In this document: piece after piece, positions 1-64,000 of the stretch | Numbering within the stretch: the first letter of the stretch is position 1 | How the letters are laid out: every line of letters starts with the position of its first letter | Assembly: GCA_964658305.1 (NCBI GenBank) | Contig: OZ210885.1 | Span: forward strand, 1,116,001 to 1,180,000 | Length of the DNA stretch: 64,000 nt | DNA from: Leptogorgia sarmentosa | Lineage: Eukaryota | Reading direction: 5' to 3' | Notes under the pieces: model-generated | The model's input: only the letters and a program-made list of their open reading frames with translations | Told to the model about the DNA's origin: nothing | Databases searched by the model: none | Program-made: the position numbers and the translations under genes

Positions 1-3000
1 AAAATAAGAGCATCGTCATCTTTCATCAGGGTATCAATCAATAATCTAGAAAAATAAACATTGTAATCTATAAATTTGTGTGAAGCATGCACCCAGCACA
101 TTCGTTATTGTTATATAGTTGGTGTCAAAGTTCAATTTTCCTGTTTGCTGATTGGACAAAACCGTATCACGTGCCGGTCCACAAAACGTCATGTTCGCCA
201 ACCGGTCAAAAATCAAAAAATTATTGACCGGGCAACAATTAAATGGGCACAATGCGCATGCGCGTCATCCGTGAAGTCCAAAGTTCATTCAATCGTACGA
301 TGTTTTGAAATTTTTACGATGTTTTGATGGCGTAAGGAGTCCCATTCAATGTCTGTTTTTTGGTTTCAAGGTTCACTCCAGTATTAAACGGGTGAATTCA
401 TTCATATTTTGACACTAAACTATATAACAAAACACTTATTTACTGAAACCTCGAGAAACATTGTGTTTTGTGGCCCCTCGACCGCCATTGTTGCCCTCGG
501 CTTCGCCTCGGGCAACAACGGCGGTCTCGGGGCCACAAAACACAATGTTTCCCTCGGTATCAGTAAATAAGTGATAATTAATCCACTGTCACATCTATGA
601 AAAGAAGAAAATCGCAGTACAAAGGGTATCAAGAAATAACTCGTGTGAACGGGCTTTAATAAGATCCGAATTCCATACATCATTATTAATAAATATACAT
701 AAAAGTATTACTCGACTGTGATTGGTTCATTTCAGTGCAGTTAATCCAAAATCACAGTGCGATTTTCTGTAATCACAGTGCAACTTTCTGTAATCACAGT
801 GTAATTTTGTGTAATCACAGTGCGATTTTCTGTAATCACAGTGCAATTTTCTGTTATCACTGTTCAAAGTTCAAACTAGTCCCTCACCTGATATCCTGTT
901 CTCTTATGTAAGAATATTCATAAGTGTACATATTTGAAGGTTCATAACGTTCTAAGATCAGCAATAATTGTCGCAAATCGTCTTTGCTCAATGAGTCGAG
1001 AGTATCATCGCTGATGGCTCTCTCGCCATCCTTCGACAGGATGTTAAATATCTGTAAAATAACAAAAGTAGCCATATTTTTAAAATTTTTATATATGTAT
1101 AGCAACATTTTGGGTATTGTATTTCAAATGGGATTATTCGTATATTATTGGTTTGAATTTAAAACTGCAGTACCACGTGGCACTGAAACATTCGACGATA
1201 ATTTATCATATTCTTGCTTCTTTCTAAAACTTCTTTGGATTAAAAAAATCTTTGAAATTCCTAAACTTTAGAAACTGTATGGATGATGGTCTACCATAAT
1301 TATGTTTACAGCGGAAAGTTGTTTATCGGACTTTACCTACAGGAACTTTGGACCCTACAGGAACTTTGAAGTTTGGACGCTACCGCGAGTTTTAAAAGTC
1401 ATAAATTCTAACATCAAGTTGTAATACAGTAATAGTTTTGTACCATGCAGGTTTTATAAGTTTTCTTGTTTTTGACCAGGTTTTTTAATTTCTCTCAACA
1501 GTTTTGTACAAGGTTTTTTTACGCTCAGATATGACCAGGGCATGTAAATCAAGAAATGTCTAAAAAGAGATATATAGGCAACAACAATCTATATAAAATA
1601 TCTTACTTGCACCGATGCAGTTTCACGGTTTGTTTTCCAGTGGATAACTTCCTGCATAGAAAAAAAACTTGAATTGAATTGAAGTTGGCAACAGGGGGGA
1701 GGAGAGGGGGGTGTGTATATTAAACAATTATTGAATGAGGTCGAGTAAGATATGAGGAATTATTAAGGCCGAGGTTTGTGTTATTCGCAGAAGCCGAAGA
1801 CAACACAAACCGAGGCCTTAAAATTCAGCATATCCTACGAGAACCGAATTCAATAATTGTTTTATTAATTATTGTACACAAGAACCTTTATTTGAGAAAG
1901 CAATTTGTATTTTTCATGTATATTTGTGTTCTGCCCGAGGGATTTCTTTAGAAATCACTAATCAGTTGTTTTTTTTAATCAATTTAAAAAGTAATCCGTC
2001 GGTCAAAACACGACTATATAAATATATTATTACACGAATAACGTTCTAGTTTTGCCCCTGGCAAGTGGCAGCAAGCGTTGAGTTGTTGGGAAATTTAGGA
2101 TGTTTTCAAGAGTAATTTTTTCCTAATCATAATCCGTTCTCTGATTGGCTGATATGATATTCTCAAACTGGCTAACTTTGGGCTAGTCAATGCGACTCGT
2201 TTAAACAGCCAATCACAGCTGGCATTTCTATACTTGACCTAATATTTTTACTGCATTTTGAACCCTGTAAGGTTTTTATGATTTCACAGTACCTTGAGCA
2301 AATAGGAAATAGATTCTATAGTTAATGGTCCTTTTTCCAGAGCTTCTTTCAGCATTTCTCTGAACAGTTTAGAAATAAAGTTCAAAAATTGACATACAGG
2401 GGCCTGCAGTTGTATAAGACTCTTAACTACGTTTTAACTACCCGTTTCGCAGTTAAAAATGGTAGTTAACTTCGAAATACACGTTTCTGATTGGTCAATT
2501 TTCGCACTTAACTAAAGTTAACTTTAACTACGTTTTTATACAACCGGCCCCAGAAGTACTTCATGATTGGTTTTTAAAAAGTTAATTAAAAGAAGTGGCC
2601 AAACTACTCCGAAAAATTCGAAAACATTTATCATGACTATTGATTTCCTTTTCGCGGTCTTTGAACGCATGCAGGAATACTTTGGAGCCATTTTTACCTT
2701 GCAGTTTCCAAATGGGCATTTCCCATGGTCATTCTACCATAGCCAGGATATTTCCAATCAACATCAAGTTGAGATAAAGGGATATAAGAGGAATTCCCAC
2801 AACCAGTGTCATTGTACTCCTCCAGTTTGTCCAACCGAGAAAACAAAATTGCCACAGCAATATTATGACTACCAAATGAATTCACTTGATGGTAATAACC
2901 TGTACAAGATTTTATTCGATAAAGATTAACATGTGTTATTACAGGGGCGGATTTTCTGGGGGGTGAGCACGTTTTTGCAGCCCCTCCATTCATGATGTGT

Positions 3001-5078
3001 TACACAGTGTGTTACACAGCCATTACAATGTGCTGTAGTGATACTACAGTAGGTGTTACAATGCCTGATATTGTTTCAAAATTTTGCTACATGATGTTGG
3101 AGAGAGTGTTACATGATGTTATACAGTGCTACCCTAATCCCCTAACTGTCAGTTTATCCAGAAACTAACCCTAAACTCTGATGTAACCAATATGTAGTAT
3201 ATCACATAACACTTTGTATAGGCCACTGTTACTGTTATTTTTTACTCAACTTAACAACCCACTTTAAATCATGCGTCATACTATAAAGATTATTTCTTCA
3301 TACAGTATGTCAGTATTTCAATTGGGAACAGTTAGAAATCATCAACTATAAGATCCTGCGGTAGGAATCGAACCTTCATGTGCAGGTTTGAAACAAAATT
3401 TATATTGAATCTTATTAGCCATTTCCTAATGGACAGGAGACCTGACAACAGTGCAGTAGACAAGGTCAGTACCGTATTAAAACATCGAACCATGGTGTAA
3501 ATGGTCCATCAAAATAATCCATAGATGCTTTGCAGGTTATCAGTTAGGAAATGGCTAATTGTATTAATTGAAAAATGTATTTATAATTCTGTGGACTTAC
3601 TTTTAGGTAAAAATAAACAGTCACCCGCATTCACAGTCACAAATGACCAAGGGACATTCTTAATTTTGGAATATTTAATGAGATCTACAGCATCAACAGG
3701 TATCACTGAATATCCACCAATCTCATACTCAGGTTCCCATGCCTTATATATCATCTCCTCGTATTTATATTCAATCATTTTCCATTCTTTTGTGCCATTG
3801 TACAGACAATTCATTGCATTAAATGCATCCTAAGCAAATAAATATGCTTATAAATCATCTTTTTTGGAACAAAGGGCCTAAGCCTCTACCTCTTTGGGGC
3901 CTCCATCCTTCTCACACCACTCCCCTCCCAGTTCCTACACCTACACGTGCACTGGAGAGTAATTACCTTATGCAAGAGACTTTTACTGCCTCCCCCACTC
4001 ATCCATAGATCAATTTCAACAATACGGTCAGCAAATGTTCCACATGTTAAGCAAGGTTGAACATTGATGTCATCCCACATTGGCGTTGGTAACTCTGACA
4101 CAACATAACTGTTCACATCGTGATAACGATCCACAAAGCTTCCTTAATAAAGTAAGCAGAAAAACTTTTTAACAACACATTTGTGCATATTCAGTTAAAG
4201 CCTCACAAACAATTCACAAAGACCCCTAGCAAAGACACCAGAGTCAAGGGCACAAATATGGGGGTGGGGATGGGGGAAAGGGGGACAAATTCCCACCTTT
4301 AGGAACAATTAATGCAGACTCTTTTTTTATTTAAACGTATATATTTATTATTGACGTTTGCCCAAGAGCTATTGAGCTCATCTAAGGGTTCACCACTCTA
4401 AAGTGGTTGTTTCAGGTAATCTGGAGGTTTTAAATGTCACAATTTTTTTTGCCTCTGTGCTTCACAAAATTGAAAATTCTGGCTCACACCACTAGGTTTG
4501 AAATTGTTCCTACATCCTACGTGGAATATTCGCCCCCTGGTCAAAAATCCCCCCACCTTTCGGGAAAGGATTGTCACCTTGCATACTGTAGATTCCTATA
4601 TAATACGTATATCGGGATGTTCACTTCAGTCATGCTTTAAGTATCCACAAATAGCAAGGGAAATGCAAAAGCAACACTTTCCAACTGCTTTTAGTTTAAA
4701 AAAAATGTATTTTAGCCTACCAATTGTATCTCTTCCCAATCCTTTAGCACCGATAGGCACTCTTCCTGATTTCTCTCCTTTACTTTCCAAACGTACTTCC
4801 AAATCACCATATTTCTCCTTCAAATATTCATCAGTCCATAATTGATAAGCTTTGGAATGTTTTGCAGCACCTCTCAACACGACAGGTCTGGATATCTTTA
4901 CATATTTATTCCAAAATTCAAGTGGGCTTGGAATATCATCTCGTTCTTCGATCGTGTCTGGTTCTCTGTGTGATCCAAGTGGTTCCAGATGACCTTTGGG
5001 AAATTTCTCTTCAGATTTATCGGTGAAAAATAGTAGAATGAATGTTAAGAGAAAGCTATGCTTATGGTGTAAAACCAT
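1..5078 (-). CDS. Signal-peptide JmjC (cupin-like) Fe(II)/2-oxoglutarate oxygenase, 3'-truncated by the window edge. Exons 5078-4721, 4142-3967, 3829-3601, 2899-2698, 2359-2293, 1651-1607, 1051-888, 45-<1
   Basis: All junctions are GT-AG and phase-consistent. The product starts MVLHHKHSFLLTFILLFF (hydrophobic leader), then EFWNKYVKISRPVVLRGAA..WTDEYL (JMJD7/JMJD8-like N-terminus) and LWMSGGGSKSLLHK|DAFNAMNC (HxD split by an intron). GDCLFLPKS|YYHQV supplies the distal His. A helical, possibly EF-hand-like tail follows. Confidence 0.85.
433..573. repeat. Imperfect palindromic hairpin element in JmjC intron
   Basis: cacttatttactga...gaaacattgtgttttgtggccc...ggcttcgcc...ggggccacaaaacacaatgtttc...tcagtaaataagtg; the arms are reverse complements. 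Confidence 0.85.
750..862. repeat. 21-bp tandem repeat, ~5 copies (aatcacagtgcgattttctgt)
   Basis: Directly visible periodicity. Confidence 0.9.
1722..1862. repeat. Imperfect palindromic hairpin element
   Basis: aaacaattattgaat...ggccgaggtttgtgtt...aacacaaaccgaggcc...attcaataattgttt. Confidence 0.8.
2399..2551. mobile_element. MITE-like element; related copies at ~15160-15305 and ~32300-32445
   Basis: Imperfect terminal inverted repeats ggggcc..gttgtataa / ttatacaaccggcccc, with ttaactacg internal motifs shared by the other copies. Confidence 0.6.
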
Positions 5079-5952
5079 GGTAGATTTCCTGTTGAAGTTA
5101 TTGCATTTTATTCCTATCTGGATGTAAACAATTTCGTGTTTAAAATAAACACAATACAACTGCTCAACCGCAATGATTCTTTGTGTATTTAGCTGATGTT
5201 TTTTTTACATTGGAACTAAATCACATCGACCAAAAGGTGATAATTGGTGATCTCAATTTCACTACAGAAACTGGACAGTCAAAAGTGGGCATATCGGGTA
5301 CCTGTCGGTTTTTTCTGACCAATGACAATTCACAAATTTAAAATTCCGCTAATTGTTTGAGATATTTGGGAGCAAGACATGGTTTTCGACTTATCGCCGC
5401 CCACAAAATATATTGAACGCAAAGATGATCAACAAAAAATATATATTTTACAAAATTGATGTCCAACAACATTTTGTCTGTTTACAGAACAAAACAAAAT
5501 CTTGAGCAACCAGCAGTTCAACATTTCTTATGACTCATTTCAATACCTCAAAATCATTTTACACTTCAACCCCGGGCACCAAGTATGGTAAGTAATTACA
5601 TGCAGAGGTCTGTTGTGCCCACTTTTTTTACTTGATGCGTGCATCTGATTGGATGACGACTAAATTCGGAAAATCTCGAAAAGAAGTTCCAGAAAAACTC
5701 CTAAAGAAAGGTTTCCTTCGGGATTTTCCGAATTTTGTCAGCCAATACCTAATATACATTCTCAACTCAAGTAGTACATCAAGTTCTTGGAGTTTAGTTG
5801 ATTTAAGTTGAGAAGATCGATAGTTGCATTCTTGGTTAGTGAATCGAAACAAGCGAGGGGTTGCAGCATGTAAGTTTTCCTAGTTTTAACAATGTTAGGT
5901 CGATTGTAACCAATGCAATGTTATCTTGACGTGACCAGACCACATCGAAATA

Positions 5953-6169
5953 ACCAATGTAATGTTAGCTCGATATGACCAAAGTAATGTTAGCTCGATA
6001 TGACCAATGTAATGTTAGCTCGATATGACCAATGTAATGTTAGCTCGATATGACCAATGTAATGTTAGCTCCATATGACCAATGTAATGTTAGCTCCATA
6101 TGACCAATGTAATGTTAGCTCGATATGACCAATGTAATGTTAGCTCCATATGAACAATGTAATGTTAGC
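5953..6169. repeat. 25-bp minisatellite, ~8.7 copies (accaatgtaatgttagctcgatatg), starting ~15 nt after the EMC10 stop codon
   Basis: Units start at 5953, 5978, ... with period 25. Confidence 0.92.
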
Positions 6170-6183
6170 AGCGCCTTTCCCTG

Positions 6184-9100
6184 TTAGTTCGCAGGGGCTC
6201 CTCCTCCTCCACCACCAGTGGCACCCCCGGCAGGAGGCTCTTGTCCTGACAGCAAGAGAAATAACACCAAAGGTACGATATACATCCACTGAAAAAAAAA
6301 GAAAATTACGTTCGTGAAAGCAGACTTCAATTGCCCGGGCCGAATACAAACACTAATGAGCGAGTAGAAATTTCACTGCTTGTTCATCGCGTGATTTTCC
6401 GCAATGATCAACACAAATTAAAGGTGTTTTAGAGGAGAACTTACATTATCAAGGATTGGATGAAAGGTTTACACATTCATTCCATTCATTCAAATGTTAA
6501 AGAATATTATAACATCTAATTTAAACTTACATATTTAGCCAGAAACGATCGGTTGTCTTTTCCTTTGCCTCGTTCTTTTTCGCGTCTTTCATCTTCCAAC
6601 TTCTTAATGTATGTCTGGGTATCGGGGCTATGAAAATTACCCAAGTGTTTTAAATTGTCAATAATAAAACCAAATACAAAAATTACAATGTTGAAAATAC
6701 ATAAAAACATTCCTGAAGGAATGTGACAATAAAAATTTAGTTTGTCTTTTTGATAGAACTGCTTTTAAAATTATTAATAATTAATCATTACAGATTTTCA
6801 TATTTCGCCTGAATGCCCAATTTGTAAAATTTTGTATCTGAACAAATTCGGCTTGGATCCAAAATATAATTCCGGTCTCAAAATGAACATTGCATAAATG
6901 GTAAATGTCCGCACGAGCTTGCATGGATAGGACAACTTGCTTTCAATTATTTCACACAAAATATTTCGAGAGCAAAACAACATGCGGAGGTTGGAAAATG
7001 ATTTTCATGTAATTTAAAACGTCCATTTAAACTGAGACAAAATCAAATTTCATTGTCACATTCTCTTAATTGAATATGAAAACATACGCAGGTCCTGGAG
7101 TGACATGCGACAATACGACAGTAGTATTAAACCGTTCTTTGTCCATTAATTCCTGTTGAAAATAAAGACAATAAACTGTTACCCCTGTTGCTGAAAATAA
7201 AGACAATAAACGTTACTGTTGTGGGAAGTGACCACCAAACACTATTGAATGTAATAACTATATTCTTTTGCGCCGTTTTCAGATCAATCAGGAGCTGTGT
7301 AAACGTAGTGTAAAAGATACATTTATGTATAATCTTATGACGTTTTGTTACGCTACGTGGCAAAAACTATACCAGGATGCTTTGCGAGTATTTATTTGTT
7401 GTCGTTTTCTGTCACGATTCCCGTAATGCATGCTGGTAATGGTGACGCTGCGCAACAAATATCTACTTCAAAATTTGAGAAGCAAAAATAAAATTTTTCG
7501 TGAAATTGTATTTCAACGAACTGTTGGCTACTCACGTGATGACTGCTAATATCACTGCAATCAGCTGACGTTGTTGACAAACCAATGGCAAATATTTGAC
7601 CTGAAAAAATAACTCAGCTACTGTATTTATAAACTGTAAAACAGATCCCTAACAGGTGAAAATGTACAACAGATCCCCTCCCATGCAGGTCTAGAAATTG
7701 AAGCACTCCTATCAATATAGACGCATTACCAGAAAATAAACCTTTTTTCCAAAAGTTAAGTGCTCGATCTCAGTGGAGCTACTGTACGGTACTGCCCCAA
7801 CTGTTATAGTCTTACATACAGTCCACGTCAGTTATAGTCCACGCAAGCCAATCTAGCGCATGCGCAACAAATTTCCCAGCTGTTCTTACATACTCTATTA
7901 CATCACTATAATTTGTAAAACTGCGCCACAGTCCCCCCCCCCCTCCCCCCATAGCGCTATAGACCCAAGCAATACTTATTAGCAGGGGGTGAGATGCCGA
8001 AAAATTTACACCTGCAGTGAGATATTTTCAATCTCGCAAGCCAGGGTAATTTCATTTCCCGCCAATAACTCTGTGTTTTCAAAATGGCGACGTTGTGTAA
8101 GAACCGTGAACCGTGTGTTGTCTCCCATATTGCGCATGTGTCACAATACAATTATCTTATGTGATTCATATTCTGGCGTATAGAAATGAATGGTGATGTA
8201 TCAATCCCTGCGGATCATGTTAGGACGGCATTTGAGATACGTTGTCTTCACGTATGTACACGTATGTACTTTCACTCCATTTCACGCCAGAATACGAAAC
8301 GTATATGTACAACACTTCGTATCGTGCAGATTGGCCGCATGTTGCACTTCCTCTTCACTTGCATAGGTCAAGTAAAACATGATATGATTCTACTAGACTG
8401 ACCTGTGTGATCGAAATTCAGTTTTATGATATCCGAGAAATTCGACTGCAGCAACGAACACTAAAAATAGACACAGGGATTTGTTTCAGTTACTGCTGCT
8501 AGAGATAACACACAAGACATTTCAAATTGCGCTCCAGTTATCGAAGAGCAATCATGAATTTCTTTTTGGAAACAAAGTTAATTTCCACTAAATTTGAGTA
8601 TAAATTCCCAGACGAATATTATGAGTTCATCGCGCAAATTATGTCCTTATTTGCACTTTGAGCTTGGCAAGCTACAATACAAACATAAGCATGTTTCCGT
8701 AAAAAAAACCACGTCACAAGTGGAAAGCAAATACAGTATCTTCGTTCTTGATAGCTATGCAGCAAGCATCATTTTGAGGAGAAAAAAAATATAAATGTTC
8801 ATCACGTACGAGTGACTGACACACCACAATCGGGCTGTGTCGACTAATCAAATTCGCCTCAAAATTTACACTAATTTTAAGTCTGATAACCGAAATCTAT
8901 CAATAATTAGGTAAGAAAACGACGTGAGCAAAAACGAGGTACAGTTGTAGTTTCTTCACAAATTCACTCAGTCATTATCACTTACTGCACAAACTGCAAT
9001 AACGTTATAGTTGTGTAAAGTTGGAAATCGATATACAAGCTGTACATGTATTAATTTTGTAGTAAGAACTCACAGCTTTGATGAAAGTTGACAAGTAATA

Positions 9101-11089
9101 AGGATCGTTTGATTCTTCACTTTCTAGTGGCTGAACTGCAATGCGGATGTGATAAAAATTCCCCTTATACGCAGCCTCCTAGAAAAAAACAGAACAACAG
9201 AGAGTTGCAAAATGTGCTCACGAACTACTGAAGCAAAGAACTGAACAGCTAGGGTGAACTTAGGTGAATTTACGACTGTCAGATATCTGCAAGTTAAATG
9301 AACAAATTGCGTGTTAGACTAAAGTCTGATCTGAGAATAAGGGAATTTTGGGAAAGAAGTTATGAAAATGAGTGAAATTCCAAAACTTGGAAATGAAACT
9401 TTGTATGTAAAAGAAGGAAAATATAGTCTTGCTAAATTTGGCAAATTTGAATATAATTATTTGTGTTTTGTGCGGGGATTGGTAAGGTTCCGAGTTCTGA
9501 CAATTTGTTTTCTTCTCCCATTGGCCACCACATATTTCATAAGTGACGTCAACCATGTGTATGACAGATGTTACAATACCATTTTTGGCAGCAACGCAAA
9601 CAAAATACCTTGAGCGAATCATGAAATTCCTTTGGCAGTATTTCATCGTCTTTATAAGATCCAATGGTTCCCTTTATGTTTTTTACTGTAATCTTTCCCC
9701 TAAAAGTGACATAAAAATTTATCAAAAGGACTTGTGGCTTACAAGACATTATTACCTAAAACAGGCGTTGCTTACATATGTATTTAGAGCCTTGTAGAGC
9801 ATACAACTTTGGCATACAAGCATCTCTTTACAGTACATTGCCAGTTTTTATTATATGTTATAACATGGTAATGTAAAAATTCTGAGTTTTAAGGCCCATT
9901 TACACTTGCAACTTTCAATGTGATTTCTAGTGCGATTTTCTCCTTTTGATGGATGTGAATGAGTAAATCAGTTACAAACGCTCAGGAGAGGAAGCACACA
10001 CTCAACACATTTGTTATTAATCCACTCCTTCACATCTATCAAAAGGAGAAAATCACACCAGAAATCGCAGCGAAAGTTGCAAGTGTGTAAACAGGCCTTT
10101 AGGCTTTTCCAAATAGAAATAATCCAGCATCCTTTTTATGCTCCGAGATAAAGCTTTAAGGTTTTTGGAGAACAAACTTTTTTGAATTACTGAAGGTGTA
10201 TACAGTACCTTTGTTGGAATTCCAATGTTGATCCTGAAATGAAAATAATAAATCATAAGAAATGGTGAGGTTGATCACACAATCACTCCAGTATGGAAGA
10301 TAGTGGAAAATAAAACATAACAAGTCCAGTTAAAAAAGAAGGCATTGTTGGCACAAACATCATTAATGATCTTGAGATTGACAATCAATTAAATTAAGAT
10401 GATCAATAATCATAGGTGCGGAATCAGCCCTTCTCACGCTATGCAACCAGGCCTTAAATTAAAAATTTAGATAGGGGAAATTCCAAATTCATATGTATCT
10501 GCGTAAATATTTTTTTACTGTTGCTAACTATATGTGGAGTTTCAGTAGAGAGAAAAGATGCAATGAAAATATTTTAACATGCATCTGATCATAAAATCCC
10601 TCCTAAATATCACCACGTTGGGTGTTAAGTTTGCATAATTTCATCTGCTACAACAAAGGCATTATGATGCTAGCAAAACATCACATTTTACCTTTTCTGA
10701 GACTGATAGCATGCTCCACTTTTAATGTTAAACCTTCATTACCCAACTCACTCTACAAACAAAACAAAAATATTGACTAGTTGGGTACAAAACACTATAT
10801 ATACACGTTATTGTCCATGATTAAAGCAATTAACGTAACTAATTTGGGTTTTAAACTGGGATACCCTGCACTCAGTCAGTTACAGTCTCTACTCTCTACC
10901 AATAAGTTAATAATTTGTCATTTTTTGCATATTTTTCTGGTTTATTGTCATTTTAAACACATTTCAAACATCTGTATAGTTTGAGCAACATGGATCTTTC
11001 CAACTAACCGTTTTACAACCGACAAAAAAGCCAATAAACACGATAGAAAACATGAACCTTGAAAAAACTGCCACATTTTTGGCGTCCAT
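6184..11089 (-). CDS. EMC10: ER membrane protein complex subunit 10, 250 aa. Exons 11089-11009, 10752-10692, 10233-10209, 9699-9609, 9178-9074, 8460-8403, 7600-7536, 7152-7088, 6627-6531, 6288-6184
   Basis: Ten phase-consistent GT-AG exons total 753 nt. The product has the signal peptide MDAKNVAVFSRFMFSIVFIGFFVGCKT, then LTLKVEHAI, FQQRGKI, GNFYHIRI, STFIKA|CSLLQSNFSD, FNTTVVL..GPAPDTQTYIKKLEDE and SFLAKY|WMYIVPLVLFLLLSG with a Gly-rich tail, matching recalled EMC10 motifs. Confidence 0.92.
9892..10098. mobile_element. MITE with long (~75 bp) terminal inverted repeats in an EMC10 intron
   Basis: ggcccatttacacttgcaactttc...gattttctccttttgat vs atcaaaaggagaaaatc...gaaagttgcaagtgtgtaaacaggcc. 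Confidence 0.75.
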
Positions 11090-11495
11090 ATTGGAATATG
11101 AAAATACTTCATGTTGTGGCAATATGAAAGATATGCTTCCACAATCACATAACAGATTTCATGATTTTCCAACAATTGGTGAATATCTTCAGACCCTCAC
11201 CATAGATTAAGTAACATATAGACACAGTATAAAAGATACATAGTGAAAAATATTATTAATGAAATGTGGTATAGTGAAACTGTTGAACGTTCCTGTTCAG
11301 GCATAAGTATTTGAGCATATATTAACATGTGCGCATGCCCTATCCCGTAATATTGCCGCACGCACAGTATAACGCACATAAATACAATAAAGGCACAATA
11401 CTATTATATCGGGTAAGAATCCAATTCTCTTTATTAATTCTTACAATTTTAATATTGTACAGCTTTTGTAATTTAGTTCTTAAATATTCCCAGTA

Positions 11496-11729
11496 CTGCC
11501 TCGTACCCAGGCGTCTCCGGATGGTTGACATTACACCATTGTTAGACCGAACGGTTGACATCGTTACATGAAGTACTCTAGCGCGCGAAGGGCCTTATGG
11601 GAAGACCCAGGCAGGGTGCATCCTTCCCAATATTCCTTTCGCGCATTGTGCAAATTCATATTCCAGTTATATTTAGTTCAATGTGCAAATAACGCGCGTC
11701 GACTTTCAGAGCGCCTGGGTACGAGGCAG
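11496..11729. mobile_element. Non-autonomous DNA transposon (MITE) with 9-bp target-site duplication, Mutator-like
   Basis: TIRs ctgcctcgtacccaggcg / cgcctgggtacgaggcag flanked on both sides by ttcccagta (11487-11495, 11730-11738). Confidence 0.85.
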
Positions 11730-12469
11730 TTCCCAGTATGCTTCCGGCAAATTCTCTTCGGTGCATAGCTACAAATCCTTCTCCTGTTTCTTTATCATAT
11801 TAAATATATAAACTGCAGGTTATAAGAAAAATAACACTCCCCTGTCTTTATCGTCTCGTAAGGGTTCGGACCAAGTACTCTTGAAACAACGATTCTATTG
11901 ACGTAAGATCTGGGTCGGACTCCAAACTTAAAAGAGAGGGTGTGCGGCTATGCGCACATATGTTGAAGAGTGGAGGAGGATGACTATTTCCACGCAAAGT
12001 TTTGGTGGTAGATAGTCTGTTGAACACAATGTTCACAGTTTCCCTCGTAATACGGGGCCCGATAACCGAAGCGGCGCTTGTGTTTACTGCATCCGTTGAA
12101 AAATAGCGTTCATCAAATTGCAGTGTTTTTTTAATTTCCCATGGACTACTTCGTCCACGTGTAGATTTTTTTGCCCAGAACATGAATTCATGGTAGTAGT
12201 AGTGTGCGTGTCTAATAAAGTAATAATAGCAGTGGTTATATTGCGGTTGACCGCATGCACACGTCATTGTGCTCGACCGCATGCACACGTCATAACAGGG
12301 TATAAAAGAGGTGGACTGGCGACTCTTTGTTATAATTAGACGGACTGCCGAAAAGATGAAGTGTTTACACGGCGAACCGGCAGATCATGCGGTAACTCAA
12401 AAAGGATCTTTCGTATATTTTTTGTTATTCTTTAGCTCAGTGACCCTCACCCTCTCACCACAATTGCAT

Positions 12470-12545
12470 TTTGTGCGCATGCTCGGCAAGTAACTTGATG
12501 CGTGCATCTGATGAGGTGACGACCTGATGACGACTAAATCTAAAC
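12470..12545. repeat. Dispersed repeat fragment; other copies at ~5628-5668 and, inverted, ~49750-49820
   Basis: Shared string acttgatgcgtgcatctgat...gatgacgactaaat. Confidence 0.7.
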
Positions 12546-12913
12546 TAGCATGCGTAGTTGATCACTATTTTGCCAGACTGCCTTAAAAAATAGGCACGTA
12601 CGATGCGTGCATGCGTCTACGTTGATGTCTTCCATTTGAAACTCGCCGTATGATCAGTATAATACAATCCGAAAATATAATGTGACGCGTTTGAACTTCG
12701 TTTTAACACGATTCCAGTAAAATTCGATGTTTTGTGTGTGGACGCCTGTTAATTTGAATTTGTTTCGAAAATGGAATGTTAAAAATGTCACAGTTAATCC
12801 ACAACACAATAAATTATTTCAATGTCTTTCAAACAATAACAATAGAGGTGTGAGTAGAACGCGCTTTGTCAAAACGCTACACTAAATTTTGTTTCAAAAC
12901 CCTTCTAACCCTT

Positions 12914-15900
12914 AATTATCACTCTTTGTTTTGGGCCCACAGTTGTCACTCGATATGAAAATATTTACCTTTTATAGTCGAGAACTTCCAAGGGCCAAAT
13001 TGATTCAGTGTATTGCAGGTCTAAAAATGCCCAGGCATCGCCCTTTTTAATGGTGACACACACATCAGACATAAAAGATTGTTCTCACAGTCATATGAAC
13101 ATTAAATTTTTATTTTAACACAAATTAATACATTAATACATTAATACACATCATGAAAAATTATACCAACATTCTACATATTATCGAGCCTAGTTTCAGT
13201 ATATCTGGCTTTAAAATATTATATAGTTAAATGAAAATATCTAAGCTAATGATTACATCATCAACGTTTCTCATAATGGAGATTGGACTGGAGTACTAAA
13301 ATGGCGACAGCAAACCAAGAAGTAGAAACACATGCACGCTAATTTCTAATTTTCAGAACTGAAAAAATAATGCTCTTTCCAAGTCGTTACGTTTTGGCTA
13401 TTAATGTTGAATCGTTTTTGCAAGTATATAACATTAATTCTAAATGTTTTTGAAATCAATCAAGAAGCAATTCTAATAACTAAGTATATTTACCTACATT
13501 GGAGAGAAATATTGGAGAGAAATTTTGGAAAAAAGACACTTCGAGTTTCCTAAGGCATGAAAATTCACACAATCTGAAAGAATCAAGATAAGAGCGATAC
13601 CATCTGCTTCAACTGCTTGAAAACGCCGTTTTGAATGTCTCTTCTTTCTTCCATCCACGTAGTTTCTTTCAAGAGTAGTGGAATTAATAATCCTCGCAAA
13701 CTATATGTGGTGTCTGCCAGAAGTTTAACCATCTTGTCGAATGACATGAATACCATTATACCCGTACGTGTGGCTCAACTTTATTTGGAACGAAGTGACT
13801 GCATGGAAATGATCCATGTTTACATCGAGATTAAACTTTGTACCATGGAAGTAAAGATAGTTCTCGAACAGATATCTGGAGCGTGAGTCTGATTCGATTT
13901 CAGGTTCAATTTTCTGTAATTATCCGCATATTACAATGCTTCTGTTCGTTGAAGGATGATGTTATATACTCCATTCCTGTTGTCCGCTGACACAATCAGA
14001 TGTACACATGGAGCAGCTGTCATAACGGTTATCGACTGGAATCGATCATTGATTGTAGACATATAGGTATATATGTAGACATATAGGTATATAGGATGAT
14101 ATAATATTGTTTTTCAATCACTGGTAAAATATCCACAGAGAATGTTTCCAATACAAAGTAAGGAATGGTCATTGACATAACATCTCGCAGATGATACGAA
14201 TGCTATGTTCCATTAAAATATGTTCTGGACTTCAACTTTCATCGGTTTCGACAAAAAATTGCGCCAATCTCGCCCGTTTTCTTGTATATTATGTACAATC
14301 AACTCAGCCATTATCCTTTTGATGCCATAGTTATCATGCAACGATATCAAATGTTCGTTGGAAACTTTGGAATGAATATTAATCCATCAGGTATTTTAGT
14401 GTTATCTGGAAGGTGACTCTTTCATTTGTACTGAAGGTATCCTCTTTATTTCAAACGTGCTTTTCCGTTCTTTCTACAGTCAGAAACATTGTACAGTTTT
14501 TGCATAGATCAGTGTCTGCACTGATTTTAGCAGTTGATCCTGGATGTTCATGTTTTAATACAGTATCATATGATTTCAAGATACGCGACAACATCTCGTA
14601 ACGTTACCGTTGTTTTCATGTTCAATGCATGATGGATAGTGCTGGAATGGATTCGACGACACAGAATAGTTTACAATTTGACCAATTTGAAGCCGTTTTG
14701 CTCTTATTTGATTCAGTCAGATGTTTTCCAAAGTTCCGTTTTCGTTCTTACGTTCTTCTTACACAAATATATGTAAATATGTTCCGAATATACATTTCAG
14801 AAGTTGTAATCTAGGCATGCAATCTATACATTATGTAACTATAGTACTTTACAAATTATTAGTATCCTTTGTTTCACAATTATTTTTTCTTCCGTTTTAA
14901 TACTCCTTTTAGATAATTACGTCATTTGGCTTGGGAACCTCAACCTGTGTTATTTACTAAGCGAGGTTATCCCGTACTTGTGACGAAATTATTGAAAAGG
15001 TGTATTTCTTTATTACAGACAGTTTTTTGCTTTTGTTCTCAAATATTTTGCAATCAACATGTACAGCAGCGCAAAAGTTAGCTATTAATTCAAACTTTCC
15101 AGTATTATATAAACCGTCAGGTTTATAGCATTCAATATATTATTGTTCTCATATCAGAGACCGGTTGTATAAAAACGCAGTTAAACTTGGCTATCGTTAT
15201 TGTGAAAAAGTTTAGCCAATCAGAAACGCGTATTTTGGAGTTAACTACGCTTTAACTAGGGAACGTGTAATTAAAACGTAGTTAAGAGTTTTTTACAACT
15301 GGTGCCATGCAGTTCGTCAATCCGTCTTAAGCGTTTATCTCAGTCATTGGATTTGAATTTAATAGTTTTGAAATTAACTCGAAAGTTCCTTCCGAGTTCG
15401 AAATCCAACCGCAGAAACAATAAAGATGGCCATGAATCACATTTTGCATGGCTGTCCTTGATTTATTAAAAATGATGAAATATTTTTTTGTATCGAGAAG
15501 AACTTCAAATAAAGAATTAAATTGCAGCCTTCGGTCTCGTTTATACTATTAATTTTTGTGATAATTTCTCGTTGAAAATTAATCATGTTTAAAAATTCAT
15601 CTACCTGGTTCTCGTCAAGATCAAAGTGTTTTTTGTTGTTGTTTCAATGCTACGAAAAAACGAAACTCACTTTTGAAATTTGAGCTATTTCCGACAATTA
15701 ACCGTAAACTGCTTAACTAACAAAATTTCTTTCAGTAGGAAAATTATAAAACTTGTCTAGCAACACTTCTGGCGTGCACTTTGGAGTTCGGAACAGCAAA
15801 ATATTTTCTTTAACCAGTTACCTGACAATTAGATCATGTCCTCTTCTACATTACATGTCATACCTGAAACTAAAAAAACTGTCCAACATAATAAAGAATG

Positions 15901-18900
15901 AATGCAAAAGGGGCAAAAGCGATGCTGATTAAGTCGTGACCTGGATTGCAGCAGGAGGGAAATTTTTTTCAAAATTGTGACCGCTCCCCTGTTCAAACTC
16001 TTTTTGCTTACTTTTTTGTAGGATACATTTCCTCGGGAAATTTTTCAAAATTATGGAGATGGTGGAGTGGCTTTGGGGTGTAATTGTAACACGCATCTTG
16101 AATCATAATTTGAAGATCATCGATCATCATAACAACACATAACAAACACAAAGATAAAATGAGAACTATTACAACACTCGTGCTGTAGTCATGATTTTCA
16201 TGGGTTCCCCCTTTGCTAACGTTAGCTGCTAGATGTAATCTACTAGATGTAATATATATCCCGTACCACATCCCTAATGTGACGATCGTTTTTGTTGAAA
16301 GAACAATTACCTATTCTAGATTTCTAGTAACTTTTTAACTTCAATTGTTCTGGCATATTTATTTATTGAAATACATCAGGAAAAATGAAGCCATATTTAA
16401 CGTAATAACTATACTATTACGAATATACCCTATATTTACGATAAGTCGGTAGATGATAACTGTAAACCTGTAAAACGGGTCAATAATTGTGCTCCCATTA
16501 CTACAGTAGTTCCTGAATGTTACATGCGAGGCAAGATTACTTTAATTATCCCAAAATTTTCTGACCGGTTAAGCCCAACACAGACAATGTTTTGTTTCCG
16601 ACACACGGAAATTGGGACTGGGACATCACCTACATCTAAACACGTTAAAATTTCACCACGTCTCGCGTTGACAAAATATATCATTTGATTAGTTGAACCA
16701 CAAATTAAGTTCGCCTCATCAAAATATTTCAAGTCAGTACAGTGCCCATAAACAGAGACCCGAGCCAACATACTTGTCGACACAATGTCAAAGGTAAAGA
16801 TTTCGTCCAAATCAAAGCAGGATATTGCTAATGTATTTCCTTCGGGTGAAAACTCTGCATTTTGTATTGCTGATACTGAGGATCCTAATGCTTGGGAAAA
16901 CAAATTTGTCCAGGCATCTATCGTGTTTCCATCCTTCCACAGACAAATCCCACGATTCCCGTCCGTTAGGACATGGTAATTGATGCTGCATGCGCCCACT
17001 GAGCTCGAGTTAAACAAATAACTTTGTTTGCGAAAAGACATTTTATGTAGTATTTGTCTGGTCAAAACATTAAAAAAGACAACACGTTCTTCGGCAAATT
17101 GACACGCAATAACTTCATCCGACACTGACAGGCATTTGGTCGTGCCAACCAATTCGCCAAAGGATGAAAGCAGTTGGGTAATACCACTGTCCCAGAACTC
17201 TGGAGCAAATGGATGATGCGATCCATACAAAATTATAACACCACCTTTCACAACTACGAGTTGATGTATGTTTCTTGGTGGTAAAGAGTTTGAACATTTT
17301 CCCTGAAGTGTGAAAACAGTTAACATGTTAGTTGTTCTGTTGTTTACATAAACAAAATCGCCATCCGTAGAAATGCCCAAATCTGTTAAATAAAAGTCAT
17401 TAGGTGCCAACTCCTTTGCAAGCATCAAGACAGGCACACTAAAAACGCGCAAGACATTTGTAAAACATGAGAAGACCAAGACAGACTTATTGCCGAGTAA
17501 GATATACCTCGTTATTGCCATGCGGCAAGTAATCAGTGAAGGATCAACCGATTCTTTTCTTATTTTAGACAACAAAGACTGTCCTGGATTTTGCAAGAAA
17601 CGTTGTAATTCATCAGAAGAGTCCAAATTACCTGGAAGAGCTATACTACCCAGAGAACCCAAATCACCTGACAAAATGAGATCATGACTTATACGGCGCA
17701 AGGAGTTGTGAATACGACAGAGCCAAGAATTTTCTTCAAAAGTAGACACAATTTCGACGCGAACCTGGCAACTAACTTCCTTCCAATCAAGTTCGTAATT
17801 ATTCGATAAATCGTAAACACTCACTAAGTTTTCACTATCTGTAGTGCCCAAAAAAATACCGCTAGCTGTAAAAGACAAAGAGGATAGCGTGTTGCACGAG
17901 AGGCATCTTTGCTTAATGCCGCTAGAAATGTCCCAAACGATTAAATGACCCTCGTAATATGTAGCCATTTTGCTACCATCCGGAGAAAAACAAGAATCGG
18001 TGAACGCTGAACTGCCCTGATCACACTGAAATGGCCCTTTTGTGAAAGTTCCAGCCAAAGTTAGCACTTCGTCAAGTCTGCCGGGCAATATCAAGTCTCC
18101 ACGAGGGTGGAAAACAATGCAGTGTGGTAATGTACAATAATAAAATTCACCAAAAATAGGAAAGGTAACTTCCACTGTGTAATCTTGAATTTTCCACTCA
18201 GACATACCTGTTTCTAGCGAAAAGAGCTCAATCCCTCCCTGTACGTAACAACAGAGAACGAACTCGTGCTTAGGAGAAACATCAATACCTCTTATTTGGC
18301 CAGAAAGATTACAGCTTAATTCAAGAGCATTATTTGGTCCATCTTCCTTATTTAACCGGAAATAAAAAAGATCCTTGTAACGTGTTTCAAGCAACTGTGT
18401 TGCTTTCGAAGAAAGTGGTTCTCCCCCCTCGTTAACGACATTTTGCAAGAAGTTTTGCGGATACTGTTTCAAAAAGAATACAAAGTTTCTGATCAGAAAA
18501 CATAATTTCCCCACTACAGATTTCGTGTTGTGAGAGAAATGTTTGGAAATTTCAGGACTCATGAGACATTTAAGATTATCCCCGGCAAGATTCGCATCGA
18601 CATAAACACTTGCAAACACAACTTCCAAATCCGTAAAATAATCACATACAAAACTTTCAAATTCCCCTTTATCTTTCAATCCCTTCAGCATATGTGGTAT
18701 GCAGTATTTTATTGCATACTTGATGCCAGAAACAGCGAGACTTTCTTTACTAACACCGTTTTCTTTCACGTCATTCAACTTTTTTACACATAGATCAAAA
18801 AGAATCCGATTACCATATTGCACATCTACAGGGAAATTGTGCTTAGCGTTGTCGACAAGCCAATCTCTTACCGATTTATGAAAGAACGAAAGAGATTTGT

Positions 18901-20650
18901 CTTCATGAATCACAAGAAGTGATGAAAGAATATTAATGGCTTGTGTTGTCTTCCGTTTGGCGTCTGCAGGATTCTCAAAACCGAAAACAGTTGTAGCAAA
19001 CACCTCTGGTAGTGATTCTTTAGCAACTGCAAGAGCGCATAAGAAGGACAAAAATTTTCCCTCCGAAATTTCCAAGACTTTTAATTCCCGTTCCAATCTT
19101 TGCAAATAATTGGGGTAATGCTCCTCGATGCCTTTTGGAAAACGGCCAATTCTTTCCATTGAATACTCGCACTGATAAATCTCAGTAAGGAAAAATGCGT
19201 AAAGCATCAGACCGTCGGAAGTTTTGGCCAAGCTATCCAAAAGATCCTGCGAGATTTCTGGAATTTTTTCCCGTAGCACGAGTTTCAGATCATCCAGATT
19301 TCGTTGGTCGTCAGGTTCAATATACAAAGGGTTTAGTTTAATAAACCTACCTAGAATACTATTCACTGGCCTTGTCGTTATTACAAAACGAATATATGAA
19401 GGAAGTTTGTGCAAGTGAATTGAGATCAAATTGGCAAAGTCTTGCCTTCCTTGGTACTCGCTTTCATCAACAGCGTCCAGCACAATCATAATATGCTTTC
19501 CAGGATTCTCAACGTGGGAAAGTGGTTCCTTTAGAAGAAGAGAAAATAGCCCTTCAATATTCTGCTCATTTAAAGATTTTCCTACAATCCCGGAAAGCTT
19601 CTCGACCAGAGCTTCTTTGTACGCTGGCAAAACTTTACAGAGATGCCAAGCTAAAGACTGCAGGAAAATTTTTGGATCGTTGTAGTGAGTGTTATTCCAC
19701 TGAAAGAAATGGGATGCACCAACGTGCTCGGCAAAGCGTTTACAAATAACAGCCGCAATTATAGATTTACCCATACCAGCATTACCGGTAATGACAAATA
19801 CACGATTTTCTGAAGTTTCATCATTAAACCAGTTCGAAACCTGTTCAAATACCCATTCTCGAGTACCCTGAGTGAATTTGGAGTTATATAGATCAATCTC
19901 TCTCTGAAAATCACACCAGTTAAGGATTGTTTTTAGGATATCACATCGAGATTCCGTCTGATTCCTAACCAAGACATTCACGCCATCTTTGACCTCATCC
20001 AAAACCATCATTATTTTGTTATCACTTTCATTCCACTCTTTCAAAATGCGACTCACTTCCTCTTCCCCACATTCTTCATTTTCTAATCTGTCTATTTCCT
20101 TCTGATCTATTCCCAACCGAACTAATGGTGGACTTATTTCTGCCCAGAACTTCTTAAAATCTGCCTCACTTACAGCTGTCTTAGGAATGTGACCAAAACG
20201 TTCATTACGAAACAGCTTAATGCGAACAATGTCAGCTTCATTACTATGATCCGATACATTTGGCATTTTGTCCCATCCCGTAAGTGGTGGAGACAACCCA
20301 CAAATGTTTCGTAAAAGAACACAAAGTAAAGTGATGTCAAACTTATTAATGTCTGGTTTCTCAGGTGGGGTGGGGCATAACGTATCCAACTGTTTTTGAT
20401 TGATTATTTTGCTCCTGTTTAGGTTTAAAAGCATATAGCGATGACTGTGTAATACAACCTGTAAATCTCCTGGGAGAATTTTTCGATGAATGGCTTTCCT
20501 CAATGCCTCTGTTCCCCCATCCAAGATCAGCCTCATCAACTTCGTGCCATTGGTTGTCTCAGTTGAGCTGTCCAGCGTCGCCATGATCTCCTGCAAGATT
20601 TTTTTGTAAAGAATTGGATTGCTTGTAGATTTCGCTATGCGCGTAGCTTG
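12914..20650. repeat. Segmental duplication copy A (paralog of ~30015-37770)
   Basis: Continuous alignable sequence from aattatcactctttgtttt to gcgtagcttg at an offset of ~17.1 kb. Confidence 0.95.
16520..20584 (-). CDS. HEPN (DZIP3/hRUL138-like)-NACHT/STAND NTPase-WD40-like repeat protein, paralog A; 1354 aa from MATLD, single large exon with a splice acceptor at 20590
   Basis: Uninterrupted ORF. N-terminal NGTKLMRLILDGGTEALR...FDITLLCVLLRNICGLSPP..GWD..ADIVRIKLFRNERFGH (HEPN Rx4-6H); FTQGTREWVFEQV; Walker A GNAGMGKS (19763-19786); Walker B MIVLDAVDE; FFHKSVRDWL; propeller-type repeats (IDVSPK, CFSPDG..IVWD, EFSPEG). Confidence 0.9.
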   Translation of the reverse strand: MATLDSSTETTNGTKLMRLILDGGTEALRKAIHRKILPGDLQVVLHSHRYMLLNLNRSKIINQKQLDTLCPTPPEKPDINKFDITLLCVLLRNICGLSPPLTGWDKMPNVSDHSNEADIVRIKLFRNERFGHIPKTAVSEADFKKFWAEISPPLVRLGIDQKEIDRLENEECGEEEVSRILKEWNESDNKIMMVLDEVKDGVNVLVRNQTESRCDILKTILNWCDFQREIDLYNSKFTQGTREWVFEQVSNWFNDETSENRVFVITGNAGMGKSIIAAVICKRFAEHVGASHFFQWNNTHYNDPKIFLQSLAWHLCKVLPAYKEALVEKLSGIVGKSLNEQNIEGLFSLLLKEPLSHVENPGKHIMIVLDAVDESEYQGRQDFANLISIHLHKLPSYIRFVITTRPVNSILGRFIKLNPLYIEPDDQRNLDDLKLVLREKIPEISQDLLDSLAKTSDGLMLYAFFLTEIYQCEYSMERIGRFPKGIEEHYPNYLQRLERELKVLEISEGKFLSFLCALAVAKESLPEVFATTVFGFENPADAKRKTTQAINILSSLLVIHEDKSLSFFHKSVRDWLVDNAKHNFPVDVQYGNRILFDLCVKKLNDVKENGVSKESLAVSGIKYAIKYCIPHMLKGLKDKGEFESFVCDYFTDLEVVFASVYVDANLAGDNLKCLMSPEISKHFSHNTKSVVGKLCFLIRNFVFFLKQYPQNFLQNVVNEGGEPLSSKATQLLETRYKDLFYFRLNKEDGPNNALELSCNLSGQIRGIDVSPKHEFVLCCYVQGGIELFSLETGMSEWKIQDYTVEVTFPIFGEFYYCTLPHCIVFHPRGDLILPGRLDEVLTLAGTFTKGPFQCDQGSSAFTDSCFSPDGSKMATYYEGHLIVWDISSGIKQRCLSCNTLSSLSFTASGIFLGTTDSENLVSVYDLSNNYELDWKEVSCQVRVEIVSTFEENSWLCRIHNSLRRISHDLILSGDLGSLGSIALPGNLDSSDELQRFLQNPGQSLLSKIRKESVDPSLITCRMAITRYILLGNKSVLVFSCFTNVLRVFSVPVLMLAKELAPNDFYLTDLGISTDGDFVYVNNRTTNMLTVFTLQGKCSNSLPPRNIHQLVVVKGGVIILYGSHHPFAPEFWDSGITQLLSSFGELVGTTKCLSVSDEVIACQFAEERVVFFNVLTRQILHKMSFRKQSYLFNSSSVGACSINYHVLTDGNRGICLWKDGNTIDAWTNLFSQALGSSVSAIQNAEFSPEGNTLAISCFDLDEIFTFDIVSTSMLARVSVYGHCTDLKYFDEANLICGSTNQMIYFVNARRGEILTCLDVGDVPVPISVCRKQNIVCVGLNRSENFGIIKVILPRM

Positions 20651-22689
20651 AATTTCATGCAGGCACCGCGGGGCGTAAATATCGAATATGGCCTGCAGTG
20701 TTTCATGGAAATCAGGTCTATGAACTTCTGGACAGATTTGAATCTTAGTCAAAAACTATCAAAAACTATGAAAACTATGCAATGAATTTTGTAGTTGTGA
20801 TATAATGGTTCGTAGTTTCTGCTCGCGTTTAATTTAGCGGCGAAAAACGATTTGCCCTTCTTCGAGAGTCAAAGCCGTCAGAGTTGTAAAAGGGTAGTTG
20901 TAGGGACAAATTCTCTCCCGGAAAATATTGAAAACTAAAACCTCCGAAATGCCATGTGTCCAATCAATTACTACAGACTACAACATTTCACTGGAAGTGT
21001 TATCACTGATCCCCATCCCTCCCCCCCCCCCCCCCCACATTTACGAATTACGATCCTGAAATTCATGTGGGTCTGATCAGATCCAGCTAACAAACTAAGT
21101 TCAAGAGAAAATTTTGACTAACTCGTGAATTAAAAAGTAAATTAGCTTCAAAACATTGTTCTACTCACTATAGCTAAACGATACATATACACGTAATACT
21201 AACGTCATAACACGGAACTAATAGTTATCTCCGACGAAAGAAGTTGGTTGACTTGGTTCTAAACGTTGATTCCGTTTGTATCGCTTGGCCGTTTAGGTAT
21301 AGTGTGTAGAACATTTCCTGGTTTTTGATGTCGTCTTAAGAAACAAGCTGCAAGATTTTAATTTATTTATAAAGAAATGGTTTGATTTGTAAATCAATGT
21401 AAATTTACTTGATTATATTCTGCAAAACGTTAAGACTATCCCATTTCTTGCTGTGAATTAAACTGTGAAGTTTATTTATTCATTTATAATAGATTCATGA
21501 GCGACAATATTTCAATGTAAAATGTAGGCCAGAAGTAGACGTACACGGCGGAAAGGAATAGTCGAATATATTAGTGAAATTTTTGCTATAAATAAGTAAA
21601 GTTGTCAAGATCGAGGCAATATTGATACGGACTCATAGATTTAAGCCAACGCGATTTTTGTCGCCGCATGTACGTGTGAAACTCCTATTTTCCGGTCACA
21701 CGGTTTTCGGCAGCGGCGTCATTTCCACGCGCCACGCGAAAGTTTTTAATAAGCAACACACTTAGAATTAATATGAAAAGTATAGGAAAAACGCTGTTTC
21801 GAAGGGAAAATCAGGTTTTATTATGAACCTATGTTGCCGATGATAAAGGTTGGTCAATATTTATTGAGAATAGAGGTCAGCTGTGTATGATTTTCAATAT
21901 ACGTTCTGCTAGGCTTGACGATGGTTTTTTTTCAATATTTTTACTCAACCCAGTTTCATGCTCACACTGGTCACTGTATTTATCAGTTTATCTGCCTACA
22001 TGGTTGTATTTTTTAATAGTATTACATAATAACAAAACAGCCATCTGCCTGTGAAGAATTTTTCCTGAGCGGCATGGATTTTATTAACCTACTTAGTATT
22101 TACCAAACTGAAACTTGTAAAAGTACAACGCAAATGACTGCTTTTAAAACACTCCATAATATATAATATTTTGTGGGTTTCAACTTTTAAAATACAAGAG
22201 TTTTTAATACTGTCGCCAATTTTTTAGATGTGAATTTTCAAATGTTCGTAAAAGCGTACAGAAATTAGCGAGAAATAGGAATCGCTTCGCAACAAAACCA
22301 GAAGGAATTTCGTAAAATGGATCACATAGCTAAGTATATTTCAAGGACAGAAAATGTTTATTCGTTTACAAAATCTTAAACAACCTAACTACAATAACCT
22401 TGTTTTTTTAATTCAAATGCTTATTCCAACTAAGAAAGACAACTTTTTACAAGTGACTGAATGTCGCGATAAAAAGTCGACCGGTGAAAATCGCGTCGTG
22501 TGCGCCTGTATGTGTGTGTACTGTATCTACTACAATTACTTCATTATTAAGTTCGTTTCACGAATTACGAATTTCTTAATAATGGTCATGTATAAAGACT
22601 TTAGTTAATTCTAATAACGAAAGCCAGAGGGATAAATTCTAAGAAATATTCTGAAGACAGCGAATTGACCGCTTTATCTACTTACATTG

Positions 22690-22960
22690 TCTTATCAGCA
22701 AGACTGGACATGAATGACATTTAACACAGAGAGTTTAAGAAATATCAATGTTCAGTCATCTTATGTTGATATTTCAATAAGTGTGATTTAAATTGTCCAA
22801 TGGTATTTATTATCATCCGTTCCACTGTTGTGTGGTAGGAGACTACTGAACACTCAGGGTGTCTACTCTTAGTGACATGATTACTTGATTTAAAAGCGAT
22901 GTTTTGATCGTTTCTCAGCATTCTCAACAATGTTCAAACTCTTATTGAAGAGCTCATTCA
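22690..22960 (-). pseudogene. Possible decayed retroelement integrase (rve) fragment; duplicated at ~27010-27280
   Basis: LRNDQNIAFKS...SYHTTVERMIINTIGQFKSHLLKY loosely resembles the SDNG..F.S...YHP..NG.VER.N.T.K..L.K integrase core; weak. Confidence 0.3.
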
Positions 22961-24129
22961 GCGATGACGAAATACAGGGTGCACAGCGTGAGTAGCCTAG
23001 CTGGAATTTTATCTGGAGCCAACGATGGCTTTGTTTACATCGAATGGGAAAATGTTTTTAGGTTAAATGAATAGAAGATCATTCACCAGTTTTGCGATGT
23101 CAATAAAAGTGACATTTGTATCACGTCCTATACAGTTTTTTGTAGTATACACCTTTTTGGAAAACATGCGTATATATACGTAAACAATGCTTCCTGAAAC
23201 GGTGTATTGCAGCAATAATACTAAATAATATATTCATTAAATATGATTACGCCAGATGTATACTATCTACTTTAAATACAAATTACGCCAGATATATACT
23301 ATTAACGTTAGTGAGGTCAATAATAAAAAAAGAGAAAAAGCCATGGATTGCTCGAAGATTCACAAATGTTCCAATTAAACATCCACAACCTGATGACTTT
23401 AACTTAAAACTGTATCGATCTATACACAAAACAGGCAAATCACAAAAGAACTTTGTTAACCATTACGAATGTTATATTCTTTTGTGTCGTCAACGGTACA
23501 TTGCCGTACGCGTTTTATATCAAGGATGTCGTTAAAGAGAATTCTATAACTGGCTCATTCAATTATGTACTTAGATTGCATTTCATCTTCATACACTAAT
23601 ATAGCGACAAGACGTTACCTTTCTTCCTTTACAACACCACTACATTGGTAGACAGTTAACTTCAGGATAATCAGTGTTCAATTGATTGAAAACCTTTGTC
23701 AGTTTATGTAAGATTCAAGTTTTTGAAAATGGCCAGCTTCGAGTGAACATCTAATACGAAATCACTTCAACTGTGAACTGAAAAACTAGATTCATATACA
23801 ATGCATCTGTGAACTGAAAAGTACTTTGCATTTCAAATTAGAAAACTCGACACAAAAACATGCGTGGGATTGAAAAACGAAAACAAACCAAAACATGTAT
23901 GGTATCCATAATAATTATTAAAAAGTTATAATCAAATTGTGAGTCATAATCCTGGCCAAAAATATCGACGACACTTTGCTTCGAAACAAAATAAAGAACT
24001 CTCCCCTTTACCGCCGCTGATTAATGTTGAATGGCATGTTAAACACATTTATCACAGGCTCAACTTTGTTTTGGCGACCACAGGGGTCACGTATAGTCGG
24101 GAACTTCAAGGGGCCAAATTGATAATGCT

Positions 24130-24430
24130 TTTTACCAGGAATGGTTTTACCAGGAATGCATGGTTTTACCAGGAATGGTTTTACCAGGAATGCATGGTTT
24201 TACCAGGAATGATTTTACCAGGAATGCATGGTTTTACCAGGAATGGTTTTACCAGGAATGCATGGTTTTACCGGGAATGGTTTTACCAGGAATGCATGGT
24301 TTTACCAGGAATGGTTTCACCAGGAATGCATGGTTTTACCAGGAATGGTTTCACCAGGAATGCATGGTTTTACCAGGAATGGTTTCACCAGGAATGCATG
24401 GTTTTACTAGGAATGGTTTTAACCAGGAAG
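24130..24430. repeat. Composite minisatellite of mostly alternating 15-bp (ggttttaccaggaat) and 19-bp (gcatggttttaccaggaat) units
   Basis: Directly visible; it produces the spurious repetitive ORFs at 23939-24568. Confidence 0.95.
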
Positions 24431-25029
24431 TGTCACCCTTTATCGTTACCCACGCTGAAGAGATTGTACCAAAATTGTTCACACAGTCATTTGAACGTTA
24501 AATTGTCATTTCAATACAAATCAATATACGTCATAAAAAGTTATACCAACATTCTACATATTATCTAGCCTATAGTACAATTGAAGCCATGAGTATATCT
24601 AACTTAATGATTATATCGTCGACGTTTCTCATCATAATTGTGAAAGGAGTAGCTACTAAAATGGCAACAACAAACCAAGAGGGGGAAACACACCTTAATT
24701 TCTATTCAAATTTGCATATTTTCACAAAAAAATCATGCTCTTTCTAGCTACATTTTGGTTATAAATGTTAAATCGTTTTTGCAAGTATATAATTGCATTG
24801 GAATAAGCTTCCAAATCATAAGACCATTAATTGCATGGATTTTTACAAAGTAGTTAATAGTTTTAGACAATTTGGATTGGTTTAAATTAGAATATAAACG
24901 TTTTTAATAAATATAAGGATTTTATGAGGAAGTACGTAGCTAAATATTTTTAAAATGACATTACTAATAATCATAAAACTTTAATTTGTGTTTGTATGTT
25001 TGTGGGCGTATATACTTATATATATATTT

Positions 25030-25133
25030 AACAATTATACCATGAGCTCGAGTCGTATATGAGCTGATAGCCGACGAGGCGCAGCCGAGTTGGCTATCAG
25101 CCATATACGACGAGAGCGAATGGTATAATTGTT
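25030..25133. repeat. Imperfect palindromic hairpin element
   Basis: aacaattatacca..gtcgtatatg..ctgatagcc..gaggcgcagccgag..ggctatcag.catatacgac..tggtataattgtt. Confidence 0.8.
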
Positions 25134-25520
25134 TTATTATATAGACAAAAGGCGAACATTATATTAAACGATATTAAAATCATTCATTTGAGGGAAACGC
25201 TCAGCCATTTTCAGCCATTTTGTTTTAAGCTTACTTGAGTGAGATAATTAATTCGTCCTACTCACTATATATGAAGTAATAGCTAGTGAGTAGCTCAGCC
25301 AATCAGATTACAGAATATCTCATATATAGTGCTTGTCTATATAATAAATATATATATTATATAAGTATAATATATATATCAAAAACGATGTGGTCGTTTG
25401 AGCACTGTGGTCCCATGACTCTCTGCGCGTGTGTGGATGCGTTGATGTCTCGGTGTGCATGTACCACATGCGTCTTTGCTGAACACATTTTGATCTTCGC
25501 ATGCTTAATCTTTTCCATAT

Positions 25521-26435
25521 AAAAAATTATAGATTTTTTTATATTTGTAATTTTAGTAATTCGTTTGGCAGCTGCTGTAGCCGCAGCGACTTGAAGCTTA
25601 AAACAAACCATGCTATCCTTTTATCGTAATACAATCAGACTAGCGCTGAAAAGTGAATTTTCTTTCATATTCATCATTAAAGCAAGTCCCTTGTCGAAAG
25701 ATGGCCACATTTATAGCAGAATATATATACAAACACAGACATGTTTGTATGCACAAACTTTATTATTTACCATGCACTAGCAAACTTAGTTGCGATATCC
25801 TTTCTACCGTTTAGCGCTGAAAAGCGAATTTTCTTTCATTTTTATCATTAAAACAAGACCTTTGTTGGCAGATTCATGGCCATATTTATAGCAGAATATA
25901 TACAAACACAGAAACACACACAAACTTTATTTGTTCACGCTAGCCTTAACAAACAGATTTTCACATGAAACCAGGGACGTAGGAACGTTTTCAAAATTGG
26001 CGGGAGAGGGGGGGAGGAGGGGGCGCACCTCACGAGGCGCCAAAGCTAGAAAATTTTGGCGCGTCAGAGTCAAAAAGAGTCCAAACTGGACCTTTTTAGT
26101 TGGCTTCTTCGGGTATACAAATAAAAGATTGTTGGCTAAGGTGCGGCTTTAATAGTTTTTTTTGAAATCCAGGATTTTTTTCTCGGGGTGGGTGGGGGGG
26201 GGGGAGGTCCGCGTACCCTCCTGGTTCCTACGTCCCTGCTTGAAACGTGGCTTATAATACACAGAATATTGAACACGAAACTACACGTATTTTTTTGAGG
26301 AAGATTCAACAAATTCATCGTTTCACAACTGTTTGTAATATTTCAGTGTTTGAGGGAGTTCTCCTGAATGATTGTTTCAGTGCTTTATTTCACGGTGCTC
26401 GTGAATGATTGTTTCTCTTTTCGACATGCATAGGA
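25521..26435. repeat. Dispersed duplicate of ~45951-46551, the 3' flank of the GPCR gene
   Basis: Alignable from aaaaattatagattttt through ccagggacgtaggaacgttttc to gacatgcatagga; this copy has an internal tandem duplication. Confidence 0.85.
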
Positions 26436-26467
26436 TGTTTTAAGAGTTAACCCTTTGAAACACACTG

Positions 26468-28952
26468 CGTAATACTAACTTCATAACACGGAACTAATAT
26501 AAAGTTATCTCTGACGAAGGAATTTGGTTCTAAACGTTGATCCGGTTTGTATCGCTTAGGTATAGTGTGTTGAACATTTCCTGGTTTTTGATGTCGTTAA
26601 GAAACAAGCTGCAAGATTTTTATTTATAAAGAATCAGTTTGCTTTGTAAATCAAACGCCTCCAATGCAAATTTACTTGATTATATTCTGCAAAACTTTAC
26701 GGCTATCCCATTGCATGCTGTGCAATAGATTCATGAGCGACAATATCTGAATGTAAATGTAGGCTACAAGTAGACGAATACGGAAGGAATAGTCAAATAT
26801 TAGTGAAATTATTGCCATAAATAAACAAAGTTGTCAAGATCGAGGCTATATATTGATACGGACAACTCATAGCTTTAAGCCAGGTACACACGTTCATATG
26901 AATTTCTTAATAATGGTCATTTAAACTTTAGTTAATTCTAATAACGAAAGCCAGAGGGATAAATTCTAAGAAATATTCTGAAGACAGCGAATTGACCGCT
27001 TTATCTACTTACATTGTCTTATCAGCAAGACTGGACATGAATGACATTTAACACAGAGAGTTTAAGAAACATCAATGTTCAGTCATCTTATGTTAATATT
27101 TCAATAAGTGTGATTTAAATTGTCCAATGGTATTTATTATCATCCGTTCCACTGTTGTGTGGTGGGAGACTACTGAACACTCAGGGTGTCTACTCTTAGT
27201 GACATGATTACTTGATTTAAAAGCGATGTTTTGATCGTTTCTCAGCATTCTCAACAATGTTCAAACTCTTATTGAAGAGCTCATTCAGCGATGACGAAAT
27301 ACAGGGTGCACAGCGTGAGTAGCCTAGCTGGAATTTTATCTGGAGCCAACGATGGCTTTGTTTACATCGAACGGGAAAATGTTTTTAGGTTAAATGAATA
27401 GAAGATCATTCACCAGTTTTGCGATGTCAATAAAAGTGACATTTTGTATCACGTCCTATACAGGTTTTTGTAGTATACACCTTTTTGGAAAACATGCGTA
27501 AAAGGCAATAGATTGCTTGAAGAGTCACAAATGTTCCAAAACATCCGCAACCTGATGACTTTAACTATAAACTTAAAACTGTATCGATCTATACACAAAA
27601 CAGGCAAATCACAACATCGAATCAAAGAACTGTGTTAGCTAGTACGAATTAATGTTATATTCTTTTGTGTCGTCGAAAACATTGTCGGTACAAAAACATG
27701 TCGAGAGTTGCCTCCAAATTTGTAGTCCTCGACAAAATCACAATTGGCTGAGAGTGAGGTTTTTTAAATGTTTATATTTCGAACAACAAAATTAATATAG
27801 CTACTAAAATTATAAATTGATTCTCACTACGTATTATGTTCCCAACGGATAGCGCACGGGCTGTAGAATCTCTTATCTCACGGTTCGTTGCCACACTCTC
27901 TCACTCTAACTGTCACTCTGTCATGCAATAATTATCTAAAAATGTTTATTATCTTATCTGTCAGTTCCCGACAAAACATTGCCGTACGTGTTTTATATCA
28001 AGGAAGTTGCTAAAGAGAAAGCTTACCTTTCTTCCTTTACAACACCACTACATTGGTAGACAATTAACTTCAGGATAATCAGTGTTCAATTGATTGAAAA
28101 CCTTTGTCAGTTTATGTAAGATTCAAGTTTTTGACATTTGACAATGGCAGCTTCGAGTGAACATCTAATACGAAATAACTTCTAGCTTCAACTGTGAAAT
28201 GAAAAGTATTTTGCATTTCAAATTAGAAAACTCGACACAAAAACATGCGTGGGATTGAAAAACGAAAACAAACCAAAACATGTATAGTATCCATAATTAA
28301 AAAGTTATAGTCAAATTGTAAGTCATAATCCTGGCCAAAAATATCGACGACACTTTGCTTCGAAACAAAATAAAGAACTCTCCCGTTTACCGCCGCTGAT
28401 TAATGTTGAATGCATGGCATGTTAAACACATTTAATTATCACAGGCTCAACTTTGTTTTGGCGACCACAGGGGTCACGTATAGTCGGAAACTTCAAGAGG
28501 CCAAATTGATAATGCTTTTTACCAGGAATTGCTTGGCCTTACCAGGAATGGTTTTTACCAGGAATGGTTTTTACCAGGAAGTGTCACCCTTTATCGTTAC
28601 CCACGCTGAAGAGATTGTACCAAAATTGTTCACACAGTCATTTGAACGTTAAATTGTCATTTCAATACAAATCAATACACGTCACAAAAAATTATACCAA
28701 CATTCTACATATTATCCAGCCTAGTACAATTGAAGCCATGAGTATATCTAACTTAATGATTATAATTATCGTCGACGTTTCTCATCATAATTGTGAAAGG
28801 AGTAGCTACTAAAATGGCAACAACAAACCAAGAGGCGGAAACACACGTTAATTTCTATTCAAATTTGCATATTTTCACAAAAAAATCATGCTCTTTCTAG
28901 CTACATTTTGGCTATAAATGTTAGATCGCTTTTGCAAGTATATAATTGCATT
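26468..28952. repeat. Second segmental duplication, copy b
   Basis: Paralog of 21192-24800. Confidence 0.9.
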
Positions 28953-29569
28953 AGCTAATTCTAAAAGTTTTTGAAATCAATTAAGAAGCTATTCCACATT
29001 TGTTTTTAGGTGATATAATCATTAAAATGATAACGATCCTATGATTTTATCACTGGCCTCTTTGTTTCTTTGCCGCCATTTTAAATAAGGAATTGCCGTT
29101 GTATAACTAAGTATATTTATCTACATTGGAGAGGAATTTTGGAGCCTGAAATTTTCGCAAACTGAACGAACTAAGGTTAGAGTAATTCTAACTGCCTTCA
29201 AAGATTGAAAACGCCGTTTTGAATGTCTCTTCTTTCTTCCATCACGTAGTTTCAAAGTATATTTCACTTTCTAGTCCATTCAAGAGTATGTAGAATTAAT
29301 AATCCTTCGCAAGCTATTTATGGTGTCTGCCAGAAGTTCAACCATCTTGTCGAATGACATGAATACCATTATACCCGTACGTGTGGGCGATTGTAGCCGG
29401 TTTTTCGCTATTCTCAGAACGATAACGGAGCAATGAACAGCAGGGCTGGTAAGCCAATAATTTGTGAAAGTATTTCAATATATTCAGGCTTATGTATAAA
29501 AGCAAGGAAAAAGAAGGCAATTTTGTTATCTATGATCCAGAAGTGCAAGAATAGCGATTTGTACAGTGG

Positions 29570-29705
29570 ATATTTGGTAACTCAAGGATCTATTCTTGGG
29601 CCAGTATTAATTTAACGTATACATCAACGACTTGCCCAATGTTCCAAGAGTCCTCTTTGGAATCTTATGTGCATGATTGGAAAATCTATCTGGCATTTTC
29701 AATTC
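29570..29705 (+). pseudogene. Non-LTR retrotransposon (L2/CR1-type) reverse transcriptase fragment, frameshifted
   Basis: Reads VTQGSILGPVL/FNVYINDLPNVPRV/SLESYVHDWKIYLAF across two frameshifts (QGSxLGP and degenerate YxDD). Confidence 0.8.
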
Positions 29706-30014
29706 GGTTAATTCAACCAAGAGCTCTCGTTTGTACTTTGAGCACACTCCATTTGGCAATACAGTAACCTCATTCGCATCGGACGGGACATTTTTTATCT
29801 TTCACCCACAATAAAAAGCTGCAGTGCCACTAAATTGTCCGAGGACTGGGAACTTATAATCCCGGTATAGTCACAATCCTAGTAGTTAAAACATCGAGGA
29901 CATGACAAATGAGCTTCGGACCAAAATTAAGACCACACTCCTCTTCTCCCCGCCGATCAATGTTGAAGGCCTAGGGTTTTCCCATAACATGCTAAACACA
30001 TTTTGGCACTGGTC

Positions 30015-33000
30015 AATTATCACTCTTTGTTTTTGGCCCACAGTTGTCACTCGATATGAAAATTTTACCTTTTATAGTCGAGAACTTCCAAGGGCCAAAT
30101 TGATTCAGTGTATTGCAGGTCTAAAACTGCCCAGGCATCGCCCTTTTTAATGGTGACACACACAGAAGACATAAAAGATTGTTCTCACAGTCATATGAAG
30201 ATTAGATTTTTATTTTAACACAATTTAATACACATCATGAAAAATTATACCAACATTCTACATATTATCGAGCCTAGTTTCAGTATATCTGGCTTTAAAA
30301 TATTATATAGTTCAATGAAAATATCTAAGCTAATGATTACATCATCAACGTTTCTCATAATGGAGATTGGACTGGAGTACTAAAATGGCGACAGCAAACC
30401 AAGAAGTAGAAACACATGCACGCTAATTTCTCATTTTTAGAACTGAAAACATAATGCTCTTTCCAAGTCGTTACGTTTTGGCTATTAATATATTTTCGCA
30501 AGTATATAACATTAATTCTGAAAGTTTATGAAATCAATCAAGAAGCAATTCATTTTGTTTTTCGCTAATAAAACGATAAAAAACATCTATTATGATTTTA
30601 TCATGGCCTCTTTGCCGCCATTTTAGATAAAGAATTGCTATTGTATAACTAAGTAGCTATATTTACCTAAATTGGAGAGAAATATTGGAGAGAAATTTTG
30701 GAAAAAAGACACTTCGAGTTTCCTATTGCATGAAAATTCACACAATCTGAAAGAATCAAGATAAGAGCGATACCATCTGCTTCAACTGCGTCAACACGCC
30801 GTGTTGAATGTCTCTTCTTTCTTCCATCACGTAGTTTCAAAGTTTATTTCACTTTCCAGTTCATTCAAGAGTAGTGGAATTAATAATCCTCGCAAACTAT
30901 ATGTGGTGTCTGACAGAAGTTCGACCATCTCATCGAATGACATGAATACCATTATGGGTATAATGGAACGAATTCGAAGTGACTGCATGGAAATGTTCCA
31001 TGTTTACATCGAGATTAAACTTTGTACCATGGAAGTAGATATGGTTCTCGCACAGATATCTAGAGCGTGAGTTTGAGTCGATCAGTTTCAGTTTCAATTT
31101 TCTGTAATTATGCACATATTACAATGCTTCCGTTGGTAGAAGGGTGATATTATATATCCCATTTCTGTTGTCCGCTGACACAATCAGATGTACACATGGA
31201 GCAGCTGTCATAACGGTTATCGAATGGAATCGATCATTGATTGCAGACATATAGGTATATATGTAGACATATAGATATATAGGATGATATAATATTGTTT
31301 TTCAATCACTGGTAAAATATCCACAGAGAATGTTTCCAATACAAAGTAAGGAATGGTCACTTCTTCAACTTTCTTCTGTTTCGACAAAAAATTGCTCCAA
31401 TCTCGCACTTTTTCTTGTATATTATGTACAATCAACCCAGCCATTATCCTTTTGATGCCATAGTTATCATGTAACGATATCAAATGTTCGTTAGAATGGA
31501 TATTAATCCATCAGGTATTTTAGTCTTATCTGGAAGGTGACTCTTTCATTTGTACAAGATGTCCTCTTTATTTCAAACGCGCTTTTCCGCTCTTTCTACA
31601 GTTAGAAACGTTGTACAGTTTTTGCACAGATCAGTGTCTGCACTGATTTTAGCAGTTGATCCTGGATGTTCATGTTTTGATACAGTATTATATGATTTAA
31701 GATACGCGACAACATCTCGTAACGTTAACGTTGTTTTCTAGTTCATGTTCAATGCATATTCGTACGGAAGTTCTTGCATAATGATAGTTCTGAAATTGAT
31801 TCGACGACACAGAATAGTTCACAATTTGACCAATTTGAAGCCGTTTTGCTCTTATTTGATTCAGTCAGATGTTTTGCAAAGTTTCGTTTTCGTTCTTACG
31901 TTCTTCGTGCACAAATATATGTAAATATGTTCCGAATATACATTTCAGAAGTTGTAAACTAGGCATGCAATCTATACATTATGTAACTAGTAATTTACAA
32001 ATTATTAGTATCGTTTGTTTCACAATTATTTTTTCTTCCGTTTTAATACTCCTTTTAGATAATTACGTCATTTGGCTTGGGAACCTCAACCTGTGTTATT
32101 TACTAAGCGAGGTTATCCCGTACTTGTGACGTAATTATTGAAAAGGTGTATTTCATTATTATAGACAGTTTTTGTTTTTGTTCTCAAATATTTTGCAATC
32201 AACACGTACAACAGGGCAAAAGTTATTAATTCAAACTTTCTGATATTATATAAACCGTCAGGTTTATAGCATTCAATATATTATATAGTTCTCATATCAG
32301 AGACCGGTTGTATAAAAACGCACTTGAGCTTGGCTATCGTTATTGTGAAAAAGTTTGACCAATCAGAAACACGTATTTTGGAGTTAACTACGTTTTAACT
32401 AGGAAACGGGTAATTAAAACGTAGTTAAGAGTTTTATACAACTGGTGCCATGCACAGTTCGTCAATCCGTTTTTAGCGTGTATCTCAGTCATTGGAGTTG
32501 AATTTAGTTCTGTAATTAGCTCGAAAGTTCCTTCCGAGTTTCATTAAAGATGATAAAAGATTTCTTTTGTATCGAGAAGAACTTCAAATAAAGAATTAAA
32601 TTGCAGCCTTCCTCGCTGATACTTTATTAATTTTTGTGTGATAATTTCTCGTTGAAAATCATGTTTAAAAATTCATCTAGCTGGTTCTCGTCAAGATCAA
32701 AATGTTTTTTGTTGTTGTTTCAATGCTACGAATAAACGAAACTCACTTCAAATATTTTTTTTTGCAATTTGAGCTATTTTCGAGAATTAACCGTGGCCAC
32801 GTGTCAGTTTGGTAAACTGCTTAACTAACAAAACTTATTTCAGTAGGAAAATTATAAAACTTGTCTAAACATTTTTGTGGAGCAACGCTTCTGACGTGCA
32901 CTTCGGAGTTCGGAACAGCAAAATATTTTCTTTAACCAGTTACCTGACAATTAGATCACGTCCCACTTCTACAAGTACATGTCATACCTGAAACTAAAAA

Positions 33001-36000
33001 AAACTGTCCAACATAATAAAGAATGAATGCAAAAGGAGCAAAAGCGATGCTGATTAAGTCGTGACCTGGATTGCAGCAGGAGGGAAAATTTTTTCAAAAT
33101 TGTGACCGCTCCCCTGCATGTTCAAACTCTTTTTGCTTACTTTTTTGTAGGATACATTTCCTTGGGAAATTTTTCAGAAATTCTTTGGGGTGTAATTGTA
33201 ACACGCATCTTGAATCATAATTTGACGATCATCGATCATCATAACAACACATAACAAACACAAAGATAAGATGACAAGACATGAGAACTATAAGTACAAC
33301 ACTCGTGCTGTAGTCATGATTTTCATGGGTCCCCCCTCTGCCAACATTAGCTACTAGATGTAATATATATCCCGTACCACATCCCTAATGTGACGATCGT
33401 TTTTGTTGAAAGAACAATACCTATTCTAGATTTCTACTAATTTTTTTAACTTCAATTGTTCTGGCATATTTATTTATTGAAATACATCAGGAAAGTGAAG
33501 CCATATTTTAACGTAATAACTATACTATTACGAATATACCCTATATTTACGATAGGTCGGTAGATAATAACTGTAAACCTGTAAAACGGGTCAATAATAC
33601 TGCTCCCATTACGACAGTAGTTCCTGAATGTTACATGCGAGGCAGGATAACTTTAACCATCTCAAAATTTTCTGAAAGGTTAAGCCCAACACAGATAATG
33701 TTTTGTTTCTGGCACACGGAAATTGGGTTTGGTAGATCACCAACATCTAAACATGTTAAAATTTCGCCACGTCTCGCGTTAACAAAATATATCATCTGAT
33801 TCCTTGAGCCACAAATCAAGTTCGCCTCATCAAAATATTTCAACTCAGTACAGTCCCCATAAACAGAGACCCGAGCCAACATACTTGTCGACACAACGTC
33901 AAAGATAAAGATTTCGTCAAATTCAGTGCTGGATATTGCTAATGTATTTCCTTCGGGAGAAAACTCTACACTGTCTATTGGAGATGCGGTTCTTAATGCT
34001 ATAGCTTGGGAAAACAAATTCGTCCAGGCATCTATCGTGTTTCCATCCTTCCACAGACAAATCTCACGATTCCCGTACGTTAGTACATGGTAATTGATGC
34101 TGCATGCGTACACAAAGAACTTACGGTACGCGTGTTCGTCAAAAGACATTTCTTGTAGTATTTGTTTGGTCAAAACATTAAAAAAGACAACACGTTCTTC
34201 GTTAAATACACACGCAATAACTTCATCCGACACTGAGAAGCATTTGGTCGTGCCAACCAATTCGTCAAAACATGAAAGCCGTTGGGTAATACCACTGTCC
34301 CAAAACTCTGGAGTAGATGACTGATGCGATCGATACAAAATTACAACACCACCTTTAACAACTACGAGTTCATGTATGTTTCTTTGTTGTAAAGAGTTTG
34401 AACATTTTCCCTGAAGTGTGAAAACAGTTAACATGTTGGTTGTTGTGTTGTTTACATAAACAAAATCGCCATCCGTAGATATTCCCAAAGATGTGAAATA
34501 ACAGTCATTACATGCCAGTTCCTTTGCGTTCGCATGCATCAAGCCAGGCACACTAAAAACGCGCAAGACATTTGTTGCACATGAGAAGACCAAGATAGAT
34601 TTATTGCCGAGTAAGATGTACCTGGTTGTTGATTCGTGGTAAGACAACCCTGAATGTTGAAACGATTCTTTTCTTATTTTAGACAACAAAGACTGTCCTG
34701 GATTTTGCAAGAAACGTTGAAATTCAGCAGAAGAGTCCAAATTACCTGGCAGAGCTTTACTATACAGAGAACCCAAATCATCTGACAAAATGAGATCATG
34801 ACTTATACGGCACAAGGAGTTGTCAATACGACAAAGCCAAGAATTTGTTTCAAAAGTGCACACTATTTCAACCCGAGACTGGCAACTAACTTGCTTCCAA
34901 TGAAGTTCGTAATTATTCGATACATCGTAAACACTCACTAAGTTTTCACTATCTGTAGTGCCCAAAAAATTACCGCTAGCTGTAAAAGACAAAGAGGATA
35001 GCGTGTTGCAGGAGAGGTATCTTTGCTTAATGCCGCTAGAAATGTCCCAAACGATTAAATGACCCTCGTAATATGTAGCCATTTTGCTACCATCCGGAGA
35101 AAAACAAGAATCGGTGAACGCAGAACTGCCCTGATCACACTGAAATGGCCCTTTTGTGAAAGTTCCAGCCAAAATTAGCACTTCGTCAAGTCTGCCGGGC
35201 AATATCAAGTGTCCACGAGGGTGGAAAACAATGCAGTGTGGTAACGTACAATAATTACCTTTCTCAACAGGAAAAGGAAAGGTAACTTCCACTGTGTAAT
35301 CTTGAATTTTCCACTCAGACATACCTGTTTCTAGCGAAAAGAGCTCAATACCTCCCTCTGAGTAACAACAGACAACGAACTCGTGCTTAGGAGAAACATC
35401 AATACCTCTTATTAAGCCAGAAAGATTACAGCTTAATTCAAGAGCATTATTTGGTTCATCTTCCTTATTTAACCGGAAATAAATAAGATCCTTGTAACGT
35501 GTTTCAAGCAACTGTGTTGCTTTCGAAGAAAGTGGTTCTCCCCCCTCGTTAACGACATTTTGCAAAAAGGTTTGGGGATACTGTTTCAAAAAGAATACAT
35601 ACTTTTTGATCAGAAAACATAATTTCCCCACTATAGATTTCGTATTGTCAGAGAAATATTTGGAAATCTCAGGACTCATGAGACATTTAAGATTATCCAC
35701 GGTAAGATTCACATCGACATAAACACTTGCAAACACAACTTCCAAATTCGTAAAATAATCACATACAAAACTTTCAAATTCCCCTTTATCTTTCAATCCT
35801 TTCAGCATATGTGGTATGCAGTATTTTATTGCATACTTGACGCCAGAAACAGCGAGACTTTCTTTACTAACACCGTTTTCCTTCACGTCATTCAACTTTT
35901 CTACACATAGATCAAAAAGATTCCGATGACCATTTTGCACATCTACAGCGAAATTGTGCTCAGCGTTGTCGACAAGCCAATCTCTTACCGATTTATGAAA

Positions 36001-37770
36001 GAACGAAAGAGATTTGTCTTCATGAATCACAAGAAGTGATGAAAGAATATTAATGGCTTGTGTTGTCTTTCGTTTGGAGTCTGCAGGATTCTCAAAACGG
36101 AAAACAGTTGTAGCAAACACCTCTGGTAGTGATTCTTTAGCAACTGCAAGAGCGCTTAAGAAGAACAAAAACTTTTCCTCCGAAATTTCCAAGACTTTTA
36201 ATTCGCGTTCCAATCTTTGAAAATAAATGTGGTAATGCTTCTCGATGCCTTTTGGAAAACGGTCAAATCTTTCCATCGAATACTCGCACTGATAAATCTC
36301 AGTTAGGAAAAATGCGTAAAGCATCAGACCGTCGGAAATTTCGGCCAAGCTATCCAAAAGATCCTGCGAGATTTCTGGATTTTTTTCCCGTAGCACGAGT
36401 TTCAGATCATGCATATTTCGCTGGTCGTCACGTTCAATATACAAAGGGTTTAGTTCAACAAACTTATCTAGAAGATTTTTGACTGGCCTTGTCGTTATTA
36501 CAAAACGAATATAAGAAGGAAGTTTGTGCAAGTGAATTGAGATCAAATTGGCAAAGTCTTGCCTTCCTTGATACTCGCTTTCATCAACAGCGTCCAGCAC
36601 AATCATAATATGCTTTCCAGGATTCTCAACGCGGGAAAGTGGTTCCTTTAGAAGAAGTGAAAATAGCCCTTCAATATTCTGCTCATTTAAAGATTTTCCT
36701 ACATTCCCGGAAAGCTTCTCGACCAGAGCTTCTTTGTACGCTGGCAATACTTTACAGAGATGCCAAGCCAAAGACTGCAGGAAAATTTTTGGATCGTTGT
36801 AGTGAGTGTTATTCCACTGAAAGAAATGGGATGCACCAACGTGCTCGGCAAAGCGTTTACAAATAACAGCCGCAATTATAGATTTACCCATACCAGCATT
36901 ACCGGTAATGACAAATACACGATTTTGTGAAGTTTCATCATTAAACCAGTTCGAAACCTGTTCAAATACCCATTCTCGAGTACCCTGAGTGAATTTGGCG
37001 TTATATAAATCGATCTCTCTCTGAAAATCACAGCAGTTAAGGATTTTTTTTAGGATATCACATCGAGATTCCGTGTGATTCCTAACCAAGACATTCACGC
37101 CATCTTTGACCTCATCCAAAACCGTCATTATTTTGTCATCACTTTCAGTCCACTCTTTCAAAATTCGACTCACTTCCTCTTCCCCACATTCTTCATTTTC
37201 TAGTCTATCTATTTCCTTCTGATCTATTCCCAACCGAACTAATGGTGGACTTATTTCTGCCCAGAACTTCTTAAAATCTGCCTCACTTACAGCTGTCTTA
37301 GGAATGTGACCAAAACGTTCATTACGAAAGAGCTTAATGCGAACAATGTCAGCTTCATTACTATGATCCGATACATTTGGCGTTTTGTCCCATCCCGTAG
37401 TAAGTGGTGGGGACAACCCACAAATGTTTCGTAAAAGAACACAAAGTAAAGTTATGTCGAACTTATTAATGTCTGGTTTCTCAGGTGGGGTGGGGTATAA
37501 CGTATCCCACTGTTTTTGATTGATTATTTTGCGCCGGTTTAGGTTTAAAAGCATATAGCGATGACTGTGTAATACAACCTGTAAATCTCCTGGGAGAATT
37601 TTTCGATGAATGGCGTTCCTCAATGCCTCTGTTCCCCCATCCAAGATCAGCCTCATCAACTTCGTGCCATTGGTTGTCTCAGTTGAGCTGTCCAGCGTCG
37701 CCATGATCTCCTGCAAGATTTTTTTGTAAAGAATTGGTGAGCTTGGTAAATAATGCATGTGCGTAGCTTG
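30015..37770. repeat. Segmental duplication copy B (paralog of 12914-20650)
   Basis: See copy A. Confidence 0.95.
33631..37710 (-). CDS. HEPN (DZIP3-like)-NACHT-WD40-like protein, paralog B, large terminal exon (internal ATG at 37704)
   Basis: Intact ORF with the same RNERFGH (37306-37326), GNAGMGKS and LDAVDE motifs as paralog A; acceptor tcttgcag|GAG ATC ATG. Confidence 0.9.
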   Translation of the reverse strand, partial: EIMATLDSSTETTNGTKLMRLILDGGTEALRNAIHRKILPGDLQVVLHSHRYMLLNLNRRKIINQKQWDTLYPTPPEKPDINKFDITLLCVLLRNICGLSPPLTTGWDKTPNVSDHSNEADIVRIKLFRNERFGHIPKTAVSEADFKKFWAEISPPLVRLGIDQKEIDRLENEECGEEEVSRILKEWTESDDKIMTVLDEVKDGVNVLVRNHTESRCDILKKILNCCDFQREIDLYNAKFTQGTREWVFEQVSNWFNDETSQNRVFVITGNAGMGKSIIAAVICKRFAEHVGASHFFQWNNTHYNDPKIFLQSLAWHLCKVLPAYKEALVEKLSGNVGKSLNEQNIEGLFSLLLKEPLSRVENPGKHIMIVLDAVDESEYQGRQDFANLISIHLHKLPSYIRFVITTRPVKNLLDKFVELNPLYIERDDQRNMHDLKLVLREKNPEISQDLLDSLAEISDGLMLYAFFLTEIYQCEYSMERFDRFPKGIEKHYHIYFQRLERELKVLEISEEKFLFFLSALAVAKESLPEVFATTVFRFENPADSKRKTTQAINILSSLLVIHEDKSLSFFHKSVRDWLVDNAEHNFAVDVQNGHRNLFDLCVEKLNDVKENGVSKESLAVSGVKYAIKYCIPHMLKGLKDKGEFESFVCDYFTNLEVVFASVYVDVNLTVDNLKCLMSPEISKYFSDNTKSIVGKLCFLIKKYVFFLKQYPQTFLQNVVNEGGEPLSSKATQLLETRYKDLIYFRLNKEDEPNNALELSCNLSGLIRGIDVSPKHEFVVCCYSEGGIELFSLETGMSEWKIQDYTVEVTFPFPVEKGNYCTLPHCIVFHPRGHLILPGRLDEVLILAGTFTKGPFQCDQGSSAFTDSCFSPDGSKMATYYEGHLIVWDISSGIKQRYLSCNTLSSLSFTASGNFLGTTDSENLVSVYDVSNNYELHWKQVSCQSRVEIVCTFETNSWLCRIDNSLCRISHDLILSDDLGSLYSKALPGNLDSSAEFQRFLQNPGQSLLSKIRKESFQHSGLSYHESTTRYILLGNKSILVFSCATNVLRVFSVPGLMHANAKELACNDCYFTSLGISTDGDFVYVNNTTTNMLTVFTLQGKCSNSLQQRNIHELVVVKGGVVILYRSHQSSTPEFWDSGITQRLSCFDELVGTTKCFSVSDEVIACVFNEERVVFFNVLTKQILQEMSFDEHAYRKFFVYACSINYHVLTYGNREICLWKDGNTIDAWTNLFSQAIALRTASPIDSVEFSPEGNTLAISSTEFDEIFIFDVVSTSMLARVSVYGDCTELKYFDEANLICGSRNQMIYFVNARRGEILTCLDVGDLPNPISVCQKQNIICVGLNLSENFEMVKVILPRM

Positions 37771-37899
37771 ACAGCTATTTCATGTTAGTCTGATCAGATT
37801 GATCTAATGTTCAAGGGAAAAAAAGAAAAACTTTTTCGCATTAAGTAAATACTTACGAAACTCGTAAAATACCAATTATTATGACAATTATATATGTGA

Positions 37900-38042
37900 C
37901 AATTTCTATATGCCCATGCAGACGAGCAAATTAAATTGGGCAATTTTTGTGTGGCAAATACATTTGTTGAAAAGCTGGCGTATTAGCTTTTATGTGACAA
38001 ATAAAAATTGCCACATAAAATATGCTCCTGTAAACGGGGTTT
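37900..38042. mobile_element. MITE-like repeat; inverted relative at ~44718-44900
   Basis: Shared strings tgtggcaaatacattt, tatgtgacaaat and aattgccacataaaa, and their reverse complements. Confidence 0.65.
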
Positions 38043-38315
38043 AACGATCTTTGGTTTACACCGTAAATTTCGTACGGATATTATTATTTATCGTTGAAAC
38101 GTTTTTTCTTTTCGATGAAACGTTCTTGACAAATTGTCCAAGTGAAATTTAAAGCGCAGAAACGTTCGGAGATAATCGTTAGAAGTTTGCAGCTAAAACG
38201 TTCGAGCAATTCGGCCGAGAAGACGTTCGGATTTGTTCTAATGCATTCATGCCTTCATTAATCAATGTCATTGTAAACATATTCACAATAGCCTCAATAA
38301 CTATCGAAAGCTTAC

Positions 38316-38394
38316 CTGTCGAAAGCTTGCCTGTCGTCGAAAGGGTGCCTGATTTTCCTTCACGTCGCTTTTCCAATCATCATTTTTCACTTTC
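38316..38394 (-). CDS. 79-nt linker exon (phase 2 to 0) joining the TRADD-N-like exon to the paralog B HEPN-NACHT-WD40 exon
   Basis: ttttag|G AAA GTG...TTT CGA CAG|gtaagc encodes (R)KVKNDDWKSDVKENQAPFRRQASFRQ; phases match on both sides. Confidence 0.7.
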
Positions 38395-38577
38395 CTAAAA
38401 TGAACAAAGATTTCTTAAGTATGAAGCATTAATTCTTTTTCAATTTTTTTTCTGTTTATCTATCTATTGATTGAATGTCTGCTTTCCCGGCCTCCATGTC
38501 AAAAGACAATTTTCATGGTACCGCAGGTTGCAATATAATCACATGGGTTCATTTTTCATTATACATCTATGATATAC

Positions 38578-39066
38578 CTTTTGTTTATGGCTCCCTTTGT
38601 TTTGTTCACCTCTGGAAGGTTTTTAATCTTCACTCTCAGTCCTACCACTTTAATTCCAACCAGTGATAATTCTTTTTCCAGGCGTTCTCTAATCTTTCCA
38701 GACTCGCAATCTTCTAAGACCTCCAGAAATCTATTGTCTGTCAAACAACGTAACAAAACATGCAAACATCCTACTTTGATTTCTGGATCTTCTTGGTCAT
38801 TTTGGTCACCACCAAGAGCTTTTTTGATGGCAGCGTCGACTATTGGTCTCACTAATTTATAGGTAAAGTAAAAAGCGCCAAGTGTAATTGCTGTGGTTGG
38901 GTCAGGAGCATAAAGAGCGCCAAGTGCAACTGCAGTTGTGGACAGTGTGTCGACTACAATCACTTTGATAGTATTGATGATGATCGAAAATTCTCCTCCG
39001 GTTTTGAATGTTGCGCTGGCATTTAGAGCATTTCCACCGTCTGTCGACGATTCTGCTATGTTCTTC
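38578..39066 (-). CDS. Exon encoding TRADD-N-like domain no. 2, preceded by a hydrophobic segment
   Basis: ttcttccag|G...AAC AAA AG|gtatat, open throughout. EIKVGCLHVLLRCLTDNRFLEVLEDCESGKIRERLEKELSLVGIKVVGLRVKIKN fits the recalled GS/CL..C.....L..Y.SG.L...L pattern of invertebrate TRADD-N-like domains. Confidence 0.7.
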
Positions 39067-40316
39067 CTGGAAGAAATTTGGAATCTGATGAGATGTTAAT
39101 ACCTAGCCTATATGTGCGTTACCGCTGAGATTGAGATTCCGACAGGTTATTGAAACACCGCGAATTTTGAAATGTGTCTCTTTAAACAGTATTTTCAAAA
39201 GCTTTTCCGTCACGAACTTCTGTGGTTATACCACTTTAATGCAGCAAAAATACTGGCCAAATTTTGTCGTTGCAGCTGATCAAAATTCAATTTATGTTGA
39301 GCCTTGACAATTGGGATTGTCTTGAGTTAAATAAAATGGGCTTTATAATCCATGGCAAATGAAGAATAACGTCATCGTTAGAAATTGCGGATATTGGAAT
39401 CCCGAGTGTAAAATATGAGAGCAAAATCAATCATTCCAATCATCATACAACTATATTCTCAACTCACTGCCGGAGTTGAGAAAGGTTTGCCATATGTGAG
39501 GTGGTTGAGGAAGGTTTCAGCAGAATGGTGCTAAATCAGTAGGAATCAGGAATAAGAAGCCAATTTTTAATCATGTAATTTATATATTTTGCAGTTTGAA
39601 AGTCTTCATTCGCATTCATTTTGAGGAATGTTTACAAACTTGAAATTTTACACGGAGGAAGGTTGAACACTTTTATAAGTCTGCTCAGTGCAACTATATT
39701 CTAGGAACAAGAAGTATAGCTACTATCAGAATGTTATCATGATAACACTACAATTCATATTCTTTTTTCTCAAATCATACTCTCATATTCGTTTTTCAAA
39801 TGAGAAAATGTCAAATGAGAAATATTGGTAAAAACATCAGTTTTAACCAGGTTTTCATTTACAACTTTTCAATTCGCAGAGTGTTTGTCATCCGCGTAAG
39901 TTATAAAATTTGGCGTAAAATAGGTCTTATATTTTGCATGAAACGTTTTGAGATGTTTAAGAAACTATATTTTAATCCTCATAAATTTCGTGTTTGAAAT
40001 TTAACCATTTCATTTTTAAGCCAATGTTCGGAAGTAGTTCTAGTGCTCTACCCGAGCTATCAAGTGTACAGAGATTGGTGTGGAGTTCTTATTCTTTATT
40101 AGTAGTTCACTGCTGATTGCTCTAACCTGAGCTATCATTTGCCTTCATGAAGAATTTGCTCTCTTTATTGATTGCATGGCTATCTGCTTATATGGTTTCA
40201 GTGCTAAAAAGGCAATTTCCATAGTACGGTATAGCAATATAATGCGTTTTTCTGATTTAAGCAGAGCGCATGCGACACCCAAGTTAAATTTTTCATTGTA
40301 CATCTATGACAGATAC

Positions 40317-40729
40317 CTCTTTAGAGTCTTTTCTCTAATGGCTTTTTTTGTTCCGTTCACTTCCGCCATGTTTTCAATCTTCACTTCAAGTCCGTCCACT
40401 TTAATTCCAACCTGTGAAAATTCTTCTTCCAGGCTTCTTTTCATCTCTCCAGATTCATAATTTGCTAAGGCGTCTAGAAATGTTTTGTCTGTAGAACAAT
40501 GTGATAGAACTTGCAACGATCCTGCCGATCCGGGCTTGATATCTTCCTCATTTTGTACACCAACAAGAGCTTTTTTGATGGCACCAATGACTGATCCTCT
40601 CGCTAATTTATAGTCATCAGAAGAAAGAGAACCAAGTGTAATTCCAGTTTTCCCCAGTTCATCGACATCCGTATTGTTAGCTTTGACAGAAAACGAAAAA
40701 TCACCTCCTGTCATCGTAGCAATTAATTC
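40317..40729 (-). CDS. Exon encoding TRADD-N-like domain no. 1, a paralog of the 38578-39066 exon; ATG at 40714
   Basis: ttggcag|GAA...CTA AAG AG|gtatct. GSLQVLSHCSTDKTFLDALANYESGEMKRSLEEEFSQVGIKVDGLEVKIEN aligns with the downstream exon, and its phase-2 donor matches the acceptor at 39066. Confidence 0.68.
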
Positions 40730-41008
40730 CTGCCAAAGTGTTTTAGAAGTATAATTATTCGAATGTGATAATGTGCTAATACATATGCGTTACAGAATAC
40801 ATTGCGACAGGGGGGTGGGGGGGGGGGGGGGTGGGGGGAGCGAAGACGCTACTCGACCGGAGGGGTGTAAGCCCACGAGGCGCCACCCACCATGGTTGAC
40901 GCCCAGCGGAACAATTTTTGAAATTTGGAGTGCCTAGATCGTCGGGAATGGCACTTTCCGGGTATCATATAGCCTACGTCTGTGATTGATTGTTACATAT
41001 TAGTATAG

Positions 41009-41146
41009 GAAATTACACGGTTCGAGAAGTATTAATGAAAAATTGCACGCGTGTTTGGCGAAATACCGCGAGTGCGAAGCACGAGCGGTATTTCGCCAAA
41101 CACAAGGGCAATTTTTCATTAATACTTCGAGAACAAGTGTAATTTC
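41009..41146. repeat. Palindromic hairpin element with GCGAAGC apex
   Basis: gaaattacac..tcgagaagtattaatgaaaaattgc..gtgtttggcgaaataccgc.gtGCGAAGCac.gcggtatttcgccaaacac..gcaatttttcattaatacttc..gtgtaatttc. Confidence 0.9.
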
Positions 41147-44000
41147 GTATTAATATCATTGTAGTACACGTCCACCAACCTTTTTTGTCCAAAGTTGACA
41201 ATAAATGACAAAATAACAAGAATTTTGGCGTTGATTTAAGCGTTTATTTATTTGTTTTTATAATGTATCGCGGGCTCGAAACCGTGCAATTAAGTTTAAT
41301 TGCACACTGTGCAAAGTAAAGATTAATTTGCACAGTTGTTGAAGCTTTTTAGCCAATCAGCGTCCAGGAAATTGACAACAATGATATTACGTCCGAAAAT
41401 ACTTGTGCTTTAATTTGGAATTGGTATTTTTGCTGTGGTAATGATAAATTGCCAGCACTAAATGGTCTAAATGGTTACCACAACCCACACACGCTTCCTG
41501 CGCCCCTGGAATATTTTTAATTTTCTATGGCTTGTTTACATTATTTCTTATATTTTAAGACAACCCTGAACATATTGTTAGCCTTTAATTTAACTTTACA
41601 TTTAATTGGGGGACATAGCTTAAAAGATAAGCTGAGAGGCGCACAATAAGCTAAGAATCATAGTATCATTTCAAGTCTTATATCCAAAATCAGGTGATTT
41701 CAAAAGTAAAATGCTTTAAGCCAGGGCTATTACTTCCAGTGTGACACATTGCCTTTACTTTGGAGTAAAATTTCCTTAGAGTTGATGACATTTACTGAAA
41801 ACTACTAAAGTTTGAAACATAAATACTTTACTACCCCAATAAATAAATTATATGTAATAAAAGATGTATTTATACGATTTTAAGAATTGTTGCTTTATTA
41901 TTCATTGTCAGTTAATTAATAAACCTTAACAACGAGCAGCTTTTGGGCTTTTTGAGAAGGCAGTGACAACCTCATTCCCAACCTTCCTGCTGCAGTGGGG
42001 AATTAAGATGAAATTGACGGCAAATTCCCTTAAAAGTGAAAACTAAAGCCAGCTAAAGCCAAAATATGCGCCTTATTTATATGTAAATAGTGATTAAAAT
42101 TAAAAAATTAACAAAACATTTTAATTAATAATATATAATTCTGTTTGGTTTTGTCCACCAAACATACAAACTACGTACACCTGCTGTATGTTTTTATTTG
42201 CAAATAAACATTCCTCAAATTCCACTGATGTTCTGCAGTTAGTGTATTGAAATTATCCCACACTGTATTACATTGTTAGAAAAATTGTATTTGATTTGAT
42301 CTAGATCATGTCTTGTATATTCATATTTCAATACTTAAAGTGAGTCGTATAGGAAATTAGTTCTCACCTTGTCGGGCTATCAATTAGTCTGCAGAGAGTG
42401 CATGGTTATCTGCTCTTTTTCTTTATGCAAGCACGAGATTCAAAGTGTAAATATTCAGAAAATGTTTGACTCATACGGAGTTTTTATTATCACTTATATT
42501 TAAACTGCTTAACTTGAAGACTCCTATCCGCTGATCTACCTGTTAACTTGGCAAGTATAGACTTAATTAGACGAAATTAGTTAGCTTATATGTTTAAATA
42601 AATTATCGAAATTTCTATGAGGTGATAGCTGATGAGGGCGTACTATTCATTAATACCTGCATGTGTCATGACGTCGCCTTTTAGTAAAATCATACTTTTG
42701 AACTTCTGACACGCGTTTTTAAATTGTTTTTTGTCGATATTTTCATGTTTGATCTCTGATTCTTCTAAAACAATTACATATACGAGCTCGAGATTTCTAT
42801 CAGGTGATATCTAGACTATCGTCTCGGAAATCGAGAGCGAGTTAATTAGCCTAGTTGTTATCAGTTAATTTGAAATTCTCGATTAATTAAATCGAGAGCG
42901 AGTTAATTGTTATCAGTTTCAAGTCTCAACTTTTAGGAATCTAATCTACTGCTCTAGCTGTTGAGCCATCATCTTTCGAAGGTATACACAAGATTTAAAT
43001 CCTGAACACTGGCGAATCTAGTCTACTGCACTTCAAATTATTAAACGATCAAGTCTACATGGATATTGACCACTGCTAAGAATGAGCTATATAGCTAATC
43101 ACTAATCTCGAAAACCCTAGCCTAACCCTGTTTCAGTTCTCAGTCTTCAGGAATTTAGTCTACAGGTTTAGCTGGCCGATTTAAGATTGATTATAAGCTT
43201 TAGTTATTGTAGCTAAATGAAGTATTTACGAGTGGTTCGATATTGGAAGGATTGTAAAATCACACTTACCAAAGCTGCATGTATGAGAAATAGTGGATCT
43301 TTCAACTCAGGATCGTCATGCACCGATCGATCCGGCTTAGCTGCTAAGACAGCAAAGACTGGTTGAGTTCTTAGACAATCTGCTTGGAGATGGCTACATG
43401 TTATATAGATCAATAACAAAACTAGATTCACCAAAATTAATGAATGGTAACTGGTAAGTTATAGTTAATTCCACAAAGCTAAAGTGATGCTGTCGGCGTA
43501 AAGTACGAGTCAACACCTTAATGACACGTATTCTGCTCACAACATTCAAGCCACCATGCTGTGATAAAACATTTATCATGTGATACATTTGCATTTGTTT
43601 GCAATTCCAAGTATCGCTGTCAAGTTTCGATATTGCATTGATGGGATCGGTATCGATATTGCACAGTGGCCGAGGTGGGATCGGTTTCTATATATAAATT
43701 GTATACGTTTTTGTGGAAAAGTTAAAGTGGTCGGGTTAGATTACAGCGAAGCAAATCTAATAGAACCAATAGCCCAATAGTATTTGACAATGACGTCATT
43801 TTACCATATAAGGGCAAAACAGAGTACAGATACCCAGCCGTATTGCACTCGCCGTATTGCACTCTAATATACTGGTTTGAAACCGGTTTGTTTTGCGATC
43901 TCAAAACAAAGCAATAGAAGCCAAAATGGCCGACGCAAGATTTAATCTAATAAATGTTAAATTATCAGAAATACAGTTGTGTGTTGTATAATAAATTCCC

Positions 44001-44130
44001 TATTGAACGGGTTTGACATGCAATACGGTCTGGTATTTTACTCGTTTCTCGCATTTTTTCTCGCCCTGCGGGCTGGAAACTCGTAAAATACCAGGCCGTA
44101 TACCGTTATTGCATGTCAGACCATTCAATA
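44001..44130. repeat. Imperfect palindromic hairpin element
   Basis: tattgaa..tgacatgcaata.cgg.ctggtattttac...gtaaaataccaggccg..tattgcatgtca..ttcaata. Confidence 0.75.
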
Positions 44131-44999
44131 AGCTATATAGATAAATTTAAACTAATTGTTTTGTTTTTCCAGAAATGTTATATAGCCCCTGTCAAACGAT
44201 GATGAAGTTTTGATCAAAGTTAGCATTAACGATTGTGACAGCGGGCGTTTCAGGCTCTAGATCAACAAAATGGGTGTTTGATTAGGCCAAAATTTTCCTT
44301 TAAAATCGTCCATGTAGCCATATCTGCTACACTGAATGTCAGTGCTTATTTAACCATTGTAGCATATCTGCTACATGTTTTAATTAATTCAGTTTTAAAA
44401 GCAGTTAACACCCCCCCCCCCTGTGGAATGATAATTTTTAAGAACAAAGATGGTGACGTGGATCTAAGAAGACACAACTTGCAGCTTAATACAATCGGTG
44501 CATTCGGTGTCTATATAATATCTTAAAACGAAATATAGAGGGGAAAGTTGTTTCAAAATTTTAAAGTTGAAATTTGTTGTAGCAAATATGCTACATTGTC
44601 AGTTATGGTCATCAATCACGTGATAAAACATAGATACTTTTCATATTGATTTATTGAACTTTTGCGCCATACAATGATACACAATATAATAGCGCTTTGC
44701 TAGATCTAGACAGGCTTATGCCCCGTTTACACAAGCAAATTTTATGTGGCAATTTTCATTTGTCACATAGGAGCTAACACACCAGCTTTTCAAAAAATGT
44801 ATTTGCCACACAAAAATTGCCCAATTTTGCTCGTCTACACGGGTAAATAAAAATTGTCACATGGAAAATTGTCACATAAAAATTGCTCGTGTAGAAAAAG
44901 CTTTATATTGTTACTATGTGTATATTATTATTTTATATATCATTATTATAAACTCAAATTTTATCTTAATTTCTGCGGAAGCCAGCTAAAAGTACCATT

Positions 45000-45830
45000 G
45001 TGGAAGCCAGCTATGATGTCAATGATGTTCTGAAAGCTATTGATGTGTCAGATAGCGAGTTGTCAAGTGATGATGAAGATGATTGGGTCTTGTTGGAAAT
45101 AATATAAATGAAAGCATGCTGAGAGAATCATCACCTGATTCGGATGGTGCTTTTAATTCCTCAGATGATGAGCCTCATGCAACTCTTGCATATCAACCTG
45201 GATGGTGAGAATAAATCTGGTTGTAAATTCAACAAACGAAGAACATTCATTTCGAACTAGAACCAAAAGATGAGAGCTACAACATATAACAGTGTGACTG
45301 ATGGCATGTTTGAGCCATTGTTGGCAACTATTACAAAACAACGTCTGCATGGTGCTCCTCTCAAGTCTGAGAAATAATTAAAGAGCGCAGAGGTTTCTAT
45401 CACTTGAAACAAACACAGAACCTTTATCTGGTTCGTTGGCTTTGTCAACAGGTGTGTGATGTTGTGTCAACATATCATTGCGCAGACCCTGTTGGATGAG
45501 TACAAAGATATGACAGGTAAAACACAATAATTGTATTACACATGATGAAATAGAAATATGAAAAGCCTGTGACAAGTGAAAACGCTCCATTTATTTAAAA
45601 GTTTGGTGCTTATAATATTAATTTGTATTTTTATTAATATTAGACCCACAAGAAGTACGTGTACATGTGCACATTGTACAAGCATAAATTGAGAAGCAAG
45701 AGGTGGTATATGCCTACATTTTACCATACACTGACGATGGCCCTGGCCAATGTGCATGGTTTGTACAAACGAGATTGTAAGATCCTTGATAATAGGAAAG
45801 TGTTGCCTTTGCGAAAGTTCCAAGCGCAGG
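45000..45830 (+). pseudogene. Decayed piggyBac (PGBD-like) transposase remnant
   Basis: Acidic N-terminus YDVNDVLKAIDVSDSELSSDDEDDW, mid fragments GAPLKSEK*LK and NLYLVRW, and C-terminal LYKHKLRSKRWYMPTFYHTLTMALAN..LYKR, all typical of piggyBac transposases; stops and frameshifts present. Confidence 0.65.
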
Positions 45831-46659
45831 GCCTTATTTTAGGATTTTTGAGGGGGGAGGGGCAAACATAAAAGGGGACTTTACTGAAGGATGGAAATAT
45901 CATTATAAAATACGAAGGATGGAAACGGTTACTTCAGGCAGGAATCTATAAAAAATTATAGATTTTTTGATAATCGAAATTTTAATAATTCATTTGGCAG
46001 CTGCTGTAACCGCAGCGACTTGAAGCTTCAAAAAACCATGCACTAACACACATACGTGCAATGTCCTTTCTATCGTAATACAATCACTTTAGCGCTGAAA
46101 AGCGAATTTTCATTCATTTTTATCATTAAAGCAAGTCCCTTGTCGACAGATTCATGGCCATATTCATAGCAGAATATATACAAACACAGAAACACACAAA
46201 CTTTATTATATTTACTGACAAAACAGATTTTCGCTTGAAACCAGGGACGTAGGAACGTTTTCAAAATTGGGGGGGGGGCGTACCTCACGAGGCGCCGAGC
46301 GAGAAAATTTTGAACATTTCCGAGTCCAAAATTGACCTTTTTAGTTGGCTTCTTCGGGTATACAAATGAAAGATTGTTGGCTAAGGTGCGGCTTTAATAG
46401 TTTTTTCTAATCCAGGATATTTTTTCAAATTCATCGTTTCACAACTGTTTGTAAGATTTCAGTGTTTGAGGGAGTTCTCCTGAATGATTGTTTCAGTGCT
46501 TTATTTCACGGTGCTCGTGAATGATTGTTTCTCTTTTTGACATGCATAGGAGTTGTTAAATCAGTTTCACTGTCAGGAGTTGTTAAATCAGTTTGTACGA
46601 GCTCTCCATTTTGATCGAAAAAAATTTATATTGAGAAAATTATGATATAGATTCTGAAA

Positions 46660-47655
46660 TTACAGGACACCTGTTGCAAGTAGGCTGCATGACAGGTTTG
46701 ATATAAATTCTCTAATTCTTTCAAACATGTTTTTCACGACTTTTTTGGCTTCGTTTCTCAAAACGGTGTTCTTCCAGAAAAATATAGCTGAGTTCATGGA
46801 GGAGATTGAGAGTAGTAATGAACTTGACCACAATGAATATGCGCTAGAAGCCATTCTTCCGAATTGTTCAAAAATTGGGAACAGCATGTAAGGTATCATT
46901 AATACAATGAAGAAGGCCACGACAATGAAACAAGCTAGGGCATGTTTTGTTTCACGAAATAAGCGTCTACGATCTCCTTGTCTTGCTTCGTCATGTACAC
47001 TGACTCGGGTTATCTTTCGGATCACGAGATATATTCGAGTGTAAGCGAATACGACGAAAATTAAGAATGTTGCAAGTATCAATATTGAGGTGTACTTGCT
47101 TAATTCATCTTGAATAATGTTAGAAGCAGCAAATGACAACAATACCACCAAAGTTGCCCCAACGACATAAATGACAATTCCTTTCTTTGTTAGGCGTGAA
47201 CGATGGAAACTGGGATGGAGCACACCAAGATATCTCTCCAAAGTCAAAGCTGACAACGTGACTATCGATAAACCAATGAATAAAATTGTTGTTGATCTGG
47301 CTACGAGAATTGAAATACAAACGTCAACGTTTATAAATGGTTGAAGTGAGAAGACGGTTACTGCCGGTATGACTATGCATCCTACTCCTAAATCAACGAA
47401 TGACTGAATAAAAATAACGAAATAACAAAACTTATTTTTTAACTTGGGATTTTTTTGGATGGTTATTATTGCAAACGCATTCAGAAGAATCGTTGACACC
47501 GTTAAAACCCCGAGAAAAACGATATTGGATATTCGATTGATTTCATACGTTTTGGACGAAAATCCAGTCACATAGCTTCTTTTCTTATTGAGATGATAAC
47601 ATGTCGTTAAAAGACCTTCATGATCAAATTTCTCACTCTCATTCATCGTGTACAT
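46660..47655 (-). CDS. Intronless rhodopsin-like (class A) GPCR, 331 aa, orphan
   Basis: Seven hydrophobic segments; TM1 LLN, TM2 SFVDL, TM3 LTLERYLGVLHP (E/DRY), TM5 FAYTRIY, TM6 MIPY, TM7 NSAIFFW in place of NPxxY. Confidence 0.9.
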   Translation of the reverse strand: MYTMNESEKFDHEGLLTTCYHLNKKRSYVTGFSSKTYEINRISNIVFLGVLTVSTILLNAFAIITIQKNPKLKNKFCYFVIFIQSFVDLGVGCIVIPAVTVFSLQPFINVDVCISILVARSTTILFIGLSIVTLSALTLERYLGVLHPSFHRSRLTKKGIVIYVVGATLVVLLSFAASNIIQDELSKYTSILILATFLIFVVFAYTRIYLVIRKITRVSVHDEARQGDRRRLFRETKHALACFIVVAFFIVLMIPYMLFPIFEQFGRMASSAYSLWSSSLLLSISSMNSAIFFWKNTVLRNEAKKVVKNMFERIREFISNLSCSLLATGVL

Positions 47656-50279
47656 TAACTATACTGACTGAAGCATTTTACCTCAAACTTCCTTTAAATA
47701 CACAGCTTTTAGTCTATTTTATAGGATATTGATCACGTTAATTAACATCATTTAAAATATTGTTAGGTCCATTTTATGACAATACACTAATTGGACTATT
47801 GTTAAGCTCTTTTTTTTAACATTAAACTAATTAGCCCATTGTTTCATACTTCTTCAACCGCGTCTTTTTGTTGGGTTTTTTTCTCAGTTAAATCCTATAT
47901 ATCATCGTTAGGCAAATCTACTGGAAAGTTTTTTTGTCAATATTAATAGAAATTTGACATTAATATAGCTATATGCAAAAAGAAATGAAGCGAGAGCTGT
48001 ACTTTTACTTGAATTGAACTGCGCCATCATCAAAATGCTTCAACGTGATTGGGTCTTTGAGATATAGAAATGAGTCATTATGTTCTTCAAAGTTGTTTTT
48101 GATCAGTGCCGCCATTGAATACTGTTGCAGATGTTCAGATCGTTTTCGGTCAATTTTCAACTGCGGCTTTAGATTTGTTTCTTTGTCATGCATGCAATAA
48201 TGTGAATGTCATATCATTTCAATATTCCCAATATATACACATCAATCAATCTCGTTCGGTTAGCAGATCTGACCAAAAGACTGGCAAGAATTTTCATTCT
48301 TTCCTTATATCCTTATAGCTAATAATTAACATGCAGTGACATTGTACTTTGACGACAGTTGTTAATTGTTTTCTTCATCCTTCAAACAATGAAATATTGC
48401 CTGATCATGAATCGCCCGCTCAAACCGTCAGAGAAATGTCTGAGGATGACAACTTTCTCTCATTAGCTTGGCGCATCATCAACGTCAGTGCTTTAAGCCC
48501 GCCGCACACGAGAGCTCTTGACCACTGAGCTAACCGCCACGCGAGGTCTTAGCTTAGCTGGAAGCCCTCGTGTGCGTGTAGCTTTTGCTGAGAAATTCGC
48601 CTTGCGAGGCCGTGAGAAAAAATCTATCGTGTTTGATATTGTAAACCTTTGGTATACGAGTCCAATGCTCCACCAACTGAGCCAGAGCTACGAGGTCATG
48701 AGATTGAGAATTGATACAATTTTTTAATTCTTATAAGTTACCTGCAGAACTCTTTTATCTAAGCCATAGCAAACTGCCCTGTATTGAAACAGCCTTGAAA
48801 ACAACATTGCAGTAACTAAATTAAATATTTTAATTCTTAAATTAGAGAATGTTCTTTTAGCTAAGGCATATAGCAAAAGCATATTTAGCTGCCTTTATAA
48901 AAACAGCCTTTGAAACAACAGTGACAGAATACAAACGGATTCAGCGTTTCCAACAAAGGCTCTTCGATAGTTCGAGCAAAAGTCGTTCGATGGTTCGAGC
49001 AAAGATATTTCGCAGGAAAGGGACTTCGACGTTTCGAGCAATAGCCCTTCGTCGAAATGTCCAATCTGTTTGTATCGTTGATGTACAATAACTGTTTCTG
49101 TTAATAACACAAGTTGCATAAAAAAGATTGAGAATGGATAGAAACAGTTTTGAAACAATATTGCAAAAACTAAATTATTTCTTTAATTTTTAATATGCAC
49201 AATTCTTTTAGCTAAGGCATAATTATAGCCATATAGGTAACTGCCCTTCATAGAAACACAGCTTTGAAAACAATATTGCAATGACTGTTTTTATTTAAAA
49301 ATTACGTAAAATATAAATGCTTTTTTCGTAAAATTTCACGATTTCAACACGCACGAAGCTAGGAAAGGCATACGCCGAACACTTCCTAATTATATAAAAT
49401 TTTACATTTGAAAACCTCCGAACCATTATGCAAGTAATCTATGGAGTTATCCATGACTAATAAGAAAGAAAGAAGGCAAATTATTCAAGTAAAACGTCTT
49501 AGCTGTACTTCCAAAACGTTCCTTTTTCTTGAAGCAGCTATGCTTTGTGACCAAATTCTTGACTTCATGTGCCATTTCTCATCGATTTTGGTGTTTTTTA
49601 ATGCGAAGACAGCCCCAAACCACAGAGTATATATCATACAGAGTTGTAACTGGTGTAAATCAATATGAAAAAACTCGCATTTTCACGTACCCACTTTTTT
49701 TTCAATGCGATCGGCAAAGGATGTTCAACTGCGCAAGCTTGACAAGTTTAAATTTAGTCGTCATCAGGTCGTCATCCAATCAGATGCACGCATCTAGTAA
49801 CTTGCCGAGCAAGCGCACAAAAATAGTGGGTACAACAGTTACATCTCTGTATGATATATTACACTCTGTGCCCAAACGTCCTTCCTATCACGAAATTTCA
49901 AAAGATCTGACCTCGAAGACCCCCAGCAGCTGTGTACGTCACACCAAATGACATCATCTGGAATAATGAACAATCTCATCGGCTTCTGATTGGATACTTG
50001 CGACCATCTCTTGTACAATTCATTTAACAATCACAATTTATAAACAGTACAATAAAATTTATTTCAATTTTCCAACTATATTTTCCAGATTTTCTAACAC
50101 TAATTACAAGGCATTTACGAATTCATAATCCGTAATAAAAAAAATGATCAAATTAGATATTTGCAAATATTTATAAATATAATAATTATCTTAAATTATT
50201 GAGATGTTCTTGAATTTCCAGACTACATGTATTTCATACATTGCTGAAATGTCGCTACGCTAGTGAACACCTGAGAACT

Positions 50280-53200
50280 TTAAGAATTGCAGCCATAAAC
50301 TTCAACACGAAGACATGCTGCAGCGAAGTATTTGATTGGATAAATGCGTATGTAACGAGCAACTTGAGGTTCTTCTAAGAGATTCAACACTGGGGTCACA
50401 TGATCACAATTTCCATCAAATATCTGTGAAAGAAAGATTTCATATCTCGTTACTCATATTTTTTTACAGGAATTTTAGTACATTTTGCGTTTCAAGAATT
50501 TATTTGCTGCTGGCAGCTTTATTCAAATCTTACATGGTACCACGTGATATATCCTTAAAATGTTCACTTACTTTTTTAGCTCCTCCTTCGTGATAATCGA
50601 CCCATGAATAGCGGTCATTACTGAATCCCACACTGTATGATTTTACATGTTCGAAGTAAACATCTCGTCCTTGTGTAGCCAAAGCTGTAATGCGTTTCTT
50701 GCTACCAAGATCAATCTGTAGATATTTCTCTCTGGTGCTTCTCGGGTCTGCACACCATGCTCCAACGTGTCTTTTCGAATGGTCATCTTCTTTATAAAGA
50801 CGACCAGAAGAAGCGCGAGCCTGCCATCCACCACCTTTAATAAAAAATTCATTTAAAATTCTTATATACTAATTTAAAAAATCATGTTTTAAAAAGGATA
50901 CATATTAAACATGTTACATACAGTACCTGGTATAAATATTGATGGGGCATACATTTGGCTGTCACGGACGATTGTGTTATCGTGAACTCCAAGTGGATCA
51001 GTGCAGTGACCTGCAATAGCATGGATGAAGAATTGAAGTGAAAACCCAAATCACTTTCACGTTGACAATCATGATATTTTGCAACATTTTTTCTGAAAGA
51101 TTTTGCCAAGTTATGTTGATGAACTTACCAACAGGTTTGATAATTTCTTTATCACAGGTTTCGTTTCTGTTGCAACTCAACAGACAGTTATCATGCACCC
51201 AACGATCTGTGTCACATCTTCCATCCTCTGCCCAGGATTTACAATGTCGGCTGCGATCTTTGCATAGAACACCTTGACGATAAAGAAAATGTAATAAGAT
51301 GCATACAACCATATACTGTTGGCCGGAACTAAAGAATTTAAGCTCACTTTCTTCATTGTAGAGTATGGATAAAAAGTACAGCGAGGACCGCTTGTTCCCA
51401 GTAATGCGAGCAACATCATACAATAAAATGTAGAAGAAGGTTTATTATACCTATGAACTTCTTGCTTGGTGTGCTGATTCCTCCTTTGGTGACTATTGTT
51501 GGTCCTTCTGTTGTTATGATTTCGGTTGGTGTTGTGGTGGATGGTGTTGGGGTGGTTGTAGATGTTGTTAGTACATTTGAAGTAGTGGTAGTTTCAGTGG
51601 TAGTAGTTTCTGTGGGGGGCTTCGTTGTTGGTGCTAAAGAAAGAAGAGCATTTTTGGTTTCATACATTTCGTTCTTTGTAATATTTGTGAATTCTTTGAC
51701 AAACATACCTCCAGTGCAAATGCCACATGATTTTTTACAGCTGTTCCACATGAAGTTGATCTCATGATCAGTGTTCCCTTCAGTACGGAGACAAAATCCA
51801 TTCTTTGCCCATCCAGGGCAATCAGGAAAGTTATCTTTACAAACTCCGTTGCAAATTCCGCAACTGTTAGCACAGGTTGTTAACATTGGGTCGGGGGATA
51901 ATGTACAGAAACCAGCTTTAGCCCAATTTTTGCATTGCTCGTGGTCGTCCTGACATTGCTTTCCTAGAATCATGTGAAATTTGTTAAATACACTTTCAAA
52001 CAGTAAATTAAACACAGTTATTAAGAGATAGTTGTTCATTTAGCGTAACATTTATTCTCACCAACAGAAGCCAAGCTTGATCGTTTTGCCTGGCCAATTG
52101 ATTTCACAGTAATCGCCCGTCGCTTGCGTATTTCTGAAAACAAAACAACCAAGCAAATGTGAGTGAACATACTTAGCACAACCAATTAGCGTCAGGAGCG
52201 TTCTGAATGTTCTGACATAATTGGAAACACCGACGTGACTTTAATTACACTTACTGTTGCATTGATACATTCTGTTTGTCTGTATTACATCGGAATCACT
52301 CAACTCTCGGTAAGGTGTACCACCATATCCCCGTTTTGGAATAATTGTATTGTATCTTCGGTCACGCGCAAACGCGTTGTATGGATAATGCATGATAGAA
52401 TTGAAGTCGTAGGGTTCTCCATAGTTGTTGGTTTGTTCGGGGACTTCATCAAAGTTATATCTAAAGCCTATAATGAAAGATATTATCGTAAAGATTTTTT
52501 TTGGCAATTTTTACCATTCAAGTGCATGGAGTTATCGAAGGTGCCACTGAAATAAACTTACTCGGAATAACATTATTGTAGTCAATTCTAATATAGTCGT
52601 CACGATCTGGTCGACTTTGCTCATGCCAGAATCCAATCACGTGACCAAGTTCATGTACCATGACGTGTTTATAATCGCAACCTTTACCAATGGAGATCTG
52701 AGTTTTCTTTCCTTTGTAACCAACATAAGTTGCCGAACAACTGCAATGGAAATGACAAGTTTAAAACATTCAACAACATTCAGGAATCCAAACATATCTT
52801 GTCTTACCCAGCAGCCCTGATAAACTCAAGATAGACTTTGTGATGTTTTTCTTTTTTGACGAATCGGACACAAGTTCTGCTTTCCCACTCCTGCATAGCC
52901 ACTTTTGTCGCTTCAACAGCACTCGCGATACTTACTATAAACACAGAGTAAGTGCATGTTTTAAATTTTAATCATCAAGGTATGCAGTGCGTATAAAAAT
53001 CACTTGGAAAAGCTCAAAAAATTAATAATGGGTACATACAAACACTGCAGTCAAAAACGTAGGGAATGATTCCATTTGGCCAAGGTGTTCGTGTCCCAGC
53101 TTCTCCTATCTTTCCTCCAGTTCTCCGTCCTGAATCTTGAATATCGCCTTCAAATAAAGTTTTTGTGTTATATCCTTGTTCTTGGTCGTCTCCCAGTGGA

Positions 53201-53334
53201 CTTTCTATGTCCTTGTCAGTAGGATTGCGGATATCAAATGGACCAATAGGAACAGAAGGAGGGTCAGGAATCTCGGTGGATTTCGATTGAATTGTCACAA
53301 AACAAAACAACAACAGCAACAAATGGTTCTTCAT
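50280..53334 (-). CDS. Secreted astacin (M12A) metalloprotease with 3 ShK domains, Thr-rich linker and C-terminal F5/8 type C (discoidin) domain, 652 aa. Exons 53334-53040, 52934-52808, 52740-52562, 52467-52255, 52133-52062, 51963-51709, 51633-51451, 51272-51129, 51010-50927, 50834-50572, 50423-50280
   Basis: Eleven phase-consistent GT-AG exons total 1959 nt. Signal peptide MKNHLLLLLFCFVTIQS, pro-domain FEGDI, WPNGIIPY, HELGHVIGFWHEQSRPDRD, SIMHY Met-turn, three C.D....C..WA..G.C ShK motifs, and GAWCA..YLQIDLG..ITALATQGR..ARYIRIYP..CLRVEVYGC. Confidence 0.93.
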
Positions 53335-55129
53335 CTAAGAAAAATATACAAATGTTACGATTTTTACTCGTGCACGTGTATCTAAAATTCAGAAGCCAGC
53401 GAAATGTTATTGAAAGGTATTATATAGTTTTAAACATTGCAATATTTTCTTCAAAGTAATATTTTAATAAATTGTAATTAAACAAGATGTATTTTACATT
53501 AAAAAGTCAAGATTTGAATAGCACGAGCCCTAGAATATCACGAGATCATATAACAACCGAAGTCAGTAAGTTTTTTATTATATCGCATAGCTATATTCGA
53601 ATAAGTAAGTAGTAGGCAGTAAGTTTTTTATTATATATATTCGAATTGGGATCAAAACCAACTTATTCTACTGTACTTCGTTAAACTGGCAAAACAGTTT
53701 CGTATCCTTCATTTTCAAACTCTGGGTAATAAAACTCGTTTTCAGAATGCTCCTCGTTGATCATTTTTACACTTTCTACTTTGATAAATGAAATTTCATT
53801 AATTTTTAAAGTTTTGGTTTGTTTTTAAAATTGTTTCTAAAAATTTCCAATTGCCCGTTAGCAATACGGGAAAATACTGCACCGTCAGCCATTCGCCAAA
53901 ACAAATGCTTGCCCATGCATATAATAATACTTATTAACAGCTAATGCTGTTGCTTCTTAACAAGCCCCTCGATCAAAAGAGTTTTTACGATATTGTTTTC
54001 CACTAATGTGGAAATTCACCTTTAATTTTGGTTGCAATTATTCTTCTTCGTAATTTTTTTCTTCAGTGTATCTTTTCGTTTGTCCTGGCCAATTGATCTT
54101 TTCTGTTGTCTTCACCAAATATCTAAGTCTGGTTGTTTTAGTGATTTGATTTCTCCAGCAGTCGTCCGTCTCTTTTATACTCACTGTATTAGGTCGCAGG
54201 TGACGCCATGCATACTTCCGTTTTTCCAGTATTCACGAGAAGTGCGTCAAATGAAGTTTTTAAACTTCCCGCAGGAAATACAGGAGCTTAAAAATGACAA
54301 ATTTGGTCATTCACCAAAACGCCTATACTTCCCCAGTTCAATGTTCTTGCCGACGAATCGAGAAATTTCGTTCTGGCAAGGTAAATTTCCGAATGGAAAC
54401 TAATGATAAAATTATATTGGTACGTTTGTTGGGTAAAAAACAGTGAATTATATGTTTATGTGTATAGTTTATTATGTTTATAAGCTGCATGGCAGTGAAA
54501 TTCAATATATTTATGTTTAATACTACAATCAATTCATAATCCTGAGTGAGCATTATAAAAAAATACTTGATATTATAATTGAACAACTTAAAGAAAACAT
54601 CCATGAATGTCTAAAATTCCTACAAATATCCAAATGTCATTATTTTTTACATTTGGAAATTTTGCCGAAATTGAACGGGCCGAAGGGGTGATCACTGAGT
54701 AAAAACAAAAGGAAATGAGATTAAACGTGGAGAATCCACTGCATGGATAAAAAACATTTCCAACAAATTTTTCTGGACTTTTCTCCTTTGGACTACTGAG
54801 ATTTTTTCTTAAAGCTTCATAAGAGAATTGTTCATCACTGCTCCTCCACTTGTATCAGGGAGCTAGAGGAGTAATTATTTATATATTCGTTCATTTATTA
54901 CAGATCCTAATCTGTAGTGTACACTTTTCCAGGGCGTATTTGACTGTATTGATTGTCTTATGAGATGCTAATAAAAAGCGTATTTAGTCATTGTATAGTA
55001 CGCAGATGAATACAAAACCTGATGGCGTACTCAGCCAAAGTGCGCGATAAAGGAGCGAGGAAGTTACTAAAGTATACCATTATATGGATTTTGTCATGCC
55101 AGATTTACTACATTATATTGCTGAAGCTA

Positions 55130-55270
55130 ATTAGTATGTCGGGATAAAGACGACTGAAATTAATTTCAAACTATGTAAAGCTTTCTAAGTCAATCATATT
55201 GCTCAAACGTCACGTATGCGATAGTAGCAGGCCAAGAATAAGCTTCTAAATCGAAAACTGATTGAAAAGT
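55130..55270. repeat. Diverged inverted repeat pair with ~59755-59900
   Basis: caatcatattgctcaaac...ccaagaataagcttct is the reverse complement of agaagcttattcttgg...gtttgagcaatatgattg. Confidence 0.7.
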
Positions 55271-56216
55271 AACTTCTTTAAAATTAATTCTTCTTTCACA
55301 GCGCGTACTAGGATTTATTTTCAATGGAAACGTTTGGTCTATAAAATCAATCCCAAAGAGATTTGTTCTTATGGAGAAATTGAATTGATTGAATCTTCAG
55401 TAGTTAGAGAGTAAGTCAGTCCGTGAACTTCTTGTGATTATTGAATCTAACAGGCAACAAACTTAATGACTCATTCAGTCTTGAATGAGTTTAAACCAAT
55501 TTGCATGTGGTTTTAGAAGAATTACCTATAGTGTAGGTAAGTTTGGAATTTATTTCCTGGTTAAGTTTACCGACTTACGCGTAACGTTGACCTTGTTATT
55601 TACGTCATGAGGCGGATGCGAGTAAAATAATTTTTTCGCCAGATACCGCATTATATTATAATATGACGTCATACATCCTTATGCCTGTTATGGTTAATTT
55701 ATGATCCTAGTCTATACAAAATGCTCACGTGTTACATGCTATCGCTGTTATTGGTCAATTCAAATTCGAAGTTTATAATTGATTATAATTTTAGAATATC
55801 CGGTCATTGTTGGTCGGTAAGTTCCGTAGAAATTTGTCAATTCCTAACGTTCCTACGACTTCGTCCCACCTACATTACCGCAATCCGGGTAAATATATTA
55901 TTGAATCAGCAAGTTTGATGAGTTTCTGCATAACGGGTTCATGAAGCAGGGAGCATGCTTACGAAGTAATTAAAGTAAAAATGTTCTCTTAAGTATTTGT
56001 GTGATTCTCCTGAGCAAGAGAAACCACTGAGTCATAATTGCGGTTTCAAGCATAAGTGTCCGCTAAAAAGTATTGCCTTATCTTTGCCAATAAAAGTTAT
56101 AGTCAGGAAATGTGTTATGACACAAGAAAAACCTTCATTCGCTTCTTGGATGTGTTAGGCTTAGCATTAATTTCCGTTGCATGCAATCTTAAATTTGAAA
56201 CAATTTGTATAACAAT

Positions 56217-56795
56217 GTATGACAAACCTATAGTTAGGATTAAAGACAATTTTGAGTACCGAAAGTCCTATTTAATAGGAAAGGCGTGGGTATTTTTACC
56301 ACTGAGGTTGGGATGCAACGTGTGACCTTTACTGACCTATAACCCGACCTGCTTTTAAACTTTGTTGCTTTCTGTAAGTTAAAAAACTCGTTCAGTTTTC
56401 AATTTTGCCCAATCCCAGCTGTATGAATGTTTGAAAACCTTGGATTTCGTTTCCAGACTTAATATTATCAATAGCACAGAATAGATATACTAAACCGAAA
56501 CAGGTCTTGAAGAGGGTCTCCCCCGTCGTGTGTTTTGCATTTGGAAAAAAAATGTCCGAAACTTTTTACGTGCTGACGATGCCGGTGTGCACATGCATGC
56601 CACTGATATTCCACGTCTGATATTCCGTGACATTGTTATCACGTACATGTGTTCACATTGCAGACACAATGCATGACAAACCTATATTTAGGAATAAAGA
56701 CAATTTTGAGTACCGAAAGCCCTATTTAATAGGAAAGGCGTGGGTATTTTTACCACTGAGGTTGGGATGCAACGTGTGACCTTTACTGACTTATA
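56217..56795. repeat. ~125-bp near-identical direct repeat (56217-56340 and 56672-56795)
   Basis: atgacaaacctata...aaggcgtgggtatttttaccactgaggttgggatgcaacgtgtgacctttactgac occurs twice. Confidence 0.85.
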
Positions 56796-57375
56796 ATAAA
56801 AGAAAAGAAATGAAGAGGATCTTTCAGCATTTCAAATTTGCTCGTTCATATGACTGATTGAATTTGAAGTATGTTTTCTATTAACGTCTGCGTCGCTAAG
56901 TTTACACATAACGATTATTCGAACTGATTTGATAAACAATTAACTTGATTCCTACTTTTTTTCGACATATGGGCATGACTAGCCGCGATTTTAAGCGTTC
57001 AATTAAAAACGCTCTCGTCATTTGATATTATATACGTGCGAAATTATTGGAATTATAGTGCGAAATGTATTCAACAACTTCAACGGAATGTATTCAACGG
57101 AAGAATAAGCTTTAAATTGTGAGAAAAATTTGTGCTTTTCTGCATATTTTTCTTCCCATTTTGAGAATCACGGGAAAAAATCGCGACCGACCAATACACC
57201 CTTTCGAAAACCATAAAGTTCAGTATTGTTAAAACGAAGCTTAATCGCTACGCCCTATATAAGAACATTTATTAATGTTATTTTAACATTGCGAAGAGTG
57301 TTAAATTTGTTAAAGATACTTTGTCAAGGTACTGAAGCGTTCCTAATTGCAGCAATAGAGTTAGTCATTGTTGTA

Positions 57376-57609
57376 CAGGGTGTCCCCAAAAAGTGACTTC
57401 TATAGAAATCACTGTTTTGTTGTTAATCTCGGTTTATTGCACCTCTGGAAATTTAAATTAGCTTTTCACGAACAGCAACAAAAGCGCGTGCTGTTATACA
57501 TACTTCTGTCGTTCATGAGCCATTCAATTATATTCTCAAAGGCATAACAACGCACGTTTGACAACAAAAGAACTGATTTCTATAGAGGTCACTTTTTTGG
57601 GACACCCTA
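57376..57609. mobile_element. Tc1/mariner-type MITE
   Basis: ta|cagggtgtccccaaaaagtgacttctatagaaatca ... tgatttctatagaggtcacttttttgggacaccct. Confidence 0.75.
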
Positions 57610-60600
57610 GCTGTACTATCAGTCTCTGACCACAAGTGGTTTGTATTGAACCACTGATTCATTCACTGTACTGTATGTAAACATAGCTTTAAAATTAATT
57701 TCATGTCGTGATAATACTTCATATTGCATCAGGAGTTAAAGGTCATTGAATTTTCAAGTACATTGTTATTGTCTGCTGCAGAGCAATTATACCGAACCTC
57801 GGAACCTGCATGTCTACACCTAAGTTTATTGGAGTTTATTAAATCAAAAAGTTTTTTTTAAATTCTATGTCGTCGTGTTTCATATTTCCACCGAGAAATT
57901 AAGATCATTGCATTTATTTCAAAGAAATTTTCGGCTATTGTACGAACGTGTCGAAGGGCAGGCACTCTTAAACTTATCGACAACCAATATCGAGCGAAGA
58001 TTCTTTTTAAGTATTTGTCATCAAGCAGGGCAGGAACTTGAGTATCACATCAAAGGGGCTATTTATGCCTTAAAAGGCGCGGCTTTTGTATTCCCCAACG
58101 AATTGTACATGTAATAACATCGGAACCAGCTGCGACTGTACATTTCATCCCAAACTAGAGAAATTGGGAAATACAATCACACCTTGTCGTTATATTTTCG
58201 TTCACAAGGTGTCTTTCAACAAGAATTTCCAGACGATAAACGAGTTTTTTGACAAAATATCACCTGATACACAGATACAGTTTCAAAACGCGTCATCCAT
58301 CTGCACCATAGCATATTAATTGCGCCATAATTGCGTCATTCGAGGCGCCATTCTTAAATCTTACTTTGACTTCTTCAATTCTACACTAAGCTGCACTAAC
58401 CTTTATAAATTAAATATTCTACAATAAATGCTATAATAGTGTGTTATAGACGCTAATTTGCATGATACATGATAACTTTCTTTTTAATTTCTCAAGATGC
58501 AAACACTTCCCACTTGGCGCCTCTTGACCCTGATTCGCGTGGGCAGAACTCAGTTCAATGTTCAATGTAAACCAGCATCGTGTTGATATCTGTGTGTGAG
58601 CAGTGAGGGAGGTCGAAGGCTCACATTTCAAACGAAATCCAATATAGGTATGTACGGCGTATCCAGCGAATATCAAAACGGATCAAAAATTAAGCTCACC
58701 ATTCCCTGAATTATTAAAAACTATTTCAGATGGTCTTTAAACTTTACTCGAAACATCAGTGTATATATGGTTTTGTCATTTAAGTAGTGAATGTAATATT
58801 TTAAAAATTTTGACGCATTTTCATACATTACGTGTTGCTTTCATTATCTTTTCAAATTACTCGTTTTCCAAATTATGCGACTGACCGAATGAGATTTAAT
58901 TTAATTCAATTTAATACAGTTCAGTACTAACTGTGCCCAAACTGAGAGCCATTGAGAAAAAGGCAGTGTTAAATTATTATCAGTAAACTGAAGCGGTGAA
59001 TTCATAAATCGTTGCACAGATAACTATTATAGTCAGTTGAAATGACAGAGTGAAATTTCGTACAGGAATGTTTGAATTTCATTTGCAGGTAAAAATATAT
59101 CGGAACTTACAATGATGTACAAGAAAAAGTTCGTCGGAAAATTATTTCTCTGAAACTGACACCCCAGTTGAAGATATGCCTTTCTCCATATAAAAAAGCT
59201 ACGATCCTCAAATTGCGTAATTATAACTCACAATAATTCAAGCGTTAAATATACAAATAAGTCTAGTTATAGAATGAATTGATCAACGAGTCTTGCAACT
59301 CTTAATTAAGAGGTTATAGATCATGATTTTTATACGCTGTACGAGTCAAAACGTCGAAAATAACTTGTCTACTCTCGAGTCATGTGTTGTATTTTGATAC
59401 AAGATCACTTAAAATAGAGAATCACCACTGAATTACTAAATCACCACTTATATAGCAATGATTTTGAACAGCTTTCATAAAAAGTGCATCATATTTACAG
59501 TATAGCTATATTTTTGAGTTTGCAGTGAATCCATTCATTGAATCACCATGACTTTATATATAAACGATATCACTGTATTTGGCGCTCAATCTAAACAATT
59601 TTACTACTCTCTAAATTCCAACGATTAAAAATTCAATATATTTATCCGTAAAAACAATCTTGGAATTGCTTTTACGGACCAAAAATCTTCTATTGAAAAT
59701 CAATTCCACTGGCGATTGATAGAAAAATCAATCTTAAAGGAGTTATTTTCAATCAAATTTCAATCGATTTTCAATTTAAAGAAGCTTATTCTTGGTCTGC
59801 TATTGCCGCACACGCGAAGTTTGAGCAATATGATTGGCTTAGAATTTTAAGTCTTTACAAAGACTGAAATGATTCTCAGTCGGCTTTATTCACTGACATG
59901 CATACTTTCAATCGAATTTCACACTGAAAGAGAATTTGTCACTCTGAATTCAATCTATTAGACTGATTTATTTTTCAAACTGTTGAAAGACTGAAATCTT
60001 CAATCTTTTGAATTAAGAGAGTAATTTGTGCTTTTTTAGCTACTTCACAAGTGAAAGACTGAGAAGAGATTTTTGGCAAGACTAGGCAAGAAATTCATTT
60101 CCTCTCGCAGGTCAAATCATCGGCATGATGTCGTTTAAGTCGGCAGGTAAACCACAGGTTCCGTAGCTATATTTAACCTAGAAATAATTCCCAACGTGCG
60201 TTTACCACAGATAGGATAGGTGCATGCATATACTATTATATCAAAAAATACTTTTCAGAACATGTTGTATATTAGACACGACTTTGTTGTGTATTAATTA
60301 TAAAGTATGATTATAAAACGACATAATGACGAACACAGTCACACAGCAGAGGAATTCAGAGCTTTGGTGATACAAGATTTCTCATGACATAATTGATATA
60401 TTCAGATGTCCGGTAAAACAACTTCCGCGCTTCTGTTCTACGTCAAGCTTCCAGCTTAAGTTTCAACTGAATACGCATTTGGACGTTGTTTTTTGACCAT
60501 CCTTGTACTAGACCTGTGCATGGCGATTGATTTGTGGTGGGGATGTTTATATATTTTTGATCAAAAACCTTGAAACAACTGATTTAAAAAAAAATATAAC

Positions 60601-62633
60601 GCACCATTAGTTATTCAGGGAAATTTAAAGTGGGAACGAATCAAATTATTTTACATTATAAAATTAAATTAGTTAAAAAATAGTACAATAATTACATTGA
60701 TAAAAATCAATTTAATGAATGATAATAGTCCTGGACAGCCGGTAAAACGTATCAGTGTCGGTATAATAATACATAAAACCACTCCTTATAATCGAAGCGG
60801 AGTAATAATTAGGTCACTGTATTGTGGTTGAAACAGCATAAAGTGCATGTCATAAACTGCACAACATGCATGCAGGAAGTCCGGATAAGGACCTTGTCTT
60901 AAAAGAAGAAAAGTTAGTTCCAGACAGCACGTATATACTTCAACCTTCATCCTGTAGGTTTGAACTTTGGTTTCGCCTTTCCTATTAAACTGCCCTTTTT
61001 ATTTTTTTTCACGCCAGGCGCAGTTCAAGCCCCCGTCATCATTGAACATCCATAACCATTTTGGGATTAGTATTTTCAACTTCAAGTGCGCACAAAAACC
61101 CCATAATCTGAGACGTGTGAAAAAAAGCGTGGGCGTTTTTCGTAGGCGAGGCAATGCCAGAGGACTTATACATGTCTATTTGTATAATTGATTGACAACT
61201 GAATGTATATTTAATGTGTTAAATGGCAAAATCCACATGGAAGGTATTGGATTATTTGAAACAACAACGAAATTTCTATAGTGTAATAATGTGGAATTAA
61301 GTCCACAAACTTTCTTTGGTGTAGCTAATAATGTGGAATTAAGTCAACTCCTTTGGCCACGCTTGGTAATTAATAAAGAACGCCCACGCTTTCACTCGTC
61401 GACTCTGCATTATGGGGGGGGGCTTTTGTGTGTCTTTGTGTATGTGTGTAATACTTCTTAGGTTCAACATTCAATAAAAACTGTAAAATACAGTGCTAAT
61501 ATATTTAATATACTCTTCCACAGTCATTTATATAATTAACAATTAACAACAATTAATAAAGCCATTTGATAATAGGAAAGCCATGTAAAATTCTATTGCC
61601 GAAATAAATGGTTCTTCATATCTGCTGTTCAATTTGAGCGGTTTTACCTCGGCGTTTTTCATGATGAAAGACATGTCCTAAAAGAGATGTGCAAATTTTC
61701 ACCTCATATTGACGAGACGTAACGTCTGTGTCAAAAGGAATATCCTAAAACAAACTTTTTCGCGAACGTTCTCTCAGCGAACATCCGCCCATGGTTGGTC
61801 GGCTTGGACGCATCGTAAGTTCCGTATTATGTAGATTGTAAATGAATTCCATGCGTTCCTATAATGCCATGCAGTTCTCATTTCTCAACCTGCTAAATAT
61901 TACACCATGATATCACGTTATAGAGGGTGGTAAAGCGGGGATATGAATCACGTTTCACAGAGAAAAAAACAGCCATTTCACGATTCACGTGCTTTGGAAA
62001 TGCGATTTCACGTTTCACGGAAAAAGGATTCAAATGACAACACGTTTATTTTATTTATTGTTAGCACATTGATAACTAGAGCTTGCGAAATTTTACATTC
62101 AAAGCATTTTTCTGCCTAATGCCAAATCAAAATAGACTGACAAACGAAGCCAGACAAAATCACAATTCATGACGAAGACAGCTTAATTCTTGTTTCACGG
62201 ATCGTTTTTATCGACAATCACGACTCACGGCGGCAATTCAAATCACGTTTTACGACGCAAAATTTAGTCATTTCACATTTCACGACGGCAATTATGATTG
62301 ATCAGCCATTCACGGATCACGAAAATACACTCCCATACATCATATCAGCTGGGTTATTTGACGGTTTAAGCCGCATGTTAAACTTCCTATTACAAGAATG
62401 CAAGTGCACAGATAAAACTTAGTCATGAGATCCCGAAAAAAAAACTATAGTCAAATGATAACAGTTGCCAATATAGTCATGAATATGCAGGGTTTACCAA
62501 CACGCAACTGGAACCACGCGCACCGAGTGTTTTCATAAAATACAAAAAATATATAAACTATATAACAAATAAATAGCAACTATGAAAATTATAATAACAT
62601 TTTGAAAATTTACCATGGCATATGGCCTATTAA

Positions 62634-62751
62634 GGCCCGTTTCATACGTCGAATTTTGGTCGCATCGAATGCAAACAATGGATAATGAGATGAACAATCT
62701 ATTGTTTGAATTGTATTCGATGCGACCAAAACTCGACGTATGAAACGGGCT
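62634..62751. mobile_element. PIF/Harbinger-type MITE with TAA target-site duplication
   Basis: taa|ggcccgtttcatacgtcga.ttttggtcgcatcgaat ... attcgatgcgaccaaaa.tcgacgtatgaaacgggct|taa. Confidence 0.8.
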
Positions 62752-63299
62752 TAAATAGCTAACAGTCATCAAGCACTCAGGGTAGTGCGTTAATTGAGGG
62801 TTTACATAGTAGTCATGTATTTATTTTCTGGCGAACGGATTAATGGATCAACAACTGATTTGATCCAACAATTTGTTGGGTAGAGCCCGAATAGATCGTG
62901 TAGTCAGCAGTGCATGCATGCTGAACAGCTCGAGGAAATGAAATCGATTGTTGTCTGTTAAAAAGTACATAGTCATCTGTTTCGGAATATCTATTGTCTT
63001 GTAATTGATACAGGATTGACTAAAACAAACAATCACTAATATTTTAATCACCAACTTGGATTTGAGTAGCTTTTGGCACGCTTCCATTTTCACTGACAAA
63101 TCTATTTGAGTCTCGATCATTGAACTAACTAATTTGAACGATGCTACTCTATATATAGTGCTTTTGGGTTCAACCCATTTGGTTCTACTTTGTTGTGTTA
63201 TTTTGCAAATGTTTTGCTAAAACGATTCTTTGTAACATAATGTGTATGACCAGTTCATGTCAACAAGATTAATTCGACCTCATATCCCACGACATCGAG

Positions 63300-63770
63300 A
63301 GCGGAAAAATTATTCAATTTTACGCATGTCGCTTTGTAGAATCGAGTCATTTTTAGTAGCCCGGTAGGTTTTTAACGTAGAAATAAGTTCGAATGTTCCT
63401 ACATGATGCTATAACACCACAGAGACAGAACGCAAATGGACATGATCAAAGGCATTTCTAAGGGCAAGGAAATCTGTTGATGACTTCAATATGTCAATCA
63501 ATACATCATAAAACAACTTCCGCGCTCCTACAGCAGCAAACTTTGCGCTTATGTTTGATACTACCAGTGAAGTTTGGAAATACTGATAGAATTTGACAGG
63601 AGCTGCCGGGGCGAGAGAAATTTGGCATATAGTTTTCGAACACACGAGGCGAAAGGTATTCTCGGTCGTTTCCGCCAACAGGCTATAAACAATACAAGGC
63701 CTGTGTAACAGGAAAGGAGGAACCAAAGGTCAAGACCGTCAGTCCTTTTATGACCAGTTTTCATATCCCG
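63300..63770 (-). pseudogene. Highly decayed non-LTR reverse transcriptase fragment
   Basis: ENTFRLVCSKTIC and DFLALRNAFDHV resemble the NYRPIS..SK..E and LDLSKAFD.V RT motifs. Confidence 0.4.
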
Positions 63771-64000
63771 GGCTCTCTGTTAGGAAGCGAATAACACCTT
63801 TTATATTAGGCACAAGATTTGACTTTTGCTTTTGTTAAAGAGAGAGATTATTTGATTCAGTCTATAAATAATGTATAATGATTCCAAGGTTCTCCCACTT
63901 TTTCTAGGCGTGACTCTATATTGTACAGTGAATAGCTAATGAAAGGCGTACCTTATCCTTCTACAACAATGAACAGCCTAGTACACCCTAGAGTTGAGCG

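Follow-up and report, generated by a model that had tools for sequence, protein, structure and literature searches.

Divergence of two tandem HEPN-NACHT-WD40 genes from a soft coral focuses on predicted top-face loops of a double propeller

A tandem gene pair and its domain architecture

The 64-kb stretch of Leptogorgia sarmentosa DNA analyzed here (contig OZ210885.1, positions 1,116,001 to 1,180,000; henceforth, the window) contains two long genes, A and B, that are 96% identical in their effector region and differ in discrete patches toward the C terminus. The locus thus raises the question of what these patches are and whether selection produced them. The reading that we favor, with a probability of roughly 0.7, is that A and B represent tandem duplicates of an anthozoan HEPN-NACHT-WD40 gene and differ chiefly in predicted top-face propeller loops, likely via selection for new ligand specificities. 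The genes and the duplicated block containing them are as follows.

16520..20584, minus strand: paralog A, an uninterrupted ORF of 1354 aa with the architecture HEPN-NACHT-WH-double WD40 propeller
33631..37704, minus strand: paralog B, an uninterrupted ORF of 1357 aa, 88% identical to A
12914..20659, no strand assigned: duplicated block, copy 1, comprising gene A with about 75 bases of 5' flank and 3.6 kb of 3' flank
30015..37784, no strand assigned: duplicated block, copy 2, containing gene B

Contigs from public sequencing runs show both A-type and B-type letters, including the 6-base insertion of B, indicating that the differences are not sequencing errors. Homology between the copies ends at 20659 and 37784, about 75 bases 5' of the start codons; hence, the upstream DNAs of A and B are unrelated and might represent new promoters or, alternatively, an intron that has acquired insertions. 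The contigs of three public runs fade close to the start codon and were not counted as expression. A second direct duplication, noncoding and situated between the two genes, spans 21192-24799 and 26468-28952 and includes a 34-base tandem repeat at 24130-24429. Elsewhere in the window, on the minus strand, are an exon-sized frame matching Cupin_8 (JmjC-like; 4626-5204), a frame for a rhodopsin-family 7TM receptor (PF00001; 46660-47658) and a frame encoding a pair of ShK-like domains with a mucin-like tail, of a type typical of cnidarians (51416-52039). A PADLOC run on the sequence returned no match.

Domain and structure searches with A delineated the following regions.

20063..20473, minus strand: DZIP3-like HEPN domain, aa 38-174 (Pfam PF18738, E 8e-47)
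19370..19867, minus strand: NACHT/NPHP3_N NTPase domain, aa 240-405, with intact Walker A and B motifs
17420..18325, minus strand: propeller 1, aa 754-1055, with six clear blades and a helical insertion, from the secondary structure of the model
16523..17419, minus strand: propeller 2, aa 1056-1354, with seven blades and most of the variable sites

The HEPN domain of A carries an R-x5-H motif at 20189-20209 that is the same in B, and the NACHT region matches both PF05729 and PF24883 above cut-off. Pfam also places a winged helix at aa 544-594. The same scan of A gave no HET, CARD or LRR match, and NB-ARC was recovered only at an E value of 0.025, below cut-off. A search with the propeller part retrieved 146 relatives; the 120 listed are 37-56% identical, nearly all have the same domains, and Paramuricea clavata, an octocoral, is the sole species named among them. 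The HEPN and NTPase catalytic motifs are conserved throughout the family: a loose R-x4-6-H pattern is present in 101 of 107 full-length proteins and the Walker A GK[ST] in all 113 ungapped rows of an alignment of 122 sequences.

The propeller matches of A in Pfam are weak and lie below the curated cut-offs. However, an AlphaFold2 model of aa 230-1354 based on the 122-sequence alignment (mean pLDDT, 83) displays four-stranded blades, mostly with a pLDDT of 70-95, that match propeller structures, and we accordingly assign the C terminus to WD40 propellers. The strand pattern of the model consists of two linker strands and 13 clear blades, and its best match among solved structures is full-length Apaf-1 (E 2.6e-28; TM-score, 0.44; 13% identity). 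In Apaf-1, the linker contributes the last d-strand of each propeller (PMC5050015). The linker strands of A would similarly close the last blade of each propeller in the model, with both this correspondence and the loop faces being read from secondary structure rather than coordinates. The helical insertion of propeller 1 (17528-17639, approximately aa 983-1019 of A) seems to replace or interrupt its sixth blade and runs into the second of the variable patches described below.

Variable patches on a predicted propeller face

Codons that differ in the encoded amino acid number 8/200 in the HEPN region, 17/240 in the NACHT region, 35/330 in the helical region and 100/582 in the propellers; the contrast between the N-terminal part (60/770) and the propellers is strong (Fisher P = 1.6e-7). 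The original prediction had placed hypervariable patches in a single C-terminal propeller. The variability is indeed C terminal, but there are two propellers, with the excess lying mostly in the second (75/352 codons at aa 1001-1354 versus 25/230 at aa 771-1000). Likewise, the HEPN domain and core NACHT region, held to be nearly identical, are so across aa 1-400 but less so at aa 401-500, where 19/100 codons differ (dN, 0.087; dS, 0.077). A second cluster of replacements lies here, right behind the NTPase core (19085-19360, aa 409-500 of A), and might correspond to a surface touching the propellers in a closed state.

Within the repeat region, the clustering of replacements and the in-frame indels noted earlier are borne out: there are 35 adjacent replacement pairs against 17 expected, a value reached in none of 10,000 permutations, whereas synonymous-only differences are unclustered (P = 0.17-0.87). 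The propeller region accounts for four in-frame indels between A and B and the HEPN region for one, and both frames stay open despite them. All 10 of the peptides originally quoted were found in the translations of the two genes. The five patches, and a further variable loop absent from the earlier list, are given here.

18134..18163, minus strand: patch 1, aa 808-817, a long d-a loop before blade 2 of propeller 1, with a 3-base indel
17504..17554, minus strand: patch 2, aa 1011-1027, a loop before the last blade of propeller 1, with low model confidence
17201..17230, minus strand: additional variable b-c loop, aa 1119-1128
16988..17032, minus strand: patch 3, aa 1185-1199, a d-a loop before blade 4 of propeller 2, with a 6-base indel
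16847..16888, minus strand: patch 4, aa 1233-1246, a d-a loop before blade 5 of propeller 2, with a 3-base indel
16799..16819, minus strand: patch 5, aa 1256-1262, a b-c loop of blade 5 of propeller 2

For all blades, residues of the d-a and b-c loops, together with the adjoining strand ends, were assigned to the top face and those of the a-b and c-d loops to the bottom face. All five patches map to d-a or b-c loops and hence to the predicted top face, so that, by the secondary structure of the model, the variable residues occupy one surface, as had been anticipated, rather than being scattered. Changed codons amount to 54/189 on the top against 12/178 on the bottom (P = 3e-8), under a rule that was set after the patches were known and may therefore favor this result. 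The contrast is 38/101 versus 5/93 in the second propeller and 16/88 versus 7/85 in the first (P = 0.07). The bottom loops of WD40 folds are under structural constraint in any case, and in Apaf-1 the top faces line the cleft between the propellers. WD40 proteins usually bind their partners through the top face (PMC3419727), and cytochrome c sits between the propellers of Apaf-1 (PMC5050015).

This pattern extends to the family. Positions at which A and B differ have high entropy among the 120 relatives (2.01 versus 1.32 bits; P = 1e-11) and vary again in 49 disjoint close protein pairs, in which 0.25 of top-face sites and 0.11 of bottom-face sites differ. The top loops also vary in length: the loop of patch 1 occurs in 116 distinct versions in 122 sequences, with 17-32 residues, whereas two bottom segments are of constant length in 120/120 and 122/122 sequences. 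At the DNA level, 42 family loci were found, of which L001-L021 were translated and L022-L042, which matched part of the query, were left out. L003, L005, L009, L011, L016 and L019-L021 were kept out of the propeller tests on account of short longest frames or partial overlap; L010 was unpaired, and L006/L007 were too close to inform. An excess of top over bottom changes is seen in four of the five independent informative pairs. L006/L008, which share the fold, lack it (top, 40/188; bottom, 41/179), indicating that the contrast is not forced by the fold. The lineage comprising L006-L009 (46-50% identical to A) shows an omega of about 0.5 on every face without a top-face excess and is possibly a family member with a conserved ligand. 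In other samples, 26 of the 40 variant rows listed (72 in total) fall in top-face codons, which make up 43 of the 131 codons there, and 17 of these 40 carry a letter other than that of B.

Selection, relaxation and the history of the copies

The original prediction of diversifying selection proposed sliding-window dN/dS as its check, and by that measure it fares poorly: propeller-wide dN/dS between A and B is 0.81, dS is raised too, and 100-codon windows, ranging from 0.1 to 1.55, hold so few synonymous changes that they are uninformative on their own. It fares better when sites are treated as classes. Sites called hypervariable from the 120 relatives alone have a dN of 0.269 between A and B against a regional dS of 0.127 (P = 1e-4); the contrast is 1.92-fold (P = 0.003) once indel-near codons are removed, and P is 0.10 or 0.025 when one event is counted per changed codon. 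The same class in the N-terminal part has a ratio of 1.1, with no comparable excess. A pairwise comparison of M2a with M1a over the propellers gives a likelihood ratio (LR) of 37.3 (omega2 of about 12 at 10% of sites), falling to 9.7 (P = 0.008) when multibase changes are allowed and to a P value of 0.055 in the strictest pairwise test, which additionally drops indel-near codons; for the N-terminal part, the LR is 0. Sites with a high posterior are mostly on the top face (17/23, against 193/598 sites overall). In a five-sequence tree model with gap neighborhoods dropped, the LR is 34, or 15.6 with multibase changes (P = 4e-4); recombination can inflate such tree-based tests, and all codon models here are our own implementations applied to few sequences. 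Mixture models run on three of the five informative independent pairs gave P values of 0.004, 0.058 and 0.004 under single hits and 0.07-0.27, none of them significant, under multiple hits. On this basis, positive selection on a minority of loop sites is likely, if short of proven.

The most serious rival, which we nevertheless regard as unlikely, is that the top loops are merely unconstrained, with neutral drift and tolerance of indels producing the diversity and multibase mutations and misalignment mimicking selection. The top-class omega for A/B is 1.51 but drops to a nonsignificant 1.16 with multibase changes and to about 1.0 when measured against the dS of the class itself; in other DNA pairs it is 0.52-1.16, close to 1 in most. 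Together with the propeller dN/dS near 0.8 and the elevated dS, these values keep relaxation in contention, as do the shrinking of the signal under multihit models, the low model confidence in some loops and the 33 of 136 changed propeller codons with two or three differences. However, only 1 of 88 changed codons in the N-terminal part is of this kind, so multibase mutations are not general. Furthermore, the top-face dN (0.20-0.26) exceeds the divergence of the flanks (0.061) by a factor of 3-4, the five-sequence test survives multiple hits and gap removal, and mere freedom of the loops sits poorly with the absence of contrast in L006/L008.

The second rival concerns age. Unchanged codons up to aa 1000 show a synonymous divergence of 0.065, similar to that of the flanks, and those at aa 1001-1354 one of 0.149 (P = 0.002). 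The 3' part thus predates the duplication, an outcome expected if it was linked to variants maintained over a long time or had been imported from a different paralog. The relatives are themselves mosaic: among 111 near-full-length proteins, the nearest neighbor by NACHT is also that by the second propeller in 19, against 46 in an interleaved-column control, and the two disagree strongly in five of the six clear cases. Exchange of segments between paralogs is the likely explanation of this mosaic identity in the sequences. Swapping of near-identical repeats, as in HET-E, was considered and ruled out, since the blades are on average only 13% identical (maximum, 29%; 78 blade pairs), and no internal DNA repeat was found within A or B. 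Recombination into one copy of a 3' part from an older and more distant paralog, with structural constraint filtering its accumulated changes, could then generate the whole excess. Such an import probably adds to the divergence of A and B, but we consider it improbable as the full account: age scales dN and dS equally, yet the variable sites defined from the family exceed local dS in both segments (1.85-fold, P = 0.006, at aa 1001-1354; 2.29-fold, P = 0.016, at aa 771-1000), and the 64-kb window contains no donor copy or fragment and no additional member of the family.

That the pair forms a het-like allorecognition locus, with alleles deciding colony fusion or rejection, appears more doubtful still. 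The variable loops are the same as in HET-E, and further patch versions exist in other samples. However, in 10 clusters of at least 90% identity, variable columns are only slightly more frequent on the top face (161/1856) than on the bottom (113/1808; P = 0.006), in a test that the 90% cut-off biases downward and with contigs in which alleles and paralogs are inseparable. HEPN varies more than the top face in these clusters, and two pairs at 98-99% identity show no top-face excess. Most loop diversity thus lies between more distant copies, and with near-identical relatives varying so little at the top face, allorecognition is unsupported; a cytosolic sensor would also fit pathogens more simply. 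Of the two kinds of specificity originally suggested, pathogen targets are the likely one. In the 90% clusters of P0014, P0078, P0057 and P0025, the HEPN and NACHT domains vary more than the propellers, the opposite of A/B, which suggests N-terminal swaps under a fixed sensor. Finally, a misassembly that placed two alleles of a single locus in tandem is very improbable as the origin of A and B: a flank divergence of 6% is within the range of heterozygous marine invertebrates, but homology is limited to the 7.8-kb block with unlike sequence on both sides, one public run shows three versions across patches 3 and 5, which exceeds one diploid locus if it derives from a single animal, and the selection result would stand either way.

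Proposed function and comparison with known systems

Returning to selection for new ligand specificities, a hypervariable face would argue against one conserved ligand. HEPN RNases need dimerization, and the architecture suggests ligand-triggered oligomerization and effector activation by analogy with STAND sensors. By the precedent of Apaf-1, a ligand, likely a fast-changing microbial or viral protein, would bind between the two propellers and release autoinhibition, opening the protein; the freed NACHT domains would then oligomerize and gather the HEPN domains into a predicted active RNase whose substrate would be viral or cellular RNA. Degradation of such RNAs has been proposed for HEPN-NACHT fusions (PMC3710099, PMC9646362). 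Diversity in such a system would arise from the loop substitutions and in-frame indels observed here and likely from paralog segment exchange, to which the mosaic identity points. A more ambitious picture, which we offer tentatively and would not yet bet on, is that the germline of soft corals encodes a large set of sensors shaped like Apaf-1, whose antibody-like loops, roughly a dozen on two facing propellers, have been selected for diversity and shuffled from paralog to paralog. With each sensor tied directly to an RNase, this would be an animal resistosome that senses variable pathogen proteins and cuts RNA.

Coral NLR-like genes number in the hundreds, and the loops likely to determine specificity have now been mapped on one natural pair. 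The close likeness of this pair in the effector region, combined with its divergence at the sensor face, makes it amenable to the exchange of loops and to screens for ligands. The pair further suggests that diversification of WD40 sensors does not require near-identical repeats of the kind driving it in HET-E and that an animal NLR may engage in an arms race much as a plant or fungal receptor does.

The closest known systems are the DZIP3-like HEPN-NACHT(-WD40) NLR-like proteins of anthozoans, which share the domains and tandem expansion of A and B. HEPN is the commonest NACHT partner in these animals, and WD40 is a known C-terminal repeat (PMC8260672, PMC10236652); HEPN-NACHT expansions, WD40 ends and tandem duplication have all been described (PMC8260672, PMC10236652, PMC12314368). 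In their accessible portions, the papers on these proteins report domain counts only, without maps of variable or selected sites or an Apaf-1-like double propeller (PMC8260672, PMC10236652). A search of the literature, with subscription papers and supplements outside its scope, found no mapping of such sites in the anthozoan family, and the accessible part of a 2026 preprint on TeTIR-NACHT-WD40 proteins makes no mention of HEPN or corals (10.64898/2026.09.21.753143).

At the sensor face, the nearest parallel is with the Podospora HNWD proteins HET-D and HET-E, which likewise combine NACHT with WD40 and undergo exchange between family members (PMC1805685, PMC4986451). The selected residues of HET-E lie in the d-a loop and b-c turn, matching the variable loops of A and B (PMC1805685). 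To that extent the analogy drawn by the original prediction stands, but the mechanism differs: HET-E repeats are nearly identical (at least 85%) and are swapped as units (PMC1805685, PMC4986451), whereas A and B have dissimilar blades whose loops change length. The effectors are also different, HET in HET-E as opposed to HEPN in A and B. In plant NLRs, it is the LRRs that diversify. Like A and B, these receptors show tandem clusters, a variable sensor surface and paralog exchange (PMC4986451), but their sensor is an LRR rather than a propeller coupled to a predicted RNase effector. The Apaf-1/Dark apoptosome (PDB 3shf, 3sfz) has the same succession of NTPase, helical arm, two propellers and two linker strands as the model; however, Apaf-1 is a conserved gene that combines CARD with NB-ARC and has one self ligand, whereas the family of A and B is expanded and variable and carries NACHT and HEPN. 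The architecture is thus already known in corals, and what is added here is the mapping of variable, likely selected, loops on a predicted sensor face. In sum, A and B belong to a known coral family that is like HET-E at the sensor face and Apaf-1 shaped yet is a member of neither group.

Follow-up and report, generated by a model that had tools for sequence, protein, structure and literature searches.

The HEPN-NACHT proteins make up one of the largest NLR-like expansions in corals; how their domains are shuffled has no gene-level explanation. In octocorals, HEPN is the commonest non-LRR partner of NACHT, with 83 in Dendronephthya gigantea (PMC8260672), and corals carry many N-terminal HEPN domains and show tandem duplication (PMC10236652); the accessible parts of these two papers contain neither 5′ exon structure, nor an optional TRADD-N head, nor leader capture by a partial duplicate. 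According to the available text of Kaur et al. (PMC8195603), TRADD-N of the DEDD2 clade has expanded in cnidarians (17–168 copies) and is fused, in varied orders, to HEPN, STAND NTPases, and propellers in marine invertebrates. Anthozoan HEPN-NACHT expansions and TRADD-N fusions to HEPN or STAND are already in print (PMC8260672, PMC10236652, PMC8195603, each in its accessible parts). As far as the available text of Kaur et al. (PMC8195603) goes, TRADD-N usually follows a DED in their systems, unlike the arrangement described here, in which two tandem TRADD-N-like exons precede HEPN without a death-fold domain; the words “exon” and “splic” are absent from the main text of that paper, and its source data may list this architecture. 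In human NLRP3, LRR exons are skipped by alternative splicing (PMC6642158, accessible part), and the likeness is that exon modularity lets splicing alter the domain content of an NLR; unlike in NLRP3, it is here the N-terminal adaptor that is skipped, and translation is proposed to restart inside the last exon. In the literature covered (main texts, with few subscription papers), we found nothing on TRADD-N heads spliced to HEPN-NACHT exons, and no skippable TRADD-N head or self-starting last exon in HEPN-NACHT genes.

We analyzed a stretch of 64,000 nt from Leptogorgia sarmentosa (the window, whose first letter is position 1), which holds two big exons of ∼4 kb each on the minus strand, paralog A (20590–16520) and paralog B (37710–33631). 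A reads 1354 aa from the ATG at 20584 to its stop, without an internal stop, and B has the same architecture, with 88% amino acid identity to A. Pfam places HEPN_DZIP3, a NACHT-type (NPHP3_N) NTPase, a TANC1-like wHTH, and WD40 propellers in that order in A. The N-terminal HEPN_DZIP3 scores 159 and 164 bits in A and B (curated cut-off 27), NPHP3_N 84–86 bits (cut-off 24.8), and NACHT 30–31 bits (cut-off 26.7); several WD40 models match the C-terminal propellers of both paralogs (E = 1e-8 to 1e-12), mostly under their own family cut-offs. By these features, both are DZIP3-like HEPN-NACHT-WD40 proteins of the NLR-like STAND type, and likely immune receptors. Walker A (GNAGMGKS) and Walker B (MIVLDAVDE) are unchanged in both, and both carry the HEPN motif RNERFGH, which is exact in 43 of 113 relatives. 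This motif fits Rx4-6H with a polar residue after R, the pattern of active HEPN RNases (PMC3710099, accessible part), and RNase activity of A and B is predicted from it. Identity between the paralogs is 97% across HEPN plus NACHT and falls to 79% (amino acids) over the final 354 codons, the WD40 halves being the most divergent; 13% of nucleotides differ in the final third. B has a poly(A) signal (AATAAA) at 33478, and the 3′ flank of A (12914–16519), a duplicate of 30015–33630 at B, has one at 16367, all on the minus strand.

The two exons open alike. At 20590 and 37710, aattctttacaaaaaaatcttgcag stands immediately before the exon and GAGATCATGGCG begins it, and the opening 95 exon bases of A equal those of B. 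The acceptor of A (20591–20615, minus strand) is identical to that of B over 25 nt, and the ATG of A (20582–20584, minus strand) lies 6 nt into the exon in the context ATCATGG, with A at −3 and G at +4. The original prediction that both big exons start with GAG ATC ATG GCG in phase 0 was borne out, the acceptors being identical and the model of B splicing in frame.

A is intact and under purifying selection. Between A and B, dS is 0.09 and overall dN/dS is 0.67 (Fisher P = 0.005), with values of 0.19–0.23 in HEPN and NACHT and 0.74–0.9 beyond. Codons 1–410 hold 16 synonymous and 16 nonsynonymous changes, a significant synonymous excess (P = 0.0002); beyond codon 410 the excess is not significant (P = 0.11). 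In none of 5000 neutral simulations did A and B both remain stop-free.

Judged from the alignments, A is a partial duplicate of the last exon of B, with the TRADD-N-like exons left behind. The copied block spans 12914–∼21154 at A and 30015–∼37861 at B, and takes in the big exon together with ∼150 nt of the intron before it and 3.6 kb of flank on the 3′ side. The similarity between the copies had been predicted to decay shortly upstream of the acceptor; close similarity does stop at 20659 and 37784, but weaker homology resumes farther on, at 21154–21062 against 37861–37779 in the intron of B (minus strand; none of 300 shuffles reached the score). Similarity seems to end at 20659 because a ∼400-bp insertion (20660–21060), which has an imperfect direct repeat of 11 bp at its flanks and is lacking in B, entered the intron of A later. 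The 5′ breakpoint lies approximately 150 nt upstream of the acceptor of B; the acceptor is common to both paralogs because it sat inside the copied block, and its retention in A is expected because an acceptor just before the conserved Met looks family-wide. As it stands, A is an ordinary young paralog.

The nearest named relatives, Paramuricea clavata CAB3987998.1 and CAB4004259.1 (52–55% identity over the whole length), are like A and B in HEPN-NACHT-wHTH-WD40 order and have a homologous start Met; they represent the DZIP3/hRUL138-like HEPN-NACHT proteins (PF18738 plus NACHT) of anthozoans. We took the best 120 of 828 relatives, of which 113 could be anchored and 7 were truncated. None of the 113 has more than 60 aa before HEPN, a count with little bearing on spliced heads, most of these proteins being ORF-called; 111 have a Met 13–23 residues before the anchor, and the other two start at the anchor. 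A Met homologous to the ATG of A was present in all 111 validly anchored relatives, a partly circular figure given the same ORF calling. LQ-(E/V)IM, the translation of an A/B-type acceptor, occurs in three of the five relatives that read further upstream. One scan of 23 yielded ten close loci, nine of them full; eight of these nine start ≤181 nt from a contig end, so their contigs are probably transcript-like. An in-frame stop lies 5–22 codons upstream of the match in seven of the eight contigs L002–L009 (six distinct genes).

B has further coding exons upstream, all on the minus strand: T2 (40317–40729, with its own acceptor at 40729 and an ATG at 40714), T1 (38578–39066), and a 79-nt linker exon (38316–38394) that leads from phase 2 to phase 0. 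The model 40714–40317, 39066–38578, 38394–38316, 37710–33631 is in frame (phases 2, 2, 0) and encodes 1681 aa, with a single, terminal stop. T1 has ATA at the aligned site, which is the starting Met in 11 of 14 relatives. Atlas language-model similarity is 0.93 for T2 (216 features, recognition 2500) and 0.92 for T1 to PF20694-bearing clusters (207 features, recognition 2247, slightly below 2300), and PF20694 is found on 14–58% of members in the TRADD-like_N clusters near T1 and T2. Neither T1, T2, nor any of 16 aligned members gave a Pfam match to PF20694 or PF09034. Modeled in search of the TRADD-N alpha/beta fold, the structure reached pLDDT 69 and pTM 0.56, with strands absent and 0 Foldseek matches at E ≤ 0.001; a single-sequence fold was of low confidence (pLDDT 44), and a PDB sequence profile returned one match, at chance level. 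We use “TRADD-N-like” for T1 and T2 as a good lead, not as demonstrated membership. Their dN/dS is 0.87–1.07, though of 5000 neutral simulations only 46 left the two frames free of stops.

The TRADD-N-like exons are confined to this part of the window. Searching with tblastn, using both exons and 168 proteins as queries, gave none outside 38.5–40.8 kb, and an HMM of 16 relatives run against 3877 six-frame ORFs from the window and the loci matched only T1, T2, and L001. The claim that 20650–30000 lacks such an exon stands, as both methods find none between A and B. A weak search for longer proteins holding T1 passed 0 of 1684 candidates. L001, an intron-less contig, carries a T1-like domain and HEPN-NACHT-WD40 in one frame; its head is 48% identical to T1, with similarity running precisely up to the 38578 donor, and a 55-nt linker follows with phases as in B. 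The TRADD-N-like fusion is real in the subfamily of A+B and L001. In a quick tree of 38 rows (A, B, 7 of the 10 close loci, and 29 of the 120 proteins), A+B and L001 form one clade (SH-aLRT 99), with the headless contigs outside. Headlessness would then be the ground state of the family, the head having presumably been added in the A+B/L001 subfamily, kept by B, and lost again by A.

Block U′ (21192–24799), a tandem duplicate of block U (26468–29386), carries exon e′ and is broken by a high-copy repeat at ∼21650–22560, where depth in sequencing run X1 reaches ∼9900. Block U carries exon e and, at 29082, a AAAATGGCGGC motif that we take to be YY1-like, and is a candidate promoter region; candidate starts for transcripts of A lie at ∼29.1 kb or ∼25.2 kb. 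Exon e′ (23619–23770, minus strand, 152 nt) is noncoding, with acceptor ttttcagttcacag, donor AAG/gtaacg, and stops in all three frames, and serves as the local 5′ leader of A; its short upstream ATGs all close before the main ATG at 20584. Its twin e was placed by alignment (28027–28191, minus strand, donor AAG/gtaagc), and 20591–30000 contains no AG/GTRA site other than 23619 and 28027. Neither these twins nor the leader donor at 43270 figured in the original prediction. Since e′ has its own acceptor, an exon further upstream is missing from the picture, possibly the leader exon L, whose 3′ end lies upstream of T2 (43270–43340, minus strand, donor TTG/gtaagt at 43270). No homology was found between U or U′ and the region upstream of B. 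Acceptor-like copies lie at 21348–21399 (minus strand) and 26609–26651 (0 of 300 shuffles each), with neither HEPN-like sequence nor any other homology following them; nine related contigs had nothing homologous to these copies, e′, or L in their 5′ parts. A candidate exon at 21347–21169, where no joint was seen, and an exon-like stretch at 39700, which has an in-frame stop, were set aside for now.

Six sequencing runs of unrecorded type carry this stretch, and four of the six were mapped over 16200–25000. X1 covers all of this interval as DNA would, evenly even at 20610–20903. X4, X5, and X6, three samples of one study, cover big exon A, lose all depth in the first bin of the intron (20610–20903), and show splice-like breaks; from coverage and joints, we take them to be RNA. 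A-specific contigs occur in all three: X4 records 10, 11, 12, and 15 have 0 other letters at 72 A/B diagnostic sites, X5 record 18 has 0 at 18, and X6 record 27 has 1 at 26. In X4, a GT-AG joint at 20589–23618 (CT..AC on the forward strand; depth 5.25) connects donor 23619, which had been chosen from the sequence alone before the runs were mapped, to acceptor 20590, and the covered length upstream of the joint is 154 nt vs. 152 nt for e′. A single contig of one run supplies the joint, which carries the flag “between: not known”. The 94 nt on the shorter side fall within the 95 nt common to A and B; since e′ and its twin e lie downstream of B, the joint can serve only A on the window layout. 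X5 and X6 have no cover at e′, which does not count as absence of its use.

Our preferred reading, to which we give a probability of roughly two-thirds, is that A is a headless HEPN-NACHT-WD40 receptor with its own ATG (20584) and a local noncoding leader (donor 23619). Transcripts of A would be spliced from e′ and then translated from 20584, the HEPN domain being the predicted RNase effector. With its acceptor a few bases before the conserved Met, the big exon would be self-starting, so that any upstream exon, whether phase-0 coding or noncoding, would yield a product from it. This suggests a route for domain shuffling in which the receptor body is one exon that may acquire a coding head, leave it out, or be duplicated by itself and revived behind any noncoding exon. 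By analogy with other STAND and NLR proteins, the WD40 propellers may sense, the NTPase oligomerize, and the HEPN domains dimerize and cut RNA, and a head would add an adaptor surface.

The leader L may bear on both paralogs. X5 and X6 have loose ends exactly at 20591 (98 and 255+ letters), and the 30 letters printed match 43275–43304, where an exact stretch of 25 is followed by a gap of 4 nt (the best of 500 shuffles reached 15); L in these RNA-like contigs is 4 nt shorter than in the window. In X5 and X6, L (donor 43270) is joined directly to a big-exon acceptor, with T2, T1, and the linker left out. Such splicing would produce a headless B, and passage from L through T2, T1, and the linker a headed B, which is in frame by sequence and has its seen counterpart in the relative L001. 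If the big exon is self-starting, the head of B is likely optional, with headed and headless isoforms, and the locus would supply a single receptor in two natural forms, with and without the head, for probing the role of an invertebrate TRADD-N-like domain. Two other loose ends in X6 (17744 and 24847) matched nothing in the window.

The competing readings of A were scored as not mutually exclusive. The best of them, still doubtful, is a shared promoter with alternative last exons, L splicing across 22.7 kb to A. X5 record 24 joins an L-type loose end to 395 nt (20197–20591) with one other letter relative to A and no gap, over an interval with 10 A/B differences plus a 3-nt indel; at 20495, X5 and X6 have the A letter only, and they lack cover at e′. 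Against this, contigs collapse bubbles, drop rare forms, and cannot phase the common 95 nt, the X1 contigs being A/B mosaics themselves, and X5 and X6 are other haplotypes, with B letters at 19882–19895 and 18517–18582, letters of neither copy, and an L without the 4 nt. An A-like allele at the position of B, or a one-copy hybrid haplotype, fits the data without a long splice. To reach A, L would also have to pass over T2, T1, the linker, and the nearer, identical acceptor of B with its poly(A) signal. The fuller version, in which L drives both the inclusion or skipping of the TRADD-N-like exons and the choice between two last exons 17 kb apart, is a shade less likely again; if true, further partial copies of the last exon could join as new sensors without a promoter or head of their own. 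Drosophila mod(mdg4) and lola combine constant 5′ exons and variable last exons, the layout once proposed for A and B; unlike them, this locus has only two last exons, and a shared coding head is not seen on A.

Plant sensor/helper NLR pairs have a layout like that once proposed for A and B. The paralogs are adjacent and co-oriented, with a conserved N-terminal half and a divergent WD40 half, but it is improbable that they form a specialized pair: unlike in the plant pairs, no motif loss marks either one, Walker A, Walker B, and the HEPN motif being intact in both alongside nearly identical HEPN and NACHT domains. Most of the family is headless, as B too likely is in one of its isoforms, and a tandem, recent duplication (dS 0.09) does not describe an old dedicated pair. 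The prediction that A starts at its own ATG as a headless protein or else shares the 5′ exons of B has fared unevenly: the headless protein from 20584 is retained in our preferred reading on the X4 joint, the stops in e′, and the conserved Met, and the sensor/helper pairing attached to it is not.

The sharing of 5′ exons, with the TRADD-N-like exons spliced from donor 38316 to 20590 to give one adaptor head and two sensor bodies, is less probable still. The junction would be phase 0 on both sides with identical acceptors, the bodies diverge most in their WD40 halves (79% over the last 354 codons), and the fusion exists in L001. The 38316 donor, however, matches no joint or loose end at 20591 among those listed for X4–X6 over 16200–25000, which is not to be read as absence, and both 5′ ends that were seen (23619 and 43270) bypass the TRADD-N-like exons. 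The weakest reading, in which A is an orphan exon in decay or a copy of the other haplotype of B that the assembly duplicated, could draw on the relaxed dN/dS beyond codon 410 (near 0.8–0.9, P = 0.11) and on the A/B mosaics seen among X5 and X6 alleles, but is largely refuted already by the 1354-codon open frame, the purifying selection in HEPN and NACHT, the 13% nucleotide difference from B in the last third, and the A-specific spliced RNA-like contigs, with a joint to an upstream exon of A's own.

Between 16200 and 20590, a stretch that takes in the large HEPN-NACHT-WD40 exon of paralog A, contigs of X5 and X6 (two of the runs that we treated as RNA) carry a mixture of A letters, letters of its paralog B and letters of a third type, with 46 other letters over 1244 nt in record 28 of X6. 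This mixture suggests gene conversion or high allelic diversity; bubble collapse can produce part of the same pattern. At ~20050-20230, a contig present in X4, X5, and X6 has a depth 2-10 times that of its neighbours, and its letters at 20096 and 20180 match neither A nor B; it likely originates from a third, more highly expressed HEPN paralog elsewhere. All three of these RNA-like runs also have a loose end at 16240, which is nearer to the 3' flank of B (33321; two mismatches) than to that of A (four mismatches), the A flank having a 14-nt insertion. Two other loose ends of X6, one at 17744 and one at 24847, were unmatched anywhere in the window (best match: 10 mismatches in 30).

The leader exon joined directly to the big-exon acceptor in X5 and X6 differs from its counterpart in the window, which is longer by 4 bases (43277-43280, minus strand). 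The extra bases create an out-of-frame ATG in weak context; its frame would span 21 codons and overlap the main ATG if the leader is spliced directly to the big exon, but closes after 5 codons if the leader is spliced to T2. This variant might act, in an allele-specific way, as a damper on the headless isoform, i.e., the one that skips the TRADD-N-like exons T2 and T1. These two exons are a tandem duplicate (73% at the nucleotide level) with dN/dS near 1, yet their frames are open. In the alignment, IAES stands near the start of T1 (39057-39059 region), at the position where MA(E/G/N) opens the sequence in 11 of 14 relatives. Met is absent from T1, the translation of which would rely on the ATG of T2.

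Among the related database contigs, L002 is 99.6% identical to L003, and L007 is 99.1% identical to L004. The frames of L002 and L007 stop directly past HEPN (at nt 738 and 708, respectively) and would yield HEPN-only products; these early ends are either truncating alleles or assembly errors.

Two additional copies of the big-exon acceptor (21348-21399 and 26609-26651), neither with a coding exon behind it, may be left over from an older member of the array. One non-coding element occurs in four copies (13075-13773, 24471-24792, 28622-29386, and 30175-30955) that form two pairs, 93% alike within a pair and ~70% between pairs; AAAATGGCGGC is present in two of the four. Other repeats are a high-copy repeat at 21650-22560 (depth up to ~9900 in the DNA-like run X1), two dispersed repeats (25518-26443 and 45947-46559; 37873-38039 and 44721-44885), and a tandem array of 34-bp period (24130-24430). 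Neighbouring genes, all on the minus strand, are a cupin-like exon (4626-5204), a single-exon rhodopsin-family GPCR (46660-47658), and a ShK-domain gene with a Thr-rich stretch (50300-52039), one part of which we take to be discoidin-like.
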